From positions 1 through 59,639 of the forward strand of contig JBLINN010000001.1 of NCBI GenBank assembly GCA_047639325.1: 59,639 bases of DNA. The letters run 5' to 3'. The translations under genes were made by a program, and so were the position numbers. The notes under the pieces are model-generated. The model made no database searches and was not told the origin of the DNA. It saw only the letters and a list, made by a program, of their open reading frames with translations. Shown piece after piece: positions 1 to 59,639 of this stretch. How positions within the stretch are numbered: the stretch's first letter is position 1; the number at the start of each line of letters is the position of its first letter. This stretch comes from Paracoccaceae bacterium (GTDB taxonomy: Bacteria; Pseudomonadota; Alphaproteobacteria; Rhodobacterales; Rhodobacteraceae).

Positions 1-762
1 GTCGTCGTCATCGTCCTCATCATCCCCGCCAGCAGGCAAGTTGAACAGGCTTTCGGCGTTAAGGGCGGGCTTGTTTTTGTTTTTGTTTTTGTCTTCTTCG
101 TCATCCGAGCGGCTGAGCGAGAAGGTCTCCAGACCTTCCATCGCCGTCGGAATCTTGGGCTCGGTGGCCATATCCAGAGATTGTTCGGTGCTGACCAGCT
201 TGCGCCGCTCGTCATCGGTCATCACGTTGCCTTCGGCGGCTTTCTTGGCGGCGGCCTTTTGCACGATTGCGTCCAGCTCGGACTGTTTGCACAGGCCCAG
301 CGCCACCGGGTCAATCGGCTGAATGTTCGAGATGTTCCAATGGGTTCGCTCGCGGATCGCCTGAATGGTCGGCTTGGTGGTGCCGACCAGCTTGGAAATC
401 TGCGCATCACTTAGTTCCGGGTGGAACTTGACCAGCCACAGGATGGATGCCGGGCGGTCCTGACGTTTGGACAGCGGCGTATAGCGCGGGCCACGGCGTT
501 TTTCCTCGCCCTGGGCGGCGGCGTTGAATTTCAGCTTTAGCTTGTGCATCGGGTTCGACTGCGCCGTGTCGATTTCTTCTTGCGTCAGCTGGTTGTTGGT
601 GATCGGGTCAAACCCTTTGACACCCGTAGCGACGTCGCCATCGGCAATGCCCTGGACCTCTAGCTCGTGCATGCCAACAAAATCGGCGATCTGCTTGAAG
701 CTAAGTGTGGTGTTGTCCACCAGCCAAACGGCCGTCGCCCTGGCCATGATAGGTATTCCCAT
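1..762 (-). CDS. DUF1013-family protein (TrcR-like), C-terminus runs off the window
   Basis: Absent from the supplied ORF track because there is no stop inside the window. The reverse complement from ATG 762-760 is open through base 1 (254 codons): MGIPIMARATAVWLVDNTTLSFKQIADFVGMHELEVQGIADGDVATGVKGFDPITNNQLTQEEI... This matches my recollection of alphaproteobacterial DUF1013 N-termini. The tail is acidic and KN-rich. Confidence 0.6.
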   Translation of the reverse strand, partial: MGIPIMARATAVWLVDNTTLSFKQIADFVGMHELEVQGIADGDVATGVKGFDPITNNQLTQEEIDTAQSNPMHKLKLKFNAAAQGEEKRRGPRYTPLSKRQDRPASILWLVKFHPELSDAQISKLVGTTKPTIQAIRERTHWNISNIQPIDPVALGLCKQSELDAIVQKAAAKKAAEGNVMTDDERRKLVSTEQSLDMATEPKIPTAMEGLETFSLSRSDDEEDKNKNKNKPALNAESLFNLPAGGDDEDDDDD

Positions 763-908
763 GCGCTTCTCTCCTTACGCAAATCCTCCCCACGCAAATC
801 TTTCCCGGGGCCTGGCTTTGCAGGCAACCCTGAGGCTCAGGGCGGGTTTCCGTTGTCGGGGAACTTCAGGACTGTATAGTCGCGCGCAAACAATAAGGAA
901 AGAGGCGA

Positions 909-1535
909 ATGCGCTGGCTGTTGATCTGGATATTGGCCGCAGTTCCTGCGTGGGGCGGCGGCAAGGCGGGCGAGTTTGACTATTACGTGCTGTCGCTTAG
1001 CTGGTCTGCAAACTGGTGCGCACGCGAAGGCGATGCGCGCGGGTCTGACCAGTGCGACGCGCGCCATGATCACGGCTGGACGCTGCATGGGCTGTGGCCG
1101 CAATACACCCGCGGCTGGCCGTCCTTTTGCCAGACTGCCAAGCGTCCACCCACCCGGGGGATGACCGCCGAGATGGCCGATATCATGGGCAACGCGGGGC
1201 TGGCTTGGCATCAGTGGAAAAAGCACGGCACCTGTTCCGGGTTGTCCGCAGAAGACTATTTCGCCCTGTCCCGGCGGGCCTATGACAGCCTGAACCGGCC
1301 CGAGGTGTTCCGCCGTCTGCAACGGACTGTGAAACTGCCCGCATCGGTGGTGGAAGAGGCGTTTTTAAAGGCCAATCCGGGCTGGGGTCGCAATATGCTG
1401 ACGGTGACCTGCAAAGATGGCTATATCCAAGAGGCACGCCTGTGCCTGTCGCGCGACCTGACCCCGGTGCCCTGCGGGCCGGATACGGTTCGAGATTGTT
1501 CGCTGACCGACGCGCTATTCACCCCGATCCGGTAG
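909..1535 (+). CDS. Ribonuclease T2 family protein, secreted
   Basis: Signal-like N-terminus MRWLLIWILAAVPAWG. HGLWP catalytic motif (WTLHGLWPQ) and KHGTC motif. Confidence 0.85.
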   Translation: MRWLLIWILAAVPAWGGGKAGEFDYYVLSLSWSANWCAREGDARGSDQCDARHDHGWTLHGLWPQYTRGWPSFCQTAKRPPTRGMTAEMADIMGNAGLAWHQWKKHGTCSGLSAEDYFALSRRAYDSLNRPEVFRRLQRTVKLPASVVEEAFLKANPGWGRNMLTVTCKDGYIQEARLCLSRDLTPVPCGPDTVRDCSLTDALFTPIR

Positions 1536-1609
1536 GGTGTGCATTTTGCGCACCTTTACAGCGGCCAACGGCACGGTACCAGTCAGGGAAGGTGCGCAGA
1601 ATGCACACC

Positions 1610-2110
1610 CTACGATCCGGACGCCGCCTGACATTTTCGGGCATATTCGATAGCCTTGCCAGACCCTTTCAGGTCAATCGCCATCACCTTGGCCCCGGCC
1701 TGGCCAAACACTGTCATCACCTGGCGTTTGGCGATCGCCTCGACAAAGGACCGGTCGTCAAAGAACACCCCTGCCCCCGGCACCTTGCCCAGATAGAACC
1801 CGATTGCTTTGGCGTCAAAGCTCTGCCCGTCCAGATCAAAGGTGATATCATAGGTCTTGCCCTTTTCGATCTGTCCCCAGGCCATGTTGAACACCACAAA
1901 ATAGCCCCGGTTGTTTTCGGCGTCATAACCGATCCGCACCACCGACAGGTCTTCAAAGATGTTCTGGATCAGGCAGCCATTACCCATCTGCGGATCGACC
2001 ATAACGTTCCAACCTGCGACAAATCCTTTGTCGATCAGGTCCTGGGCCCAGGCCACCATAGGCGCGACTGCCAACAGGGCGGCCAGCAGCGGTGCACTCA
2101 AATATTTCAT
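1610..2110 (-). CDS. Secreted hypothetical protein (paralogue A)
   Basis: Signal peptide MKYLSAPLLAALLAVAPMVAWA. Shares GWxVMxDPxxGxGCLIQ and SVVRIGxD blocks with the ORF at 2251-2745. Confidence 0.6.
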   Translation of the reverse strand: MKYLSAPLLAALLAVAPMVAWAQDLIDKGFVAGWNVMVDPQMGNGCLIQNIFEDLSVVRIGYDAENNRGYFVVFNMAWGQIEKGKTYDITFDLDGQSFDAKAIGFYLGKVPGAGVFFDDRSFVEAIAKRQVMTVFGQAGAKVMAIDLKGSGKAIEYARKCQAASGS

Positions 2111-2250
2111 GTCATGTCTCTCCTGTCACAAAATGGCGGTGGCTACCCCGCAGCCTGCCCTGATCGGGCTTGCGGTGCCATGCGTCAGATTTCACGCGCC
2201 CCCGTCACGTTTCCAGGCCAGATATCGCCCGGCCAACCCCGCGCGCGGGG

Positions 2251-2745
2251 TTAGCCCATTTCCTCCTGACAGGCGATCACCGCCTCTAGTCCGGTATAGG
2301 TGCCGCCCAAATCAATCGACATCACCTCGCCGTATTCGCTGTACAGCGTCATGTTGATTTTCTCCGCGATGGCAAACAGGAAATCCGTGCTGTCAAAATG
2401 GATGTCAGCCCCCGGAACGTCGTTCAGATAGATGCCTATCGCCTCGCCCTCAAACTCTTCGCCGTCCAGCACAAACTGAATATCATAGACGCCGCCTTCT
2501 TCGATATCACCCCAGGCGTCGTTAAAGGCGGTGATATATCCGTCGCCAGCCAGCCGGTCAAAGCCGATACGGACCACCGATCCATCCTGATAGGCCGCCT
2601 GAATCAGGCAGCCATCCCCAAGGCTGGGATCAATCATCACGTCCCAGCCTGCGGCGGTGCCCCATTGTTCCAGCTGTTGCGCCTGGGCAAGGCCCGCCGC
2701 ACCGATCAGCCCCAAGGCTAAGATTAGTCCTGATACCGTTTTCAT
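2251..2745 (-). CDS. Secreted hypothetical protein (paralogue B)
   Basis: Signal peptide MKTVSGLILALGLIGAAGLAQA. Collinear similarity to the ORF at 1610-2110. Confidence 0.6.
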   Translation of the reverse strand: MKTVSGLILALGLIGAAGLAQAQQLEQWGTAAGWDVMIDPSLGDGCLIQAAYQDGSVVRIGFDRLAGDGYITAFNDAWGDIEEGGVYDIQFVLDGEEFEGEAIGIYLNDVPGADIHFDSTDFLFAIAEKINMTLYSEYGEVMSIDLGGTYTGLEAVIACQEEMG

Positions 2746-2915
2746 TAATCGCTCTCCGCTTGCAGGGGTGTTGAATATGAAAACCCTGACACCAGCACCA
2801 AACTGCCCTGCATTCCCAGAACAGTAGATCAGATTTTCAAGTGTTCCAAACGGAAACTGACCGCTGAAATACAGGTTTTCGCCTGCAGGTTCGGCTGGTT
2901 ACCCCGTGCGCAGGC

Positions 2916-3899
2916 CTACGCCACCTTCAGAACAATCTTGCCAATATGCCCCGAACTTTCCATCCGCGCATGCGCCGCTGCCGCGTCAGTCAGGTCAAAT
3001 TCGCTGTCCATCACCGGGGCCACCCGTCCGGACTCTAACAGTGGCCAGGCCAATTCGCGCAGGTCCTGCGCGATCCGTGCCTTGGCCAAATCGCTTTGCG
3101 GGCGCAGGGTGCTGCCGGTGATTGTCAGGCGCCGCACCATCAGCAGGGCAAAGTTCAGCTCTACCACTGGGCCTTGCAGAAACGCGATCTGCACCAGACG
3201 GCCATCATCGGCCAGCGCCTTGATATTGCGTGGGATATAACTGCCACCAACCATGTCCAGGATCAGGTTCGCCCCACCCTCGGCGCGCATCACCTCGACA
3301 AAATCCGCGTCGCGATAGTTGATCGCTTGTTCAGCCCCCAGATCAAGGCAGGCCTGGCATTTTTCGTCCGACCCGGCGGTGGTGAACACCCGCGCGCCAA
3401 AGGCATTGGCCAGTTGGATCGCCGTGGTGCCAATACCGCTGGACCCGCCATGCACCAAGAACCGCTCGCCCGCCTGCAACCCGCCACGAGTGAACACGTT
3501 GGACCAGACGGTAAAGAAGGTTTCCGGCAAGCAGGCGGCCTGTTTCATGTCCAAACCCGCAGGCACCGGCAGGCAATGCGCCGCAGGGGTCGCCACATAA
3601 TCGGCATATCCGCCACCGGGCAACAGCGCACACACCTGATCGCCAATCGCCAGATCGCTGACGCCCGCGCCCAGCGCGACCACCTCGCCCGAGGCCTCTA
3701 GCCCCGGCAGGTCGCTGGCGCCCGGGGGCGGCGCATAGGCCCCTGCCCGCTGCAACGCATCCGGCCGGTTCACGCCCGCATAGGCCACCCGCAGTACGAT
3801 CTGGCCATGCGCCGGTTCGGGGATCGGGCGGCTGGTCAGCTGTAAAACTTCGGGGCCGCCGGGTTTCGATATTTCCATGGCGCGCATTGTCTGGGTCAT
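2916..3899 (-). CDS. NAD(P)H:quinone oxidoreductase, zinc-type alcohol dehydrogenase (MDR) superfamily
   Basis: MTQTMRAMEISKPGGPEVLQL...; nucleotide-binding VHGGSSGIGTTAIQLA. Start trimmed to ATG 3899, which follows a GGAG Shine-Dalgarno. The longer ORF to 4007 overlaps the upstream gene. Confidence 0.85.
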   Translation of the reverse strand: MTQTMRAMEISKPGGPEVLQLTSRPIPEPAHGQIVLRVAYAGVNRPDALQRAGAYAPPPGASDLPGLEASGEVVALGAGVSDLAIGDQVCALLPGGGYADYVATPAAHCLPVPAGLDMKQAACLPETFFTVWSNVFTRGGLQAGERFLVHGGSSGIGTTAIQLANAFGARVFTTAGSDEKCQACLDLGAEQAINYRDADFVEVMRAEGGANLILDMVGGSYIPRNIKALADDGRLVQIAFLQGPVVELNFALLMVRRLTITGSTLRPQSDLAKARIAQDLRELAWPLLESGRVAPVMDSEFDLTDAAAAHARMESSGHIGKIVLKVA

Positions 3900-3928
3900 T
3901 CGAGGCTCCTGCCGTCTGAGTTGGGGGG

Positions 3929-4624
3929 TCATCCGCGCGGCGTGGTTGTGCCGGGCAGGTCCATATCTTTGGTCTTTTGCGGTGCGCGGATCTGATTCAG
4001 CAGCCAATTTGGCCCGGCCAGCAACGGTTTCAGCGCCGGGTTATCGCGCACTTGTGCCTTTAACTTTTCGAACTGCATCACGTTATCAATTCGCCGGTCC
4101 AGAAAATCCCATGTGGCCTGATGGCCGGGGCTGTCATCGCCCAGCCAGAACAGAACCGTCGACGAATAGACCGCCGACAGGGTGGCGCGCTTGGTGTACC
4201 AGTTCACGTCGTCCGAGGTATCGCCCAGCGCTTCCCAGATCAAACCACAAGTGTTCCAGATCGCCCGTGTGCCATCCCCGGCATATTGTGGCAAGGCAAA
4301 CAGCGTCACCCCACGCCGCACCACCTCTTTGTCCTCCGCAACCTCAAGCCGAAAGCGCACGGCGGCGGCAATCCGGTCGCGAAACCGCATCTGCCCCAGA
4401 TCGCTGGCGGCAATCCGGTCCAACATCAACCCATCGCCGCGCGCATGGAACGCCAGCGCCAGATCAACCGCGCCACGCGGACACAGGGCGTGGGCCAGGG
4501 TGCCGTCGATACCGATGTCGGATATCGCCGCCCGGAAACTGGCGTCGGTCCAGCCGTCAAAAGGCACATGCAACAGGGCTGCGTCCAGCAACCGGTCTTT
4601 GGCATCATCGCGGTTTTGGGTCAT
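3929..4624 (-). CDS. COQ9-family protein (rpsU-divergently-transcribed protein family)
   Basis: DRLLDAALLHVPFDGWT... and the family-typical position divergent from an rpsU start. Start chosen at ATG 4624 after AAGGAAA. Confidence 0.7.
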   Translation of the reverse strand: MTQNRDDAKDRLLDAALLHVPFDGWTDASFRAAISDIGIDGTLAHALCPRGAVDLALAFHARGDGLMLDRIAASDLGQMRFRDRIAAAVRFRLEVAEDKEVVRRGVTLFALPQYAGDGTRAIWNTCGLIWEALGDTSDDVNWYTKRATLSAVYSSTVLFWLGDDSPGHQATWDFLDRRIDNVMQFEKLKAQVRDNPALKPLLAGPNWLLNQIRAPQKTKDMDLPGTTTPRG

Positions 4625-4736
4625 GTCGGGTTTCCTTGGAAATTTGGGCCCATACTGAACAAATTGGGGTCGTTTTGCCATAGGCCAATTTTCTGCAAAT
4701 TCTTGCAACTCAGCTTAGAAAGGTGGTGAAAACCAC

Positions 4737-4820
4737 ATGCAGGTTAGTGTTCGCGACAACAATGTCGATCAGGTGCTTCGTGCCCTGAAGAAAAAGCTGC
4801 CGCGCGAAAGGATGATGTAA
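4737..4820 (+). pseudogene. rpsU: Truncated ribosomal protein S21 (rpsU) 5' fragment, 27 codons
   Basis: AGGTGG Shine-Dalgarno at 4721-4726, then ATG. MQVSVRDNNVDQVLRALKKKLPRE matches the S21 N-terminus as I recall it, but the frame stops at TAA 4818-4820. Full-length S21 is about 68 aa. No S21-like continuation in any frame. Confidence 0.55.
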
Positions 4821-4863
4821 ATCATCTTTGGGACTGCCGCGGGGCAACTCGCCAGACGAACGA

Positions 4864-4896
4864 CCCCCGCGTGGAAACCCGGGGGGTTGTTTGCTT
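4864..4896 (+). terminator. Putative intrinsic terminator downstream of the rpsU remnant
   Basis: CCCCCG (4864-4869) pairs with CGGGGG (4880-4885), followed by the T-rich GTTGTTTGCTTT. Confidence 0.35.
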
Positions 4897-4975
4897 TATG
4901 GACCGATACATTCGGTCGTGAGAGACCACAAAATGCAACCAACCCGCCGGGAAAACCGCCGGGCTGCGCAACACG

Positions 4976-5419
4976 CTATAGTGAGGCGTGCAAATCCGGC
5001 ACAAAGGTCTGGTCTTCCATCGGGGGGCGGACATAGCCGCTGACGGGCGGGCGCTCGTCCAGTTCGATTGGGGCCGGGGTCAAATCTTGGTAGGGGATTT
5101 GCGACAGCAAATGGCCGATACAGTTTAGACGCGCGTGTTTCTTGATGTCAGAATTTACCACTCACTACGGGGCCTGTTTGATGTCCGTATGGGCAAACAT
5201 CATGTCCTTGGCGCACGAATACTCGGCCCATTTCTTGCTGCTTTCCAGATCCATATGGTGCCGCCTTTGCCCGCAGCCGCGACCATCAAAGATGATCGCC
5301 ACCTTGTGGCCGGTCTGTTTGACCCATTCCTGCAGCTTGACCAGTTCGATCTGCATCCGGGCAACCTCTGTTTCGTAAACCTCGTTTGTGATCTTCTTCT
5401 GGTCTTTGTTCGCCATCAT
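4976..5419 (-). pseudogene. Polyphosphate kinase 2 (PPK2) relic
   Basis: N-terminal block YETEVARMQIELVKLQEWVKQTGHKVAIIFDGR is fused to C-terminal blocks MDLESSKKWAEYSCAKDMMFAHTD and VVNSDIKKHARLNCIGHLLSQIPYQDL. The P-loop AAGKGGT is encoded out of frame (5257-5277). About 190 aa of the core are missing. In-frame TAG-TGA at 5162-5167 sits where PPK2 has APWY. Confidence 0.65.
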
Positions 5420-5536
5420 CTGCGTTCCTTGCCTGTCGGATTTCCCGACGCGCGCAGCCACACAATGCAGCACAGGCCCTGCGCCGCGCTAGGCGGGCAG
5501 GTCTGCGGCATCGGCGCACTGGGCTGGTTTTGCCTG

Positions 5537-7120
5537 TCAGCTGACGCCCAGAATCATGTCAGCCGCCTTTTCGGCGATCATGATCGTTGGTGCGTTGGTG
5601 TTGCCGCTGGTGATGGTTGGCATCACGCTGGCATCAACCACCCGCAGCCCGTCGATCCCGCGCAACCGCAATGACGGGTCCAGCGGGGCGGCATCGTCGG
5701 TGCCCATGCGCACGGTGCAGGTGGGGTGAAAGATCGTGGTGCCGATATCACCCGCCACCCGCATCAAATCTGCCTCGGCATCTGAATCGATGCCGGGCTT
5801 CATCTCGTCAGGCGCATAGCGCTGCATCGGGGACTGCGCCATGATGCTACGCGCCTGACGGATTGCCGCAACCGCCACCTGCCGATCGCCTTCGGTCGAC
5901 AGGTAATTGGGCGCAATACACGGGGCGTCCTGCGGATTGGGCGACGATATCTCGACACTGCCCCGGCTTTCGGGGCGCAGGTTGCAGACGCTGGCGGTCA
6001 GCGCCGGGAAATCGTGCAATGGCTGGCCAAACGCCTCGAGCGACAGGGGTTGCACGTGGTATTCCAGATCCGGTGTCGCCAGGTCAGGGCGCGATTTGGA
6101 AAACGCGCCCAGCTGGCTGGGGGACATCGACATCGGGCCGCTGCGCGTCAGCGCGTATTCCAGCCCGATCTTGGCCTTACCCCACAGGCTGTTGGCCAGC
6201 GTGTTCAGGGTTTTGGCGCCGGTCAGACGCCAGGCACAACGCAATTGCAGGTGGTCCTGCAAATTAGCCCCGATACCCGGCACATTGCGCAGCACCGTGA
6301 CGCCGTGCTTTTGCAATAATGCGCCCGGCCCAATACCCGACAGCTGCAATATCTGCGGGGTGCCAATCGCGCCCGCCGACAGGATCACCTCGGCCTTGGC
6401 ACGGGCGGTGATGCGGGTGCCGCCCTTGTCGTATTCAACGCCAACGGCGCGCCCGTTTTCGATCAAAACCCGCCGCGTATGCGCCTGGGTTTCCACCTTT
6501 AGTCCCTGGCCGGTGGTGGTGCGGATAAACGCCTTGGCAGTATTCATCCGCCATCCCGACCGCTGATTAACCCGGAAATAGCCGACGCCTTCGTTGTCGC
6601 CGGTGTTGAAATCCGTGACCAGCGGCAGGCCCCATTCCTGCGCCGCCTGCGCCCAGTGATCCAGCACATCCCAATGCAGGCGCTGGTTTTCCACCCTCCA
6701 TTCGCCCCCTGCGCCATGCAGGTCTGACGGGCCATCGACATAATCCTCGGATTTTATGAAATAGGGCAGCACATCGTCCCAACCCCAACCGGTCAGCCCG
6801 GCCTGCCGCCAGCCATCGTAATCCGCCGCCTGCCCGCGCAAATACAACATACCGTTGATCGAGCTGCACCCACCCAGCACCTTGCCACGCGGATAGACCA
6901 AGGACCGGCCATTCAGACCCGGTTCTTCGGCGGTGCGAAACATCCAGTCGGTGCGCGGATTGCCGATGCAGTAAAGATAGCCCATCGGGATATGCACCCA
7001 GTGGTAATTGTCCTTACCCCCCGCCTCGAGCAGCAGCACCTTGTGCCCGGCGTCTGTCAGCCGCTTGGCCAGCACGCAGCCCGCGCTGCCTGCGCCAACG
7101 ATGATGTAATCCCAGTCCAT
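5537..7120 (-). CDS. GMC-family FAD oxidoreductase (choline/alcohol dehydrogenase-like)
   Basis: MDWDYIIVGAGSAGCVLAKRL Rossmann motif. C-terminal [30 protein letters not shown]. Confidence 0.9.
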   Translation of the reverse strand: MDWDYIIVGAGSAGCVLAKRLTDAGHKVLLLEAGGKDNYHWVHIPMGYLYCIGNPRTDWMFRTAEEPGLNGRSLVYPRGKVLGGCSSINGMLYLRGQAADYDGWRQAGLTGWGWDDVLPYFIKSEDYVDGPSDLHGAGGEWRVENQRLHWDVLDHWAQAAQEWGLPLVTDFNTGDNEGVGYFRVNQRSGWRMNTAKAFIRTTTGQGLKVETQAHTRRVLIENGRAVGVEYDKGGTRITARAKAEVILSAGAIGTPQILQLSGIGPGALLQKHGVTVLRNVPGIGANLQDHLQLRCAWRLTGAKTLNTLANSLWGKAKIGLEYALTRSGPMSMSPSQLGAFSKSRPDLATPDLEYHVQPLSLEAFGQPLHDFPALTASVCNLRPESRGSVEISSPNPQDAPCIAPNYLSTEGDRQVAVAAIRQARSIMAQSPMQRYAPDEMKPGIDSDAEADLMRVAGDIGTTIFHPTCTVRMGTDDAAPLDPSLRLRGIDGLRVVDASVMPTITSGNTNAPTIMIAEKAADMILGVS

Positions 7121-7142
7121 TATGCCGCCGCCTTTTTGCGGG

Positions 7143-8048
7143 TCACACTAGCGCAAACTCCCGGCGGTGCAATCGCTGCCCAATGGCATTGGGTTTGGTC
7201 ATACCTTTGGTCCGGGGGGCCGCCAGCAAGGCGCAAGCCTCAGCATAGGTCAGCACCAGGCGCGCGGCATAGGTTGCGCCGTTTGGTATCGCCTTATCTG
7301 TTTCAGGCAGGGCCAGATCAGCCACCATATCGCTGTACAACAGGCTTTCGCACAGCGCCCCATCGGCGGTTAAAACTTGGTGCGATGCCAGCAACAGATG
7401 CACATAGGTGATCGTCGGACAGGGGATCAGCTGGATGTCGCGCCCGTTGATCATCGCCTTGGCGGGCACAAAAACCTCGGGCGCGCCAAACATTATTTCA
7501 GCGCGGGCTGAGTGCACCAGAACCCGATGCTGTTGCGACAGGCGCAAAGGGGCGTTATTGCCAATGCTGCCTGTTTTAAACAGCACAGGCGCGCCGCTGC
7601 CGCGCCCCGGTTGATGGCACTGGCCGCTCCAGATCAAAGGCATCGGCCCTTGATCAAGGGTCCATACGTCATCACCGGCGCGCAGATCCCCGGCCATAGT
7701 GGTCCCGCCCGGCACCCTGATCCGGGTCTGCGCCGCGAAGCAGACAAATGTGTGCGCATAAGACCCGTTGGTGTCAGTGTTATAAAACCCCGGCTCGGCC
7801 CACGGATGGTAGTGATCCCAATACCACCCATTCAGTTCGAAATCCGGGGTCCACACCACTTGGGTCGCATCACCGTTCTGGTCGGTGCCTGAGAACACAA
7901 TAATGCCACCACCGCCCGGGGCAGAATCGCTGCGCAAGACAACCGCGTCTTCCAACGTGGCACCGCCAGTGCCACCGAAACTGACATCATAGGTATCACC
8001 AACCTCAAAAAGGCGCGGGTCGGTATCGCCGGGATTTGCAGAGATCAC
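7143..8048 (-). CDS. Hint (hedgehog/intein-like) domain protein; true start probably further upstream
   Basis: CFAAQTRIRVPGGTTMAGDLRAGDDVWTLDQGPMPLIWSG is a typical Hint module. The frame stays open up to TAA 8175-8177, but only GTG 8048 or non-canonical CTG 8159 are in frame. Confidence 0.65.
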   Translation of the reverse strand: MISANPGDTDPRLFEVGDTYDVSFGGTGGATLEDAVVLRSDSAPGGGGIIVFSGTDQNGDATQVVWTPDFELNGWYWDHYHPWAEPGFYNTDTNGSYAHTFVCFAAQTRIRVPGGTTMAGDLRAGDDVWTLDQGPMPLIWSGQCHQPGRGSGAPVLFKTGSIGNNAPLRLSQQHRVLVHSARAEIMFGAPEVFVPAKAMINGRDIQLIPCPTITYVHLLLASHQVLTADGALCESLLYSDMVADLALPETDKAIPNGATYAARLVLTYAEACALLAAPRTKGMTKPNAIGQRLHRREFALV

Positions 8049-8263
8049 CAGATCATGGCTGCTACTGGGGGCACCATCAAAGCGGGACGTGTTGTATCCA
8101 CTGCCGACATTTGCACCGGTCGATGCGGCAAATTCATTATCCTCGGCATAAAATATCAGTGCATTGCGGCCTCCTTAAGCGCGCAACCTTGGTCCACGTC
8201 CGGCTAAGATCCCCTTAAGAGCCAGAAAACCAGACCGCAAAAATGCTGACGATTTTGTTGAAA

Positions 8264-8722
8264 TCATACAGGCAAGGCTGTCGTCTTGAACACCGTGCGC
8301 AAGGCAAAACTGCTTTGCATTTGCGCCACGCCCGGCAGGCGCGCCAGATGCTGGCGGTGGATGCGGGCGAAATCTTCGGTGTTTTCGGCGACCACTTTCA
8401 GCAGATAATCGGCTGCTCCGGCCATCAAATGGCATTCCAGCACGTCCGGAATGCGCGATACCGCCTTTTCAAAGGCGTCCAGCACCTCATCCGCCTGGCC
8501 TTGCAGGGTGATCTCGACAAATACCGTGCTGGGCACGCCCATCTTGCGCGCGTCCAGCAGGGCGACATAATCGCGGATATAGCCGTCCGCCTCTAGCCGC
8601 TGTACCCGGCGATGGCAGGCCGATGCTGACAGGTTCACCTTGTCAGACAGGTCGGCATTCGACATCCGGCCCCGAATCTGTAGCGCGACGAGAATCCGTC
8701 GATCCGTTGCATCCAGCATCAT
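8264..8722 (-). CDS. Lrp/AsnC-family transcriptional regulator
   Basis: LDATDRRILVALQIRGRMSNADLSDKVNLSASACHRRVQRLEADGYI helix-turn-helix plus a C-terminal RAM domain. Divergent from ald. Confidence 0.9.
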   Translation of the reverse strand: MMLDATDRRILVALQIRGRMSNADLSDKVNLSASACHRRVQRLEADGYIRDYVALLDARKMGVPSTVFVEITLQGQADEVLDAFEKAVSRIPDVLECHLMAGAADYLLKVVAENTEDFARIHRQHLARLPGVAQMQSSFALRTVFKTTALPV

Positions 8723-8859
8723 TTGCGCACGACCTTTGCGTGTTGTGACAATTTCTTCGAAGACTATTCGAATAGATCACCCAATTGCGAGGGGAAACAG
8801 CAAGAAACGCCACGCACATATGCCTATATTTTGGGCAACTTGTGAACAGGGAGCACAAC

Positions 8860-9978
8860 ATGAAAATCGGATGCCCGAAAGAGATCAAACCGCAGGAATT
8901 TCGCGTCGGAATGACGCCAAACGCCGCGCATGAGGCGGTCAACCACGGCCACGAGGTTCTTATTGAAACTCAGGCCGGGGCAGGTTCCGGGTTTGACGAT
9001 GCGGCCTATATCGCAGCCGGGGCCACCATTTTGGACACCGCTGCCGAGGTGTTCGACACCGCCGACATGATCGTCAAGGTCAAGGAACCGCAGCCCGGCG
9101 AGCGTAAGATGCTGCGCGAAGGTCAGTTGTTATTCACCTATCTGCATCTGGCCCCCGACCCCGACCAGACCCGCGATTTGCTGGCCAGCGGCTGTACCGC
9201 GATTGCCTATGAAACCGTCACAGATGCACAGGGCGGCCTGCCGTTGCTGGCGCCGATGTCCGAGGTGGCGGGCAAGTTGGCGCCGCAGGTTGGCGCGTGG
9301 ACGCTGCAAAAGGCCAATGGCGGGCGCGGTGTGCTGATGGGCGGTGTGCCGGGTGTTGGCCCAGCGCAAGTTGTGGTGATTGGCGGCGGTGTCGTCGGCA
9401 CCCATGCGGCGCGTGTCGCTGCCGGAATGGGCGCGCATGTCACCGTTCTGGACCGGTCATTGCCCCGGATGCGCTATCTGGACGATGTGTTTGGCGGGAT
9501 GTTCCGCACCGGGTTCGCGTCTGCCGGATACACGGCAGAACTGGTGGCCGAGGCCGATCTGGTCGTAGGTGCCGTGCTGGTGCCCGGGGCCGCGGCGCCC
9601 AAGCTGGTGACCCGGGCGCAGCTGTCAACGATGAAGCCGGGGGCGGCGATTGTTGATGTGGCCATTGATCAGGGCGGGTGTTTTGAGACCTCGCATGCCA
9701 CTACGCATCAGGATCCGATCTATGAGGTGGATGGGATTATGCATTACTGCGTCGCCAACATGCCGGGGGCCGTAGCGCGCACGGCGACCATCGCGCTGGG
9801 CAATGCGACCATGCCGTTCCTGCTGGCGCTGGCGGACAAAGGGTGGAAACAGGCCTGTCTGGATGACCCACATTTGCTGGCCGGGTTGAACGTGCATGCC
9901 GGAGAGCTGACCTATTACGCTGTGGGCAAGGCGCTGGGGATCGACGTTGTGTCGCCCAATGTTGTGGTCAAAACCTGA
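8860..9978 (+). CDS. ald: Alanine dehydrogenase
   Basis: MKIGCPKEIKPQEFRVGMTP..., NAD site VVVIGGGVVGTHAARVAAGMGA. Start at ATG 8860 after AGGGAG. Confidence 0.92.
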   Translation: MKIGCPKEIKPQEFRVGMTPNAAHEAVNHGHEVLIETQAGAGSGFDDAAYIAAGATILDTAAEVFDTADMIVKVKEPQPGERKMLREGQLLFTYLHLAPDPDQTRDLLASGCTAIAYETVTDAQGGLPLLAPMSEVAGKLAPQVGAWTLQKANGGRGVLMGGVPGVGPAQVVVIGGGVVGTHAARVAAGMGAHVTVLDRSLPRMRYLDDVFGGMFRTGFASAGYTAELVAEADLVVGAVLVPGAAAPKLVTRAQLSTMKPGAAIVDVAIDQGGCFETSHATTHQDPIYEVDGIMHYCVANMPGAVARTATIALGNATMPFLLALADKGWKQACLDDPHLLAGLNVHAGELTYYAVGKALGIDVVSPNVVVKT

Positions 9979-9998
9979 CCTGAACGATCAGGCGAAAA

Positions 9999-10022
9999 CG
10001 CCGGGCAGAACACTGCCCGGCG
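9999..10022. terminator. Hairpin between convergent ald and sulfotransferase genes
   Basis: CGCCGGGCAG-aaca-CTGCCCGGCG, a perfect 10-bp stem. Confidence 0.5.
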
Positions 10023-10086
10023 TGTATTGAAACAGCCCAAAGCAGACCGCCACCTCCGAAGAACGAACGCTTTGACCTCTTGGATG

Positions 10087-10986
10087 CTACGTTGGAAGCA
10101 TGCCACCGTTTTCCAGCCACAATGCATCTTCGGTTGGCAGCAATTCCCCAAGCCGGGACCGATAGTCCGTCAAATCGCCGTCAGTCAACTTACCTTTCCA
10201 TTTTTGACTGCTGGCACTGTCAAAAAAGGCTGCCGGGTCCTTGAAAGTCGCTGAACTCTGCGCGTTTTGTTCGGACTTGCTTTTGGCGTTGGCCTGCATT
10301 CTGTCGAACTGAAGGCTCGCGGCGATTTCTTTCAAAATCGTTTCGTCCAAGTCGCACCCAAGCAGTGCCGCCATATTTTTTGTATGGCCCAAGAGGTCCT
10401 GTCGCATGTCGGCATAGTGGAAGATGTGCACATTTGGCAGGCCGGCAAATGATTTGAACAACCGATAGTGATGGACGATTGAGTCCAATGTGATGCCATC
10501 TGCCATCTCTGCACCAGGGCTTGTTCCCAGAAAGAACGCCAGCGAGTCTGAGGGGGCTTGGGGAAATCGATCCTGCATCAAATCAACATTTAAATTGGAG
10601 ACATGCCGACGCATCGAGAAATGAGCATCTAGCGGGTGTCTATAAACCGCTATGTAAGTGCAATCGGGATCGTAAGGTACGCCATCCAGCGGCGTGTGCG
10701 TCTTGATGCATCTTCTGTGGGACTGTGCTTGAAACATCTCTGCTATGGCCGACTGATCACGGAACCCCGGGTCAAGCCAGATCGACAGATCGTCCACCAG
10801 ACTGTCCATACCGGGTTTGCCAAAGATCAATGACAGAACCAAAGCCTGGGTCCACGTCGTGCCACATTTCGGTGGCGTCGACACAATCACATCTTCTGAA
10901 CGCAGCTCAAACCGGTCCCAAATCCGATTGTCCGTCACCCGGCTGATGTATGTCGCTGATTTGCTCGGCAGTTTCCCTGTGTCCAT
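10087..10986 (-). CDS. Sulfotransferase-domain protein (PAPS-dependent type)
   Basis: 5'-PSB-like motif STPPKCGTTWTQ. Start trimmed to ATG 10986 (MDTGKLPSKS...). Confidence 0.7.
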   Translation of the reverse strand: MDTGKLPSKSATYISRVTDNRIWDRFELRSEDVIVSTPPKCGTTWTQALVLSLIFGKPGMDSLVDDLSIWLDPGFRDQSAIAEMFQAQSHRRCIKTHTPLDGVPYDPDCTYIAVYRHPLDAHFSMRRHVSNLNVDLMQDRFPQAPSDSLAFFLGTSPGAEMADGITLDSIVHHYRLFKSFAGLPNVHIFHYADMRQDLLGHTKNMAALLGCDLDETILKEIAASLQFDRMQANAKSKSEQNAQSSATFKDPAAFFDSASSQKWKGKLTDGDLTDYRSRLGELLPTEDALWLENGGMLPT

Positions 10987-11260
10987 CAGATTCCCTTTCC
11001 TGTCTCGCTCATCCCCTCGACAGTAAGCCGTAGGGTGCGTGATTTCACGCCCATTTCTCCAAACCCACCCGCAATCACCCAAACGGGTGCGCGGCGGCGA
11101 GTGATCCCACGTAAATGGCCAGTCGCGGGCGGCGCGCAATACAGCATAAGCGTCTAAAACCGCATCAAAGACCTTGCTGAAACGTCGTCTGCAAGAATAG
11201 CATCAACAATTGCCCGCGCTATCTGCGTAAATTTTGTGACTTTTTGTAGGGAAAGACACG

Positions 11261-12427
11261 ATGCAAAACCGCTGGTTCATACTTTTTGTGTTGTTTTTTG
11301 CCCGCACGACAATGGCCTTTCAGTTCCAATCAGTCGCGGCTTTGTCACCGCTGATTATCGAAAACCTTGCCGCGACGCTTGTTGATATCGGGCTGCTGAT
11401 CGGGCTGTACCTTGGACCCGGTGTCATTGTGGCCACGCTTGGCGGCACCGTCGCGGGATGGTTTGGCGACAAACGCACCGTTTTTGCCAGCCTTGTTCTG
11501 ATGGTGGCAGGAAGCGTGCTGGTCGCCTACGGGCACACGCTGTCATGGGTCATGACGGGGCGTGTCGTATCCGGCGTTGGCGGCGTTGTGGTCAATGTCG
11601 TGATGACCAAAATGGTGATCGACTGGTTCGCCGGTCGCAATGTTGCGACGGCTTTGTCGATCTTCATCAGCTCGTACCCGTTAGGGATTGCTTTGGCCTT
11701 GCTGGTTCTGCCCAGACTGGCCGAAGTGGGTGGATTGGACCTGGCATGGGGCGCCGTGTCCGTCGCAACAGCGCTGGCTATGATACTGTTTGGCATGGTC
11801 TACCGAACGCCTCCCGGGGCGGTCGCGGGCAGCGTCAAACTAAGCGCGTCCGCTCTGCCATGGCTGCCGCTGACGTCTGTGGCTGTGCTTTGGGGGCTAT
11901 ACAACGCCGCGTTCGCGATGATTTTTGGCTTTGGAACACTCATATTGGTCGGACGCGGGCTTAGCGTTACGGACGCCAGTTCAGCGACCAGTATTCACAT
12001 GTTGACGGGGACTGTTGCCATTCCCCTGGGGGGATGGATCGCGGATCGGACCGGTCGGCGCTATACCGTGATCCTGGTCAGCCTGATTTCTGGCGTCGTT
12101 TTGTTTCCGGCACTTCTTTATTTGCCGGTTTCCTATGCTGGCGTGCTGCTTGGTTTGGGCGGATTGTTTGTCGGGCTGTCGCCTGGGCCAATTGTCAGCC
12201 TGCCGTCTTACATCCTGCCGCCGCAAGCCCGGGCCTTTGGCACGGGTGTCTTCTATTCAATGTACTATGCCTTGATGATGATCGCCCCGCCGATGGCCGG
12301 AGCGATTGCTGATCGCGTCAACGACGTCAGCGTGGCTTTCCTTTTGGGGTCCGGCATGATGGTTGCCGCAATCCTGGCGCTGGTGGCGTTTCACCGGACA
12401 GCAACTGCACCGCCGACGGGCAGCTGA
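11261..12427 (+). CDS. MFS transporter
   Basis: About 12 hydrophobic segments and a G-rich MFS-like loop (GGTVAGWFGDKRTV). Confidence 0.8.
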   Translation: MQNRWFILFVLFFARTTMAFQFQSVAALSPLIIENLAATLVDIGLLIGLYLGPGVIVATLGGTVAGWFGDKRTVFASLVLMVAGSVLVAYGHTLSWVMTGRVVSGVGGVVVNVVMTKMVIDWFAGRNVATALSIFISSYPLGIALALLVLPRLAEVGGLDLAWGAVSVATALAMILFGMVYRTPPGAVAGSVKLSASALPWLPLTSVAVLWGLYNAAFAMIFGFGTLILVGRGLSVTDASSATSIHMLTGTVAIPLGGWIADRTGRRYTVILVSLISGVVLFPALLYLPVSYAGVLLGLGGLFVGLSPGPIVSLPSYILPPQARAFGTGVFYSMYYALMMIAPPMAGAIADRVNDVSVAFLLGSGMMVAAILALVAFHRTATAPPTGS

Positions 12428-12545
12428 CGTCACAGGGGTGCATTGGTATCCAGAACTGTCTTTGACAGTGCGATGTCGCGGCTTATCCAAACAGGGACAG
12501 TCCAAGAGCTTTTCTTGGAGGTGGCAGAACCTATCAGACCGCACC

Positions 12546-12569
12546 GGTCCCCGCCCCGGGGCGGGGACC
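12546..12569. terminator. Perfect 24-nt GC palindrome between convergent MFS and mscS-family genes
   Basis: GGTCCCCGCCCCGGGGCGGGGACC, followed by a second hairpin GTGCCAG-cggctct-gaCTGGCAC. Confidence 0.45.
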
Positions 12570-12651
12570 TGTTGTAGTGCCAGCGGCTCTGACTGGCACA
12601 CACACGATTAGGGCGCCATTCCTGTGAAACAAGCCGTGACTTGCACCGCAA

Positions 12652-13458
12652 TCAACCCTGTTTTTGAATCTCGACCGAATGCGGATAGGGGATGGAAATG
12701 CCCTTGGCGTCAAAGGCCTCTTTCACCGTCTTCAGCATGTCGAATTTCAGATCCCAGTAGTCATCCGCCGCGCACCACAACCGCACCCCGATATCGACCG
12801 AGCTGTCGCCCAGATTGGTCACGCGCGTCCAGGGTTCCGGATCGTCCAGCACCCGAGTATCCGCAGCCGCCAGATCAAGGATGATCTTCATCGCGTCGCC
12901 AGCATTATCGCCATAGTCGATCCCAAACAGGTAATCGACGCGGCGGGTTTTATGCGCTGAATAGTTGGTGATGACAGCGCCCCAAGCCTGACCGTTGGGG
13001 ACGATGATCTGCACGTTATCCGGCGTCACCAGTTCGGTCACAAACAGGTTCAGGTCCTTCACCGTGCCTCTCGTGCCCGCGATATCCACATATTGCCCCA
13101 GCTTATAGGGCCGGAACAGCACCAGCATAAACCCGGCAGCCAGATCGCTTAGCGTGCCCTGCAATGCCAGCCCGATGGCCAGCGTCGCCGCACCCATCAT
13201 CGCCACAAGGCTGGTGGCCTCGATCCCGAAGATGCCCATCACGGCAATCAGAACGATCAGCAAAATGATCCATTTGACAATGCTGGCCGCGAAATTCCCC
13301 AATGTAGGGTCGATTTCCGGGCGCGCGCTGACCCGGCGGCGGATAAAGCCAGCCAGCATCCCCGCCACGGTCCAGCCGACGATCAAAAGGACCAGGGCCT
13401 TTGCAGCATCCATCAGAAACGGGCCAAATCCACCCAATTGTTCAATCATGTCGAGCAT
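12652..13458 (-). CDS. Small-conductance mechanosensitive channel (MscS family)
   Basis: Three N-terminal TM helices, then LFRPYKLGQYVDIAGTRGTVKDLNLFVTELVTPDN, the MscS beta-domain signature. Confidence 0.85.
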   Translation of the reverse strand: MLDMIEQLGGFGPFLMDAAKALVLLIVGWTVAGMLAGFIRRRVSARPEIDPTLGNFAASIVKWIILLIVLIAVMGIFGIEATSLVAMMGAATLAIGLALQGTLSDLAAGFMLVLFRPYKLGQYVDIAGTRGTVKDLNLFVTELVTPDNVQIIVPNGQAWGAVITNYSAHKTRRVDYLFGIDYGDNAGDAMKIILDLAAADTRVLDDPEPWTRVTNLGDSSVDIGVRLWCAADDYWDLKFDMLKTVKEAFDAKGISIPYPHSVEIQKQG

Positions 13459-13561
13459 CTGGCTCTCCTGTTGTTATCGTGTATTTTCCCTACCCGGACC
13501 CTTGCAGAAAAAGCCCTGTGGTCAGGATAGGTGGTTTTGGTTGGTTACAATAGAAAATACC

Positions 13562-13584
13562 AGCCTCCACGATCTGTGGAAGCC
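13562..13584 (-). terminator. Putative intrinsic terminator of mscL
   Basis: On the minus strand GGCUUCCAC-agauc-GUGGAGGCU (two G-U pairs), followed by GGUAUUUUCUAUU. Confidence 0.45.
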
Positions 13585-13614
13585 AGTTTAGTATCTAATC
13601 CTTAGCGGGACGGG

Positions 13615-14078
13615 TTACTTTTTCAAAGCGTCCCGGATTTCTGTCAGCATGTCCAACTCGGTCGGACCTGCGGGGGCCTCTTCGACGGGTGCTTCTTCTT
13701 TCTCGGCCTCGGCTTTGGCTTTGGCTTTGGCTTTGGCTTTGGCTTTGGCTTTGGCTTTGTTAACATAACGCACCAGCATGAACACAACCCACGCGATGAT
13801 CAAAAAGTTGATCACGGCCATAATGAACGCCCCATAGGCAAACGCGGCGGCACCGGCCTCGCGCGCGGCCTCTAGCGAGGCAAAGATCGTGCCATCCCGC
13901 CGAGGATCAGGAATTTGTTAGTGAAATCAACGCCACCCATGAACAACCCGATGATTGGATTGATCAGATCAGCGACCATCGATTTCACAATCGCCGTAAA
14001 GGCAGCACCGATAATGATACCGACGGCCATATCCATCACATTGCCCTTGGCAATGAAATCTTTGAGTTCTTTTAGCAT
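13615..14078 (-). pseudogene. mscL: Large-conductance mechanosensitive channel mscL, split by a 1-nt frameshift
   Basis: ORF 13872-14078 holds the MscL N-terminus ([27 protein letters not shown]...). ORF 13615-13821 holds the C-terminus (...[15 protein letters not shown]). Shifting the frame at the G-run near 13896-13899 restores ...[38 protein letters not shown]... Confidence 0.8.
13711..13758. repeat. Perfect hexanucleotide microsatellite (GGCTTT)x8 inside mscL
   Basis: Eight uninterrupted GGCTTT units, encoding (KA)8 on the minus strand. Confidence 0.95.
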
Positions 14079-14216
14079 TTTTCGCTCCTTTCGCTCCTTT
14101 CGTTATTTTTTCTCTGGTTCCGCACTACACATAAGATGCAGCAAAAATACACATATCTTTCCTTGTTTCGAAGGCGAACTATCATAGCTTTAACGCACGC
14201 AACGTCAGGAGACCTT

Positions 14217-14915
14217 ATGACCGATCTTTCCCAATTCCCGATCACTCGCAAATGGCCTGCCGCCAACCCGGATGTCGTGCAGCTGTATTCGTTCCCCACC
14301 CCAAACGGCGTGAAGGCGTCGATCATGCTGGAAGAAATCGGCCTGCCTTACGAGGCGCACAAAGTCACCCTGTCGGACGCTGATGTCAAAAGCCCGGAAT
14401 TTCTGTCGTTGAACCCCAACAACAAGATCCCCGCCATCATCGACCCGCACGGACCGGATGGCGCCCCCATCGGCCTGTTCGAAAGCGGCGCGATCCTGAT
14501 TTATCTAGCGGAAAAATCCGGCAAATTGATGGGGTCAAACCCGGTGGAAAAGGCCAAGATCATCCAATGGTTGATGTTCCAGATGGGCGGGCTGGGGCCG
14601 ATGCTGGGCCAACTTGGATTTTTCTTCAAGTTCGCCGGGTCCGCCATCGAAGACCCACGCCCGCGCGACCGCTATATCAACGAATCCAAGCGCCTGCTGG
14701 CGGTTCTGGAAAAGCAGCTGGACGGGCAGGACTGGGTCGCCGGGGATTATTCCATCGCCGATATCGCCATCGCGCCGTGGCTGCGGGCAATTGATTTTTA
14801 CGAAGCAGGTGCCGTGCTGGACTGGGATGGCCATCCCAATCTGGACGCCTATCTGGACCGGTTCCTGGAACGCCCAGCCGTGCAAAAAGGCCTGGTGACC
14901 CCGCCGCGCGACTAG
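14217..14915 (+). CDS. Glutathione S-transferase, Nu-class (YfcG/YghU-like)
   Basis: LYSFPTPNGVKASIMLEEIGLPYEAHKV...NPNNKIPAIIDP...LFESGAILIYLAEKSG. Start at ATG 14217 after AGGAG. Confidence 0.85.
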   Translation: MTDLSQFPITRKWPAANPDVVQLYSFPTPNGVKASIMLEEIGLPYEAHKVTLSDADVKSPEFLSLNPNNKIPAIIDPHGPDGAPIGLFESGAILIYLAEKSGKLMGSNPVEKAKIIQWLMFQMGGLGPMLGQLGFFFKFAGSAIEDPRPRDRYINESKRLLAVLEKQLDGQDWVAGDYSIADIAIAPWLRAIDFYEAGAVLDWDGHPNLDAYLDRFLERPAVQKGLVTPPRD

Positions 14916-14944
14916 ATCGCGCGGCTTCACCCATATCAGACCCA

Positions 14945-14971
14945 AACCCGGCCTACACGGCCGGGTTTTTT
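14945..14971 (+). terminator. Intrinsic terminator after the GST gene
   Basis: AACCCGGCC-tacac-GGCCGGGTT followed by TTTT. Confidence 0.6.
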
Positions 14972-15788
14972 ATCCGCCCAACTTGGCGTGCACTCTTTTC
15001 AGGTCAATTTCACCCAACGGCATCTTGTTGCCGGGGTTTTCAAAGTCATAGTTGAACAGCTCAAAATCGTTCTTGTAGATTTCATAGACCAGATGCATCG
15101 ACAGATCGTCAAAGTAATCCTCGATCGGATGGGCACGCTTTGGCCCATGGCCTTCGGATTCGTTGAACCGCGGGATTGTCTCCAGATCGATTGAATGCGG
15201 CGTGTCGATGGATTTCAGCACATCAGCCATGCCTTCGTTAAATGACTCTGTCCAGATGATCTTGTCATAGCTGCCGCCATTGGTGACAAAGGTCGACACA
15301 TGGCCCGACATCGCCGACCAGTGAATATCCGGGTCCATCGGGCGGCGCCAACGGATGGTGTCGCGGGCAAACAGCAGGAACCGGCGGAACGACTGGATCT
15401 GGTCAAACTCTTCCTTGCCATCCTCGCCACCGACCTCGACCCCATAATTATAGATCAGCGTCGGCACCAGATTGCCGCGATAGCGTTTGCCATTGCGCTG
15501 GATGCCGCAAATCTTGTCGAAGAACGACGACAGGATGCGGGTATAGGGGTTTCGCACGCAAGTGAACGAGTATGACTTGTGCCCCTTTACGTTGCTGGTG
15601 ATCGGTGCCTGACTTTCCTCAAGCGCCCATTTGTGCATGCCTGACTGCGCATCGTGGATGTCGCCGTCGAAAAATTCGCCGTGGTCGGAATAGAACATGA
15701 TCTGACCAATGGTCGAACAGGCGCATTTCGGGACAACCCGATACACCATGCTTTCTGTTGTCGTCATCCAAGTGCCTGGAAACCCCAT
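14970..15788 (-). CDS. Sulfotransferase-family protein (family-2/NodH-like)
   Basis: YRVVPKCACSTIGQ N-terminal PAPS-loop-like motif. AAGGAGG sits 8 nt upstream of ATG 15788. Confidence 0.55.
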   Translation of the reverse strand: MGFPGTWMTTTESMVYRVVPKCACSTIGQIMFYSDHGEFFDGDIHDAQSGMHKWALEESQAPITSNVKGHKSYSFTCVRNPYTRILSSFFDKICGIQRNGKRYRGNLVPTLIYNYGVEVGGEDGKEEFDQIQSFRRFLLFARDTIRWRRPMDPDIHWSAMSGHVSTFVTNGGSYDKIIWTESFNEGMADVLKSIDTPHSIDLETIPRFNESEGHGPKRAHPIEDYFDDLSMHLVYEIYKNDFELFNYDFENPGNKMPLGEIDLKRVHAKLGG

Positions 15789-15936
15789 CTGCCTTGCCTC
15801 CTTGCCCTGCTTTTCCCCGAAATTGAGGTTGCAGGCCTCTTGTCGCCTAAAAAAGCAAATAAAGCTGGTTTATTCAATCGCTCTTCACCTTTATCAAGAT
15901 AAACAATGAGCAAGTAAAAGGTGTATCGTTTCCAAA

Positions 15937-17514
15937 ATGACAAAAATTGCGTATATCTTGCTGTGCCACAAGGATCCCGAGGCCGTTATCCAGCAGGCCG
16001 AGTTGCTGACAGCGGCTGGCGACTATATGGCGATTCACTTTGACGCCCGCGCCAAATCTGGCCATTTTCACAAAATTCATACCGCGCTGACCGACAACCC
16101 CAACGTGGTGTTCGCAACCAAACGGATCAAATGCGGCTGGGGGGAATGGTCTTTGGTGCAGGCCACCCTGTACGCGGTCGAGGCGGCGGCACATGCGTTT
16201 CCGCGCGCCACGCATTTCTACATGCTGTCGGGCGATTGCATGGCGATCAAGACGGCGGAGTACGCGCATCAGTTCCTAGATCAGAACGACGTCGATTTTG
16301 TCGAAAGCTTCGACTTTTTCGAAAGCGACTGGATCAAGACCGGGATGAAGGAAGACCGGCTGATCTATCGCCACTACTTTAACGAACGCAAACACAAGTC
16401 GTTGTTTTATGCGTCGGTCAATCTGCAACGCAAACTGGGCCTGACGCGCCAGTTGCCCGCCGATGTAGAGGTGCAGATTGGCAGCCAATGGTGGTGTCTG
16501 CGCCGCCGCACCATCGAGTGGATTCTGGATTTCACCCGGAAGCGCAAGGATGTGATGCGGTTTTTTCGCTCGACATGGATTCCGGACGAGACGTTTTTTC
16601 AGACGCTGGTGCGCCATCTGGTCCCCGAGACCGAGATTGAGACGCGCAACCTGACCTTCCTGATGTTTTCCGACTACGGCATGCCGATCTCTTTTTATAA
16701 CGACCATTATGACCTGCTACTAAGCCAGGACTTCTTGTTTGCCCGCAAGATCAGCCCCGAGGCCAAAGAGCTGAAGGCGCGGTTGGGGCGGCTATATGCA
16801 GCGCAGGACGTGAATTTCGAGATCTCGAACGAAGGCCGCAGCCTGTTCAGGTTCCTGACCGGGCGCGGGCGCATCGGGCGGCGATTTTCGATGCGGTTCT
16901 GGGAAACCGAAAGCACGCTGGGGCGTGAACGCGAATTGATGATCGTGGTGTGTAAAAAGTGGCATGTGGCCAAGCGGTTGCTGGAACAGATCCGCAAGGT
17001 GACCAATATACCGGCCATCGAATACCTGTTCACCGAAGAAGACACGCCCCTGCCCGATCTGGGCGGCATTCAAAGCACGTTGGAAAAGCGCACCCGCCAC
17101 CGGCGCGCCCTGATGCGGATGCTGTTTGAATATTACGAAACCGACCGGTTGATCGTCTGTATGGACCCGTCCAATCTGGACCTGATGAATGACTTTTTCT
17201 CGGACCGGTCAACCACCCGGATGCTAGAGGTCGAATGCCAGTTCTCAGAGGAATATCTGGGCGGTCACGCGCGCCGCGTCGGGCTGGCCGGGGACCGCAC
17301 CAGCCAGGGCACGCTGGACCGGCTGTTGCCGACGATCCGCGACGACATGGTCTATGAATCCGACCGCATCCGCGATGCGGATTTTGAACGCTATTCCCGT
17401 ATTCAGGAAACCGATGCCCCCGAGAACAACGCGGAAAAGCTGGCCGCGTTTCTGACAATCTCGCAGGACAAGGCCCTGCAGATTGCCCAGTCGGAACACC
17501 TGTTCGCGGACTAA
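15937..17514 (+). CDS. Glycosyltransferase family 14 (core-2/I-branching type) with a long C-terminal extension
   Basis: KIAYILLCHKDPEAVIQQAELL...FYMLSGDCMAIK...GSQWWCLRRRTIEWILDF is typical of branching-enzyme-type GT14. About 250 extra C-terminal residues. Confidence 0.65.
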   Translation: MTKIAYILLCHKDPEAVIQQAELLTAAGDYMAIHFDARAKSGHFHKIHTALTDNPNVVFATKRIKCGWGEWSLVQATLYAVEAAAHAFPRATHFYMLSGDCMAIKTAEYAHQFLDQNDVDFVESFDFFESDWIKTGMKEDRLIYRHYFNERKHKSLFYASVNLQRKLGLTRQLPADVEVQIGSQWWCLRRRTIEWILDFTRKRKDVMRFFRSTWIPDETFFQTLVRHLVPETEIETRNLTFLMFSDYGMPISFYNDHYDLLLSQDFLFARKISPEAKELKARLGRLYAAQDVNFEISNEGRSLFRFLTGRGRIGRRFSMRFWETESTLGRERELMIVVCKKWHVAKRLLEQIRKVTNIPAIEYLFTEEDTPLPDLGGIQSTLEKRTRHRRALMRMLFEYYETDRLIVCMDPSNLDLMNDFFSDRSTTRMLEVECQFSEEYLGGHARRVGLAGDRTSQGTLDRLLPTIRDDMVYESDRIRDADFERYSRIQETDAPENNAEKLAAFLTISQDKALQIAQSEHLFAD

Positions 17515-17568
17515 CCGCCCAAACAACTTTTGGATCACACCGGTGATCTGCCGCCAGGTCGTCGCACT

Positions 17569-18243
17569 TTATTTGCGCCAAGTATTGATCCAGCGCCGCA
17601 CCCGACCGCCCTTTTCGGCCACCGCATCGCTGGCCGCATCCAGGCTTTCGCCCATTTCCAACATAGCCGGATCAATGGTGCGTTCCCGAAATTGTCGCCA
17701 CATCGCGCGCAGGAACAAGTAGGCCGCGATCAGGAAAACAAAGAAGAAAATGTTGAACCACGGGATGATCCGGACATCCGGCCCTTCGACCGCGCGAATG
17801 CCAATCGCGTTGGGATAGATCGACAGATATTTGTTGCGCCAGCCATAATGCGTCAAGACCGCCCATTGTTCCGCCCCCGACACCGACACTTCTGCGACCG
17901 CCTCTGCCTGAAGGTCAGAACTGTCAAACTTGAAATAGGGCGGCCAGATCCAGCCGGTATCCTCGTTGCGATAGACCATGACCTTGGACGAGTCGCGCGG
18001 GACAAAACCAAACAGAAAGGTGCTTTTCTTCTCGGTATAGATCAACCGCAGATCGCGCGTGACCAGTTCGGCGCTGCCGCTATCGGCCTGCGCGTAAAAC
18101 CAGCGGTTCAGCCAGGTGAAATCGGTGCGGATCACTTCGGTGGACGTGACCCTGACAATGTCATGCTGCGGCAGAACATAGTGGAAAAAACCGCCTACCA
18201 GCAGGCAAACCAGCGCGATGAAGGTATTCTTGATTTTACGCAT
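17569..18243 (-). CDS. DUF1523-like membrane-anchored protein
   Basis: N- and C-terminal TM segments. The family name is from memory only. Confidence 0.5.
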   Translation of the reverse strand: MRKIKNTFIALVCLLVGGFFHYVLPQHDIVRVTSTEVIRTDFTWLNRWFYAQADSGSAELVTRDLRLIYTEKKSTFLFGFVPRDSSKVMVYRNEDTGWIWPPYFKFDSSDLQAEAVAEVSVSGAEQWAVLTHYGWRNKYLSIYPNAIGIRAVEGPDVRIIPWFNIFFFVFLIAAYLFLRAMWRQFRERTIDPAMLEMGESLDAASDAVAEKGGRVRRWINTWRK

Positions 18244-18252
18244 TCCAGTGCC

Positions 18253-18528
18253 TCAATTATACGACGTCAGAAAGTGGATCACCGCAACCAGAACGGTTGG
18301 AATCACATAGACCAGCAAGATCAGTTTGGGACGGATACCGGCATTATATTGGGAAATGCCGGCCTCGACAAACGCGTCGCGCGCGGTCTCGTCGGGCGAA
18401 TCCGGGTTGTCCTGATCCCACACCTTTTCCAGCTTTTCGCGGCGCACCGACCGGGAATAGATCGCGATCATAAAATACACTGCGGTCAGGCCGATGAAGC
18501 CAAAGAAAACCAGTCGTACTAATCCCAC
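18253..18528 (-). CDS. Small two-TM membrane protein
   Basis: Two hydrophobic helices flank a charged loop. Sits 3 nt and 9 nt from its neighbours. Confidence 0.5.
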   Translation of the reverse strand: MGLVRLVFFGFIGLTAVYFMIAIYSRSVRREKLEKVWDQDNPDSPDETARDAFVEAGISQYNAGIRPKLILLVYVIPTVLVAVIHFLTSYN

Positions 18529-18531
18529 CTT

Positions 18532-19884
18532 TTACCTCCTTACCGCGCCCCAGGGGCCAACGCGCCGGATCATCTTGTCCGATACGGCTGGCTGCTGTGG
18601 CGTCGCGCCGGACATATCCGGTTCATGGCCAAACAGTGCGGCGCGCGCGCCTGCCTTGTCCACCTGATACTCGCGATCCAGAAATTCCACCACATAGGCT
18701 TGCTTGGCCTCGGGCCACGCGGCGTAAAGCCGGTAAAACAGCTCTTTGTGGCAGATGAACAACTGACGCACATCCAGCGGGGTCAGTTCGGCCAGCAACA
18801 TGTTCACCAGTTCGCTGTCTTTGGTGTCAGACGCGCGCAGCGTATAGAAATACGCAGGATGGTCTGAACTGATGCGCGGCCAAGGGCCATCGCCGGTGGC
18901 CCAGCTAAGCAGGGCGCGCAGGCCATCATATTCCGCAGGCAGCATTTCGACATTCTGGCGCGCCAGTCGCCGCATGTCGGCGCGGCTAAGACCGGACAGG
19001 TCGAACCCCAGATTGGCCGCCGCATCGATGATGATGAAATCCATCTTTTGCTGCAGGATGGCCGCGGCGTCCAACCCCGGCGCCTTGACGATTGGTTCCA
19101 CCAAGTCGTTGAATTCAAAGAACTTGGCGATGCGGTTGCGGTCTTTCAGGTCACACACGTATTTGATCGGCAGGTCGCGCGGTTCAACCTTTAGAACTGT
19201 GGCGATCAGCGCCGGGTGGTCGAGATCCAGGAACAGGTACAGACCGCCAAAATGCGCCGTCCAGAAATTGCGCTGCTCAAACTCGGTCTTTTTCAGCCGC
19301 ACCGGATTGCGCGTCAGGTCACCGGATTTCCCGGCCACGGTGATCATCTCGGCGATCAGCACATCGTCAAACCAGGCGTCTTCCTGGGTCTTGAACTTGT
19401 CCACCAGCCCGCCAAGGGCCTCGGCGTTTTGCAATGTCCCGCCGGGCGTGTCGGCCTCGACCGTGATCCGGCGGATATCGAACAGCTTGCGCGGGTCGCT
19501 AACGTCAAACACCGAATTCACCAGCTCGCCAGCGACGGCATCGGTGGCGGTCAGGGCAAACAACTGCGACTCGTTTTCCTGGATGAACCGGCGCAGGATA
19601 TCGCGACTGGTGGAAAACTGCACATGCAGCAACGGGCTGCGTTTTTGTTCGGTGCTCAGCAAGATGAACTGCCGATTCACGCCGCCATGGTTCAGGTATA
19701 GCTGATCATCCAACTCATCGCCGATTTCCGGGGAATAGCCAGAAATGTCGATGTGAAAATCCGTCAGCTGCGTCTGTTTGCCGGTCAGATGCTTTAGCGC
19801 CCGGTTATAGCGATCCACCAAAGCGGGCGAATCGACATGGATCAGGTTGCCAAACATCAGGCCGCGACGGATCAATTTCTCCAC
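18532..19884 (-). CDS. Conserved hypothetical cytoplasmic protein (450 aa)
   Basis: Long ORF with good coding character and no motif I recognise. Start is ambiguous (GTG 19884 or ATG 19857). Confidence 0.6.
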   Translation of the reverse strand: MEKLIRRGLMFGNLIHVDSPALVDRYNRALKHLTGKQTQLTDFHIDISGYSPEIGDELDDQLYLNHGGVNRQFILLSTEQKRSPLLHVQFSTSRDILRRFIQENESQLFALTATDAVAGELVNSVFDVSDPRKLFDIRRITVEADTPGGTLQNAEALGGLVDKFKTQEDAWFDDVLIAEMITVAGKSGDLTRNPVRLKKTEFEQRNFWTAHFGGLYLFLDLDHPALIATVLKVEPRDLPIKYVCDLKDRNRIAKFFEFNDLVEPIVKAPGLDAAAILQQKMDFIIIDAAANLGFDLSGLSRADMRRLARQNVEMLPAEYDGLRALLSWATGDGPWPRISSDHPAYFYTLRASDTKDSELVNMLLAELTPLDVRQLFICHKELFYRLYAAWPEAKQAYVVEFLDREYQVDKAGARAALFGHEPDMSGATPQQPAVSDKMIRRVGPWGAVRR

Positions 19885-19914
19885 GGGGTCGCCTTTGAAT
19901 TATGGGGTCGCGTG

Positions 19915-20499
19915 TCAGCGGTATGCAAAGGCACTGTTGGGAACCCATTTGATTTTGCTGCCCTGTGGCCCCCAGCGCATATGCAGGCACGCGGTTTGCA
20001 GACGTTGGAAATACAGCGCCTCCAGCTTGTACCACCCGGCGACAGGCACCTGCACTTGGGTCGCGACAGTGGTGTCACAGGTCTGGCGACCATCGTAATA
20101 CCCAACCCGCTGCCCGCCGATTTTGGCGTTCAACCCGTCATTTGTCAGAAAATCAATGTTATAGATGCCCGGGGCATCAAACCGGATATAGCCCTGGATG
20201 CTGGCCGCCACGTTCTCGGCCCGCTTGGAGGTCAGAGTCCGTTCGCCCGGGTTGGTGTCGCGATAATCAAGCCCCTTCAACGGCTGGCCTCTTTCAGCGC
20301 GCTGGTTCAGCGCCGCCGCTGCATCCGCCAATGTCTTGATATGCTGACCATCCGACGCATAGCCATAGCTGACCGACAGACCCGGTTTCAGCCCGGTGGG
20401 CTGTGGGTTGGCTGGCGTCAGTTTCAGCGGCGCGGCAAACGTTGACGTCGCGAAAGCCAGTCCAAGGGCGGCAATGACCCCGATCAGTTTGATTTTCAT
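19915..20499 (-). CDS. Secreted PA14-like domain protein
   Basis: Signal peptide MKIKLIGVIAALGLAFATSTFA. GYIRFDAPGIYNIDFLTNDGLNAKIGGQRV resembles the PA14 core. Confidence 0.5.
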   Translation of the reverse strand: MKIKLIGVIAALGLAFATSTFAAPLKLTPANPQPTGLKPGLSVSYGYASDGQHIKTLADAAAALNQRAERGQPLKGLDYRDTNPGERTLTSKRAENVAASIQGYIRFDAPGIYNIDFLTNDGLNAKIGGQRVGYYDGRQTCDTTVATQVQVPVAGWYKLEALYFQRLQTACLHMRWGPQGSKIKWVPNSAFAYR

Positions 20500-20828
20500 A
20501 ACATTCCCTCGTTTTCGAAACCCATGCCGGACACAGCCAGCGCTCAATCACTTATACTATCGGAACTTAAGACCCAATTGTCCTGACGACAAGACCAGGC
20601 GGGCGGGCATCCGCATCCAAAACCGCGCCGACAGCCTCCGTTTCCGCGCGGAGGCCGCCCGCGCCAAAGCCCGGCTAAAAGGATGAATGTGTAAACAATT
20701 GTCACGAACCTGCCTTTTTATCCCCACATTCATTACCCAAAATATGACCTTGTACGTTAAAACGGAAACCGAGGAGGGTGTACGACAGATGGTACACGGA
20801 CGCTCTCCTTCAAACTTGGTGTAAAACC

Positions 20829-21908
20829 ATGAGAATTCTTGCGGTAGATGACGATCTGATGATCCTCGAGTTGCTTGAAACGGCTATGTCGATATCGGGT
20901 GACTACGAAGTCTGCACAGCGTCTTCGGGCGAAAAGGCGTTGGAAATACTGGAGCAGGACCATGACAGTTTCGACTGTTTCCTGCTGGATATCCAGATGC
21001 CAGGGATTGACGGCACAATCCTGTGTCGTCGCATTCGCAAAATGGCCGGGTACAAACGTACCCCGATTATCATGGCCACCGCCATGTCGCAGAAATCGCA
21101 TATCGACCGGGCCTTTGTGGCCGGGGCGTCCGACTATATCATGAAGCCGTTCGATTTCACCGAACTGGAAACCCGCGTTGAAACCGCCTGTAAGGTCGCC
21201 AACATGCGGCCCCGCACCCAAACCAACGGGTCGTCGTTTGACACGATCCAGAAGGTTCTGAACAACAGCCTGGCGCAAAGCCTGGAAGAACCGTTTGAGG
21301 TTGGCAATGTCGAGGGCATGGTTGGCTATGTGGCGTTCCAGAACTATTTGCTGACCCTGTCGATCACCAGCCTGCTGGCTACCAGCGTGCACGCTGTCAA
21401 GATCGCAAATATCAACGAGGTCTATTCCCTAGCCACCCCAATCGAGTTTCGCGGGATTGTTGCCAAAGTAGGCCAGATCATTTCGGTTTCTGTGGCGTCC
21501 AAAGGCGAGGATTGCATTTTCACCTATTGGGGCAATGGCACGTTCCTGTGCCTGCATCAGAACAAGTCAAAACTGCAACTGGCGGGGTTTGAAACCAGCG
21601 TTCTGGATGCGGCATCGTCTATGGCGCGGCGGGATAGTTGGGAACAGACGGATCAGAAAACACCGCATATCGTGGTCGGTCCGTTGACGTCGATGAAGTT
21701 CCTGAACAAATCCAGCACCCTGAAACGGGCGATCAACAGTGTTGAAAAACGCTGTATTCGCGCCAAAGAGGTTGGCGATATTTTTGACCAAGCGACAAAC
21801 CCGGTCAACGATGACGACCTCGGCCATGCGGCCCGCCGCGAAAGCTATGCCGACATCCTGCGCGATTACCTGCGCGAAGATACATCGAAATTGCGCGGGC
21901 GGCTTTAA
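20829..21908 (+). CDS. Response regulator: REC domain plus degenerate GGDEF-like C-terminal domain
   Basis: MRILAVDDD..., acceptor Asp in FLLDIQMPGIDG, KPF. The C-terminal part has GGDEF-like topology, but the signature is GNGTF (21531-21545). Confidence 0.8.
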   Translation: MRILAVDDDLMILELLETAMSISGDYEVCTASSGEKALEILEQDHDSFDCFLLDIQMPGIDGTILCRRIRKMAGYKRTPIIMATAMSQKSHIDRAFVAGASDYIMKPFDFTELETRVETACKVANMRPRTQTNGSSFDTIQKVLNNSLAQSLEEPFEVGNVEGMVGYVAFQNYLLTLSITSLLATSVHAVKIANINEVYSLATPIEFRGIVAKVGQIISVSVASKGEDCIFTYWGNGTFLCLHQNKSKLQLAGFETSVLDAASSMARRDSWEQTDQKTPHIVVGPLTSMKFLNKSSTLKRAINSVEKRCIRAKEVGDIFDQATNPVNDDDLGHAARRESYADILRDYLREDTSKLRGRL

Positions 21909-21975
21909 CCAGGTCGCACAACACCACGCACTGCCAGGGGCAAAGGGCCATGCGGCCCCTGCCCAGACTGATCAC

Positions 21976-22680
21976 TCAGCTCGCAGCCCTGGCAACAGCC
22001 ATCCGTTTTTCGTGTTCGCTCCGGCCCGGTTGATAAACAAAAGGCATGGTTTGTCGCGTTTTGCAGGTGTCATCAACCTTGGCCGGTGCATTCAGGTGCA
22101 TCAGGGCAACCTGGGTTCGCCAGCCATCCATTTCCAGAACCGGACCCGCCGGTTCCGCCTTTAGGCCAAGCCGACCAATCCAGCGTGACCAGACAGCCGG
22201 CACAAGGCCCAGGATTTGCTTGGCCCCGTTTTCGGCGGCGGCCTCAATCAGGCCAGCCATCAGCATGGTTTGTACCCGGGTCCGAAGACGCGCGGATACG
22301 TCGTTGGTCACAAACACCCGCGAGGATTCCCAGATATCGGGGTCAACCGGCGCCTCAAAATCCAGCAGGTTTGCCGGAATGGTTGTCACCAGCTTTAGCT
22401 GCGCGTCCCGGATCATATAGGAATACATTCCACATTTGGCAGTTGTCGGCGTCAGCCGGATTCCGGCCAGCACCTTGTCGCCCTGATGCACAGCGACCCA
22501 GCGGCTGGACGGGTTGTCGTACTGATCGTATTCCAGCCCTTCGGATTCCGGCAGAACCCATTGGTTTTTCACAATGAAAGAATCACGGCGCGCCTTCAAC
22601 AGGTTCACAAACAAGGACCCGTATTCGTGCATGTTAAGGAACGACAATGTCGTGGTTTTTATGGTGGCTTCGATCGCCAT
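21976..22680 (-). CDS. Acyl-homoserine-lactone synthase (LuxI family)
   Basis: LuxI-family signature residues are present by eye: RRDSF..NQW, EYDQYD, GIRLTP, WESSRVFV. Confidence 0.85.
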   Translation of the reverse strand: MAIEATIKTTTLSFLNMHEYGSLFVNLLKARRDSFIVKNQWVLPESEGLEYDQYDNPSSRWVAVHQGDKVLAGIRLTPTTAKCGMYSYMIRDAQLKLVTTIPANLLDFEAPVDPDIWESSRVFVTNDVSARLRTRVQTMLMAGLIEAAAENGAKQILGLVPAVWSRWIGRLGLKAEPAGPVLEMDGWRTQVALMHLNAPAKVDDTCKTRQTMPFVYQPGRSEHEKRMAVARAAS

Positions 22681-23383
22681 GGTCCTGCCTATCGTCTTCG
22701 CCAGATAAACTGGCTGTTATGGGTCTGACACCGGTTTGCGACGAACCCGATTCCACCCGGTTTTTTGCCCGGATTTGCTGTACTCTGCCCTGGGATCAAG
22801 CCGCCTGCTTGTCCGGATTATCAACTGGGGAACAGGAAGAGATTCGGAAACTCTGGAACGCCGGGTATGCTGGTACTGTCGGTGCGCGTTAATTCAGCCG
22901 CAGATCTGCGGGTTTTCCGGTGCGATTCGTGTTCATTTTACTGCCTTGCCTGATTTGCTGCTCAATATAGATGGCGTATATCCCGGAAAAGATTTCCACA
23001 GTTTTATCCACAACCCCGCATCACCGGAAGTGATTGTTGCGGAAACGGAACCAACGGCCCGGCATCAAAAACCCGCATATTGCGGCACCCCCAACATATT
23101 GATGATTCGGGTGAATCAGGCACATGTCGGCACCTAACCAGCCGGGCCTTCGAAATGGTTAATATTTGGGCAAAATTTGGGGAATTCAGCGGGCTGTTGG
23201 GGCTTCTAGCCCGAATCACCGGGCATCCGGTCGCACCGATGCGATTCGCGCCTCCCCCGAAAATCGTGAGTTGCCAATATGGCCATAAATCTGACACCAC
23301 AGAACCATACCAACCACAATTTTTTTAAATATCCACATTTCAAGCCGATGAAGATTCCACGAAAAAGACCGACGGGATTTATT

Positions 23384-23761
23384 ATGACCAACTATCACGC
23401 GACCTTTTGTATCCGCGGCGAAGTCGTCGCCATGTTGACCTGCCAAGAACCTGCGCCTCGGCTGCTGATCGACATCTCGGCCCAACCAGCCGATGAACAA
23501 GCGGTGCGGGGATTTGTCCACCGGACGTCGTTTTGCGTCACCGATGCAACCCTGATCAAAGCGCTGCAGGACAAGGTGTCAGTGGGCGATGTCATCGAGG
23601 CGACCGGGTCATTCTGGCAGTCGGGCTATGTGCCGCATCGCAACAGCGTTATCGACACCACGTTTTCCCTGTCTGCCTACCAGCTGATTCAAAAGCGGGT
23701 CGCGACGCCCTTCAACTATAGCCCCTATCTGGGCCTGTGCCTGTCTGCCGCCTTGCACTGA
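23384..23761 (+). CDS. Hypothetical small protein
   Basis: ORF upstream of and co-directional with the kinase. Weak RBS; the start could be 23348. No recognised motif. Confidence 0.35.
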   Translation: MTNYHATFCIRGEVVAMLTCQEPAPRLLIDISAQPADEQAVRGFVHRTSFCVTDATLIKALQDKVSVGDVIEATGSFWQSGYVPHRNSVIDTTFSLSAYQLIQKRVATPFNYSPYLGLCLSAALH

Positions 23762-23923
23762 CATCGGGCGCACCGGGGAAATGCCGGGGAAATGCCGGGG
23801 AACGGCCCCCAAATTCTTCAACTTTTCGCAAAAATGAACGCGGCGTGCCGCTTTTTTGCCAAACTGCTCGGGATACTGGAGCGGGCCGGCCCTGCGCCGT
23901 CGCCATAAGGATACGATCAAGCA

Positions 23924-25363
23924 ATGTCGGACTTTACCCAGACGGGACAGATGGCTGCACGCAACCCGGTGAGAGCCGGGGGTGGTCTGTTGCTTAGCCT
24001 GTTACGTCTGTTGACAGACACGCTGATTGACAAGGAAACTGTCCGGTCGGGCCGCCTTGCAAAACAGTTGAAAGACTTTGTTCATGGCGGTCATTCGCTG
24101 TTCCTGACCCGACAGGGCATGTATTTTGGATCCAGCCTGTTGGCCGCGTATTATTACAGCCCCAAGGTTGCGCTGTTGTGCTTTGCGCTAAGTCAGTTTG
24201 CCGAATTTCTGGATAATATGGTGTCTGCCGGGGTGATCCGGTGGAACGGGGAAGGGCCGGCCAAGGCCATCCGCTTTCGCAACCAGCTTTTGATAACCTC
24301 AACCCTTAGCGCGATTGTCGTTGGGACTTTCGCAGTCCTTGTCGCCCAGATCGAGGGCCCGACGTGGCATTTTACCCCCCTGGTTTTCTTGTTGTCCGCC
24401 GGATTATTCGCTGCCGTGAACAACCATCAAATACCGATGGTTCTGTATTCCCGGCTGGTCGTCTATGGCGCTGTTTTTTTGTACATCCCGTTAAAGGACA
24501 TCTGGGACATGAGCCCACCGTTGAGTTCCGAGCTTTGGTTACAGTTTTTCACCGTGATCTTCGTGCTGTTTTTTGTCATCAACTGCTCGATCATCTTTCT
24601 GCGCCTGTATCGCACCAACCTGGACCGTTTGGACGAATTGCGCATCGAACGTGACCGCGCGCATACCGCCTACGAGGTCAAATCGCAATTTGTGGCGGTG
24701 GTCAGCCATGAGTTTCGCACGCCGCTGCATTCGATCATGGGCTCGCTCAGCCTGCTGGACACTGGCAAGTTGGAGCAGTACCCGGACCGGTCCCGTAAAA
24801 TGGTGACAATTGCCTTTAAGAACAGCAAGAGGCTGTCAAACCTGATCGACGATCTGCTTGATTTGCAAAAGCTTGAAGCGGAACAGATGAACTATGATTT
24901 TGCCCCGACGGAACTGTGCGACATCGTTTATGACGCGATTGAATCGGTTCAGGGTGTGTCAGAGCGCAACGAGGTTGACCTTGTTTTTGTCAATCCTGGC
25001 GTCCGGCTGATTGCGTGTGCCGATCACAGCAAGATTCAGCAGGTTCTGACCAACCTGATGTCGAATGCGCTGAAATTTTCGGAAAAAGGCAGCAGCATCG
25101 AAATTCGGCTGTTTGCCGATGGCGACCGGGTTGGGGTCGAGGTCAAGGATTTTGGCATCGGTATTCCCGAAGGGTCACGCGCCGTGGTGTTTGGCAAGTT
25201 CAGCCAGATAGATTCGTCGGACGAGCGTAACCACGCCGGGTCCGGTCTGGGGCTTAGCATTGCAGAACAGATCATAACGGCCCATGACGGGGTCATCGAT
25301 TATGTCAGCGAGCTGGGCCAGGGCGCGACGTTCAGGATTGAACTGCCGGCCCATATCGACTGA
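23924..25363 (+). CDS. Sensor histidine kinase with a polytopic (about 6 TM) N-terminal domain
   Basis: H-box [14 protein letters not shown]-box [13 protein letters not shown]1 VKDFGIGI, G2 GSGLGLSI. About 230 aa of hydrophobic helices with no periplasmic domain. Confidence 0.85.
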
Positions 25364-25485
25364 GACGCGCCAAGGCGCGCGGCTTATTCCTGACGCAGCC
25401 CCAAAAAATCTGGATAAGCGACGCAATACATCGCAGGGTCTTCCCAGTGAATTTCACGACTGGATTTCGCGAGGGGGGAGCAGAA

Positions 25486-27108
25486 ATGTCGTTCGACTAT
25501 GTGATTGTTGGTGGTGGCTCCGCTGGTTCAACCCTGGCATCGCGTCTTAGCGAGGATCCGGGAACAAGTGTGTGCCTGCTAGAGGCTGGCGGCAAAGGCG
25601 ACGGTATATTTGTTCGCGCGCCTGCGGGGGCGGTGGCGCTGCTGCCAGGGCGACCCAAAATCAGCAACTGGGCCTATGAAACCGTGCCGCAGGCTGGGTT
25701 GAAGGGCCGTAAAGGATATCAACCGCGCGGCAAGGCGCTGGGCGGGTCCAGCGCGATCAACGCGATGTTATATCTGCGCGGGCAGCGACAGGATTATGAC
25801 GGCTGGGCCGATCTGGGCTGTGACGGCTGGTCATGGGATCAGGTGCTGCCATATTTCCGCAAATCTGAAAATAACGAACGCGGTGCCAGCGACATTCACG
25901 GCGCAGCGGGCCCGTTGCAAGTGTCCGAACAGAAATCCCCCCGCCCGATCACCCGCGCCTTTGTCGAGGCTGGCGAAGCCATGCAGTTTCCCCACCGGCA
26001 AGAATTCAACGCTGGCGACAACGAAGGCATAGGCCTCTATCAGGTCACCCAGTTTCACGACCCCGACCGCAATGGCGAGCGTTGCTCGGCGGCGGCTGCC
26101 TATCTGCATCCGGTGATCAGCCGTACCAATCTGACGGTGATCACCGGCGCGCATGCCACGCGCATTCTGTTTGATGGCAAGCGCGCCACCGGGGTCGCCT
26201 ATGTGCAGGGCGGGACCGACAAGACCGTGCAGGCAGGCAAAGAAGTGATCCTGTGCGGTGGGGCGTTCAACTCGCCGCAGTTGTTGTTGCTGTCGGGGGT
26301 GGGACGACCCGAGGATATACAACCGCATGGGCTGGATATGGTGCATGAATTGCCCGGGGTCGGGCAGAACCTGCAGGACCATCTGGATTTCATCCTGTCC
26401 TATAAAACCAAAGACACCGACAATTTTGGCATCAGCCTGACAGCCGGCGTCAATCTGCTGCGCCATATACAGCAATGGCGCAAATCAGGCACCGGGATGC
26501 TGGCCACGCCGTTTGCCGAAGGGGCTGCATTCCTGAAAACCGACCCGTCGCTAGAGCGCCCGGATATCCAGCTGCATTTCGTAATCTCGATTGTCGATGA
26601 TCACGCCCGCAAGCTGCATATGGGGCACGGTTATGGCTGTCATGTCTGCGTGCTGCGGCCCAAATCGCGCGGCGAGGTGTTTTTGAAATCAGCCAACCCG
26701 CTGGCGTCACCGGGCATTGATCCGCGGTACCTGTCGGACCCGGATGATCTGGCGGTGCTGATGAAAGGCGCGCGGATCACCCGCACGCTGATGAACACAG
26801 CCCCGATGAAGCAGTACCAACACAAGGAACTGTTCATTCAGGGCGAGCCAACGGATGCCCAGCTTGAAGATCATATCAGATCGCGCGCTGACACCATCTA
26901 TCACCCGGTGGGCAGCTGCAAAATGGGCGTGGATGGCATGGCGGTGGTCGACCCCGACCTGAAAGTGCGCGGATTGCAGGGGCTACGCGTGGTCGATGCC
27001 TCGGTGATGCCGACGCTTACCAGTGGAAATACCAATGCGCCCACGATAATGATTGCTGAAAAGGCAGCGGATATGATCCGCGGGCTGGAGCCTATGGCCG
27101 GGATTTAA
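25486..27108 (+). CDS. GMC-family FAD oxidoreductase (AlkJ-like alcohol dehydrogenase)
   Basis: [21 protein letters not shown] and a C-terminal GMC signature. Start at ATG 25486 after GGGGGAG. Confidence 0.9.
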
Positions 27109-27123
27109 GGGAGAGAGAAGACC

Positions 27124-28749
27124 ATGCCTGGAAAGATGATGTATAAACAGCTGACCATCAGCTCGCTGATCGAACATGCGGGCCGGTATCATGGCAGCAC
27201 CGAGATTGTGTCGGTCGAAACCACCGGTGACGTGACCCGTACCAACTGGGCCGAGATTGAACGCAACGCACGCAAGCTGGCGTCGGCGCTGGAAAAGCTG
27301 GGGATTGAGCCGGGTCAATGTTGCGGCACAATTGCCTGGAACAACCGGCGGCATCTGGAAATTTACTTTGGCGTCGCAGGCGCCGGAATGGTTTGCCACA
27401 CGATCAACCCACGCCTGTTTCCCGAACAGCTGGTTTACATCATCAACCACGCCGAAGATCAGGTGTTGTTTCTGGACAAGACGTTTTTGCCGGTCGCCGC
27501 CAAGCTGGGCGAGCACCTGAAGACACTGAAACATGTGATCTATATGGGCCCGCGCGACGAAGAATTGGCCGCGATGGTCGACGGCTTGCTGTTTTACGAC
27601 GAATTGCTGGCCACCGAGGGTGATGATTACGTCTGGCCCGAGCTTGACGAAAACACCCCCGCCAACCTGTGTTACACATCCGGCACCACCGGCCATCCCA
27701 AGGGCGTGCAATATACCCACCGGTCAACCGTTCTGCATTCGATTGGCGGCAATCAGGCGGACGGCATGGCATTGTCGGCGCGCGATACGGTGTTGGCCGT
27801 GGTGCCGATGTTCCACGTTAACGCCTGGGGGGTGCCCTATGTCACCGCCGGAACCGGCTGTAAGCTGGTTCTGCCGGGGCCTGGGATGGACGGCGAAAGC
27901 CTGGTTCGGTTGATCGACAGCGAAAAGGTGACCATGGCGCTGGGGGTTCCGACGATCTGGATGGGTCTGCTGGGCGCTTTGAAAACCACTGGCAGCAAGA
28001 TCGAAAGCCTGAAACGCACGGTTGTCGGTGGGTCCGCCCTGCCACCGGTGATGATCTCGGCCTTTGCCAAATACGGGGTCGAGCTGATCCATGCCTGGGG
28101 GATGACCGAAACCAGCCCGCTGGGCACGCTGAACAATCTGCTGCAAAAGCATGACGGGCTAAGCGACGCCGAAAAGCTGGCGATCCGCGAAGGCCAGGGC
28201 CGTCCGCCTTACGGGGTGGAATTGCGGCTGGTCGATGACTCCGGCCATATCCTGCCAAATGATGGCGAGGCCCAGGGCGAGTTGCAGATCCGTGGTCACT
28301 GGATTGTGGACACGTACTTTAAGGCGGAAAAATCAGCCCTGACGATGGATGGCTGGTTTGATACCGGCGATGTGGCGACAATTGACGGCGATGGCTTTAT
28401 GATCATCCGCGACCGGTCCAAGGATATCATCAAGTCGGGCGGTGAATGGATTTCCACCGTTGAACTGGAAGGCATCGCCGTGGCGCATCCCGGTGTTGCC
28501 AACGCCGCCGTGATCGCCGCCAAGCACCGCAAATGGGATGAACGCCCGGTTCTGATCGTGATCAAGGCCGTGGGCGCCGACCCGTCCGAGGCGGAATTGA
28601 AAGCGTTCTATGATGGCAAGATCGCCAGCTGGCAGGTGCCGGACAAGGTGATTTTTGTCGATGAACTGCCGATTGGCGGCACTGGCAAAATCCTCAAAAA
28701 CAAGCTGCGCGAAAAGTTTGGTGACGTGCTGCTGACCGAGGAAGCGTAA
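27124..28749 (+). CDS. Long/medium-chain fatty-acid-CoA ligase (AMP-forming)
   Basis: AMP-binding motif LCYTSGTTGHPKGV, plus TGD...GFMIIRDRSKDIIKSGGEWIS. Confidence 0.9.
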   Translation: MPGKMMYKQLTISSLIEHAGRYHGSTEIVSVETTGDVTRTNWAEIERNARKLASALEKLGIEPGQCCGTIAWNNRRHLEIYFGVAGAGMVCHTINPRLFPEQLVYIINHAEDQVLFLDKTFLPVAAKLGEHLKTLKHVIYMGPRDEELAAMVDGLLFYDELLATEGDDYVWPELDENTPANLCYTSGTTGHPKGVQYTHRSTVLHSIGGNQADGMALSARDTVLAVVPMFHVNAWGVPYVTAGTGCKLVLPGPGMDGESLVRLIDSEKVTMALGVPTIWMGLLGALKTTGSKIESLKRTVVGGSALPPVMISAFAKYGVELIHAWGMTETSPLGTLNNLLQKHDGLSDAEKLAIREGQGRPPYGVELRLVDDSGHILPNDGEAQGELQIRGHWIVDTYFKAEKSALTMDGWFDTGDVATIDGDGFMIIRDRSKDIIKSGGEWISTVELEGIAVAHPGVANAAVIAAKHRKWDERPVLIVIKAVGADPSEAELKAFYDGKIASWQVPDKVIFVDELPIGGTGKILKNKLREKFGDVLLTEEA

Positions 28750-28751
28750 CA

Positions 28752-30479
28752 ATGGCAACCGGCGCGCAAAATACCCCGATCTCGATGCCGGAGTATGACG
28801 CGGCGGTCGCCGACCTTGTGCGCGGCAAAGACACCTGGGCACGCACCACCGTGGCCCAGCGCATCACCATTTTGCAACAGATCAAAGATGCGTTGCTGGT
28901 GGTGTCGCAGGCCTGGGCCGAAACGGCGTCGCGCAAGAAACTGATCCCTGCAGGCTCGCCGTTAGAGGGTGAGGAATGGACGTCCGGCCCCTATGCGGTG
29001 ATGTCGGCCTGTAACGGGCTGATGCAAACCCTGTCGCAGATCGACGGCAAGGCGTTCCTGAACGGTCTGGCCAAGCGCAAAACCGTCACCGGGCAACTGG
29101 CAGTGCGGGTGGTGCCCAGCAGCATCTGGGATCGCCTGTTGCTGTCTGGTGTCCGGGCCGAAGTCTGGATGCAGCCCGGTGTCACCCGGGACAATCTGGC
29201 AGCCAACACCGCCAGCGCCTATGATACCCCGCCCGATCAGCGCCAAGGCAAGGTGGCGCTGGTGCTGGGCGCCGGCAATATCGCGTCGATTGCGCCGCTG
29301 GATTGTTTTCAAAAGCTGTTTCTGGAACATCAGGTGGTGATCCTGAAGCTGAACCCGGTCAACGACTATCTGTTTAACGTCTACAGCGCCGCCCTTGCCC
29401 CGCTGATCCAGCGTGACGCGCTGCGCATTGTGCGCGGCGACGGGGCGGCGGGGGCCTATCTGACCAATCACCCGGATATTGAAGAGCTGCACATCACCGG
29501 GGCCGAGGCCACCCATGACGCGATTGTCTGGGGGGTTGGCGACGCGCAGGCGGCGAACAAGGCGGCCGGCACGCCAGTGAACCCCCGGCGGATCACCTCG
29601 GAATTGGGGGCGGTCTGCCCGACAATTGTGGTGCCCGGGCCGTGGTCTGACGCGGATATCGCGTTTCAGGCGCAGCATATTGCGACGCAAAAGATGCATA
29701 ACTCGGGCTTTAACTGTATCGCCTGCCAGATGCTGGTGATGCCACGCGGTTGGGATCGCGGCGCGGCCCTGCTGGCAAAGGTCGAAAAAGTCATCGCAAA
29801 ATCCACCCGCCTGCCCTATTATCCCGGCGCCGACGCGCGCATGGATGAGTTTGCCGATCATGCCGATGCCCCGGTTTCAATTCACCGGGGCAAGGCGAAA
29901 CCGGCGGTTCTGGTGGCAAACCCCAAAGATGCCTGGTTTGAAAACAACGAGGTTTTTGCCCCCGCGCTAAGTGTGCACGAGATTGACGCGCCGGATGCGG
30001 AAACCTATCTGCGCGCCGCCATCGCCTATGCCAATGACCGGCTGCACGGCACGTTGGGCGGCAATATCCTGATCCACCCCAAGACCATCCGCCAGATCGG
30101 CAAGCAGCGGTTCGAGGAACTGATCGGCAGTTTTCACTATGGCTGTGTGGCGATCAACGCCTGGGCCGGACTTGGGTTTTTGCTGATCCAGACACCGTGG
30201 GGCCCCTTTCCCGGGCACACATTGGACGATGTCCAAAGCGGGATTGGTACGGTGCATAACAGTTACATGTTCGACCGCCCCGAACGGTCGGTTGTTCAGG
30301 CCCCCTGGGCGCCATTTCCACGCAGCATCCTGACCGGCGAATTCACCCTGATGCCCAAACCGCCGTGGTTCATCACCAACCGTAGCGCCCACAAAACGGG
30401 ACAAGCGTTAACGCGGTTTCAACACAAACCCGGTTGGCTGGGCCTGCCCCGCCTGTTCGCCAGCGCCCTGCGCGGATAG
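28752..30479 (+). CDS. Aldehyde dehydrogenase-family protein (long form)
   Basis: ELGAVCPTIVVPG with a catalytic Cys context and an NAD-fold LVLGAGNIASI. Starts 2 nt after the ligase stop. Confidence 0.7.
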   Translation: MATGAQNTPISMPEYDAAVADLVRGKDTWARTTVAQRITILQQIKDALLVVSQAWAETASRKKLIPAGSPLEGEEWTSGPYAVMSACNGLMQTLSQIDGKAFLNGLAKRKTVTGQLAVRVVPSSIWDRLLLSGVRAEVWMQPGVTRDNLAANTASAYDTPPDQRQGKVALVLGAGNIASIAPLDCFQKLFLEHQVVILKLNPVNDYLFNVYSAALAPLIQRDALRIVRGDGAAGAYLTNHPDIEELHITGAEATHDAIVWGVGDAQAANKAAGTPVNPRRITSELGAVCPTIVVPGPWSDADIAFQAQHIATQKMHNSGFNCIACQMLVMPRGWDRGAALLAKVEKVIAKSTRLPYYPGADARMDEFADHADAPVSIHRGKAKPAVLVANPKDAWFENNEVFAPALSVHEIDAPDAETYLRAAIAYANDRLHGTLGGNILIHPKTIRQIGKQRFEELIGSFHYGCVAINAWAGLGFLLIQTPWGPFPGHTLDDVQSGIGTVHNSYMFDRPERSVVQAPWAPFPRSILTGEFTLMPKPPWFITNRSAHKTGQALTRFQHKPGWLGLPRLFASALRG

Positions 30480-30528
30480 CCCTGACTCCATTGGGTTTTG
30501 CGGCATATATTAACAACATTTTTATCTG

Positions 30529-30544
30529 TTAGACCTCTCTTAAC
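30529..30544 (+). promoter_or_regulatory. Candidate CtrA-type box upstream of motB (one mismatch)
   Basis: TTAG-N7-TTAAC compared with consensus TTAA-N7-TTAAC, 46 nt upstream of the motB ATG. Confidence 0.25.
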
Positions 30545-30589
30545 CCGCACTCTGCTATCCCAACCTTGGGTGAGAAAAAGGTGGTGGAG

Positions 30590-31426
30590 ATGGGTGCGTC
30601 GACGAATGTCGCGCCAGTCATCATCAAACGGAAAAAAGTCATAGTTGCGGGCGGCCACCATGGTGGCGCCTGGAAGGTCGCGTATGCGGACTTTGTCACA
30701 GCGATGATGGCTTTTTTCATGTTGATGTGGCTGTTGAACGCGACGACAGAAAAACAACGAAAAGGGCTGGCGGATTACTTTTCGCCAACCATTCCAATCC
30801 ACCGGATTTCCGGTGGGGGGACAGCGTCGTTTGACGGCGACAGCGTGTTTTCAGAACAGGCGCTGCTGCAAGACGGCACGGGCGCCACGCTGAAAAACTC
30901 GGCTGATTCCCAACAGGCGCGCGGTATGTCCGGGGCGGACAAGGACGGCCGTGAAAACACAGCCGGGGACCAGTTTAAAGAGGTCGAAGCCGCGCTTCAG
31001 GGGCGGGGCGGCGAAAGCCTGGTGACTGACGAGGCGTTGAAACACATCGTCACCCGGGTCACGGACGAAGGGCTGATCATCGAACTTTTTGCCACCGATG
31101 CCGCGCCCTTGTTCGAGAACGGCAGCGACAAGCCCACGAAACTGATGCGCGATTTGGCAGGGATGATTGCCCGGGTTACCGCGTCCGTCACCAATGACGT
31201 GGCGCTGGGCGGGCATATCCGCGCCCATCCGGTGGTTCTGGCGCATAACCCCGTGTGGGAGCTGTCAAACACCCGGGCAGACCGGATGCGGCGGTTGTTA
31301 CAAAGCGCCGGCATGGCCCCCGACCGTTTTCAACGGGTCACCGGCCACGCCGACCGGCAACTGGCGGTCGAAAACCCGATGGCCATCCGCAACAACCGGA
31401 TAGAGGTGACTCTGCTGCGCAAGTAA
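30590..31426 (+). CDS. motB: Flagellar motor stator protein MotB (OmpA-like C-terminus)
   Basis: GGAWKVAYADFVTAMMAFFMLMWLL with the conserved Asp-containing plug/TM. C-terminal peptidoglycan-binding region. Confidence 0.8.
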   Translation: MGASTNVAPVIIKRKKVIVAGGHHGGAWKVAYADFVTAMMAFFMLMWLLNATTEKQRKGLADYFSPTIPIHRISGGGTASFDGDSVFSEQALLQDGTGATLKNSADSQQARGMSGADKDGRENTAGDQFKEVEAALQGRGGESLVTDEALKHIVTRVTDEGLIIELFATDAAPLFENGSDKPTKLMRDLAGMIARVTASVTNDVALGGHIRAHPVVLAHNPVWELSNTRADRMRRLLQSAGMAPDRFQRVTGHADRQLAVENPMAIRNNRIEVTLLRK

Positions 31427-31527
31427 TTGGACCATATAGAAAGGATTTTAGGTGTTAGCGTGGCGTTAAGCCGCCGCGCGCTAGGGTCTGCATCACAAAC
31501 AGTTTGATGCAGCAGAAAGGCGCGTTC

Positions 31528-32850
31528 ATGACAATTTCCTCTTCGCTCAACGCCGGTATTTCGGGGCTAACCTCTAATGCCAGCCGCTTGGCGTCGATTT
31601 CCGATAACATCGCGAATTCGTCCACCTACGGCTATAAACGCGTACAGACAGACTTTCATTCGATGGTCATTTCGTCGTCTGGCGGCACCTATTCGGCTGG
31701 CGGTGTCCGGACGACCACGCAACGCCTGATCGACCAAAGTGGGCCACTGGTATCCACGTCAAATCCCACCGATCTGGCTGTCCGCGGTCGGGGTATGCTG
31801 CCTGTGGCCAAGAGATCGCAGGTCATCTCCGGCAATGGCTCTCCTCAGATGTTGCTGACCACCACGGGGTCTTTCCGCACCGACGCAAACGGGTATCTGG
31901 TTACCGAATCCGATCTGGTGATCATGGGCTGGCCCGCCAATGCCGATGGCTCGATCCCCAGCTATCCGCGCGACACCGCAGATGGTCTGGAACCGATCCA
32001 GATCAACGTCAACCAGCTTACCGGGGAACCGACAACCCGCATGACCCTGGGTGTTAACCTGCCCGCGACGTCAACCGAAGCAAACATTGTGGACACCGTC
32101 GATGATGTGGCAGAATTGAACGAAAGCTTGTCGATCGAATATTACGACAATCTGGGTACCTCGGAAAACATCAATATCCAATTTGTGCCAACCATCCCGG
32201 CAACCGGTGCGTCCAATGAATGGACAATGGTGTTGCGCGATACAGCCTCTGGCGATGCGGTGGTCGGCGAATATACGATGACCTTTGACGACAGCAGCGG
32301 TCTGGGCGGCACATTGCTATCTGTGGCCACTGTTAGCGGTGGCGCCTATGACTCAACAACCGGGTCGGTGATTGTCAATGTGGATGGCGGGCCGATCGAG
32401 ATTGATATCGGGCAGCTGGGCGCAAACGGCGGATTTACCCAACTTTCGGATCGCTTTGCGCCGGTTTCCATTTCCAAGGACGGCTCGCCGGTTGGCAACA
32501 TGACCGGCGTTGAAGTGGACGAAAATGGCCTGGTGCATGCGTTTTTCAACACGGGCATTACCCGGGTCATTTATCAGATCCCGATGGTCGATCTGCCCAA
32601 CCCCAATGGCATGGTATCGCTTGATCGCCAAACCTATATGCCCTCGCCGGAAAGCGGCACGTATTTCCTGTGGGATGCGGGCGAAGGGCCAACCGGCGAC
32701 ATCGTCTCTTATGCACGCGAGGAATCGTCGACCGATGTGGCGACCGAACTGACGGCGATGATCCAGACACAGCGGGCCTATTCGTCAAATGCCAAGGTCA
32801 TTCAGACGGTGGACGAAATGTTGCAAGAAACCACCAACATCAAACGCTGA
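31528..32850 (+). CDS. flgE: Flagellar hook protein FlgE
   Basis: MTISSSLNAGISGL...SDNIANSSTYGYKR N-terminus and a QRAYSSNAKVIQTVDEMLQET C-terminus. Confidence 0.85.
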   Translation: MTISSSLNAGISGLTSNASRLASISDNIANSSTYGYKRVQTDFHSMVISSSGGTYSAGGVRTTTQRLIDQSGPLVSTSNPTDLAVRGRGMLPVAKRSQVISGNGSPQMLLTTTGSFRTDANGYLVTESDLVIMGWPANADGSIPSYPRDTADGLEPIQINVNQLTGEPTTRMTLGVNLPATSTEANIVDTVDDVAELNESLSIEYYDNLGTSENINIQFVPTIPATGASNEWTMVLRDTASGDAVVGEYTMTFDDSSGLGGTLLSVATVSGGAYDSTTGSVIVNVDGGPIEIDIGQLGANGGFTQLSDRFAPVSISKDGSPVGNMTGVEVDENGLVHAFFNTGITRVIYQIPMVDLPNPNGMVSLDRQTYMPSPESGTYFLWDAGEGPTGDIVSYAREESSTDVATELTAMIQTQRAYSSNAKVIQTVDEMLQETTNIKR

Positions 32851-32895
32851 CCTCCCTGAAACAGCCCTTGCGGCGCGCGAACAGGACCCATCAAC

Positions 32896-34347
32896 ATGAG
32901 CATTTCTTCCGCCTTAAACAGTGCGATGAGCGGCCTATCCGCCGCTGGTCGCGCCTCGTCGATCGTGTCCGAAAACCTGGCGAATGCCATGACCCCCGGC
33001 TATGCGCGTCGCTCTCTGATTTTGACGTCAAACGCCCAGGCCGGGCCGGGCGTTCAGGTGGTCGGGGTCCAACGGCATTCCGACCCGGGAATTCTGGCAA
33101 ACCGCCGCACGGGCGACGCCGAATATGGCATGGCCAGTACGCTGGCCGGGTTCCACACTAGGTTTGAATCCCTGGTTGGGAACGCCACCGACGCCGATTC
33201 TATCGGCATGCGGCTGGCCGAGTTTGAAAACAGCCTGATCGCTGCGGCCAGCCGCCCGGAATCTGTGCAGCGTCTGGATATTGTTGCCGTCCGTGCCGGG
33301 GACCTGGCGCAGTCCATAAACGACGCGTCCGAGGGGCTTCGGTCGATGCGCACCCAGGCAGATCACGCCATCGGGTCACAGGTTAATCGGCTAAATCAGG
33401 CGTTGGAAAATGTTCAGGAATTGAACATAAGGATAACCGCAACCAAGTCCGGTGGCGGCAACATGGCGGCCTTGCTTGATCAACGTCAGACGCTGATTGA
33501 CGAAATCAACACAATTGTCCCGATCAACGTCGTGCCCCGGGACCGCGGGCAGGTCGCCCTTTACACCAATGGCGGGGCGATCCTGCTGGATGGGCCGGCG
33601 GCCACGCTCAGCTTTACCGTCACCCCAAACACCATGCCCGAGATGAATATTGAGGCCGGCACCCTGTCGGGCCTTGAAATCAACGGAGTTCCTGTGCGGA
33701 TGGGCGGCCAGCACGGGGCCATGCCGGGCGGGACACTTGCGGCACAATTCCAGATCCGGGATGAACTTGCCGTGTCGGCCCAAGAAGATCTGGATGTTGT
33801 CGCCCGAGACCTGATCGAACGGTTTGAAAGCCCAACGCTGGACGCCACCCTGGGCCCCGGCGATCCTGGCCTGTTCACCGATAGTGGCGCTGTCTTTGAT
33901 GCGGCGCAACAGGTCGGGCTGGCCAGACGATTGCGGCTGAACACATCGGTTGACCCGGCCTTGGGGGGCGAAAGCTGGCGATTACGCGCCGGGCTTGGGG
34001 CCGCTGGCCCCGGGGAACCGGGCGACGCCCGCCTGCTGCAGGCCTTTGAACAGATTTTGTCTGACCCGCGCACAGTGACGTCGGACACCCTTGGGACCGG
34101 TCAAATGACAGCTGGCGGGCTTGGCTCTTCTTTGTTGTCGCGGGTCGGGCAGAACAGAAACCTGTCTGAACAGACGCTCAGCTTTGCCTCGGCCAGCAAG
34201 TTTGAACTGACGCAGATCGAATTGGCGCAGGGCGTCGATACGGACGCTGAATTGCAGGCGTTGATGGTGATCGAACAGGCCTATGCTGCCAATGCGCGGA
34301 TGATCAAAGCCGCTGATGACATGATGCAAACCCTTCTGAGGCTTTAA
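32896..34347 (+). CDS. flgK: Flagellar hook-associated protein FlgK
   Basis: MSISSALNSAMSGLSAAGR...SENLANAMTPGYARR, with C-terminal EQAYAANARMIKAADDMMQTLL. Confidence 0.8.
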   Translation: MSISSALNSAMSGLSAAGRASSIVSENLANAMTPGYARRSLILTSNAQAGPGVQVVGVQRHSDPGILANRRTGDAEYGMASTLAGFHTRFESLVGNATDADSIGMRLAEFENSLIAAASRPESVQRLDIVAVRAGDLAQSINDASEGLRSMRTQADHAIGSQVNRLNQALENVQELNIRITATKSGGGNMAALLDQRQTLIDEINTIVPINVVPRDRGQVALYTNGGAILLDGPAATLSFTVTPNTMPEMNIEAGTLSGLEINGVPVRMGGQHGAMPGGTLAAQFQIRDELAVSAQEDLDVVARDLIERFESPTLDATLGPGDPGLFTDSGAVFDAAQQVGLARRLRLNTSVDPALGGESWRLRAGLGAAGPGEPGDARLLQAFEQILSDPRTVTSDTLGTGQMTAGGLGSSLLSRVGQNRNLSEQTLSFASASKFELTQIELAQGVDTDAELQALMVIEQAYAANARMIKAADDMMQTLLRL

Positions 34348-34350
34348 AAA

Positions 34351-35358
34351 ATGAACCTGACTTCTATCGGTGATCTGGCGCAAAACCTGCTGCTTCGAAA
34401 CCGCAGCGCCGAAATCAAATCCACTATTGCGACCCTCACTCAGGAGCTGAGCACAGGGCAAACAGCGAATGTCTCCACCCATTTGGGCGGAGATTACACC
34501 TATCTGTCCGAGATCGACCGCAACCTGTCGCGCCTGAGCGGCTTTGCCGTTGCCGCATCCGAGGCCGCCGTGCTGGCCGGTGCGTCCCAGCTCGCGCTGG
34601 AACAAGTGCATGATGTGGCGTCAAAACTGGGGCTGGACTTGCTGACATCCCTGCCCTCGACCCTGCAACCGGCACGCTCGCAGGCCACTGAACAGGCAAA
34701 ATCGGGGCTGAAAACCGTCATTAACGCCTTGAACGGATCGGCTGCCGGGCGCAGCCTGTTTTCCGGCACCGCCACAGATCGCGCGCCTTTGGCGACGGCC
34801 GATACTCTGCTGAGCGACCTGAAAACCCAGGTCGCCGGGTTGGTCTCGGCAAGTGATGTGCTGACTGCTATTGATGACTGGTTCGCCGACGCCGCCGGGT
34901 TTGACGCGGTGATGTATACCGGTTCCGATCAGACCTTGGCGGCAATCCAGGTGGGCGCAGGCGAATATGTAAACCTGTCATTGCGTGCGGATAACGCGGA
35001 TCTGAAACAGATGATCCGCAATACTGCTGTGGCCGCTCTGGCTGCTGATCCCGATTTGGCGCTGAACGCGGATGTCCAAAATGAGTTACTACACACCGCC
35101 GGAGAGGGGTTTTTACAAAGCGAGGGCAGCCTGACCAGTCTGCGCGCCGATCTTGGATATGCCGAAAGCCGGATTGAACAGGCCAGCACACGCAATGCCT
35201 CTGCCCGCACCGGTCTGGAATTCGCCCGAAATGAACTGCTTGAGGCAGATCCCTACGACACGGCTGCCCGCCTGCAAGAAGTGCAGTTTCAGCTGGAAAG
35301 CCTTTATGCCGTCACCGTGCGCAATTCGCGCCTTAGCTTGTTGAACTTTCTGAAATGA
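34351..35358 (+). CDS. flgL: Flagellar hook-associated protein FlgL (flagellin-like)
   Basis: Position after flgK. Coiled N- and C-termini with a flagellin-type C-terminal LQLESLYAVTVRNSRLSLLNFL. Confidence 0.65.
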   Translation: MNLTSIGDLAQNLLLRNRSAEIKSTIATLTQELSTGQTANVSTHLGGDYTYLSEIDRNLSRLSGFAVAASEAAVLAGASQLALEQVHDVASKLGLDLLTSLPSTLQPARSQATEQAKSGLKTVINALNGSAAGRSLFSGTATDRAPLATADTLLSDLKTQVAGLVSASDVLTAIDDWFADAAGFDAVMYTGSDQTLAAIQVGAGEYVNLSLRADNADLKQMIRNTAVAALAADPDLALNADVQNELLHTAGEGFLQSEGSLTSLRADLGYAESRIEQASTRNASARTGLEFARNELLEADPYDTAARLQEVQFQLESLYAVTVRNSRLSLLNFLK

Positions 35359-36455
35359 AATTTATTCAAATTCTGCTGCTGTGCCTGACCTTTCCTGCCG
35401 CGTTGCAGGCTGGCGCCATCCGCCTGAAAGACCTTGTCGAATTTGACGGGGTCCGGGGCAACGACCTTGTGGGCTATGGTCTGGTTGTTGGCCTGAATGG
35501 CACCGGGGACGGGCTGCGCAATGCGCCCTTCACCGAAGAAATCATGTCTAATATCCTGGAACGGCTTGGGGTCAACGTGACCGGCGAACAGTTTCGCCCC
35601 AAAAACGTCGCAGCGGTGTTTGTGACCGCAAGCTTGCCACCCTTTGCCCGAGTGGGCGGCCAAATCGACGTCACAGTGTCGGCCATCGGCGATTCAAAAA
35701 GCCTGCTGGGTGGCACCCTGATTATGACACCGCTGAATGCCGCTGACGGCCAGGTTTTTGCGGTGGCCCAGGGGACAATTCTGGCAGGGGGTGCTGTGGC
35801 CGAAGGCCGGGCTGCAACGGTTGTTCAGGGGGTGCCCACATCGGGGACCATTCCGTCGGGTGCGCGTGTTGAACGGGAAATTGACTTTAACCTCAGCTCG
35901 TTGACCACCGTTCGTTTGGCCCTGCGGGAACCGGATTTTACCACAGCCGGGCGCATCGAAGCGGCGATTAACCGCGAGTTTAACCGCCCCGTCGCCATCA
36001 TGCGCGATTCCGGAACCCTGGATCTGGATATTGCCGCCACGCGCGCGGCATCGACGGCGCATGCGATTGGGCGCATCGAAAATATCCTAGTGGAACCCGA
36101 GCGTAAGGCGCGGGTCGTTGTTGATCAGCGGTCCGGTACAATTGTCATGGGGGACGATGTGCGACTGTCCAGGGTTGCTGTGTCACAAGGGAATCTAACC
36201 TTGCGGATCGACGAGGCGCCAGTTGTTGTGCAACCAAACCCATTTTCCGAAGGGCAAACGGTGGTTGTTCCCCGCACCCGGGCCGCTATCGACGAAGAGG
36301 ACGGCGTGTCGCTTGCTGAAGTGCCGGAAAGCACCTCTTTGTCCGAAGTTGTCGCCGGTCTGAACGCTTTGGGCGTGTCTCCGCGTGATATGATCGACAT
36401 TTTGAAAAGCCTGAAAGCCGCTGGGGCTCTGCATGCCGAATTTGTGGTGCGCTAG
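35355..36455 (+). CDS. flgI: Flagellar P-ring protein FlgI
   Basis: Signal peptide, then RLKDLVEFDGVRGNDLVGYGLVVGLNGTGD. ATGA overlap with flgL. Confidence 0.9.
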   Translation: MKFIQILLLCLTFPAALQAGAIRLKDLVEFDGVRGNDLVGYGLVVGLNGTGDGLRNAPFTEEIMSNILERLGVNVTGEQFRPKNVAAVFVTASLPPFARVGGQIDVTVSAIGDSKSLLGGTLIMTPLNAADGQVFAVAQGTILAGGAVAEGRAATVVQGVPTSGTIPSGARVEREIDFNLSSLTTVRLALREPDFTTAGRIEAAINREFNRPVAIMRDSGTLDLDIAATRAASTAHAIGRIENILVEPERKARVVVDQRSGTIVMGDDVRLSRVAVSQGNLTLRIDEAPVVVQPNPFSEGQTVVVPRTRAAIDEEDGVSLAEVPESTSLSEVVAGLNALGVSPRDMIDILKSLKAAGALHAEFVVR

Positions 36456-36641
36456 CGCTGACAAGCCCATCGGGAAAGGCCCATTATGCGAGGGCATAGG
36501 GTGCCCAGAACCGGGCGTGAGGTTCTCAACGCCGAGTTTCTGGATGGGTGAACCGACGCGATCCTGAGGCCTCAATGGACCAGTCTGATCAGGAACACGA
36601 GAGGTCGAACCCCTTAAACATTGTCCGGCAGACATTTGGAT

Positions 36642-37403
36642 TCAGTCAACCTTGGTGACCCGCGCAACAAAACTGTATCCGACCCCGTGGATTGTGTTGA
36701 TGACCTCAGGATCCGAAGCGGCGTGGCTCAGCTTTTTGCGCAGGCGCATGACATGGACGTCAATTGTGCGATCACCGGCAAAACTTGCCCGACCGCGCGC
36801 CGCGTCAAGCAGTTGATCGCGGGTGTAGACGGTGTTGGGATGCGCGGTGAAAAGCTGCAAAAGCTCAAACTCGCTGGTGGTCAGGGCCACATGGTCACCG
36901 GTATCGGCCGCGCTCAGCGACCGCTCGGCGGTGTTGAGGATCCAGTTGCCAAACTGAAAGCTGGGCGGGCGCGATTGTTCGGGCCTGGTATCCGCCGCCC
37001 GCGTGCGGCGCAGGATGGTTCGGATACGCGCCACCAACTCGCGCGGTTCAAACGGTTTCACCATGTAGTCATCGGCGCCAAATTCCAGCCCGACCACCCG
37101 GTCAAATGTCTCGTCCCGCCCCGAAAGCACCAGAATCGGCAGGTTGGATTCGGCGCGCAGATCGCGGGTGATATCAAGGCCACTTTTGCCCGGCAGGCCG
37201 ATATCAAGGATGCACAGATCAACGTTTTCGCGTGCCAGAATACCTTGCATTTCCCGCCCGTCCGACGCGCACAAGACCCGGTATTCCTGTTTTTCAAGAT
37301 AGCGCTTGAGGAACGATGTGATTTGTGGATCATCATCGACAACAAGGATCAGTTCTTTGTCCAGCGCGTTGTCCCCCAACAAATCAGAATCGCTGTTGGC
37401 CAT
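36642..37403 (-). CDS. OmpR-family response regulator
   Basis: REC (LVVDDD, ILDIGLPGKSG, KPF) plus a winged-helix C-terminus (TIDVHVMRLRKKL...GVGYSF). Confidence 0.85.
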   Translation of the reverse strand: MANSDSDLLGDNALDKELILVVDDDPQITSFLKRYLEKQEYRVLCASDGREMQGILARENVDLCILDIGLPGKSGLDITRDLRAESNLPILVLSGRDETFDRVVGLEFGADDYMVKPFEPRELVARIRTILRRTRAADTRPEQSRPPSFQFGNWILNTAERSLSAADTGDHVALTTSEFELLQLFTAHPNTVYTRDQLLDAARGRASFAGDRTIDVHVMRLRKKLSHAASDPEVINTIHGVGYSFVARVTKVD

Positions 37404-37512
37404 TCTAGCGGGTGCCGGGGCCTTTGCACCCCGAAATTCGAAAAGTCCCGGTCAAAGATGGAAAACCCAACCGGGCTCGCATAGGATAAGTATCAGAAAA
37501 GAAAGGTCCGAC

Positions 37513-39756
37513 GTGCTGCACGAGCCATCCAAACCCCGGGGAAAACGGCGCCTGCGCACAATGCCGATTGCGTTGCTCAGCGGATCCGTTTTGATGCTGA
37601 TCCTGACATTGATGATGGGGCTAAGTTACGAAACTTCGACCCGGTTTCGTCAGATCGAAGAAGGCTGGCAGGACTATACCAAAGACGCCGACCCGCGCGG
37701 GATTTGGATATCGGATATTCGCGGCTATTTTGGCTATGGCGGCATGATCCATAACTTCAAAAATTACGTCCTGCGCCGGGATCAAAAATACGCCCGCACC
37801 CTGCGCATCCAGACCGATCTGTTGCGAAAAGCCATTGGGGCCTATCAGAATGCCGGCCCCAGCCCGCTTGAACAGAAAGCGCTGATCCGTATCCACGGCG
37901 TGGTCGAGGAATATGCACAGCAGATCGACAAGATTGCCCTTGGCATCCGGCAGGGGTTATCAGCCGAGCAGATTGACGCGATTGTGCGGGTCGAGGATGC
38001 CGATGCGCTAAGGGCTTTGGCACTGTTGGAACGCAACTGGCGCGATCAGCGACAGCGCAACCTGAACGACATTGTCGCGGCTTTGTCCGAAGGCGAAACC
38101 CTGGTCCGCTATCTGACGGGGGCCATGGTATTGCTAACGGTTCTGGTTGGTTTGCTGGCCCTGCTGTTTTCCATTCTTGTCGGCGGTTCTTTGCGATCCA
38201 ACGCCGCCCAGATCCGCGAATTGAAGGCCCGCAAACAAGCCGAGGAAGAAGAACGCAAGCTGGCCTGGGTGGTGCAACAAAGCCCGGCCTCGATCCTGAT
38301 TACCGATACGCGCGGTAAAATCGAATTCGTGAACCGCAAGCTGCTGGAAATGACCGGTTACAGCGAATCCGAATTGGTCGGCCATTCGCCCAGCCTGCTG
38401 AAATCCGGGCACACGCCCGAGGCCGCCTATCGCGATATCTGGGCGCGGCTTCGCGAAGGGCATCCTTGGTCGGGCGTGTTCAAGAACCTCCGCAAGGATG
38501 GCAGCCACTACTGGGCCTCGACACAGCTGCTGCCGCTGTTGGATCAGGACAACAATATCACCAACTATATTGGCGTCGGCGAAGATATCAGTGAAAAAAT
38601 CCGCGTGGACGAACAGATCGCGCAGGTGCAAAAGATGGAGGCCGTGGGCATTCTGGCAGGCTCGGTTGCGCATGATTTCAACAATGTTCTTATGACCATC
38701 ATCGGCAATACCGAATTGATAAAGCTAGAGGTTGATGATCTGGCGGATAGCGCGGAAATCGCGGCATCTGTGGACCAAATCGAAATCGCCTCGCGCCGGG
38801 TCCGCGCCTTGATCCAGCAGTTGCTGACTTTTGCCCGCCAGCAACCGGGGCAGCCGCAGCGCCTGGATCTGCTGCAAGCGATCGAAGAGGTACTGGAACT
38901 GATCCGCGTGTCCACCCCGCCAAGGGTACAGATTGATCTGATTGCCAGCGATCAGGCATTGGCGACAGATATCGACCCCACCGCGTTTTTCCAGATTATC
39001 ATGAACCTGTGCCACAATGCGGTCGAAGCGATTGGCGACCGGGGCGGGGCGATTACCCTGCAACTGGGGCAGATTGCACCGGGGGGCGATGGCGGGCTGG
39101 ATACCCTGCCCAAAGCGGCAATTGGCAGCCTATCCATCACCATCCATGACGACGGCCCGGGCATTCCGCTGGATCTGCAAAACAAGGTGTTCGAGCCGTT
39201 CTTTTCCACCAAACCCGTGGGCAAGGGCACCGGCCTGGGGTTGGCGATTGTGCGCAACTGGGTGGAAGAGGCCGAAGGCCGGGTGACGTTGCAAAGTTCG
39301 CGCGCAACGGGGACGACGTTTACTTTGGTGTTCCCGCAATTCGAAATGCTGGACAGCGCGGTTGCGGTTCCCGATCAGCCGCCACGCGGTCAAGAACACA
39401 TTCTGCTGGTCGATGATGAAGAGGCGTTGCTGTACACTATTCGCCGGATGATGGCGCGGCTGGGCTATCGGGTCGAGGCTTTTTCCGATCCCGCGCTGGC
39501 GTTGCAGGCGTTCCGCATCAATCCGCAAAGCTATGATCTGGTGGCCACGGACATGATAATGCCCGAGATGAGCGGTGACGAATTGATCGTCGCCATCCGC
39601 GATATTCGTCCCGATGTTCCGGTCATGGTAATCAGTTCGTTTCACGCCACGGGCAGTTTCCCGCCGGGGTTTGAGGATGTCCGCAAGGTTGCAAAACCGG
39701 TTAATCTTGCCGGGTTGGCGATGGCGTTGCGGCAGGTGATTGACGGCACAGATTGA
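37513..39756 (+). CDS. Hybrid sensor histidine kinase (TM/sensor region, PAS, HisKA, HATPase, REC)
   Basis: PAS (ILITDTRGKIEFVNRKLLEMTGYSESELVGHSP), H-box GSVAHDFNNVL, G2 GTGLGLAIV, REC (ILLVDDEE...ATDMIMPEMSG...KP). Start is GTG 37513 or ATG 37561. Confidence 0.85.
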   Translation: MLHEPSKPRGKRRLRTMPIALLSGSVLMLILTLMMGLSYETSTRFRQIEEGWQDYTKDADPRGIWISDIRGYFGYGGMIHNFKNYVLRRDQKYARTLRIQTDLLRKAIGAYQNAGPSPLEQKALIRIHGVVEEYAQQIDKIALGIRQGLSAEQIDAIVRVEDADALRALALLERNWRDQRQRNLNDIVAALSEGETLVRYLTGAMVLLTVLVGLLALLFSILVGGSLRSNAAQIRELKARKQAEEEERKLAWVVQQSPASILITDTRGKIEFVNRKLLEMTGYSESELVGHSPSLLKSGHTPEAAYRDIWARLREGHPWSGVFKNLRKDGSHYWASTQLLPLLDQDNNITNYIGVGEDISEKIRVDEQIAQVQKMEAVGILAGSVAHDFNNVLMTIIGNTELIKLEVDDLADSAEIAASVDQIEIASRRVRALIQQLLTFARQQPGQPQRLDLLQAIEEVLELIRVSTPPRVQIDLIASDQALATDIDPTAFFQIIMNLCHNAVEAIGDRGGAITLQLGQIAPGGDGGLDTLPKAAIGSLSITIHDDGPGIPLDLQNKVFEPFFSTKPVGKGTGLGLAIVRNWVEEAEGRVTLQSSRATGTTFTLVFPQFEMLDSAVAVPDQPPRGQEHILLVDDEEALLYTIRRMMARLGYRVEAFSDPALALQAFRINPQSYDLVATDMIMPEMSGDELIVAIRDIRPDVPVMVISSFHATGSFPPGFEDVRKVAKPVNLAGLAMALRQVIDGTD

Positions 39757-39765
39757 TCCGGGCCC

Positions 39766-41163
39766 TCAGGTGCCGAATTTTCTGATCCCCGACGGCCCCG
39801 TTTCCAGATGTCCGGTTTTCCCCTGCCCCACCAGCGCCTCGGCCACGCGCTGCGCGGTGTCGCCCGCGCCGCTAAGACAGTTGGCGACCGAGACTCCTCG
39901 CAGAAAGTTGCCCGTGACAAACAGGCCGGGAACGCGGTTGGCTAGGTTTTCCAGCACGTCCACCCGGGCGGTATGCCCCAGTTCATATTGCGGCAGGCCC
40001 AGCGCCCAACGGCGGGCCCGCTGTATCACTGGCACGCCTTTGATCCCCAAAAGTTCGGCCAATTCGCGATGCACCTTGGCGATCAGCGTGGTGTCATCAA
40101 CCGTGGCCAGTTCCGGGTTACGCGCCCCGCCAGCATAGGCCGAAATCGCCACGTGTCCGTCGGGCGCGCGGCCTTGGTACATAGTGGACAGGAATTGCGC
40201 GCCCGAAATGATCCGGCTTGGATCCTTGGTGGACAAAAACCCCAGCCCATCCAGCGGATGCGCCACCTGATCGCGCCGATAGCCCAGGAATACCACGTTG
40301 ACCGGCGGGGCCATGATACTGCCCGCAGCCGTTGCCGCATCCATATCAAGCGGTTCCAGTAAACCGGCGGCCACATGCGGCTGCACCGCCAGCACCACGG
40401 CGCGGGCCTGGACCCTGCCCTGGCTGGTTTTCACGTCGAACCCTTGCGCGGTTTTGCCAATGCCCAGCACCACCACCCCGGTCTGCACCCGCGCGCCAAG
40501 TCGCTGCGCCAGACGTCCCGGAATGGTGCCGATCCCGCCCTGCCACGAATACAGATGCCGCCCCGGTTCGCTGCCTTTGCGCGCCTTCAGGATGCCCCGG
40601 ATGATCGACCCATGGGTCTGTTCCATCTCGGCTAGCCGGGCAAACGCGCCATTGATCGACAGCTTTCTGGAATCGCCCATAAACAGCCCCGCCGCCATCG
40701 GGTCGATGATCTTGTCGGCGAATTCCCGGCCAAACCGACGGGTGGTAAAGGCGTGAATGCTTTCTTCGGCGTCGTCGGTTTTGCGCGGCCGCAGCCCTTC
40801 CAGCAACAGCGACAGGCGGGCCTTTGGCGACAGGTAATTCGACAGGAAAAAACCCGCCGGATGAATGGAAATCCCGCTGAGCCGCCCCTGATCGCGCAGG
40901 TAACGCCGCCGGACATTGGGGCCAAGATCGGCGGCGCTGTCCAACAGGCCAAGCCCCGCAAGATGATCCACCGCACCCGGCACCGAGCCGTTGAACGTGG
41001 TTGGCCCGTGTTCCATCAGAAACCCGTCGATGCGTTCGGAAATCGCGTTACCGCCCGGCGTCACCTGACGCTCCAGCACCTGAACATCCAGGCCGCGCTG
41101 CATCAGCCCGTGCGCGGTTGCCAGCCCGGAAATGCCGCCGCCGATAACCACCACATCCCGCAT
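39766..41163 (-). CDS. HemY-type FAD-dependent protoporphyrinogen/coproporphyrinogen oxidase-like protein
   Basis: DVVVIGGGISGLATAHGL dinucleotide fold and collinear HemY-like blocks (...FLSTMYQGRAPDGHVAISAYAGGARN..., ...GLFVTGNFLRGVSVANCL). The ATG overlaps the upstream stop (TGATG). Confidence 0.7.
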   Translation of the reverse strand: MRDVVVIGGGISGLATAHGLMQRGLDVQVLERQVTPGGNAISERIDGFLMEHGPTTFNGSVPGAVDHLAGLGLLDSAADLGPNVRRRYLRDQGRLSGISIHPAGFFLSNYLSPKARLSLLLEGLRPRKTDDAEESIHAFTTRRFGREFADKIIDPMAAGLFMGDSRKLSINGAFARLAEMEQTHGSIIRGILKARKGSEPGRHLYSWQGGIGTIPGRLAQRLGARVQTGVVVLGIGKTAQGFDVKTSQGRVQARAVVLAVQPHVAAGLLEPLDMDAATAAGSIMAPPVNVVFLGYRRDQVAHPLDGLGFLSTKDPSRIISGAQFLSTMYQGRAPDGHVAISAYAGGARNPELATVDDTTLIAKVHRELAELLGIKGVPVIQRARRWALGLPQYELGHTARVDVLENLANRVPGLFVTGNFLRGVSVANCLSGAGDTAQRVAEALVGQGKTGHLETGPSGIRKFGT

Positions 41164-42446
41164 CAATCACCCCCCTGCATGGCGCGCACAAAGGCGGGTG
41201 GGCCTGCGTCGCCAAAGCGACGTTTGGCCAGCTCTGTCAGGTCATCGCGTGTCACTTCGGTTCGACCTTGGGCGCGCGCATGGTCCTCGGCGCGCCGCCG
41301 CACCATGCGGCGCACAAAACCGGGCACGCGGGCGACATGCGCCTCGGCGTCATCAGACCATCGCATCGCGCCCGCGTCGGGCATCATCGGCGTGATCACC
41401 GCGCCGCCACTGGGCTGATAGGTGCACAGGCTGTCCTCGCCCATCATGTTGCCATTGGCCGCCAGCGGACGGGCACGGCAGCCGCCGCACAGCTTTTGAT
41501 ATTCGCAAACCCCACAGCGCCCTTCCAGCTTGGGCGCGCGCAGCGCGTTCAGCACCGGGGCGTCGTTCCAGATGTCCTGAAACGACTGATCCTTTAGCGA
41601 CCCGGCAGAATTTCCCATGTAAGGGCATGGGGTTACGTCGCCATTGGGTGTCACCCGCGCATAGCGCGTCGCGGCAATACACCCGCCTGCATCATAGCCA
41701 TGGGCGGCTGTTATCGGCCAATCCGGGTCCATCTCGATGGCGATACGTTTAAAATGAGGCGCACATTTGGCCCGCACCATCAGGCGTTTTTCGTCCCGCG
41801 CCGCCGTGGCCACGCGGCGCAAAACCAGGTCGTATTTTTCTGCTGAAATGCCCGAATATTTCTCACCTCGTCCGGTGCAGACCATGAAAAACACGTTCAA
41901 CACCATCGCCCCCGCCTCGCGGGCAAAGGCGACCATATCGTCGACCTCATCCGCTGTTTCGTCGGTGGCCGAGAAATGGATTTGGAACGCCATTCCGGCA
42001 TCCTTGCAGGCATCAATTCCCGCCATGGTCCGCACCCAAGCGCCTTTCAGGCCGCGAAACGCGTCATGCACATCCCGGTCCAGCGAATCCACCGATATGC
42101 CCATGCCCGCCACCCCGGCGGCTTGCAGCGCTTTGACCCGCGCAGGCGTCAGCGACATACCGTTGGTGCCCACCACCACCATCAGCCCCAGCCCGTTGGC
42201 ATGTTCCGCCAGTTCCGGCAGATCCGGGCGCAAGGTTGGTTCGCCGCCAGTCAGCACCACCATCGCCTCGGGGCCGGTTTCAGCGATTTCGCCCAACACG
42301 CGTTTGATGTCATCGGTCGACAACTCGTCCTGCCCGCCGTCTTTCAAGTGGCGTGCGTCCAGATAGCAGTGGGCGCAGGCAAGGTTGCACCTTTCTGTCA
42401 GGTTCAGCGCCACAAGATAGGGGGCGTCTGCCTTGCCCTGGGGCAT
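41163..42446 (-). CDS. Radical-SAM/SPASM enzyme (NirJ/AhbC/AhbD-like) with a C-terminal PCP_red-like domain
   Basis: CNLACAHCY (CX3CX2C). SPASM-type Cys cluster ...GRCGVCEYQKLCGGCRARP... C-terminus WSDDAEAHVARVPGFVRRMVRRRAEDHARAQGRTEVT. Confidence 0.8.
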   Translation of the reverse strand: MPQGKADAPYLVALNLTERCNLACAHCYLDARHLKDGGQDELSTDDIKRVLGEIAETGPEAMVVLTGGEPTLRPDLPELAEHANGLGLMVVVGTNGMSLTPARVKALQAAGVAGMGISVDSLDRDVHDAFRGLKGAWVRTMAGIDACKDAGMAFQIHFSATDETADEVDDMVAFAREAGAMVLNVFFMVCTGRGEKYSGISAEKYDLVLRRVATAARDEKRLMVRAKCAPHFKRIAIEMDPDWPITAAHGYDAGGCIAATRYARVTPNGDVTPCPYMGNSAGSLKDQSFQDIWNDAPVLNALRAPKLEGRCGVCEYQKLCGGCRARPLAANGNMMGEDSLCTYQPSGGAVITPMMPDAGAMRWSDDAEAHVARVPGFVRRMVRRRAEDHARAQGRTEVTRDDLTELAKRRFGDAGPPAFVRAMQGGD

Positions 42447-44095
42447 CACTCTTTTCCCGGCTCAACCGGGCACATGGCCATGCGTGACGCGGCAAAAGCC
42501 TCGTCCTCGATCGTGCTATCCACCACGCTAAGCCCCCGGTCGCGGGCGAAATTCTCGATTGACGTCCGGACCTGATCTCGAAACGCTTCGGGCACTCGTT
42601 GCAGACGCGCCAGCGGGGCGGTGCGCCAGATGATTTCGGCCCTTTCGGCCCGGATCGCGGGTTCCAGTGCGGCCTCGGCCATGAAGGGTTCGATATGCAC
42701 CCGTTCCACCGTTTCCCCGGCGTCCCGGCGCGCGGATTTCTCGGCCCGCAGGCCGATGTTTTCGCGCACCTGTTCGTCGCTGATCGTGTCCAGCATGGCG
42801 CGCGCGTCTTCGGCCCATTCAAGCCGCTCAAACGTCTGCTCGACCGCGCCTTTGCCACTACCCCCGGGCATCATCTTGGACATGATATCCTGCACAAACC
42901 GCGTGGTGATAAACGTGTGCCCCTGCTTTTGCGCCGCCCGGATCACCCCGGTACGGGCGATGCCGCGAACAAAATCCGGGGCGCGGTTGATCATCGCTGT
43001 GGCCTCGTCCGACCACATGATAGTCTCTTCCGCGACCACGTCCGAGGGCGGGAAATGTTCGGCCTGACCGACCCAGACATGGCAACCCACCATGCGCAGC
43101 AGGTTTTCGGTATTGCCGCCGATATCCAGCCCATCATCCGCATGCACCCCGGTTTTACCGATCACTAACAGGCTGGCCTTGTGTTCATCCACGTATTTCT
43201 TGATCGCCTGATACGGTTTGCCTGCCACTAGCGCGCACACAATTTCGCTGCCTGCATCCTTGGCCACGGTTTGCGCCACGTTCAGATGCGCCTGATAGAT
43301 TTTGGCAATGCCGTCATCAATCAGCTCTTCGTGCAGCTGTTCCTGTTGCTTGAAGCGGAACACTTTGCCCGCCTCTTCGTCCAGAACGGTCGAGATTTTG
43401 TTGAAGGCAACATAATGATAAAACGGGTCATAGGCGGCCACAACATGCACCGGCACGTCCAGCTTTTTGCCGATATCCAGCGCCGTCACCAGCGCGCCAA
43501 AGGATTTGGGAGACCCATCCATACCAACCACAATTGGCCCATCACCAATGGAAAGGCGGCGATCCTTGGCGACAAACACATCCATATTGGCGCGCCGCAC
43601 CACCCGCTCGCACACCGTGCCAATGGTTGACCCGGCAACCGCCCCCAGCCCCAGCGCACCCATGAACAAAACGTCATGTTCGCCTGTGGCCATGGCCTGG
43701 GTCACGCAGGTATAGTTCTTGCCTTCGGGTGACAGGCGCTCAAAGCGTACATCGGCCTTTTTCGCCACAGCGGCAGCGGCGTCGTGATAGCTGTCGGAAA
43801 TCAGCCCCAGCCCCATGCCGATCAGGTCTTCGTGCACGTCGCGCTGCTTTTCCATCTCGCTTTCGCGCTGATATTGCTCTGGCAACCCGCCTTCCATCTG
43901 CCGAAACCGCTGATCGTGCAGCTTGGCGGCATAGGCGTGGATACCGGTGATGTGACCACTGGCCAGACGCACTGCTTGACGCATGGCGTTATTGGCGTAA
44001 TCGGACTGGTCCAGCGCCACCAATATCCGCGTCATAACTGCCGGAGCCGTGGCCGCCGCGTCCGTTGTTCCATCATCAATTGCCAGATTGGTCAT
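42446..44095 (-). CDS. Tandem universal-stress-protein (USP) domains fused to three PCP_red-like repeats
   Basis: Two USP folds (…VLFMGALGLGAVAGSTIGTVCERVVRRA…, …LLVIGKTGVHADDGLDIGGNTENLLRMV…). Then three repeats of the form xW..eA...l.r.P.FVR.....r...A...G...v. Confidence 0.6.
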   Translation of the reverse strand: MTNLAIDDGTTDAAATAPAVMTRILVALDQSDYANNAMRQAVRLASGHITGIHAYAAKLHDQRFRQMEGGLPEQYQRESEMEKQRDVHEDLIGMGLGLISDSYHDAAAAVAKKADVRFERLSPEGKNYTCVTQAMATGEHDVLFMGALGLGAVAGSTIGTVCERVVRRANMDVFVAKDRRLSIGDGPIVVGMDGSPKSFGALVTALDIGKKLDVPVHVVAAYDPFYHYVAFNKISTVLDEEAGKVFRFKQQEQLHEELIDDGIAKIYQAHLNVAQTVAKDAGSEIVCALVAGKPYQAIKKYVDEHKASLLVIGKTGVHADDGLDIGGNTENLLRMVGCHVWVGQAEHFPPSDVVAEETIMWSDEATAMINRAPDFVRGIARTGVIRAAQKQGHTFITTRFVQDIMSKMMPGGSGKGAVEQTFERLEWAEDARAMLDTISDEQVRENIGLRAEKSARRDAGETVERVHIEPFMAEAALEPAIRAERAEIIWRTAPLARLQRVPEAFRDQVRTSIENFARDRGLSVVDSTIEDEAFAASRMAMCPVEPGKE

Positions 44096-44101
44096 GTTCT
44101 C

Positions 44102-44971
44102 TTATCCATCTGTTGCACAGCGAAACCCGACGAATTCCGCGTAAGTGTTTGTATAGTCACACATTCTGTTGCTTGCGACGGTCATGTGGGGCCGCCCATT
44201 CCAGCTGTTGCCCTTGATATAGGCGCAGGGTTCGCCGGGGATGCTTGCGTCAGCCTGGTCCGGAGGCAGGCATATTTCCGGCAGCACGCCCCCATTGGCC
44301 GCCGTAAGTTCCGTCAAAAGCGCGCGCATTTCAGGCGTTGCCTGTTGGTCCAGAACCACGTTGTCGCGGCAGACACCGGCGCGCGCGGTGCGGGTATCTG
44401 CCACCCATTCGGAAACATTGCCCGCCAGGCCGCGCACGCCGTAGGGGCTGATATCATCCGCGTGATCCGTCACCGGAACTGGACCCGTGCCGGTCAAATG
44501 GGCGCGGGTCAGGTCGGCGTCATCGCCCCAGGGGTAAATCCGCCCATCCGTGCCACGCGCCGCCTTTTCCCATTCGACTTCGGTCGGCAAGCGTTTGCCT
44601 GCCCAGGCGCAAAAGCTGGTGGCATCGTCATGCAGAACCCCGGTGACCGGCTGATCAGGGTGGTTGAATTCCGGGTCATCGGCAAAGGCCGCCGAGGTGT
44701 GGCCGGTGGCGGCCGTAAACTTGGCGTATTGCGCGTTTGTCACTTCGAACCGGTCAATGGAAAACCCAGCGACGCTGTAGGGCATCGGGCCATAAAGCCC
44801 AGTGTAAGAAACATATCCCAAAGTGGCCTGCCCGGCGGGGATTTTCACCATGTCGCCGTGGGCAGAGGGCCAAACCCCCAATGCCGCCGCCCCAAAGGCG
44901 ACAGCCCCGGCACCAGCCACAGCCACCGCCACCGCCACCGCCGCGGATATGGCGATCAGGCGAATAGCCAA
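44102..44971 (-). CDS. FGE-sulfatase (SUMF1/NirV-like) domain protein, membrane-anchored
   Basis: FSIDRFEVTNAQYAKF, LPTEVEWEKAARG, GNVSEWV, KGNSW...VGFRCA. The Ala/Val-rich anchor is encoded by a GCCACC-type repeat. TTG start is uncertain. Confidence 0.7.
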   Translation of the reverse strand: MAIRLIAISAAVAVAVAVAGAGAVAFGAAALGVWPSAHGDMVKIPAGQATLGYVSYTGLYGPMPYSVAGFSIDRFEVTNAQYAKFTAATGHTSAAFADDPEFNHPDQPVTGVLHDDATSFCAWAGKRLPTEVEWEKAARGTDGRIYPWGDDADLTRAHLTGTGPVPVTDHADDISPYGVRGLAGNVSEWVADTRTARAGVCRDNVVLDQQATPEMRALLTELTAANGGVLPEICLPPDQADASIPGEPCAYIKGNSWNGRPHMTVASNRMCDYTNTYAEFVGFRCATDG

Positions 44972-45063
44972 TACCCCAGCAGCAACAAAACCACGGCCAC
45001 GTTGACCAGGGCACCCGCCAAAACAAACGCATCAAACGTATTGATTTTACGATGTTTCAGCAT
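44956..45063 (-). CDS. Possible 35-aa single-TM peptide
   Basis: MLKHRKINTFDAFVLAGALVNVAVVLLLLGYWLFA fills the gap between the cupredoxin-like and FGE-like genes. Below the ORF-track cutoff. Speculative. Confidence 0.2.
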   Translation of the reverse strand: MLKHRKINTFDAFVLAGALVNVAVVLLLLGYWLFA

Positions 45064-45086
45064 GGGCTACCCTTTGGGTCTGTTGC

Positions 45087-45827
45087 TTAGTAGGACAGGT
45101 CCTTGGTCACGGCGCCACCGGCATCGACGGTGATTTCACCGACCTCGACCTCGCCCAGGAACCCGTGCCACATCATCACTTCGTAGGTGCCCGCCGGGAT
45201 ACCATCGATCGAGAAACCGCCAGCCTCGTCCACCACCGAATAATAGGGGTTCTTGGCGACAAACACGAAGCTGTGCATGAAATCATGGGCGTCGCATTCG
45301 ACTTTCATGCCGTTGCCCCGGCGAAGTTTCACCTTTTTGGTGACCGTATCGCCCTTGCTGGGCTGCGATACATTCATCACCGTGCGACGCGCCTTGCCGA
45401 TCAGTTCGTAGGTATGGATGTTGTGCAGGGTCATGTCTGAATTATTCGCCGTCAGCTCGCCCCCATTGGCCATCACGCCCAAAACCGTCGAAAATTCACA
45501 GCCTTCCTGATCGATGGTCAGGTTCATTTGTTCCGCGTCAAAGGCCTTGCCTTCGCCAACCTCGTTCAGGAACACCACCGCGTTCATCAGCTTGCCGTCA
45601 CCGTTGATTTCCACAAACGGCACCTCGCGCGATCCCTCGCCGCAGATTTCCGGGTCTTTTGAAATGGTATAGCTGCGGGTGTCGGCCTCGGCAGCGCCGG
45701 CGGCCACGGTTCCGGCAAAGCTGCCACCATTGCTGACATCAACTTCTTTGTATCCCTTGGCGCTGGCCGTGGTGGCCAGACCAAGCAACGCCAGTGTCAT
45801 GGCGGATTTTGCAAGCGTATACTTCAT
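45087..45827 (-). CDS. Secreted cupredoxin-like protein with a C-terminal CarboxypepD_reg-like domain
   Basis: Signal peptide MKYTLAKSAMTLALLGLATTASA. Candidate type-1 Cu ligands are HNIH ... C-DA-H-DF-M, the amicyanin-type C-X2-H-X2-M spacing. C-terminal GGFSIDGIPAGTYEV. Confidence 0.5.
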   Translation of the reverse strand: MKYTLAKSAMTLALLGLATTASAKGYKEVDVSNGGSFAGTVAAGAAEADTRSYTISKDPEICGEGSREVPFVEINGDGKLMNAVVFLNEVGEGKAFDAEQMNLTIDQEGCEFSTVLGVMANGGELTANNSDMTLHNIHTYELIGKARRTVMNVSQPSKGDTVTKKVKLRRGNGMKVECDAHDFMHSFVFVAKNPYYSVVDEAGGFSIDGIPAGTYEVMMWHGFLGEVEVGEITVDAGGAVTKDLSY

Positions 45828-45854
45828 AGGATTTCCTTTCATTATGGGGGCCGT

Positions 45855-48065
45855 TCAGGCGACCAGCAGAGTTTGATCCGGCGTCTGCTCGGGGGCCTGC
45901 GTTTGAAAGATTTCAGCCAGCGCATCGATTGCCACCAACCACTGGTTCTTGCGGGCCTCGTCGTTTAGCAGGTCCAACAGCCGCGCAGCACCGGCATGTG
46001 GGGCGTATTCCCCCAGCAGCTTACCGATGTCGCGGCGATAGATACCGTCATTGCGCGCCGCAAATTCGACCAGCGCATCAACCCCGTCGTCACCACCAAG
46101 ACGCGCCAGCGCACGGGCGGCAGCGATGCCAGCCCCAAGGTAGCTGTCGTTCAGCGCACCGGTCAGCGCATCGCTGACCACATTACGCCGATCCAAGCTT
46201 CGGATCGCTTCGACCCGCACCAGCTGATCGTGATGACCGACAAGGGCGACCAGCAATTCGTCGATGGCGTCGCCGGGAAGAAAGCCAAACAGACGCGTCG
46301 CCAGCACCCGAATTTCCGAGTTTTCACTGTCCAGCAGACCCTTTGCCGTTTCAAACAGGCTGTCCGGCAAATGACCGCGTGAGTCGCCATGTTCGGCCAG
46401 CGAAAACAGCACTGCCTGCCGGGTTTCTTCGTCGATATCACTGTTCAGGGACGCGATCAGCGCCTCGGTAACCTCGTCCTGTACCACCTGCCCCAGCAAC
46501 CGCGCCGAAAACCGCTGAACATCCAGATACGGCGCCACTTCGGTGTCCCAGGACACTTTGCGCTTGGAAAACTTGCGGGTGTTGGTCATCGCCAGCAAGC
46601 GTTCCTGATCATCGTCCAAAATGATCTCTTGCAGCGGCGCTTTGGGTTGATCAGGCTCGTTGGCCATAATCGCGCGCAACGTCGATCCCGGCGCGGCATC
46701 TGCGGCCACCAATGGCAGGCTTTCATCAATCTCGCGGGCGATTTCCTCTAGCTCAGCCTGATCCGGCTCTGCTTTGGGCACCAGTTCGATCACCGGTTCA
46801 ACCTCTTCCACTTCTGGTTCTTCCGGCGGCAGCACCAATTCGCCTTTCAGCGCGATCAGCAGGCCGACACCCGCGTCATTTGGCCAGACGGGATCGTTTG
46901 CAGCGATATTGGCAAGGGTTGTCAGGCTGGACAGGCGCATTTGCCGGTTCGGGTCTGCGGCCACTTCCAACAAGGCGGGCACAGCGGTTTCCCCGGCTTT
47001 TTCAAGGGTTTCCAGCACGCCAATGCGGAATTCATGGGGGATTTTTGCGTTGCCCAGCACATGCATAAAACCTTTGGCAACCACCGGGCCTTTTAGGGCA
47101 AACAGCGCCAGCGCTGCGTGTCTGGCGGCAGTTGGGTCGCCCTTAACGGTGTTTTTCACCGCGTCCACCTGTTCCTTTTCCCGGAAAGTCTCGGGGTGGG
47201 CGGCGATGATTTTGAACACTTCGACGCGCACTTTGGGGTCCGCATCGGCAATCAGGTCGCGCAGAACCGGCAAGTGGGCCACCCCGTGATGGTGCACAGC
47301 AGCGGCGCGCACGACGGCGTCGGGGTCTTGAAACATCTCGACCAAACGCGCATCGTCAGACGCCAGGTTTTCCAGCGCAAGGGCGCGGATCGCGGCGGAT
47401 TTATCGGCCAGCATGTCGCCCAGCAGCGCGCTGAGATGCGGGTTATCCGACTGCCCCACGGCCCGGGCAACGCGCCGGACAAGGCGAGGATCGCCGCTTT
47501 CGTAAAAGACGCCCAGCGCCTGCGCCCCATCGTGGCCCATTTTGGCCAAAGCGCAAAACGCCGGTTCGCTAACATCCTGGCCCAATTCGTCGGCCATCGC
47601 GGTCAGAATTTCGGAAACCGCCTCTTCAACCTGAAAGTCGCCCAAAGCCTTGATCGAGGTCATCTGGATATCGTCCCAGGCGTCCCAACCATCGGTATAA
47701 AAGGCCTCTTCGTCCCAGGCGAATTGATCTTCTGAACGTGACACGGCCAAGGCGCGCAACAGCGGCACAACCGGTTGGTGGCGCATCGCCACAAGGGCCT
47801 TGATGGCCGCTTTCTTGACATCAGATTCCGGGTCGCCAACCAAGTTTTCCATCAGCTTGTCGGCTGTCTCTGGGTCCTGAATATCGGCCAGCGCCATCGC
47901 GGCATCGGTGCGCACATCCGGATCTTCATCCAGCAGCGCGGCGACCAGATCGCTGGTTGCTTTTGGCCCGCCGATGACCCCCAAAGCCCGGGCAGCCGCA
48001 CAGCGATGAACGTCTACCTCGCCCTTCAGGATTTCGCTAAGTCTTTCTGCTGATTTGATTTTCAT
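45855..48065 (-). CDS. Large HEAT-repeat (PBS-lyase-type) protein
   Basis: Repeated ...RxAAxALGxIGxxxAvxxLxxaLxDxDpxVRxxAaxAL... units throughout, with an acidic central linker. Start is ATG 48065 or GTG 48074. Confidence 0.8.
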   Translation of the reverse strand: MKIKSAERLSEILKGEVDVHRCAAARALGVIGGPKATSDLVAALLDEDPDVRTDAAMALADIQDPETADKLMENLVGDPESDVKKAAIKALVAMRHQPVVPLLRALAVSRSEDQFAWDEEAFYTDGWDAWDDIQMTSIKALGDFQVEEAVSEILTAMADELGQDVSEPAFCALAKMGHDGAQALGVFYESGDPRLVRRVARAVGQSDNPHLSALLGDMLADKSAAIRALALENLASDDARLVEMFQDPDAVVRAAAVHHHGVAHLPVLRDLIADADPKVRVEVFKIIAAHPETFREKEQVDAVKNTVKGDPTAARHAALALFALKGPVVAKGFMHVLGNAKIPHEFRIGVLETLEKAGETAVPALLEVAADPNRQMRLSSLTTLANIAANDPVWPNDAGVGLLIALKGELVLPPEEPEVEEVEPVIELVPKAEPDQAELEEIAREIDESLPLVAADAAPGSTLRAIMANEPDQPKAPLQEIILDDDQERLLAMTNTRKFSKRKVSWDTEVAPYLDVQRFSARLLGQVVQDEVTEALIASLNSDIDEETRQAVLFSLAEHGDSRGHLPDSLFETAKGLLDSENSEIRVLATRLFGFLPGDAIDELLVALVGHHDQLVRVEAIRSLDRRNVVSDALTGALNDSYLGAGIAAARALARLGGDDGVDALVEFAARNDGIYRRDIGKLLGEYAPHAGAARLLDLLNDEARKNQWLVAIDALAEIFQTQAPEQTPDQTLLVA

Positions 48066-48118
48066 CTGACTCACTCATGGTTTGATGCGCTAAACTATCA
48101 ACCCCGTCAGGCACGGCG

Positions 48119-48132
48119 TTGACCCAAGTCAA
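48119..48132 (-). promoter_or_regulatory. FNR/CRP-family (FnrL/Dnr-type) box upstream of the HEAT-repeat gene
   Basis: TTGACCCAAGTCAA is a perfect TTGAC-N4-GTCAA palindrome, centred about 60 nt upstream of ATG 48065. Confidence 0.55.
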
Positions 48133-48137
48133 GGGCA

Positions 48138-48173
48138 GATCACCGGCCAGCGGATTCGCTCTGGCCGGTGATC
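48138..48173 (-). terminator. 13-bp perfect inverted repeat after the Mo-subunit gene
   Basis: GATCACCGGCCAG-N10-CTGGCCGGTGATC lies between stop 48219 and the FNR-type box. Weak T-tract, so it may be an attenuator or processing site. Confidence 0.4.
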
Positions 48174-48218
48174 ATTTCGACCGTTCCGGGGCGCCCAAAC
48201 CGGACGCCCCGGCATTTA

Positions 48219-50897
48219 TCAAATAACGATGTCGCGCGGTGCAAAGGACATCGACCGGAAGGTGTGCTTGTAAGGCGACTCACCAATCTTGGTGACCTTC
48301 GCGATACCCATCTTGAAGTTGTAGTTACCGCTGATCCAATCGACGACCCGTCCGGCCAAAGCGTTGGCAGGCTGGCTGGCATGCAAGAAGTCCATATACA
48401 TGACCCCCGGCTTAACCGCCCGCGTCACCATCGCCACCGCCGTTACCGCAGCTTCGCTAAGTTCGACGTTGCCGTTGGCCATCTGACCGGCGAACGAATA
48501 ATCCGATCCTTCGACCCCCAGCGTGGTGTCCTTCAACGAAGGCACGCGGTCATTGGACAGCAGGACCATATCGCCACTTTCGATACCGCGGGCTGCGGCA
48601 TCTTCGGTGTTGATCTCAACCCAGTTATCCGGCCAGCGCTGGACAATGTAGGGCCGCCGCGTGTCGTCGAAACCAGACTGCCAGCGTTCGTTGGCACGAC
48701 CGGACGTACACCACAGTTCGTCGCCTTTTGGCTTCATCCATTCCCAATAATCCGAGAACAGATCCCAAGGCGATTTCTGGATGTTGCACTTGCCGGTCTG
48801 CGAATTGAAATGCGTCAACTTCTTGTTGTACATGTTCAACGCAGTCGGCCCGCCTGGCATCAGCTTACGTGTGGTGTCATGCAGACGAACGGTGCCTTCC
48901 AGCGTTCCATCCGGGTGCATATAGACCGGGCCCTGAATACCGTTGGTTCCCATTTCGCGGAACTTCTGGTGCAGGGTCTTGCCCTCGCGATGCGCTGCCA
49001 CTTTGACCATGTTAAAGTCTTTGCGGCTGCCTCGGGTGAACTTGGCCAGTTCCTCGGCAACATCGTTAGAGTTTTCCCAATCAAAGCCCTCAAAGCCCAT
49101 CTTTTTGGCCAGCTGGGCAATGATCCACCAATCCGGTTTCGCTTCTCCCGGTGCATCGTAGAACTTTTGATACAGCCGGATACGACGTTCGCCGTTGGCC
49201 CGCAGGAAATCCTCTTCGCCCCAGGTTGCCGCCGGAAAGATGATGTCCGCAAACTGGTTGCCGATTGGATCGACCAGATAGATATCCTGGTTGACAACCA
49301 CCATGCCGCCACTATCAACCCGTGCTTTCAGGGTCTCAAGGATCTTTTCGCGGTTGATCGACTGGATCTGATGCGGGTTGCCACGGGTCAGTTCATGGAA
49401 CCGCTGCGACAATTGCTGAGATCCCAACATCGACTGGATCCAGGTGGTGCCGATGACATGTGCCATACGGGTGTGGCCCGCCATGGTCCAGGTATCCGTG
49501 TCCAGCGCCCGACGACGACGACCCGGCAGCTTCATCGGCGATTTGTTGCGCGGATAACCCCCGCCACGTACACCGCCACGCTGGTGACCACCCGCCCGGC
49601 CAATAACCTGACCAGGACGTCCGCCTGCGCCGACAGTGATCCCAAGTGCGGAAATCGCCTGGGTATTGCCGGTGTTGTTGGACCAATAGAAGCCTTTTTC
49701 GATCATGATCGAAGTTTTTGGCCGACTGCCATCATCTTTTGGCTTGGCCATCATCTCGGCTGCCAGCTGAATTTTCGCAGCATCCACGCCCGAAACTTCG
49801 GCCGCGGCTTCCAGCTTGAATTCATCCTGTGCCAGCAACCACTTGGACCAGTCTTCAAACCCTTTGGTCTGGAATTTGCCCCAGGTTGTCCGCCACTGCC
49901 AAGGGGTGTTCCGTGTGCCCTGACCAAAGCCCGAGGAAGACCCCCACTGGTCATTAACCCACTTTTCGATCCACTCTTTGTCCTGCCAGCCGTTCTCGAC
50001 GATGATCCGCGCAATGGCGTTGACCACCAACAGGTCTGTGCCGGGTGTCACGTCCAGCCACAGCCCGCCGTTCTGTTCGGCGTAAGCCACACCAGCGGTC
50101 TTGCGAGGCACCATAAAGATGGCCTTTTGACCATTCTGGATGCCCTTCATGATCCACTGCGTGAACAGGATCGTCTTGGTCTCGTAAGGGTCCGTGCCGC
50201 AGATCAACAGGGTTTCGGCGTTCATCCAGTCTTCGTAGGCCGGGCCGAAATTGTCGAACCCTGCATCCCGGAAACCGGGTGTCGAAGACACGTCAGACGG
50301 GGTGTCGTGGAAGGTGAAGTTTGCCGTGTTGATTGACCGCAAGGCGTATTTGGTGATCGCGTAGGTGTTCTCCATATACTGATAAGAGAACGTCTTGACG
50401 CCATAGGCATTGTGACCGTGCTTTTTGATCACGTATTTGCCGATTTCGGCGGCAATATCCAACGCAAAGTCCCATGGAACCGGTTGCAGGATGCCATAGA
50501 TACGCATCATCGGCGACTTCAGACGGTCCCGTGTCGGGGTTTCCGGATTATAGCACTTCTGCGCGATACAGCCGCCACGAAGCGAGCTGTCGCCGTCGGT
50601 ATTCACAAACTCGGTGTCTTTGTCGGGGATGATCACGACGTGGTGCGGCTCGCCTTCGTGCAGCACCACGTTGTGCTGGTTTGGGGCAACCCATGGGCCC
50701 AAAGGCGCCACCGGGAAATCTTCGCCAAATGCGTTTTCTTCGGCCTTCTGGCCACCGCGCTTGTCGCCTTTGACCGGCCAGCGATAGACTTTGTAACCAC
50801 AGGCAACGATGCAATAATCGCAGGCGGTGGTGATCACCTCGGCATCTGCCGGTGGCAGGGGCCCGTGTTGATCGGGGATGTAATACGGAGTTGACAT
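48219..50897 (-). CDS. Molybdopterin oxidoreductase large subunit, arsenite-oxidase/iodate-reductase (AioA/IdrA) family
   Basis: N-terminal 3Fe-4S motif TACDYCIVACGYKVYRW (C-X2-C-X3-C). Collinear with AioA as I recall it (PDK...SSLRGG, GGHQRG, NGERRIRLYQKF.D.PG, FDWEN). No own signal peptide. GGAGAGG Shine-Dalgarno. Confidence 0.88.
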   Translation of the reverse strand: MSTPYYIPDQHGPLPPADAEVITTACDYCIVACGYKVYRWPVKGDKRGGQKAEENAFGEDFPVAPLGPWVAPNQHNVVLHEGEPHHVVIIPDKDTEFVNTDGDSSLRGGCIAQKCYNPETPTRDRLKSPMMRIYGILQPVPWDFALDIAAEIGKYVIKKHGHNAYGVKTFSYQYMENTYAITKYALRSINTANFTFHDTPSDVSSTPGFRDAGFDNFGPAYEDWMNAETLLICGTDPYETKTILFTQWIMKGIQNGQKAIFMVPRKTAGVAYAEQNGGLWLDVTPGTDLLVVNAIARIIVENGWQDKEWIEKWVNDQWGSSSGFGQGTRNTPWQWRTTWGKFQTKGFEDWSKWLLAQDEFKLEAAAEVSGVDAAKIQLAAEMMAKPKDDGSRPKTSIMIEKGFYWSNNTGNTQAISALGITVGAGGRPGQVIGRAGGHQRGGVRGGGYPRNKSPMKLPGRRRRALDTDTWTMAGHTRMAHVIGTTWIQSMLGSQQLSQRFHELTRGNPHQIQSINREKILETLKARVDSGGMVVVNQDIYLVDPIGNQFADIIFPAATWGEEDFLRANGERRIRLYQKFYDAPGEAKPDWWIIAQLAKKMGFEGFDWENSNDVAEELAKFTRGSRKDFNMVKVAAHREGKTLHQKFREMGTNGIQGPVYMHPDGTLEGTVRLHDTTRKLMPGGPTALNMYNKKLTHFNSQTGKCNIQKSPWDLFSDYWEWMKPKGDELWCTSGRANERWQSGFDDTRRPYIVQRWPDNWVEINTEDAAARGIESGDMVLLSNDRVPSLKDTTLGVEGSDYSFAGQMANGNVELSEAAVTAVAMVTRAVKPGVMYMDFLHASQPANALAGRVVDWISGNYNFKMGIAKVTKIGESPYKHTFRSMSFAPRDIVI

Positions 50898-50909
50898 GTT
50901 TTTCCTCTC

Positions 50910-51491
50910 CTAACCTTGAAGGTTGTCGTGACGGCCGTAGATCAGCCCGAAAATTCCGGTGGCGTAGATATCGTCACCATCCAGTTCCAGCAGGATCTGC
51001 GGCAGGCTTTGATAGGCTTGCCCTGAAATCAGGATTCCGTGCCGTGTCAGGTCATATGTCGACAGGTGCAACGGGCAGGCGCCCAGGGATTTCGTGTCGG
51101 CCTTGTAGCTGTCAAACAACGTGCCACCCTGGTGGGTGCAGGCGTAATTGAACGCGACCACGTCCTGTTCCGGGCCGATGCCGCCACCGGCGCGAACGCC
51201 CATTTTGACGATCATGTTGTCGCTGTATTCGCCTTCGTCCGGGTAGTTGAAGTCAAACGGAACATCCGTTTTCAGATCGGACAGTTTGCCAATCAGCTTG
51301 CGCGGATATTCGGTGATTTGCGCCGGCACTTGCTTGGCCTGCGCCGTGCCCGGATCAAGGGTGATCATGATGGTCGTGGTGACCCCTGCCCCGATCAGGA
51401 ATTTACGGCGGGATACCAGGCACTTGTGCCCAACGGCCTTGGCGGCTTCCTTGCGGGTCATCCCCGTTTCGGCTTTTACATCTTGTGACAT
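50910..51491 (-). CDS. TAT-exported Rieske [2Fe-2S] small subunit (AioB/IdrB-like)
   Basis: Twin-arginine SRRKFLIGAG. Rieske boxes C-T-H-QGG and C-P-L-H. Start at ATG 51491 after AAGGA. Confidence 0.85.
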   Translation of the reverse strand: MSQDVKAETGMTRKEAAKAVGHKCLVSRRKFLIGAGVTTTIMITLDPGTAQAKQVPAQITEYPRKLIGKLSDLKTDVPFDFNYPDEGEYSDNMIVKMGVRAGGGIGPEQDVVAFNYACTHQGGTLFDSYKADTKSLGACPLHLSTYDLTRHGILISGQAYQSLPQILLELDGDDIYATGIFGLIYGRHDNLQG

Positions 51492-51511
51492 ATTTTTTCC
51501 TTTTCCAATGC

Positions 51512-52654
51512 TCACTCGGAAGCCATGGCTTCGTAGGGTGGCAAGACAGGCGGTTCGACTTCCAGTTCGTCACCCGAAAAGGCTTCGAGGAAGGCAACCA
51601 GTTGGCCCACTTCGTCGTCGTCCAAACCAAGCGGTTTGATCAGGTCGGATTTGGTTGATGACATGGTGCCGTCGGTAAAGTCGTTTTCACCGCCACCGGC
51701 GTTATAGAACTGAACCACTTCTTCGAGATCCCAGAACGCGCCATTGTGCATATACGGTGCCGTGTAGGCGGTATAGCGCAGGGGCGGGGTGCGGAATTTC
51801 CCCATGTGGTCCTTTTCCTTGGTGCGGAAATAAAGGCCCGGATCATCCTTCAGAACCCGGTACATTTCCTGGGTCACGCCCTTGGCAAAGATTTCATAGC
51901 GAAAGGTCACCTGCGCCAGTCCATCTTCTTCCCAACGCTCTGCGGGTGGCACGCCGATATTATAGTAATTCTCGTCCGTGGCCTGCGCGCCGTTGTGGCA
52001 CTGAATACAGCCCGCCTTGCCGTTAAACAGCTCCATCCCGGCGATCTGTTCTTCGGTCAGCGCGCTGGTCTCGCCGCCCAGATATTTATCAACCGGGGTG
52101 TCGTTGACGATCAGCGTGCGTTCAAACGCGGCAATCGCCGCCCATGCGTCGCCGATCAGCGGCCATTCGGTGCCGAACACATCGTTAAAGCGCGCCACGT
52201 ATTCCGGGATGAACGCCATCCGGGTTTCCATCACGTCGTTCTCGCCGTTCCCGGCAACCGCACCCTTGGCAGCAGACGGCGCCTGCTTTTCAAGCGAGGC
52301 AGCGGACCCGGCCCAAAACAACTGGCCCAGATAGGCCGAGTTGATCACCGACTGGCTGTTGCGCCAGTGAACGGTGCCCGGATAGCCGCGTGACAGGCTG
52401 TCGCCAAACCCCCAGCCCTGATCGGGCTCGTGGCAGGTGACACAGGCGGTCGATGCGTCGCCACCGATGCGCGGATCCCAGAACAGGATTTTGCCCAGTT
52501 CAACCTTGGCATCCGTCATCTTGTTATCCAGCGGAATGGGCGGATCGCCCAACGGGGCCAGGGCTGGATATTCCTGCGCCTGAGCCATCGCTGCCGAGGC
52601 GGCGATTGCCGCAACACCGGCCAGCAGAGTAAGTTTGTTTGTCATTGGTTTCAT
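51512..52654 (-). CDS. Di-haem cytochrome c peroxidase (CCP/MauG family), copy 2
   Basis: Signal peptide. CVTCH and CIQCH. FRTPPLRYTAYTAPYMHNG. Confidence 0.9.
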   Translation of the reverse strand: MKPMTNKLTLLAGVAAIAASAAMAQAQEYPALAPLGDPPIPLDNKMTDAKVELGKILFWDPRIGGDASTACVTCHEPDQGWGFGDSLSRGYPGTVHWRNSQSVINSAYLGQLFWAGSAASLEKQAPSAAKGAVAGNGENDVMETRMAFIPEYVARFNDVFGTEWPLIGDAWAAIAAFERTLIVNDTPVDKYLGGETSALTEEQIAGMELFNGKAGCIQCHNGAQATDENYYNIGVPPAERWEEDGLAQVTFRYEIFAKGVTQEMYRVLKDDPGLYFRTKEKDHMGKFRTPPLRYTAYTAPYMHNGAFWDLEEVVQFYNAGGGENDFTDGTMSSTKSDLIKPLGLDDDEVGQLVAFLEAFSGDELEVEPPVLPPYEAMASE

Positions 52655-52669
52655 CTTTCCTCTCCCGTC

Positions 52670-53791
52670 CTAGTTCTGAACTTCGCGCCAGTTTTCGATG
52701 GTCGGATAGTTGGTTGAAATAGGATCGGGCCAGACGTGCTCAGGACCGGTCAACGGATCACCAGACAGCGCCTCAAGGAAGGCAACAATGTCTTTCTGTT
52801 CAACAAATGTCAGGCCAAGCGGCTTGATGCGTTCGTCTTTGTTAGCGTCATCGCCACCACCGGCGTTGTAAAAGGCCACAACCTCGAACAGCGAACCAAA
52901 CATGCCGTTGTGCATGTAGGGCGCGGTGTAAGACAGCTCGCGCAGGGTGGGCGTATTGAACGACCCAATGTCGGACCCATCTGCCGGATGGCGGATAATC
53001 TGCGCACCCACGTCGCGGCGGATGTTCATGTAATTCTCGATGCCCATGAACTGCGCAAAGGCCGCAAAAGTCATGTGGCGCATCGGGTCGGACCAGATGT
53101 CGGGGTTCTCTGGCGTGCCGATGTTATAGGCCTGATCGTCAGTCAGACGCCGGCCATTGTGGCACGAGATACACCCGGCTTTGCCTTCAAAAAGCTCCTG
53201 ACCGCGCTGTGCGCCGTCAGACATGGTGCCTACGTCAAAGGGCGCACCGCGCGATGTCAGCGTTGCCAGATATTCCGGGATCGCCTTGCGGATTGACCCG
53301 TTCGACGGCTCGCCATATCCGGCCTCTTCGAACATCTTCACATAAATAGGGTCTTGCTTGACGCGTTCTTGCATCAGGCGCATGTCCATGTTCATCAGGT
53401 AATCTTCGGTGATCATTTCGCGGGTCACGTCGTTCAGGTTCGTGCCCAGACGCCCGTCGTGCATCCAGTTGGCGGCCAGCGCGGTGTTGATCAGGGTTGG
53501 CGTGTTGCGGAACCCTTTGGAACCCGGGTAGGCCAGCGACAGCGCCAAACCATCGGAATAGCCGTTTTCCGGCTGGTGGCAGCTGGCGCAGGATATCGCC
53601 GCGTCGCCCGAAAGCCGCTGGTCAAAGAACAGGCGCTGTCCCAGCGCGGCCTTGGCCTGGTTGATTTCCGGTGCCACGATCGGCCCCAGCGGTACTGTGT
53701 CCGCAAAGACGGTTCCGGCCAGCAAGGTTGCCCCCATCAGCGAGGCCCCCAATGTCAGCGCAAATCCGCGTTTGGATCGAGATATCGTCAT
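52670..53791 (-). CDS. Di-haem cytochrome c peroxidase (CCP/MauG family), copy 1
   Basis: Signal peptide MTISRSKRGFALTLGASLMGATLLAGTVFA. CASCH and CISCH. FNTPTLRELSYTAPYMHNG. Start trimmed to ATG 53791 after AAGGGAA. Confidence 0.9.
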   Translation of the reverse strand: MTISRSKRGFALTLGASLMGATLLAGTVFADTVPLGPIVAPEINQAKAALGQRLFFDQRLSGDAAISCASCHQPENGYSDGLALSLAYPGSKGFRNTPTLINTALAANWMHDGRLGTNLNDVTREMITEDYLMNMDMRLMQERVKQDPIYVKMFEEAGYGEPSNGSIRKAIPEYLATLTSRGAPFDVGTMSDGAQRGQELFEGKAGCISCHNGRRLTDDQAYNIGTPENPDIWSDPMRHMTFAAFAQFMGIENYMNIRRDVGAQIIRHPADGSDIGSFNTPTLRELSYTAPYMHNGMFGSLFEVVAFYNAGGGDDANKDERIKPLGLTFVEQKDIVAFLEALSGDPLTGPEHVWPDPISTNYPTIENWREVQN

Positions 53792-53887
53792 TGATTTCCC
53801 TTTCTTGTTAAAAATGTCTCCGGCTCGGAAATCGCGAAACGGATTGGTGTCCTGCGGGCAAAGTCGCAACCCCACCCCCCAAATTCA

Positions 53888-53901
53888 TTGACGGGCGTCA
53901 A
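53888..53901 (-). promoter_or_regulatory. FNR/CRP-family box upstream of the peroxidase-Rieske-Mo unit
   Basis: TTGACGGGCGTCAA is a perfect TTGAC-N4-GTCAA palindrome, about 103 nt upstream of ATG 53791. Confidence 0.55.
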
Positions 53902-53956
53902 GATTCCGCGATTTAACAAATTTTTACATCTGCGCCGGGGTCGGGCGGGCAGGATG

Positions 53957-56233
53957 TCAGGCGGTGAACCGTCTGCGGGCACGCCAGCCGATCAGCAGAA
54001 AAACCAAACCCGCCAGCAATCCCGCCACAACCGCTGTTGCGATGGTTTTTGTCGGGTTCTCCACCGGCTCCAGCAGGATCCAGTACCAGGCGGTAAAGCT
54101 TTGGCGCAGGCCGATCTCGCCATTCAGCCCATCCCAATTGGCGAAAGCGATGGGGGTATAGACCCCTTCGTCAAATTGCAGATCCTGCGGCGTGCCAGTG
54201 TCCAGCGCGCGGGTAAACACCACCTGCCAGCGGCCATCTTTCCAAGTGCCTGTGGCCCTTAAATCTGAGCTGTCGGCGCGCGGCGTAGGCGCCTTTTCCT
54301 GCCCCTTGGCATCACTGATCACCACGGTTGCGGGCAGTTCCGGATCCTGCGAGGGCGCCGTCCAGTGCCAGATATTCACCGAGTTCTTGCGATCACCCTG
54401 GCGGAAATAGGGTTTCTCGGCCGTGCCAGTCAGCGCCGCCGGTATCTGCACCGCAATCGCGTCGCGTGTGGCGGTGACATCGTCCAGCGCATATTGCTGT
54501 TCCAGCGCGGATCCCGGCACCGAATAGGTGCGGTCATCCACATCAACGCGCAGCGCGATATCATCGGCATTATACAGCGCCCGCACCGTCACCATCTCGT
54601 TCAGGGAAAAGAACAACCGCGGTTCCTTGATAACGTTGGGCGACAGGCGGAAGGTCATCGCCGGGGCACCATCCCAGGCAGGATCATCGCCATCGCTGGG
54701 CAGATCGCCATCGACACGCACCGCGCGGATCACGCTGTCGCCCTTGCTAAGCGGCGTCGCATTATTGCGCAGGGTCATCACGTAATTCGCCACCGCCCAG
54801 CGGTCTTCCAGGCTCATATTGGTTGAATGTTCCGGCATCGGCGTGCTGGGAATCCCCGCTGACAGGCGCTGAAACACGTCCTTAGCGTCCACCGACCAGC
54901 GCCAAGTTTCAGGCTGGGTCAGGTTGCGCGGCCAGATGCGGTTTTCCCAATCATCCGCCAGCCGCTTGCCCGACATGATGTTGCCGCGCCCTGCATTGCC
55001 GTGGCATTCGCGGCAGGCCTTTTCGAATTGCACCCGACCATTGGCCAGCGCCGCATCGGTCACTTCGGGCGGGGTGCCCAATTCAATCGCCGTCAGGCCC
55101 AGATCTTCGGCGGTTTCTTCCTCCCAATATCCGAAGGTTTTGATCTTATAGATCAGCGCATCAATTTCAGCGTCACTCAGGATGGTTTTCCAGCCTGGCA
55201 TCGCGGTGCCCGGCAGCCCTTCGCGGATGGTTTCGCGCAGGTCGGCATCAGTGGGGAATTCGCTGTCGGAATCGGTGGTCTTGTATTTGAACAAACCCAG
55301 GGTGAAATCACGCGGCGCCGGATACATCCGCTCTGCCGCAATCCCCAGCCCGTCGCCGTCATCGCCGTGGCATTGCGAACAGCGCTTTGTATAGATCGCA
55401 TCAACCGCGCCTTCGTCCAGCGCAGCGCCTTCGGCAGCGGTGTCAGAACCCTCTTCCGCCCCGCCGGTGCTTTCCTCCAGCTCCCACGATCGCGGCTCAA
55501 ACCCGGTATAGTCATATAGGAACGAGATGATTTTCCACACCTCATGCTCTTGCAGCATATCCTCCCACACCGGCATCGCCGACGCCCAAGGCGTACCTTC
55601 CACCGGCAGGCCCGGGCCGCCTTTGGTAATACGCCAGAACAGGAACGCCTCTTGCAGCTGGGCGATGGTGCCCACGTCTTGAAAGTTGATCGGGCGCGGG
55701 GTGAACGCCCCGGCGAAATGCCCGGCCCCGTCCAGCAGGTCGCCGTGGCAGTAAACGCAGTTCTCGTAATACAGCCCCGCCCCCTCGGCGACGATCTCGC
55801 GGTATTCGTCCGAGGCTTCGTCAAATTCCGCGCGGAACGGGTTTTCCAGCGTCAAAAGGTTAAAGGTCTTGCCATAGGCCTTCAGACTGGAGGGCGGCGC
55901 TGGGTGGACGGTGCGCAATTCAGCAGGCGACACAATCGACGGCTTGACGATATCATAGGTCAGCGCGCCCACGCCGGCGACCGTGGCCACAAGGGCAACC
56001 GCGCGCAAGACCTTGCGCTGGGGCGAGCCGAACAGCGACACCAGCGGTGCAAAGAACCGCCCAGCAGTGGCATTGTCAAAGGTTACCACCAGCAAAACGC
56101 CGACGGTGCAGATGATCATGTACTGGATCAGCAAGGACGCGGGCAAAGGCGGGTTCAGGATGTGGGCGAACACCGCGTAAAGACCACCAAGAACCACCAG
56201 GGCCAGCGTCAGGGGATGTTTCAGGAATGCCAT
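53957..56233 (-). CDS. Membrane-anchored trihaem cytochrome c fused to an EB_dh/DOMON-like haem-binding domain
   Basis: About three N-terminal TM helices. CVYCH, CSQCH, CRECH. The C-terminal part (DDPAWDGAPAMTF...GTWKDGRWQVVFTRALDTG...PIAFANWDG...) resembles ethylbenzene-dehydrogenase gamma-type domains. Final TM anchor. Confidence 0.75.
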   Translation of the reverse strand: MAFLKHPLTLALVVLGGLYAVFAHILNPPLPASLLIQYMIICTVGVLLVVTFDNATAGRFFAPLVSLFGSPQRKVLRAVALVATVAGVGALTYDIVKPSIVSPAELRTVHPAPPSSLKAYGKTFNLLTLENPFRAEFDEASDEYREIVAEGAGLYYENCVYCHGDLLDGAGHFAGAFTPRPINFQDVGTIAQLQEAFLFWRITKGGPGLPVEGTPWASAMPVWEDMLQEHEVWKIISFLYDYTGFEPRSWELEESTGGAEEGSDTAAEGAALDEGAVDAIYTKRCSQCHGDDGDGLGIAAERMYPAPRDFTLGLFKYKTTDSDSEFPTDADLRETIREGLPGTAMPGWKTILSDAEIDALIYKIKTFGYWEEETAEDLGLTAIELGTPPEVTDAALANGRVQFEKACRECHGNAGRGNIMSGKRLADDWENRIWPRNLTQPETWRWSVDAKDVFQRLSAGIPSTPMPEHSTNMSLEDRWAVANYVMTLRNNATPLSKGDSVIRAVRVDGDLPSDGDDPAWDGAPAMTFRLSPNVIKEPRLFFSLNEMVTVRALYNADDIALRVDVDDRTYSVPGSALEQQYALDDVTATRDAIAVQIPAALTGTAEKPYFRQGDRKNSVNIWHWTAPSQDPELPATVVISDAKGQEKAPTPRADSSDLRATGTWKDGRWQVVFTRALDTGTPQDLQFDEGVYTPIAFANWDGLNGEIGLRQSFTAWYWILLEPVENPTKTIATAVVAGLLAGLVFLLIGWRARRRFTA

Positions 56234-56242
56234 AATCGTCCC

Positions 56243-57379
56243 CTATTCCGGCAGGTTCATCAGATAGTCGAGCAGCAGGGTCATTTCGCCCTCGGTCATG
56301 TCATCACCAAAATAGTCGGGCATCAGGTCGGCCTCGTAACCGTCGGCGATCTCGGCATTCGGGTCGATGATCGACGCCTTCAACGCCTCGCGGTTCATGC
56401 GCGCGCCAATACCGTTCAGCTTTGGCCCCATGTCGGCCTCGCTGCCTTGCAGATCATGGCACCCGGCACAGCCGTATTCGTCGATTACCCCGGCGGCGTC
56501 GGTGATCGGACCGCTGTCTTCAGGTTCTTTGCTGGGGTCCGGTTCCGGCAGGGTCAGCAAGTGATCAACGATCAGCAGCAATTCACTGGCGTGCATGTCC
56601 CCACCAAAGCTGTCGGGCATCAGGCCTTCGTCATAGCCGGCCGCGATCTCGGCATTTGGGTCCAGAATCGCCCCCATCAATTCACTGCGGCTCATCCGGT
56701 TGGCAATGCCCCCCAAAGCCGGGCCAAGATCGGCGCCGCTGTCGTTCAGATCGTGACAGGCAGCACAGGAAAACTTGTCCAGTGCGGCGATCACGTCGGT
56801 TTCCGGGGCCTCGATCATGCCATCACCGATGGCCGGGGCCGTATCCACCGGCGTGTCTTCGGCCGAGGGCAGCGGCACGGTTGGCCCCATCCCGGCGCGG
56901 TCCTGCAAAAAGGCGATGACAGCGTTGATTTCAACGGCGCTCAGTTCAATTGGCGCCGCATCCACCACCGGCATCGGGCTTACGCTGTCATTGGTGCCCT
57001 TTTTGCCAAACCCGGCGACCACATAGGCTGATGGGGCCTGCATCGACTCGCGCAGATAACCCTCGACCGCTTTTGGCCCTTCGCCCCCCGCCGCAACGCC
57101 GGAATACCCCGCATCGGCCAGCCGTTCGGGGAAGGTCGCGGCCAGGTCCATTTCCAGCGTATCAGGTGCGCGGCCCATACCATTGTGACACAGCGTACAA
57201 GTCCCCTTGCCGGAAAACAGCCCCTCGCCCAGGGTGATCATGCCCGCCATGTCCAGCCCTTCGGTCGAGACTTCGATAGGTTCGGACAGGTCCGGTTCAA
57301 CCTGTGGCAGGATATGCGCAAAAACCGCGTAGAACCCCAGCAGGACAAGGCTGAAAGTGATGACGCGCAGGAAGGTCAT
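56243..57379 (-). CDS. Membrane-anchored trihaem cytochrome c
   Basis: N-terminal TM. CTLCH, CAACH, CAGCH. Haem domains 2 and 3 are obvious internal duplicates. Confidence 0.8.
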   Translation of the reverse strand: MTFLRVITFSLVLLGFYAVFAHILPQVEPDLSEPIEVSTEGLDMAGMITLGEGLFSGKGTCTLCHNGMGRAPDTLEMDLAATFPERLADAGYSGVAAGGEGPKAVEGYLRESMQAPSAYVVAGFGKKGTNDSVSPMPVVDAAPIELSAVEINAVIAFLQDRAGMGPTVPLPSAEDTPVDTAPAIGDGMIEAPETDVIAALDKFSCAACHDLNDSGADLGPALGGIANRMSRSELMGAILDPNAEIAAGYDEGLMPDSFGGDMHASELLLIVDHLLTLPEPDPSKEPEDSGPITDAAGVIDEYGCAGCHDLQGSEADMGPKLNGIGARMNREALKASIIDPNAEIADGYEADLMPDYFGDDMTEGEMTLLLDYLMNLPE

Positions 57380-59130
57380 GATGACAGCTCCGCACCTTCT
57401 TGCTTGGTCTGGCCGAGGCGCGACAGCCAGAACACAAACACCATCACCGCCATAAAGGCCAAGGTGATACCGGTGATCGTATTGCCCGCATCCCCCAGCG
57501 TGGGGATGTAATTCTCGGGCGAATTATCCTTCATCACCGTGTAGACATGCCAGTTGGTGCGCAGGGACGACCGGATATAACCCATCAGCCCCATCAGCCA
57601 GGTAAACGCCACCGGCAGCACAAACAGCGCATATTGCGACCGCTCGGTCATACGGCCCCAATGCACCTTTTCCGACGTGGCCCCGCGCAGCATGAACACG
57701 TCAATAATCACCGACCCGATGATGATGCTTAGCGTGGTGATCACCTGCGGCACCGAGGCGCCGACTTTGTAAACCGTGGGTGTGATATAGCCGTAAATCC
57801 CGGCGCCCACGATATTGGCGATGCCCACGACATACAGCGCCACAACCACCATATTGGCGGATTTGGCCCACGACACCACGGGGATACGGGACGACCGGTA
57901 GAACATCTGGAACGACAGGAAGGTGAACACCAGCATCAGGTTCACAGCGGTATTCTTGGCCGGCATAATCCCCAACGGCCCAAGGATTTTATGATGCGTG
58001 CCGCCCAGGTTCTGGATCTCGGCGGTGGTCAGGATCAGCGTATGCGGCGTGACCCACACCAGAAACCCGGCAACAATCACCACAGCGATATATTTGACGT
58101 ATTTGGCATATTGCGCCCCGCGATCCGTGCGCATCAGGCCGGACCACAGATAGTAATTCGCGGCCAGCATAATCGTCCCGATCAGCACCGCCTGAATGAT
58201 GAACAACCACGCCAGAATGCCCCCCATGGCGGTGATGCCCATCTGCTGGCTATAGGCGTAAATCTCGGCCATCAGCCAGTATCCGGCAAAGGGCAACGGC
58301 AGGAACCCCAGAATGGCGATAAAGTTGGACGTATAACCCATCCAATCGTAATGCGCCTTTTTCGCAGGGTCCTTTTCCGCCAGGAACATATAGGCGGCAT
58401 AGCCCCCCACAATGGCCCCGCCATAGGCGATATTGGCCAAGAACCGGTGCAGATTCAGCGGGTTCCACAGCGGGTTGCGCGTCGCCTCCCACACGGTGCC
58501 GGTGATCGCCCCGTCGGGGGCAATCCCCGAGGGCGACATCATGAAGCTGGTCCAGGCATTGGCCACAAACATCAACGTCAGGCCAACGGTATTAAGCACA
58601 AGGCCAATTGACATGTGGTAATATTTGCGATTGCCCCGCCGCAGCGCGTCCCACGAATAAAAGTAGATATACAGCGTGACGCTTTCCAGCCCGAACAGCG
58701 CCGCATAGATCAGCATCTGACCACGGAACACCTTGATCAGATAGCCCATCAGATGCGGGTAAAACACCAGCAGCGTCAGCAACAGTCCCCCGCCCACAAG
58801 CGCGGTTAGCGAATAGGCGGCCATGGTGATCTTCATGAACTCCCGCGCCATCGTGTCAAACCGGTCATCGCCGGTCACCACGCTGATGAATTCGGTGGAT
58901 ATGGCGAACAGCGGCACCGCCAGCACAAAGGCCGCCAGAAACAGATGCATCTGCGCCATCGACCAGGCCAGGGTGCGGGCCGAGATGCCAGCAATCACCG
59001 GATAATCCATCCGCGACGGCTTGGGCGCGCCTTCCAGCGCGACGGCAGCGTCAGACGACGCGGCGGCCAGATCGGGCAGAACAAGGCTGGCGAATGCGGC
59101 GGTGATGGCGATCAGATGCGCGGTTTTCAT
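57376..59130 (-). CDS. Cytochrome bd-like protein (CydA superfamily, no Q-loop, no CydB partner)
   Basis: CydA-like blocks: AQMHLFLAAF (His19-like), LFGLESVTLY (Glu-like), FVANAWTSFMMSPSG (compare ANGWMQNP), LHRFLANIAYGGAIVGGYAAYMFLAEKD (His186 region). About 14 hydrophobic helices. ATGA overlap with the next gene. Confidence 0.7.
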   Translation of the reverse strand: MKTAHLIAITAAFASLVLPDLAAASSDAAVALEGAPKPSRMDYPVIAGISARTLAWSMAQMHLFLAAFVLAVPLFAISTEFISVVTGDDRFDTMAREFMKITMAAYSLTALVGGGLLLTLLVFYPHLMGYLIKVFRGQMLIYAALFGLESVTLYIYFYSWDALRRGNRKYYHMSIGLVLNTVGLTLMFVANAWTSFMMSPSGIAPDGAITGTVWEATRNPLWNPLNLHRFLANIAYGGAIVGGYAAYMFLAEKDPAKKAHYDWMGYTSNFIAILGFLPLPFAGYWLMAEIYAYSQQMGITAMGGILAWLFIIQAVLIGTIMLAANYYLWSGLMRTDRGAQYAKYVKYIAVVIVAGFLVWVTPHTLILTTAEIQNLGGTHHKILGPLGIMPAKNTAVNLMLVFTFLSFQMFYRSSRIPVVSWAKSANMVVVALYVVGIANIVGAGIYGYITPTVYKVGASVPQVITTLSIIIGSVIIDVFMLRGATSEKVHWGRMTERSQYALFVLPVAFTWLMGLMGYIRSSLRTNWHVYTVMKDNSPENYIPTLGDAGNTITGITLAFMAVMVFVFWLSRLGQTKQEGAELSS

Positions 59131-59139
59131 GTCACGCCC

Positions 59140-59268
59140 CTATTGCGGCATCAGATCAGCGCCGACAGGCAGACCCTGCGCTTGCATGATCGACTTATCC
59201 ATTAAGTAGAAAAACGCCGCCCAAACGACCAACGCCCCCACAAAAACCACCAAACTGCGTCCTGTCAT
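59140..59268 (-). CDS. Possible 42-aa single-TM peptide
   Basis: MTGRSLVVFVGALVVWAAFFYLMDKSIMQAQGLPVGADLMPQ. Its stop is 9 nt before the bd-like ATG. Below the ORF-track cutoff. Confidence 0.3.
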   Translation of the reverse strand: MTGRSLVVFVGALVVWAAFFYLMDKSIMQAQGLPVGADLMPQ

Positions 59269-59288
59269 CCTGCCGTCCCAGCCAATTT

Positions 59289-59411
59289 CTAGTGAACCGA
59301 GATCACGCCGTGATCAAAGATCAGCAACCACCAGAAGAAATAAATCATCGCGACCGCAGTCGCGGCGAAGACCAGCTTGCCAAGGGTTGTGCTTTGTTTG
59401 CCATCTGCCAT
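59289..59411 (-). CDS. Possible 40-aa single-TM peptide, first gene of the island
   Basis: MADGKQSTTLGKLVFAATAVAMIYFFWWLLIFDHGVISVH, preceded by GAGGCAGGG. Below the ORF-track cutoff. Confidence 0.3.
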   Translation of the reverse strand: MADGKQSTTLGKLVFAATAVAMIYFFWWLLIFDHGVISVH

Positions 59412-59474
59412 TTCAGCCCTGCCTCGACATGCCGTTTCAGATCTGGAAACGATCACGTTCTGCAATTCATGTAA

Positions 59475-59488
59475 TTGACGGACGTCAA
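59475..59488 (-). promoter_or_regulatory. FNR/CRP-family box at the head of the island
   Basis: TTGACGGACGTCAA is a perfect TTGAC-N4-GTCAA palindrome, centred about 70 nt upstream of ATG 59411. Confidence 0.55.
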
Positions 59489-59531
59489 GTTTTTCGCCTG
59501 TGCCCCTTCCTGTGCCCCTTACGGTGGCGCG

Positions 59532-59639
59532 CTAAAACGCCACGCCACAGGCCTGAGAAATCTGCTGGCGAAGCCGGGCCATATAGGCATCCAATGCCTC
59601 GTCTTCTTGCTGGGGCACCAGAAAGATCAGCTTGGCGGC
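59532..59639 (-). CDS. 3' end of an unidentified CDS entering from the right edge
   Basis: Open minus-strand frame ...AAKLIFLVPQQEDEALDAYMARLRQQISQACGVAF ending at TAG 59532-59534. Not in the ORF track. Confidence 0.3.
   Translation of the reverse strand, partial: AAKLIFLVPQQEDEALDAYMARLRQQISQACGVAF

Follow-up and report, generated by a model that had tools for sequence, protein, structure and literature searches.

The window (the whole 59,639-nt stretch analysed here) carries on its minus strand, between 53791 and 48219, two di-haem peroxidase genes followed by a Rieske protein gene and a molybdenum enzyme gene. The question raised by this arrangement is whether the encoded enzyme is an arsenite oxidase, as the record names of nearly all its homologues would have it ("arsenate reductase (azurin) large subunit" or "arsenite oxidase large subunit"), or an iodate reductase. 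The first-pass annotation had preferred the second reading, and gene order, tree position, sequence identity and the score against TIGR02693, the NCBI AioA model, all fall on the Idr side. Judged from these sequence data, the four genes very probably form an operon, idrP2-idrP1-idrB-idrA, whose product is a periplasmic iodate reductase from the Aio/Idr branch of the DMSO-reductase family, and public databases still mislabel Idr-type homologues as arsenite oxidase. This core is an already-known system, idr clusters of marine Alphaproteobacteria having been published earlier, and it is flanked here by conserved, unstudied accessory genes.

The two genes just before the Rieske and molybdenum genes had been assigned to the di-haem CCP family, and both indeed match PF03150 (CCP_MauG) and encode two CxxCH motifs each. 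The first gene of the operon (52670..53791, minus strand; E 1.9e-36) encodes 373 residues counted from its ATG, the mechanical open reading frame extending to a GTG at 53875, with an N-terminal Sec signal-like segment, CASCH at residue 68 and CISCH at residue 207. It shares 43% identity with the first ccp gene of the idr locus that Azonexus hydrophilus NCP973, a confirmed iodate respirer (PMC13455634), carries on a plasmid, and 78% with its Profundibacter amoris counterpart; we infer the P2 label from the accession order A, B, P1, P2 of Azoarcus DN11 (PMC10149662). The idrP1-like gene (51512..52654, minus strand; E 2.4e-37) encodes a 380-residue Sec-signal protein, its two CxxCH motifs being CVTCH (residue 71) and CIQCH (residue 216), which is 55% identical to the second ccp gene product of the Azonexus locus and has bacterial di-haem CCPs as its nearest solved structures (1NML, E 5e-47).

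The small-subunit gene idrB (50910..51515, minus strand) encodes the Rieske [2Fe-2S] protein with a TAT signal that had been described, its reading frame containing SRRKFL (TAT motif, residue 35) and CTH-X18-CPLH (Rieske motif, residue 126); the same motifs are reported for IdrB of Azoarcus DN11 (PMC10149662). The true start is probably the ATG at 51491, as in P. amoris, giving 193 residues, and the product is 54% identical to Azonexus IdrB as against 36-41% to AioB. The catalytic Mo-bisMGD/[3Fe-4S] subunit is encoded by idrA (48219..50897, minus strand; PF18465 Rieske_3, the 3Fe-4S domain, PF00384 and PF01568), whose 892-residue, 99.9-kDa product contains neither a transmembrane nor a signal segment. 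The C-X2-C-X3-C motif lies exactly where it had been placed (C26-X2-C29-X3-C33, nt 50822-50799), with Ser103/104 at +70/71. Since IdrB has a Rieske centre and a TAT signal, the AB dimer is presumably exported folded.

Along the operon, idrP2 and idrP1 are separated by 15 nt, idrP1 and idrB overlap by 4 nt, and idrB and idrA are separated by 12 nt. This P-P-B-A order is identical to that of the Azonexus plasmid locus and is kept, colinear, by 67 of 68 related loci, and it is exactly by synteny of this type that Reyes-Umana et al. separate idrA from aioA (PMC8692401). The surmise of a roseobacter host holds, in that the closest relatives belong to Rhodobacteraceae, namely MAGs of Amylibacter, Neptunicoccus and Marinosulfonomonas and the cultured P. 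amoris. The host is a marine Rhodobacteraceae bacterium near Profundibacter, Amylibacter and Neptunicoccus, its IdrA being 92% identical to that of P. amoris and 94% identical to those of Rhodobacteraceae MAGs. No paper naming both iodate and Profundibacter, the genus of the closest cultured relative, was found.

A large-subunit tree, proposed in the first-pass annotation as a maximum-likelihood check, was run here by neighbour joining (corrected p-distances, 300 bootstraps) with the Azonexus protein as the sole IdrA from a confirmed organism. The window IdrA falls inside an alphaproteobacterial clade (100%) that joins Vibrio and P0121 sequences (100%) and then Azonexus IdrA (91%), outside a separate clade, also at 100%, of the AioAs from NT-26, Thermus HB8, Ralstonia and Pseudosulfitobacter. 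Its identity to Azonexus IdrA is 50-52%, compared with 30-33% to the AioAs, and its matches among plasmid records are idr-type at 65%, 50% and 49%, followed by AioAs at no more than 33%. It shares 75.5% identity with its homologue in Thalassovita (Litorimicrobium) taeanensis, a predicted iodate reducer according to Reyes-Umana et al. (PMC8692401).

The curated cut-offs of the arsenite oxidase models are exceeded by both subunits (429 against 359 bits for TIGR02693; 118 against 96 bits for TIGR02694). The TIGR02693 cut-off does not discriminate, because the IdrA of the confirmed respirer Azonexus itself scores 426 bits, close to the window protein and a Roseovarius conchicola homologue (422 bits), whereas genuine AioAs score 1468-1500 bits. 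Around the active site, the window has HDTPSDVSS and GGHQRG in place of the HNRPAYNSE and GGHQEG of AioA. The E-to-R change in the second block is found in most Idr-side sequences, with Cys in Azonexus, and the first block of Azonexus reads HDKCSATND. His197, Arg434 and His438 are retained in the window protein and align with the conserved HNRP and RxGGHQ motifs of AioA, so some arsenite turnover is conceivable on sequence alone.

The regulatory surroundings likewise bear out what had been claimed for them. Neither aioXSR nor ars genes occur among the Pfam or NCBIfam matches to 44 of the window's longer ORFs, and no sigma-54 consensus was found in the three intergenic regions, where the best match has 3-4 mismatches out of 10; among control AioA loci, aioX/S/R-type sensor and regulator genes are present in NT-26 and Pseudosulfitobacter, and arsR/arsC in Thermus and Ralstonia. 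The FNR box noted earlier, the FNR/Crp-type sequence TTGACgcccGTCAA (53901-53888, minus strand), lies about 100 nt upstream of the idrP2 ATG, and its position, about 113 nt before idrP2, is kept in related loci L008, L010, L011, L012, L031, L047 and L088, with a variable 4-nt spacer. It is one of three such boxes in the window, compared with 0.26 expected from shuffles, none of which reached three, and one box precedes each of three units, the idr operon being the middle one. The second (48119..48132, minus strand) lies in the 144-nt gap between idrA and a HEAT-repeat gene, and is found 59-95 nt before the HEAT gene in L008-L011, L013, L017, L023, L047 and L048; L088 has it in the same idrA-HEAT interval. 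The third (59475..59488, minus strand) precedes a small-ORF/bd-like unit and recurs 358-394 nt ahead of the bd-like ORF, immediately in front of two small ORFs, in L008, L010-L012, L017, L031, L047 and L088. Given the conserved FNR-type box and the expression data from R. azorensis, the operon would be switched on at low oxygen. Iodate may be a second inducing signal, possibly sensed by a linked PAS hybrid sensor histidine kinase (37306..39756, plus strand; Pfam), in which two transmembrane segments surround a periplasmic region of ~170 residues. This candidate sensor for the idr cluster shares 41-51% identity with the kinase encoded immediately upstream of idrP2 in Ruegeria, R. conchicola, Cohaesibacter and Stappiaceae loci.

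Two accessory units, both on the minus strand and assigned by Pfam and NCBIfam, flank the operon, and most of their genes stay linked to idr in many alphaproteobacterial genomes. The upstream unit (53957..59411) comprises two small single-TM ORFs conserved in P. amoris (59411-59289 and 59268-59140) and three large genes. These encode a membrane protein resembling cytochrome bd subunit I (59130-57376), a cytochrome c with three haems (57379-56243) and a TM-anchored protein that combines three cytochrome c domains with an EB_dh haem-b domain (56233-53957). In a profile search against the PDB only the N-terminal ~150 residues of the bd-like protein align with CydA, and its CydA-aligned His62 and Glu149 are invariant across the family alignment. 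At least two of the three large genes of this unit occur in 19 of the 49 loci having 9 kb on each side (5 upstream, 14 downstream). The downstream unit (39766..48074) begins with the HEAT-repeat gene (48074-45855). Its other genes encode a cupredoxin-like periplasmic protein of 251 aa (45842-45087), an FGE-sulfatase/NirV-like protein (44971-44102), a protein combining USP with two PCP_red domains (44095-42446), a radical-SAM/SPASM + PCP_red protein that is AhbD/NirJ2-like (42449-41163) and a flavoprotein of the protoporphyrinogen oxidase family (41166-39766). Of 70 loci with at least 2.5 kb after idrA, 62 have a HEAT gene, directly adjacent in 48, and the cupredoxin-like protein is present in 38 loci with H140, C183, H186 and M189 invariant. 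The flanking units include haem-synthesis-like enzymes.

By the models published for Denitromonas IR-12 and Pseudomonas sp. SCT, periplasmic carriers would bring electrons from the quinone pool to the Rieske centre of IdrB, and from there the electrons would pass through the 3Fe-4S cluster of IdrA to Mo, where IO3- would be reduced to HIO. HIO would yield iodide by disproportionation or chemical reduction, while IdrP1 and IdrP2 would clear H2O2 or another oxidant formed alongside. Published experiments bear on the alphaproteobacterial group directly. R. azorensis, Aliiroseovarius sediminilitoris and Notoacmeibacter marinus reduced iodate, supplied at 2 mM, at low O2 in static cultures. The idr genes of R. 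azorensis rose 59-102-fold with iodate and 43-61-fold with static growth, idrA was induced by iodate at the seawater-level concentration of 0.1 uM, and IdrA ranked first among the proteins of the activity-stained band (PMC11445184). A synthetic idrABP1P2 cluster from an alphaproteobacterial OMZ MAG increased iodate reduction by E. coli (PMC13455634). These studies largely remove the worry in the first-pass annotation that the protein might belong to an uncharacterised Aio-like clade, and they make the finding much less novel than had been thought, since the alphaproteobacterial idr group was already published.

What the enzyme does for the cell is a matter of physiology rather than of enzyme identity, and here it is possible, though on balance doubtful, that in this aerobic roseobacter-type host iodate is reduced as an electron sink or redox valve, or in oxidant handling, when hypoxia sets in transiently on particles or in OMZ water, rather than in growth-supporting respiration. 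The three tested strains showed iodate reduction only when cultured statically and could not use it for anaerobic growth, R. azorensis extracts had methyl-viologen-linked activity below 0.1 U/mg, and an electron-sink function was proposed by the authors themselves (PMC11445184); given this low activity and lack of anaerobic growth, "respiratory" iodate reduction is not established for the alphaproteobacterial clade. The FNR-type boxes would fit microoxic induction. On the other hand, the linked bd-like/multihaem membrane unit could couple to the quinol pool and suggests an organised electron-transport branch, and Denitromonas and Azonexus do gain energy from iodate respiration. That the clade has another primary substrate (bromate, chlorate, selenate or another oxyanion), with iodate a side activity, is improbable: the divergence from genetically proven, betaproteobacterial IdrA is large (about 50% identity) and the first-block residues differ from those of Azonexus, but the iodate response and activity band of R. 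azorensis, the gain of iodate reduction by E. coli and the strict conservation of four-gene synteny with proven systems all argue for iodate. An arsenite oxidase is very improbable indeed, the separate AioA clade, the low identity, the altered active-site blocks and the two peroxidase genes, which AioA loci lack (PMC8692401), outweighing record names and model cut-offs.

The iodate reductase reading places the window among several known systems. AioBA of Alcaligenes faecalis, Pseudorhizobium banfieldiae NT-26 and Thermus HB8 shares the Rieske/TAT small subunit and 3Fe-4S/Mo large subunit, and AioA is the nearest solved structure to the window IdrA (4AAY, 301 bits), but AioBA works physiologically the other way round, as an oxidase that passes electrons to cytochrome c or azurin. 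The accessory genes of the window resemble, by description only, the "enigmatic" set of bd-like oxidase, alternative NxrC, cytochrome c and cupredoxin beside the periplasmic nitrite oxidoreductase (NXR) in Nitrospira, Nitrospina and Kuenenia, in which the N-terminal part of the bd-like protein aligns with CydA, keeping the haem ligands and lacking the Q-loop, and a haem-b protein of EB_dh type lies with c-type cytochromes and cupredoxin-like proteins beside a periplasmic Mo enzyme (PMC3578206); NXR, however, is a type II DMSOR, whereas the window enzyme is of the Aio/Idr type with a Rieske partner.

With the Idr systems of Pseudomonas sp. SCT, Denitromonas iodatirespirans IR-12, Azoarcus sp. 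DN11 and A. hydrophilus NCP973 the window shares the four genes and their order, the CX2CX3C...S and CXH-X18-CX2H motifs, a TAT signal on B only, Sec di-haem peroxidases and the side of the Idr/Aio split (Azonexus representing IdrA in the tree), at an IdrA identity, measured with Azonexus, of only 50-52%. Upstream of those clusters lies a sigma-54 two-component system of AtoS/AtoC type, and Azonexus and Pseudomonas SCT, but not DN11, have a small cytochrome c and moaA beside the operon; the window instead has FNR-type boxes, the PAS hybrid kinase, the HEAT-repeat gene and the bd-like/multihaem unit. Host class and habitat match the marine alphaproteobacterial idr systems (R. azorensis, A. sediminilitoris, N. 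marinus and OMZ MAG Fu_MAG_99), the low-oxygen induction of R. azorensis fits the FNR boxes of the window, and its predicted IdrA mass of 99.4 kDa (PMC11445184) is close to that of the window protein. The window IdrA shares a clade with Roseovarius, Aliiroseovarius sp., Ruegeria and Thalassovita homologues at 74-77% identity, the tested strains' own sequences lying outside this comparison. Within this group the R. conchicola locus represents a short form (kinase, idrP2P1BA, HEAT and DUF2478), and the window and P. amoris a long form with the bd-like unit and haem-synthesis-like genes.

The four genes of the idr operon, in the order idrP2-idrP1-idrB-idrA, lie on the minus strand (53791-48219) and are separated by 15 nt, a 4-nt overlap, and 12 nt. 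The first encodes an idrP2-like peroxidase (53791-52670) of 373 residues when counted from its ATG; its mechanical ORF reaches a GTG at 53875, and the orthologue in Profundibacter amoris is called at 372 residues. The idrP1-like peroxidase that follows (52654-51512) has 380 residues. Both match PF03150 (di-haem cytochrome c peroxidase/MauG; E 1e-36 to 1e-37), and each contains two CxxCH motifs and a hydrophobic N-terminus; from the CxxCH pairs and the hydrophobic N-terminal segment, IdrP1 and IdrP2 are predicted to be Sec-exported di-haem proteins. IdrB (51515-50910; 201 residues) carries a TAT motif, SRRKFL, at residue 35 and a Rieske motif, CTH-X18-CPLH, at residue 126, the same motifs that were reported for IdrB of Azoarcus DN11 (PMC10149662); its start is probably the ATG at 51491, which would give 193 residues, as in P. 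amoris. IdrA (50897-48219; 892 residues) consists of PF18465 (3Fe-4S "Rieske_3"), PF00384, and PF01568 domains, its C26-X2-C29-X3-C33 and Ser103/104 (+70/71) fit the CX2CX3CX70S pattern of a 3Fe-4S cluster, and its N-terminus has neither a hydrophobic stretch nor a signal peptide. The first-pass annotation had described two di-haem CCP-family genes directly ahead of the enzyme genes, a TAT Rieske small subunit, and a large subunit with no signal peptide and a 3Fe-4S motif at 50799-50822; the PF03150 matches with paired CxxCH motifs at 53791-51512, the SRRKFL and Rieske motifs, the N-terminus, and the cysteine codons, which map exactly to 50822-50799, bear out each of these features. A 722-residue ORF on the plus strand (48168-50336) runs antisense to idrA; because no family matches it and idrA encloses it completely, we take it to be a chance ORF and not a gene.

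An arsenite oxidase, AioBA, is the alternative that existing names favor. NCBIfam labels both enzyme subunits arsenite oxidase (TIGR02693, 429 bits with a cut-off of 359; TIGR02694, 118 bits with a cut-off of 96), and nearly all named public homologues carry that name. When TIGR02693 was applied to control proteins, AioA of NT-26 and of Thermus HB8 scored 1500 and 1468 bits, both aligned end to end, versus 426 bits for the idr-locus large subunit of Azonexus hydrophilus NCP973, 422 bits for the Roseovarius conchicola homologue, and 429 bits for the window IdrA, the alignment of which spans model positions 3-751 of 806. Five dissimilatory iodate reducers have been isolated, and A. hydrophilus NCP973 is among them (PMC13455634); since IdrA of this confirmed iodate respirer passes equally, the cut-off of the model lets IdrA through. 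This admission of IdrA by an AioA model, at 422-429 bits, explains why the name arsenite oxidase or "arsenate reductase (azurin)" is attached to homologues in many genomes and MAGs, among them those of Ruegeria, Roseibium, Pseudovibrio, and Pelagimonas (homologue proteins P0022-P0112 and P0457-P0485).

Direct comparisons separate the window IdrA from AioA. A tblastn search against plasmid records matched Vibrio sp. THAF190c at 65% identity, Azonexus at 50%, and Thiothrix at 49%, with all others at or below 33%; these last are AioAs that adjoin aioX/S/R-type or arsR/arsC genes. We aligned 39 sequences, namely the window protein, Vibrio, Azonexus, four context-verified AioAs, 12 homologues taken from named alphaproteobacterial genomes, and 50%-cluster representatives chosen to cover the space between these sequences and further out; from the alignment we constructed neighbor-joining (rather than maximum-likelihood) trees, with 300 bootstraps run on 38 of the sequences. 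The window protein falls in an alphaproteobacterial clade (100%), which joins Vibrio and the homologue P0121 (100%) and then the Azonexus IdrA (91%), the sole IdrA in the tree from a confirmed iodate respirer; the AioA clade stands apart at 100%. The substrate-pocket blocks HNRPAYNSE and GGHQEG of AioA are replaced in the window protein by HDTPSDVSS and GGHQRG, with Asn changed to Asp, Glu to Ser, and Glu to Arg, and with His, Arg, and His kept; the Glu-to-Arg change in the second block is common to most sequences on the Idr side of the tree.

Gene context points the same way. The order of peroxidase, peroxidase, Rieske small subunit, and Mo large subunit is that of the Azonexus idr locus and is colinear in 67 of the 68 related loci with enough upstream sequence, and synteny of idrA/idrB with two di-haem peroxidase genes is what delimits IdrA from AioA according to Reyes-Umana et al. 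2021 (PMC8692401). The four control AioA loci carry aioX/S/R-type or arsR/arsC genes. Neither aioXSR nor ars genes turned up in the 59.6-kb window, nor did a sigma-54 promoter, in agreement with the earlier reading; the best match in a sigma-54 scan of three intergenic regions had 3-4 mismatches. The tree, the TIGR02693 score, the pocket motifs, and the gene context together lead us to reject AioBA and support the initial proposal that this core resembles iodate reductase and not arsenite oxidase. The sequence comparisons thus support the idr core of the window as an ordinary member of the known IdrABP1P2 system, which falls in the IdrA clade, sister to AioA.

A scan of GTDB species representatives identified 520 relatives, of which the best 80 are all alphaproteobacterial with at least 75% identity, Denitromonas and Pseudomonas sp. 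SCT being outside this set; the highest-ranking of the 80 (89-94%) are MAGs from Rhodobacteraceae that carry the labels Amylibacter, Neptunicoccus, and Marinosulfonomonas. The cultured P. amoris (CP032125) matches the locus in every gene, with an IdrA that is 92% identical, and a literature search for Profundibacter and iodate returned no paper linking them. With this window, the known idr carriers gain one more Rhodobacteraceae lineage, the Profundibacter/Amylibacter/Neptunicoccus group. A homologue search with the R. conchicola protein and a look-up of ten NCBI clusters brought up Aliiroseovarius sp., Thalassovita taeanensis, Ruegeria, and other names of this kind; R. azorensis WP_093034476.1 was not among them. 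The representative search also yielded many long fusions of 1100-2100 residues (P0138, P0168-P0216), the N-terminal ~430 residues of which are ~34% identical to the Idr/Aio large subunit. Upstream of the cluster, a LuxI-type autoinducer-synthase gene (21976-22680) and a flagellar block (30566-36455; motB, flgE, flgK, flagellin-like, flgI) are ordinary roseobacter-type content unrelated to idr. The window contains no tRNAs, no Rfam matches, and no clear GC island, and nothing in the window itself speaks for or against recent horizontal transfer.

Idr was described in 2020-2021 and has been catalogued in 145 genomes, including those of marine Alphaproteobacteria; roseobacter-group strains were tested for its function in 2024 (PMC11445184), and heterologous expression followed in 2026 (PMC13455634). 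Roseovarius azorensis, Aliiroseovarius sediminilitoris, and Notoacmeibacter marinus reduced 2 mM iodate when cultured statically but not when shaken, and IdrA of R. azorensis (99.4 kDa, compared with 99.9 kDa for the window protein) was the top protein in the activity-stained band (PMC11445184). The four idr genes of R. azorensis were upregulated 59-102-fold by iodate, with induction beginning at 0.1 uM, and 43-61-fold by static growth (PMC11445184). None of the three strains grew anaerobically on iodate (PMC11445184), so iodate reduction need not conserve energy in such aerobes. In E. coli, iodate reduction increased with a synthetic idrABP1P2 taken from an alphaproteobacterial OMZ MAG (PMC13455634), and reduction of iodate to iodide that depends on idrA and Mo has been shown for other IdrABP1P2 members (PMC11445184, PMC8692401, PMC13455634). 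By analogy with the published models (PMC8692401, PMC10149662), IdrAB of the window would be exported by TAT with IdrA riding on the IdrB signal, and electrons from the quinone pool would pass through periplasmic carriers to the Rieske centre of IdrB, and from there through the 3Fe-4S cluster to Mo-bisMGD, where IO3- would be reduced to HIO. Disproportionation would convert HIO to iodide, and IdrP1 and IdrP2 would remove H2O2 or another oxidant by-product.

The first-pass annotation had also recorded an anaerobic-type FNR box. This box, TTGACgcccGTCAA (53901-53888, minus strand), is present ~100 nt before the ATG of the first peroxidase gene, and two further boxes on the same strand (59475-59488 and 48119-48132) precede an upstream accessory unit (unit 1; 53957-59411) and a downstream accessory unit (unit 3; 39766-48074), so that each box is intergenic and ahead of one of three co-oriented gene units, with idr in the middle. 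The pattern TTGAY-N4-RTCAA occurs 3 times in the whole window versus 0.26 expected, and none of 100 shuffles reached three. P. amoris and the closest relatives keep all three box positions, with varying spacers, and this conservation suggests that the three units form one low-oxygen regulon; the FNR-type box of idr fits the oxygen effect seen in the three iodate-reducing strains. In P. amoris, a divergent Crp/FNR-family regulator and a ferrochelatase are located just past the point where the window ends, at the opposite end of the cluster from unit 3 (7294-9049 of L088, the P. amoris locus). Scans of the window for sigma-70 promoters and terminators performed no better than on shuffles. A PAS hybrid histidine kinase on the plus strand (37306-39756) has two TM segments that flank a periplasmic region of ~170 residues. 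It shares 41-51% identity with the kinase directly upstream of idrP2 in Ruegeria, R. conchicola, Cohaesibacter, and Stappiaceae, and is a candidate iodate sensor.

All genes of unit 1 are on the minus strand. Between its FNR-type box and the bd-like gene are two small ORFs of 40 and 42 residues with a single TM segment each (59411-59289 and 59268-59140), both conserved in P. amoris (MSGKNENTLLGKLVF... and MLGNKWLVFVVALVVW...), which may be CydX-like small subunits. Three larger proteins make up the rest of the unit (within 53957-59130). One is a membrane protein that resembles subunit I of cytochrome bd, the second is a tri-haem cytochrome c, and the third is anchored by a TM segment and combines an EB_dh (NxrC/EbdC-type) haem-b domain with three cytochrome c domains. 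Only the first ~150 residues of the bd-like protein align with CydA, and in the family alignment the CydA-aligned His62 and Glu149 are invariant. Of the 49 loci that extend 9 kb to either side, 19 contain the trio, at 34-91% identity; in 5 of these it is upstream of idr, in the other 14 downstream. Because the linkage outlasts rearrangement, a functional tie between trio and idr can be argued. The bd-like family is larger than Idr (7201 matches at E<=1e-5 among 8000 candidates). A 738-residue homologue, P0302, was set aside as a bd-like/cytochrome c fusion, being too likely a read-through or contig artefact.

Unit 3, also on the minus strand, begins directly after idrA with a 739-residue HEAT-repeat protein (45855-48074) that has an acidic linker and no signal peptide and may act as an assembly factor in the cytoplasm. 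Of the 70 alphaproteobacterial loci that extend far enough, 62 have a HEAT gene after idrA, directly adjacent in 48, and on this evidence it is effectively a fifth idr-linked gene. The next gene (45087-45842) encodes a periplasmic protein of 251 residues with a C-terminal CarboxypepD_reg-like sandwich, found in 38 loci, in which H140, C183, H186, and M189 are invariant among 28 homologues (LHNIH ... C-x2-H-x-F-M, with amicyanin-like spacing). When aligned by hhalign to amicyanin, all four ligands correspond, but with an E-value of 0.0025 and a probability of 12%; PF00127 matches just 2 of the 28 members (E 0.11), and a profile search against the PDB found the C-terminal sandwich alone. An AF2 single-sequence model was discarded (pLDDT ~31). 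This protein is a possible blue-copper electron carrier, with weak sequence support. Of the proteins encoded by the remaining genes (39766-44971), the first is FGE-sulfatase/NirV-like, and the second is a USP protein that also contains two PCP_red domains. The third is a radical-SAM/SPASM protein of AhbD/NirJ2-like type, likewise with a PCP_red domain (299 bits, under the equivalog cut-off), and the last is a flavoprotein of the protoporphyrinogen-oxidase family (TIGR00562, 259 bits). Taken with the ferrochelatase and the Crp/FNR regulator of P. amoris, they resemble a set for supplying haem, possibly by the coproporphyrin route, and copper to a cluster in which at least 13 haems are needed.

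We propose tentatively, and with more doubt than confidence, that the idr operon is the core of a conserved ~22-kb FNR-controlled regulon (37306-59488) of marine Alphaproteobacteria that brings its own electron-supply chain. The bd-like membrane protein and the two small TM peptides would oxidise quinol, and electrons would then pass through the tri-haem cytochrome c and the TM-anchored tri-haem-c/EB_dh protein, perhaps also the cupredoxin-like 251-residue protein, to the Rieske centre of IdrB; the HEAT, FGE/NirV-like, AhbD-like, and PPO-like proteins would act in assembly and in supplying haem or copper. If true, the regulon would fill the step that published models leave to "a non-dedicated quinol oxidoreductase". 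Our literature search found no paper that names idrA alongside either HEAT repeats or cytochrome bd, and neither is mentioned by Reyes-Umana et al. (PMC8692401); the FNR-boxed accessory genes are the sole part of the cluster that is absent from the literature searched, and they may link quinol to Idr.

Marine bacterial iodate reduction sets the iodide level in surface and OMZ seawater, and this level controls how much ozone is deposited and how much iodine escapes to the atmosphere. Misannotation as arsenite oxidase distorts surveys of both arsenic and iodine metabolism, and could be remedied by a higher TIGR02693 cut-off or a separate IdrA model. Two by-products of the analysis are of some value, namely the quantified cause of the "arsenite oxidase" misnaming and the accessory regulon as a candidate path from quinol to Idr.

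Compared with other idr loci, the window differs in what surrounds the core. The Azonexus and Vibrio loci have none of the accessory genes conserved in the alphaproteobacterial loci, including the HEAT homologue after idrA; the Azonexus locus instead contains a sigma-54 two-component system, a small cytochrome c, and moaA, and where betaproteobacterial idr loci have an AtoS/AtoC-type pair, the window has the PAS hybrid kinase. A bd-like/NxrC-like module occurs in Nitrospira, Nitrospina, and anammox bacteria, and its function was called enigmatic in the 2013 Nitrospina genome paper; there, an unexplained set of bd-like, alternative NxrC, cytochrome c, and cupredoxin proteins adjoins the periplasmic nitrite oxidoreductase (PMC3578206). 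The kinds of protein in unit 1, together with the cupredoxin-like protein of unit 3, match this nitrite oxidoreductase-linked set by description only (PMC3578206), and if the proposed regulon is real, P. amoris and other roseobacter-group strains would offer culturable hosts in which to study the module.

Follow-up and report, generated by a model that had tools for sequence, protein, structure and literature searches.

The window analysed here, i.e. the whole stretch of 59,639 nucleotides from a Paracoccaceae bacterium, encodes a CydA-like protein together with two cytochromes c and two small conserved ORFs, and the best, albeit tentative, explanation is that this module constitutes a cytochrome-c-fed, low-oxygen-induced terminal reductase for O2, perhaps also for H2O2, beside an iodate reductase. 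The initial annotation had preferred a quinol:cytochrome c electron-input module and had named a sink for O2 or H2O2 as alternative; its interpretation is partly supported, and the evidence leans towards the sink. The module and its upstream region comprise:

59535 to 59639, minus strand: orf100, the 3' end (last 35 codons) of a conserved ORF of about 100 aa with an N-terminal helix, cut by the window end
59475 to 59488: FNR/FixK-type palindrome TTGACGGACGTCAA, 64 nt upstream of small ORF 1
59289 to 59411, minus strand: small ORF 1, 40 aa, one hydrophobic helix, motif FFWWLLIYxHG, candidate small subunit
59140 to 59268, minus strand: small ORF 2, 42 aa, one hydrophobic helix, motif FYxxDxxIMxxQGLP, candidate small subunit
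57376 to 59130, minus strand: CydA-like catalytic subunit of OR-N2 type (assigned by sequence), 584 aa, signal-like N-terminus, about 14 helices, no Q-loop
56243 to 57379, minus strand: membrane-anchored trihaem cytochrome c, 378 aa, CXXCH at 61, 205 and 304
53957 to 56233, minus strand: trihaem cytochrome c, 758 aa, with three N-terminal helices, CXXCH at 159, 285 and 407, an EB_dh domain (517-711) and a C-terminal helix

The CydA-type features ascribed to the 584-residue protein in the initial annotation are indeed present, and an HMM search as proposed there gives a match to Pfam Cyt_bd_oxida_I above the cut-off (52.9 versus 26.2 bits), limited to residues 52-305. The AlphaFold model, which is of moderate confidence (pLDDT 71, pTM 0.75), consists of a signal-like N-terminal helix and 14 helices of transmembrane length with a loop of only 22 residues (366-387) at the Q-loop site, in agreement with the earlier description of about 14 helices, a short link and a signal-like N-terminus; the ten best Foldseek matches to this model are all CydA subunits (probability 1.00). 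Canonical bd enzymes also have small single-helix subunits (CydX/CydS). Compared with canonical CydAB(X) of E. coli, Geobacillus and Mycobacterium, the fold is the same and the equivalents of H19, E107 and H186 align (H62, E149 and H228), whereas the Q-loop, the quinol-binding residues and CydB are absent, five helices are extra, the N-terminus is signal-like, the partners are cytochromes c, and similarity reaches only E ~1e-4 (solved CydA chains match weakly, at 2e-4 and 7e-4). A motif scan found no CXXCH in the protein itself, and a second CydA-like gene was found neither in the window nor in any of 80 close loci.

Eleven OR-N2 signature positions of Murali et al. (2021; Table S6) map onto the protein at a constant offset of 41 (G155, Y183, E190, Y197, Y199, H213, L227, H269, M430, N434 and S563 to G114, Y142, E149, Y156, Y158, H172, L186, H228, M389, N393 and S522), and H99 corresponds to H62 via a 4-residue indel. 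Except for L186, the eleven positions show conservation across 78 homologues (61-96% identity), and L186 is nearly invariant in a 32-sequence comparison. The position of the haem ligand E445 is occupied by Ser, and the equivalence to M393 is given by alignment only; additional invariant histidines are H260, H380 and H528, the first of which lies in a strongly conserved HYDWMGY motif (260-266) near a predicted cytoplasmic helix end. Signature residues and operon context together point to membership in the OR-N2 subfamily of the bd superfamily. With the OR-N2 proteins (Murali et al. 2021; NIDE0901-like “bd-like oxidase” of Nitrospira), the present one shares the equivalents of H19, H186, E107 and H126, Tyr at E99, Ser at E445, the roughly 14 helices, the lack of a Q-loop, and neighbours that include several cytochromes c and an EbdC homologue. 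In contrast to them, it is proteobacterial, has neither an OR-N1 partner nor Rieske/cytochrome b genes, and is embedded in an iodate-reductase-type cluster, and neither its two small ORFs nor its haem/copper maturation set is described in the papers examined. In the literature, OR-N is taken to be an O2 reductase that oxidises cytochrome c and that is the sole oxidase in some Nitrospirales; purification or assay has been reported for no OR-N enzyme, and papers of 2024 and 2025 still call the group uncharacterised, in line with the initial annotation, which had described such bd-superfamily members as catalogued only bioinformatically.

That no cydB or cydX follows holds true for the 3' side, but two conserved single-helix ORFs of about 40 aa lie 5' of the cydA-like gene, which is a new observation. 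Both are kept in alpha- and gammaproteobacterial loci, small ORF 1 has a dN/dS of 0.06-0.17 and is called as a 41-aa gene in the P. amoris annotation, and position 59411, which had been given as the end of the region, is its start codon. With dN/dS values of 0.05-0.22 across the module, all of its genes are constrained. Further upstream, orf100 precedes the operon in most alphaproteobacterial loci (the P. amoris protein matches the window with 71% identity over 35 aa in tblastn).

The described coupling of the cydA-like gene to a trihaem cytochrome c, followed by the 758-aa gene, is seen as an ATGA stop/start overlap and a 10-nt gap. Each cytochrome contains three CXXCH motifs. In case of the 758-aa protein, the three hydrophobic N-terminal helices, three cytochrome c domains, the C-terminal helix and the EB_dh domain (76 bits, cut-off 33) were confirmed, but not the haem b site, as Q612 and Q711 stand in the alignment where EbdC has its ligands Met108 and Lys201. 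The ligand pair is His/His in 49 of 61 homologues, as in most OR-N2 members, and both are lost in the present clade, which is a new observation. Part of the protein gives a CcoP-like match, and a haem c domain is weakly similar to the ACIII monohaem subunit (6f0k_E, E 8e-4). Cbb3-type oxidases need SenC/Sco-type copper chaperones. As a functional analogy only, CcoNOQP may be compared with the present module: membrane-anchored c-type subunits feed a membrane catalytic subunit, control is of FNR/FixK type, and a SCO1/SenC gene lies near the module in gammaproteobacterial loci; the catalytic fold is unrelated, and the haem-copper site is a feature of cbb3 that is not demonstrated here.

Downstream follows what had been described simply as a periplasmic Mo enzyme with two peroxidases, without recognition of its iodate-reductase-like nature:

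53888 to 53901: FNR/FixK-type palindrome TTGACGGGCGTCAA, about 94 nt upstream of the probable idrP2 ATG (53794)
52670 to 53875, minus strand: dihaem cytochrome c peroxidase in IdrP2 position, probable start 53794 (374 aa); CCP_MauG 1.9e-36
51512 to 52654, minus strand: dihaem cytochrome c peroxidase in IdrP1 position
50910 to 51515, minus strand: AioB-like Rieske subunit in IdrB position, twin-arginine motif SRRKFL; TIGR02694 118 bits (cut-off 95.65)
48219 to 50897, minus strand: AioA-like molybdopterin subunit with 3Fe-4S (Rieske_3) domain in IdrA position

Gene order and subunit types are those of the idrP2-P1-B-A architecture of iodate reductases, in agreement with published clusters and newly recognised here. 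As in the idrABP1P2 island (Yamazaki et al. 2020; Reyes-Umana et al. 2021), the subunits are AioA-like and AioB-like, IdrB carries a Tat motif, and the peroxidases have N-termini of Sec type; whereas the published island is described as a set of four genes, poorly conserved in its flanks and lacking a quinone oxidoreductase, idr is here part of a conserved cluster of about 20 kb. The third unit of this cluster contains:

48119 to 48132: FNR/FixK-type palindrome TTGACCCAAGTCAA, upstream of the HEAT gene
45855 to 48074, minus strand: HEAT/PBS-lyase-repeat protein, 739 aa, cytoplasmic
45087 to 45842, minus strand: periplasmic blue-copper (cupredoxin) protein with C-terminal beta-sandwich and invariant H140/H143, C183, H186 and M189
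44102 to 44971, minus strand: FGE-sulfatase-family protein (a family that includes NirV), not generally conserved in the cluster
42446 to 44095, minus strand: Usp + PCP_red (tetrapyrrole-binding-type) domain protein
41163 to 42449, minus strand: radical SAM/SPASM enzyme, AhbD/NirJ2-like, fused to a PCP_red domain (TIGR04055 6e-89 and TIGR04545 8e-85, both below cut-off)
39766 to 41166, minus strand: HemY-family flavoprotein of protoporphyrinogen/coproporphyrinogen oxidase type; TIGR00562 259 bits (cut-off 97.85)

That cupredoxin, HEAT, AhbD/NirJ2-like, HemY-like and Usp-PCP_red genes invariably accompany the module is new; the AhbD-like and HemY-like genes are conserved beside it, and the HEAT gene comes after idrA also in clusters that lack the module. 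In relatives, a ferrochelatase gene is close to the cluster and a Crp/FNR regulator gene adjoins it. TTGAC-N4-GTCAA occurs three times in the window versus 0.03 expected, once before each of the three units; all three boxes are conserved in alphaproteobacterial loci, and the position 5' of small ORF 1 is occupied likewise in 30 related loci. Due to the common box, the module would therefore come on with the iodate reductase at low oxygen. In Roseovarius azorensis, Idr expression and activity require oxygen limitation, and a terminal oxygen reductase is part of the SCT model put forward for iodate respiration in Pseudomonas.

Beyond the observed architecture, conservation, synteny and shared operator motif, we infer subunit composition, direction of electron flow and substrate as follows. 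The 584-aa protein would be the catalytic subunit of an OR-N2-type membrane haem enzyme that most likely also contains the two single-helix proteins and the two membrane-anchored cytochromes. Cytochrome c or cupredoxin, not quinol, would donate electrons, which would pass from periplasmic haems c to a b558-type haem (H228 with M389 or H380) and on to H62 with its high-spin haem, the site at which a small oxidant, most likely O2 and possibly also H2O2, would be reduced with protons taken from the cytoplasm via the retained Y142/E149/H172 path. The regulon of about 20 kb would comprise the bd-like operon, idrP2-P1-B-A and the maturation set (with ferrochelatase and the Crp/FNR regulator nearby in relatives), and the module could be the oxygen-handling, energy-conserving arm of a periplasmic electron hub from which IdrAB (iodate) and IdrP1/P2 (peroxide) are supplied as well.

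All haems of established bd structures lie near the periplasmic face, which would make the fold a poor quinol dehydrogenase scaffold. This bears on the rather unlikely reading as input module, according to which the CydA-like protein oxidises quinol at a site replacing the Q-loop, and electrons exit via the two trihaem cytochromes (and cupredoxin) to IdrB/IdrA and the peroxidases, bypassing or supplementing bc1. Such a module could supply the quinone oxidoreductase that idr clusters are stated to lack, synteny and operators are shared with idr, HYDWMGY may be a quinone site, the similarity to the ACIII subunit fits, and the strict anaerobe Kuenenia has a bd-like gene in its NXR cluster, for which an ACIII-like quinone role was considered (Lucker et al. 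2013). The terminal reductase is nevertheless favoured, as every known quinol-binding residue of canonical CydA is absent from OR-N while proton-path residues are retained, as dedicated haem and copper genes accompany the module, which is unexpected for a simple relay, and as the module exists without idr (L090) and a Nitrospira-type locus (L086, 42% identity) encodes, in addition to OR-N2, a Rieske/cytochrome b module for quinol oxidation, so that OR-N2 is unneeded for it there. The NXR clusters of Nitrospina, Nitrospira and Kuenenia contain a bd-like/alt-NxrC/cupredoxin set (Lucker et al. 2013) that resembles the present one in its 14-helix bd-like protein, cytochromes c, cupredoxin-like proteins, proteins with 1-3 haem c sites and a DMSO-reductase-type haem b domain, and an adjoining periplasmic high-potential Mo enzyme. 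The Mo enzyme here is of AioAB/IdrAB type (Rieske and 3Fe-4S), not type II NXR, two peroxidases are present, and the hosts are heterotrophic or sulfur-oxidising Proteobacteria. By analogy with the substrate:O2 chain proposed for nitrite oxidisers, the AioA-like enzyme could oxidise a periplasmic substrate and pass electrons via the cytochromes to the bd-like oxidase and O2; of the characterised enzymes, AioAB is the closest and runs oxidatively, and NCBIfam arsenite-oxidase models exceed their cut-offs. However, published work tells Idr from Aio by the P2-P1-B-A order together with two peroxidases, IdrA was found in the iodate-reducing activity band of a Roseovarius, and iodide oxidation to iodate by O2 would yield little energy, so that this reverse flow is very improbable.

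The functional tie to the Mo enzyme and peroxidases proposed in the initial annotation is strongly supported by shared boxes and by linkage of module and idr in 48 of 53 assessable alpha- and gammaproteobacterial loci. Mere co-location of two low-oxygen respiratory modules under a shared regulator in a common mobile region is unlikely: idr is horizontally mobile with variable flanks, idr and the module each also occur without the other, and alphaproteobacterial, gammaproteobacterial and convergent loci differ in gene arrangement, but the linkage outlasts several rearrangements over 61-96% identity and two classes, as would be expected if selection acted on the association as such. In cultured Roseovarius, Roseibium and Pseudovibrio, idr and HEAT are present but the module is missing and is thus dispensable for Idr as such, and a more distant relative (L090, 43% identity) has module and cupredoxin without idr, so that the module is self-sufficient. 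Together with its occurrence in nitrifier-type clusters, the latter implies that the ancestral substrate was not an iodine species, and it is quite improbable that the substrate of the module is, instead of O2, a reactive species formed during iodate reduction (e.g. hypoiodous acid, iodite or peroxide), which would be reduced at a haem whose custom tetrapyrrole comes from the HemY-like, ferrochelatase and AhbD-like enzymes, thereby completing the six-electron reduction enzymatically. The fate of HIO/H2O2 differs between two published models, cld is absent from nearly all idr genomes, the module and the haem-modifying genes are tightly linked with idr, and a pentacoordinate haem site on H62 is kept; H2O2, however, is already covered by two peroxidases, and such chemistry is without precedent.

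A bd-like relative is thus built, together with haem-protein partners and maturation genes, into the iodate-reduction clusters of many marine bacteria, and as one bacterium with the cluster is in culture, an uncharacterised enzyme family is now open to experiment.

By profile and by fold, the 584-aa CydA-like protein is a member of the cytochrome bd superfamily. All genes of the bd-like module lie on the minus strand, and the cydA-like gene is preceded by two small ORFs:

59289-59411, minus strand: small ORF 1, 40 aa, one hydrophobic helix, motif FFWWLLIYxHG
59140-59268, minus strand: small ORF 2, 42 aa, one hydrophobic helix, motif FYxxDxxIMxxQGLP
57376-59130, minus strand: cydA-like gene, 584-aa product, Pfam family PF01654 (Cyt_bd_oxida_I)

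The Pfam match of the CydA-like protein (52.9 bits, cut-off 26.2) covers residues 52-305 only, none of the NCBIfam models matched, and solved CydA chains are matched weakly in a sequence comparison with the PDB (9r2g_A with E 2e-4, 5doq_A with 7e-4). In these alignments, the positions of E. coli CydA H19, E107 and H186 are occupied by H62, E149 and H228. An AlphaFold model calculated with 32 homologues as input (pLDDT 71, pTM 0.75) has a signal-like N-terminal helix that is followed by 14 helices of transmembrane length, and, judging by the loop charges, two of these helices (255-297) may together cross the membrane only once. The ten best Foldseek matches of this model in the PDB are CydA subunits only, each with a probability of 1.00, and no structure of the OR-N type was found there by this search.

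Murali et al. split the bd superfamily into qOR, OR-C and OR-N, the latter being defined by the fact that the quinol-binding site is absent. In the model of the CydA-like protein, no Q-loop with quinol-binding residues was found, only a 22-residue loop (366-387), and because of this short loop, the end of the Pfam match at residue 305 and the definition of OR-N, we regard the Q-loop as missing. The signature residues of the subfamily OR-N2 (Murali et al., Table S6, numbered on the OR-N2 reference) can be traced in the window protein: G155, Y183, E190, Y197, Y199, H213, L227, H269, M430, N434 and S563 correspond to G114, Y142, E149, Y156, Y158, H172, L186, H228, M389, N393 and S522, with a constant offset of 41 at all eleven positions. 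H99 corresponds to H62 with an offset of 37, due to a 4-residue indel, which rules out one constant offset for the complete set. Ten of the offset-41 positions are kept in 78 homologues of 61-96% identity, and the eleventh, L186, is almost invariant among the 32 aligned sequences. H62, the position of the active-site haem ligand, is likewise kept in the 78 homologues, and H260, H380 and H528 are three additional invariant histidines. The Glu ligand of haem b595 (E445) is missing, and S522 is found at this position, as in the OR-N2 reference. The operon contains several cytochromes c and an EbdC homologue, as in OR-N2; CydB was not found among the ORFs of the cluster, which are all assigned to other families. 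A second CydA-like gene is present neither in the window nor within 10 kb in the 80 close loci, unlike the Nitrospira-type locus described below, which does carry one. Signature residues, a helix number of about 14 and operon content thus assign the protein, at the level of sequence, to OR-N2. The initial annotation had described bd-superfamily members of this kind as catalogued, not characterised, and this was right, since the architecture is that of the published, uncharacterised OR-N2. Papers of 2024 and 2025 still describe the OR-N family as uncharacterised and as a putative cytochrome-c-oxidising O2 reductase that is built from OR-N1 and OR-N2. The wider family is moderate in size, with 891 clusters (50% identity) at E <= 1e-3 and 150 at E <= 1e-30.

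The gene of the 378-aa cytochrome overlaps the cydA-like gene via ATGA, and the gene of the 758-aa protein (53957-56233, minus strand) follows 10 nt further on. Both products have three CXXCH motifs and hydrophobic anchors, and the 758-aa protein combines three cytochrome c domains, one part being CcoP-like in the NCBIfam search, with an EB_dh domain (PF09459, 76.3 bits, cut-off 33.3; aligned to 2ivf_C and 7b04_C). In all these features, from the ATGA overlap to the domains, the initial annotation agrees with the sequence. It also placed a haem b in the EB_dh domain, and this part probably does not hold: the axial haem b ligands of EbdC, Met108 and Lys201 (numbering of 2IVF), are both replaced by Gln (Q612 and Q711). 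Among 61 homologues, 49 have His at both positions, while 12 from one Rhodobacteraceae subclade, together with the window, have Q/Q, Q/N or L/Q (loci L002-L014 and L028). As the ligand positions are lost jointly, in clean co-variation, the alignment suggests a bis-His haem in the EB_dh domain of most members, and haem b is probably absent from the domain in the clade of the window. Despite the ligand loss the domain is still constrained (dN/dS 0.06-0.18), and the cofactor site appears to have been lost recently and in a coordinated way. In the comparison of the window with five relatives, purifying selection is seen for every gene (dN/dS 0.05-0.22). A histidine in the anchor helix at the start of both cytochromes (YAVFAHIL) was also considered as a ligand of a membrane haem, and the idea was dropped because this position varies (H, Y, F, N or Q in 73 homologues each).

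The bd-like complex may have small subunits. It had been stated that no cydX follows the cydA-like gene, and indeed there is none downstream, but the two small single-helix ORFs are found upstream, and position 59411, at which the initially annotated region ends, is the ATG of small ORF 1. The motifs of both ORFs are kept in almost all related loci of two proteobacterial classes, both ORFs are under purifying selection, and both are annotated genes in Profundibacter amoris; they are candidates for small subunits. Most alphaproteobacterial loci have, ahead of these two, a further ORF of about 100 aa with an N-terminal helix, which takes another place within the cluster in some other loci. The window contains the last 35 codons of this ORF only (59535-59639, minus strand), and in the related locus L091 it spans 9272-9574.

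The genes downstream of the module encode first two dihaem peroxidases, next a Rieske protein that is AioB-like and carries a twin-arginine motif, and last a molybdopterin subunit that is AioA-like and has a 3Fe-4S domain. The resulting gene order idrP2-idrP1-idrB-idrA with two peroxidases is the published discriminator between iodate reductase and arsenite oxidase, and by this synteny criterion we assign the Mo enzyme to the Idr type, while its Mo subunit also passes the NCBIfam arsenite-oxidase model (429 bits, cut-off 359). The IdrA of Roseovarius azorensis was not found among the sequence clusters that were examined for the cluster membership of the window Mo subunit. The IdrA/IdrB-like pair (IdrA-like gene 48219-50897, minus strand) passes the arsenite-oxidase equivalog cut-offs, and close homologues in idrP2-P1-B-A clusters of Ruegeria, Roseibium, Pseudovibrio and Roseovarius carry the label "arsenate reductase (azurin) large subunit" (P0121-P0240); such labels on idr-type pairs are probably a systematic misnaming. 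Iodate reduction has been seen in other idr-bearing Rhodobacteraceae and relatives (Kine et al. 2024).

How tightly are module and idr genes linked? With one genome per species, our survey comprised 80 alpha- and gammaproteobacterial loci with CydA-like identities of 61-96%, 53 of which had sufficient flanking DNA. The idrP2-P1-B-A genes are situated directly 3' of the three-gene module in 46 of these 53 loci. In two more (L032 and L039) they are convergent and lie just past the flank, as a look-up from the IdrA side revealed, which rules these out as loci devoid of idr, and in five of the 53 loci idr was not seen in the flanking DNA. Cultured strains of Roseovarius, Roseibium and Pseudovibrio have idr and the HEAT gene without the bd-like module, and a relative at 43% identity has the module without idr. 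The linkage is facultative both ways. In the iodate papers, the idr island consists of four genes with poorly conserved flanks and without a quinone oxidoreductase; bd-like or other accessory genes beside idr are mentioned neither in the idr review nor in the Methylomirabilis paper, and our literature search yielded no paper that joins idrA, iodate and "cytochrome bd".

Past idrA follow genes for a HEAT/PBS-lyase-repeat protein, a 251-aa protein, an FGE-sulfatase-family protein, a Usp-PCP_red protein, a radical SAM/SPASM-PCP_red protein and a HemY-family oxidase. Without the FGE-like gene, this set adjoins the bd-like module wherever the flanking DNA suffices, after idrA in alphaproteobacterial loci and divergently upstream in gammaproteobacterial loci, and it is also present in L042, L044 and L063, where no idr was seen; in L042 and L063, the other neighbours are unrelated genes. 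The radical SAM protein is nearest to the NirJ2 and AhbD (haem b synthase) models (E 6e-89 and 8e-85, both under the cut-off), and the HemY-family oxidase scores 259 bits (cut-off 97.85). The HemY-family, AhbD/NirJ2-like and Usp-PCP_red genes (39766-44095, minus strand) always travel with the module. In P. amoris, as in about 15 further loci from Rhodobacteraceae, a ferrochelatase gene and a Crp/FNR-family regulator gene are situated divergently upstream; this ferrochelatase joins the set of haem genes in Rhodobacteraceae (L091, 7294-9049). Judging from known pathways, the HemY-like, ferrochelatase and AhbD-like proteins would constitute a coproporphyrin-type haem route; alternatively, together with the Usp-PCP_red protein, they could make a modified haem. 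Our literature search yielded no paper that connects these haem genes with bd-like oxidases, and none that joins the bd-like, radical SAM and cupredoxin gene sets.

The cupredoxin in the 251-aa protein (45087-45842, minus strand) was missed by sequence searches, as Pfam and PDB profiles matched only the C-terminal beta-sandwich. The residues H140/H143, C183, H186 and M189 are invariant and form a His...Cys-X2-His-X2-Met pattern with amicyanin-like spacing, and when a structure model (pLDDT 84) was compared by Foldseek, it matched auracyanin, amicyanin and pseudoazurin with a probability of 1.00. Based on these ligand residues and fold matches, the protein is best read as a periplasmic blue-copper protein. 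In several gammaproteobacterial loci, the cytochrome c-EB_dh gene is separated from idrP2 by a gene for an SCO1/SenC copper chaperone (L056 14982-15608 and L080 15970-16575; further in L064, L070, L071, L076 and L077), and L080 has an RNA-methyltransferase-like gene there as well. The FGE-like gene (44102-44971, minus strand), which lies between the cupredoxin and Usp-PCP_red genes, is outside the conserved set, as a homologue occurs in only one other locus (L042, 39%). The HEAT/PBS-lyase-repeat gene (45855-48074, minus strand) follows idrA also in cultured strains without the module (L081-L083) and thus appears to be linked with idr in addition to the module; its product may be a cytoplasmic maturation factor.

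The cluster contains a repeated palindrome, TTGAC-N4-GTCAA, which agrees with the consensus of the FNR/FixK family. It occurs three times in the 59.6-kb window (0.03 expected), in all cases inside the cluster:

box 1: 64 nt 5' of small ORF 1
box 2: about 94 nt 5' of the probable idrP2 start
box 3: between idrA and the HEAT gene

In relaxed form (TTGA[CT]-N4-[AG]TCAA), the palindrome occupies these three promoter positions in the loci of Alphaproteobacteria (67 of 95 matches) and is mostly missing from gammaproteobacterial loci. Scans for sigma-70 promoters and intrinsic terminators between 39.7 and 59.6 kb gave counts no better than chance. In Roseovarius azorensis, idr is expressed in static, oxygen-limited culture with iodate, and induced cells reduce iodate solely under anaerobic conditions, with which the FNR-type boxes and the Crp/FNR regulators that adjoin the cluster in relatives agree. 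An OmpR-type response regulator gene (36642-37403, minus strand) and a hybrid PAS histidine kinase gene (37306-39756, plus strand) abut the end of the cluster. In Roseovarius sp. 2305UL8-3 (L081), idrP2 has a similar pair directly upstream, with identities to the window products of 41% for the regulator and 42.5% for the kinase (E 1.5e-162 for the latter). On account of this likeness, the two are candidates for a system that senses iodate or redox state for idr. Upstream of this two-component system are flagellar genes (30566-36455, plus strand; MotB-like, FlgE, FlgK, flagellin-like, FlgI) that are unrelated to the module.

At 42-43% identity, OR-N2-like genes occur in other contexts. In the Nitrospira-type locus L086 (3953-12899; 42%), the gene is accompanied by the second CydA-like gene, a Rieske protein and a cytochrome b, and in L090 (3376-12738; 43%) by a protein similar to the 251-aa cupredoxin, five cytochrome c genes (one with EB_dh, one FixO-like), a NosD-like protein and two 43-aa ORFs.

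What might the module do? We tentatively favour a terminal reductase that is fed by cytochrome c or cupredoxin, with O2 as most likely substrate. The ligands of the active-site haem and of a b558-type haem are retained, as is the cytoplasmic proton path (Tyr at the position of E99, and the equivalents of E107 and H126), while the features of the quinol site are all gone. The bd fold has its haems close to the periplasmic face, c-type cytochromes with membrane anchors (one of them partly CcoP-like) serve as partners, and copper and haem maturation genes travel with the module. Moreover, module and cupredoxin occur without idr, and in some Nitrospirales OR-N is the sole oxidase. With idr as its neighbour, an enzyme of this type would bring down O2, an inhibitor of iodate reduction, and would conserve energy from residual O2. 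It could also use O2 made during iodate respiration, if the Pseudomonas SCT model is correct, and would share with the iodate reductase a common stock of haem c and copper carriers in the periplasm.

The main rival, rather unlikely in our estimation, is a function proposed in the initial annotation, a quinol:cytochrome c input module. The idr clusters come without a quinone oxidoreductase and the anaerobe Kuenenia carries a bd-like gene, which both speak for such an input; the vanished quinol site speaks for a terminal reductase, as does the Nitrospira-type locus, where quinol is oxidised by a separate Rieske/cytochrome b module. That two low-oxygen modules are merely co-located appears unlikely, and it is more improbable still that the module reduces an iodine or peroxide intermediate; least probable is a reverse flow of electrons from an Aio-like oxidase to O2. 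A more far-reaching proposal, which we consider doubtful, is that the OR-N2 complex carries out the enzymatic step which is missing from Idr-type iodate reduction. As a haem (perhaps haem-copper) reductase of the membrane, with a custom tetrapyrrole from the HemY-like/ferrochelatase/AhbD-like branch, it would consume what IdrAB releases, be it hypoiodous acid, O2 or peroxide, and would thereby conserve energy. If this were true, the extended cluster, and not idrABP1P2 alone, would be the full respiratory pathway in marine Alpha- and Gammaproteobacteria.

We did not find in the literature the embedding of OR-N2 in an iodate-reductase-type cluster in two proteobacterial classes, the two small-subunit candidates, the EB_dh ligand loss, the constant blue-copper and haem-modifying companions, or the common FNR-type operators. 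The OR-N "bd-like oxidases" were reportedly proposed as terminal oxidases of nitrite oxidisers, and to our knowledge no OR-N member has been purified, in part owing to hosts that either have not been cultured or, as nitrifiers, grow slowly. With a close OR-N2 relative in heterotrophic Rhodobacteraceae, including the cultured P. amoris with its complete genome (CP032125.1), in which the cluster lies at about 317-330 kb, and with the easy read-out of iodate reduction to iodide, substrate, subunits and cofactors could become accessible to ordinary genetics and biochemistry. P. amoris offers a workable experimental system for enzymes that have been hard to study in nitrifiers. From the conserved AhbD-like, HemY-like and Usp-PCP_red genes there is a hint that this family of enzymes receives haem from a dedicated supply, or a haem that is modified. 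In many bacteria, the marine idr locus would not be a four-gene island that is fed by the housekeeping bc1 only, but a cluster of about 20 kb, with probable low-oxygen regulation, that would bring along a membrane complex, a blue-copper protein and haem-maturation genes of its own. This bears on the use of idrA alone as a marker gene, and on the question of why iodate reduction by "aerobic" marine bacteria is limited to conditions of scarce oxygen.
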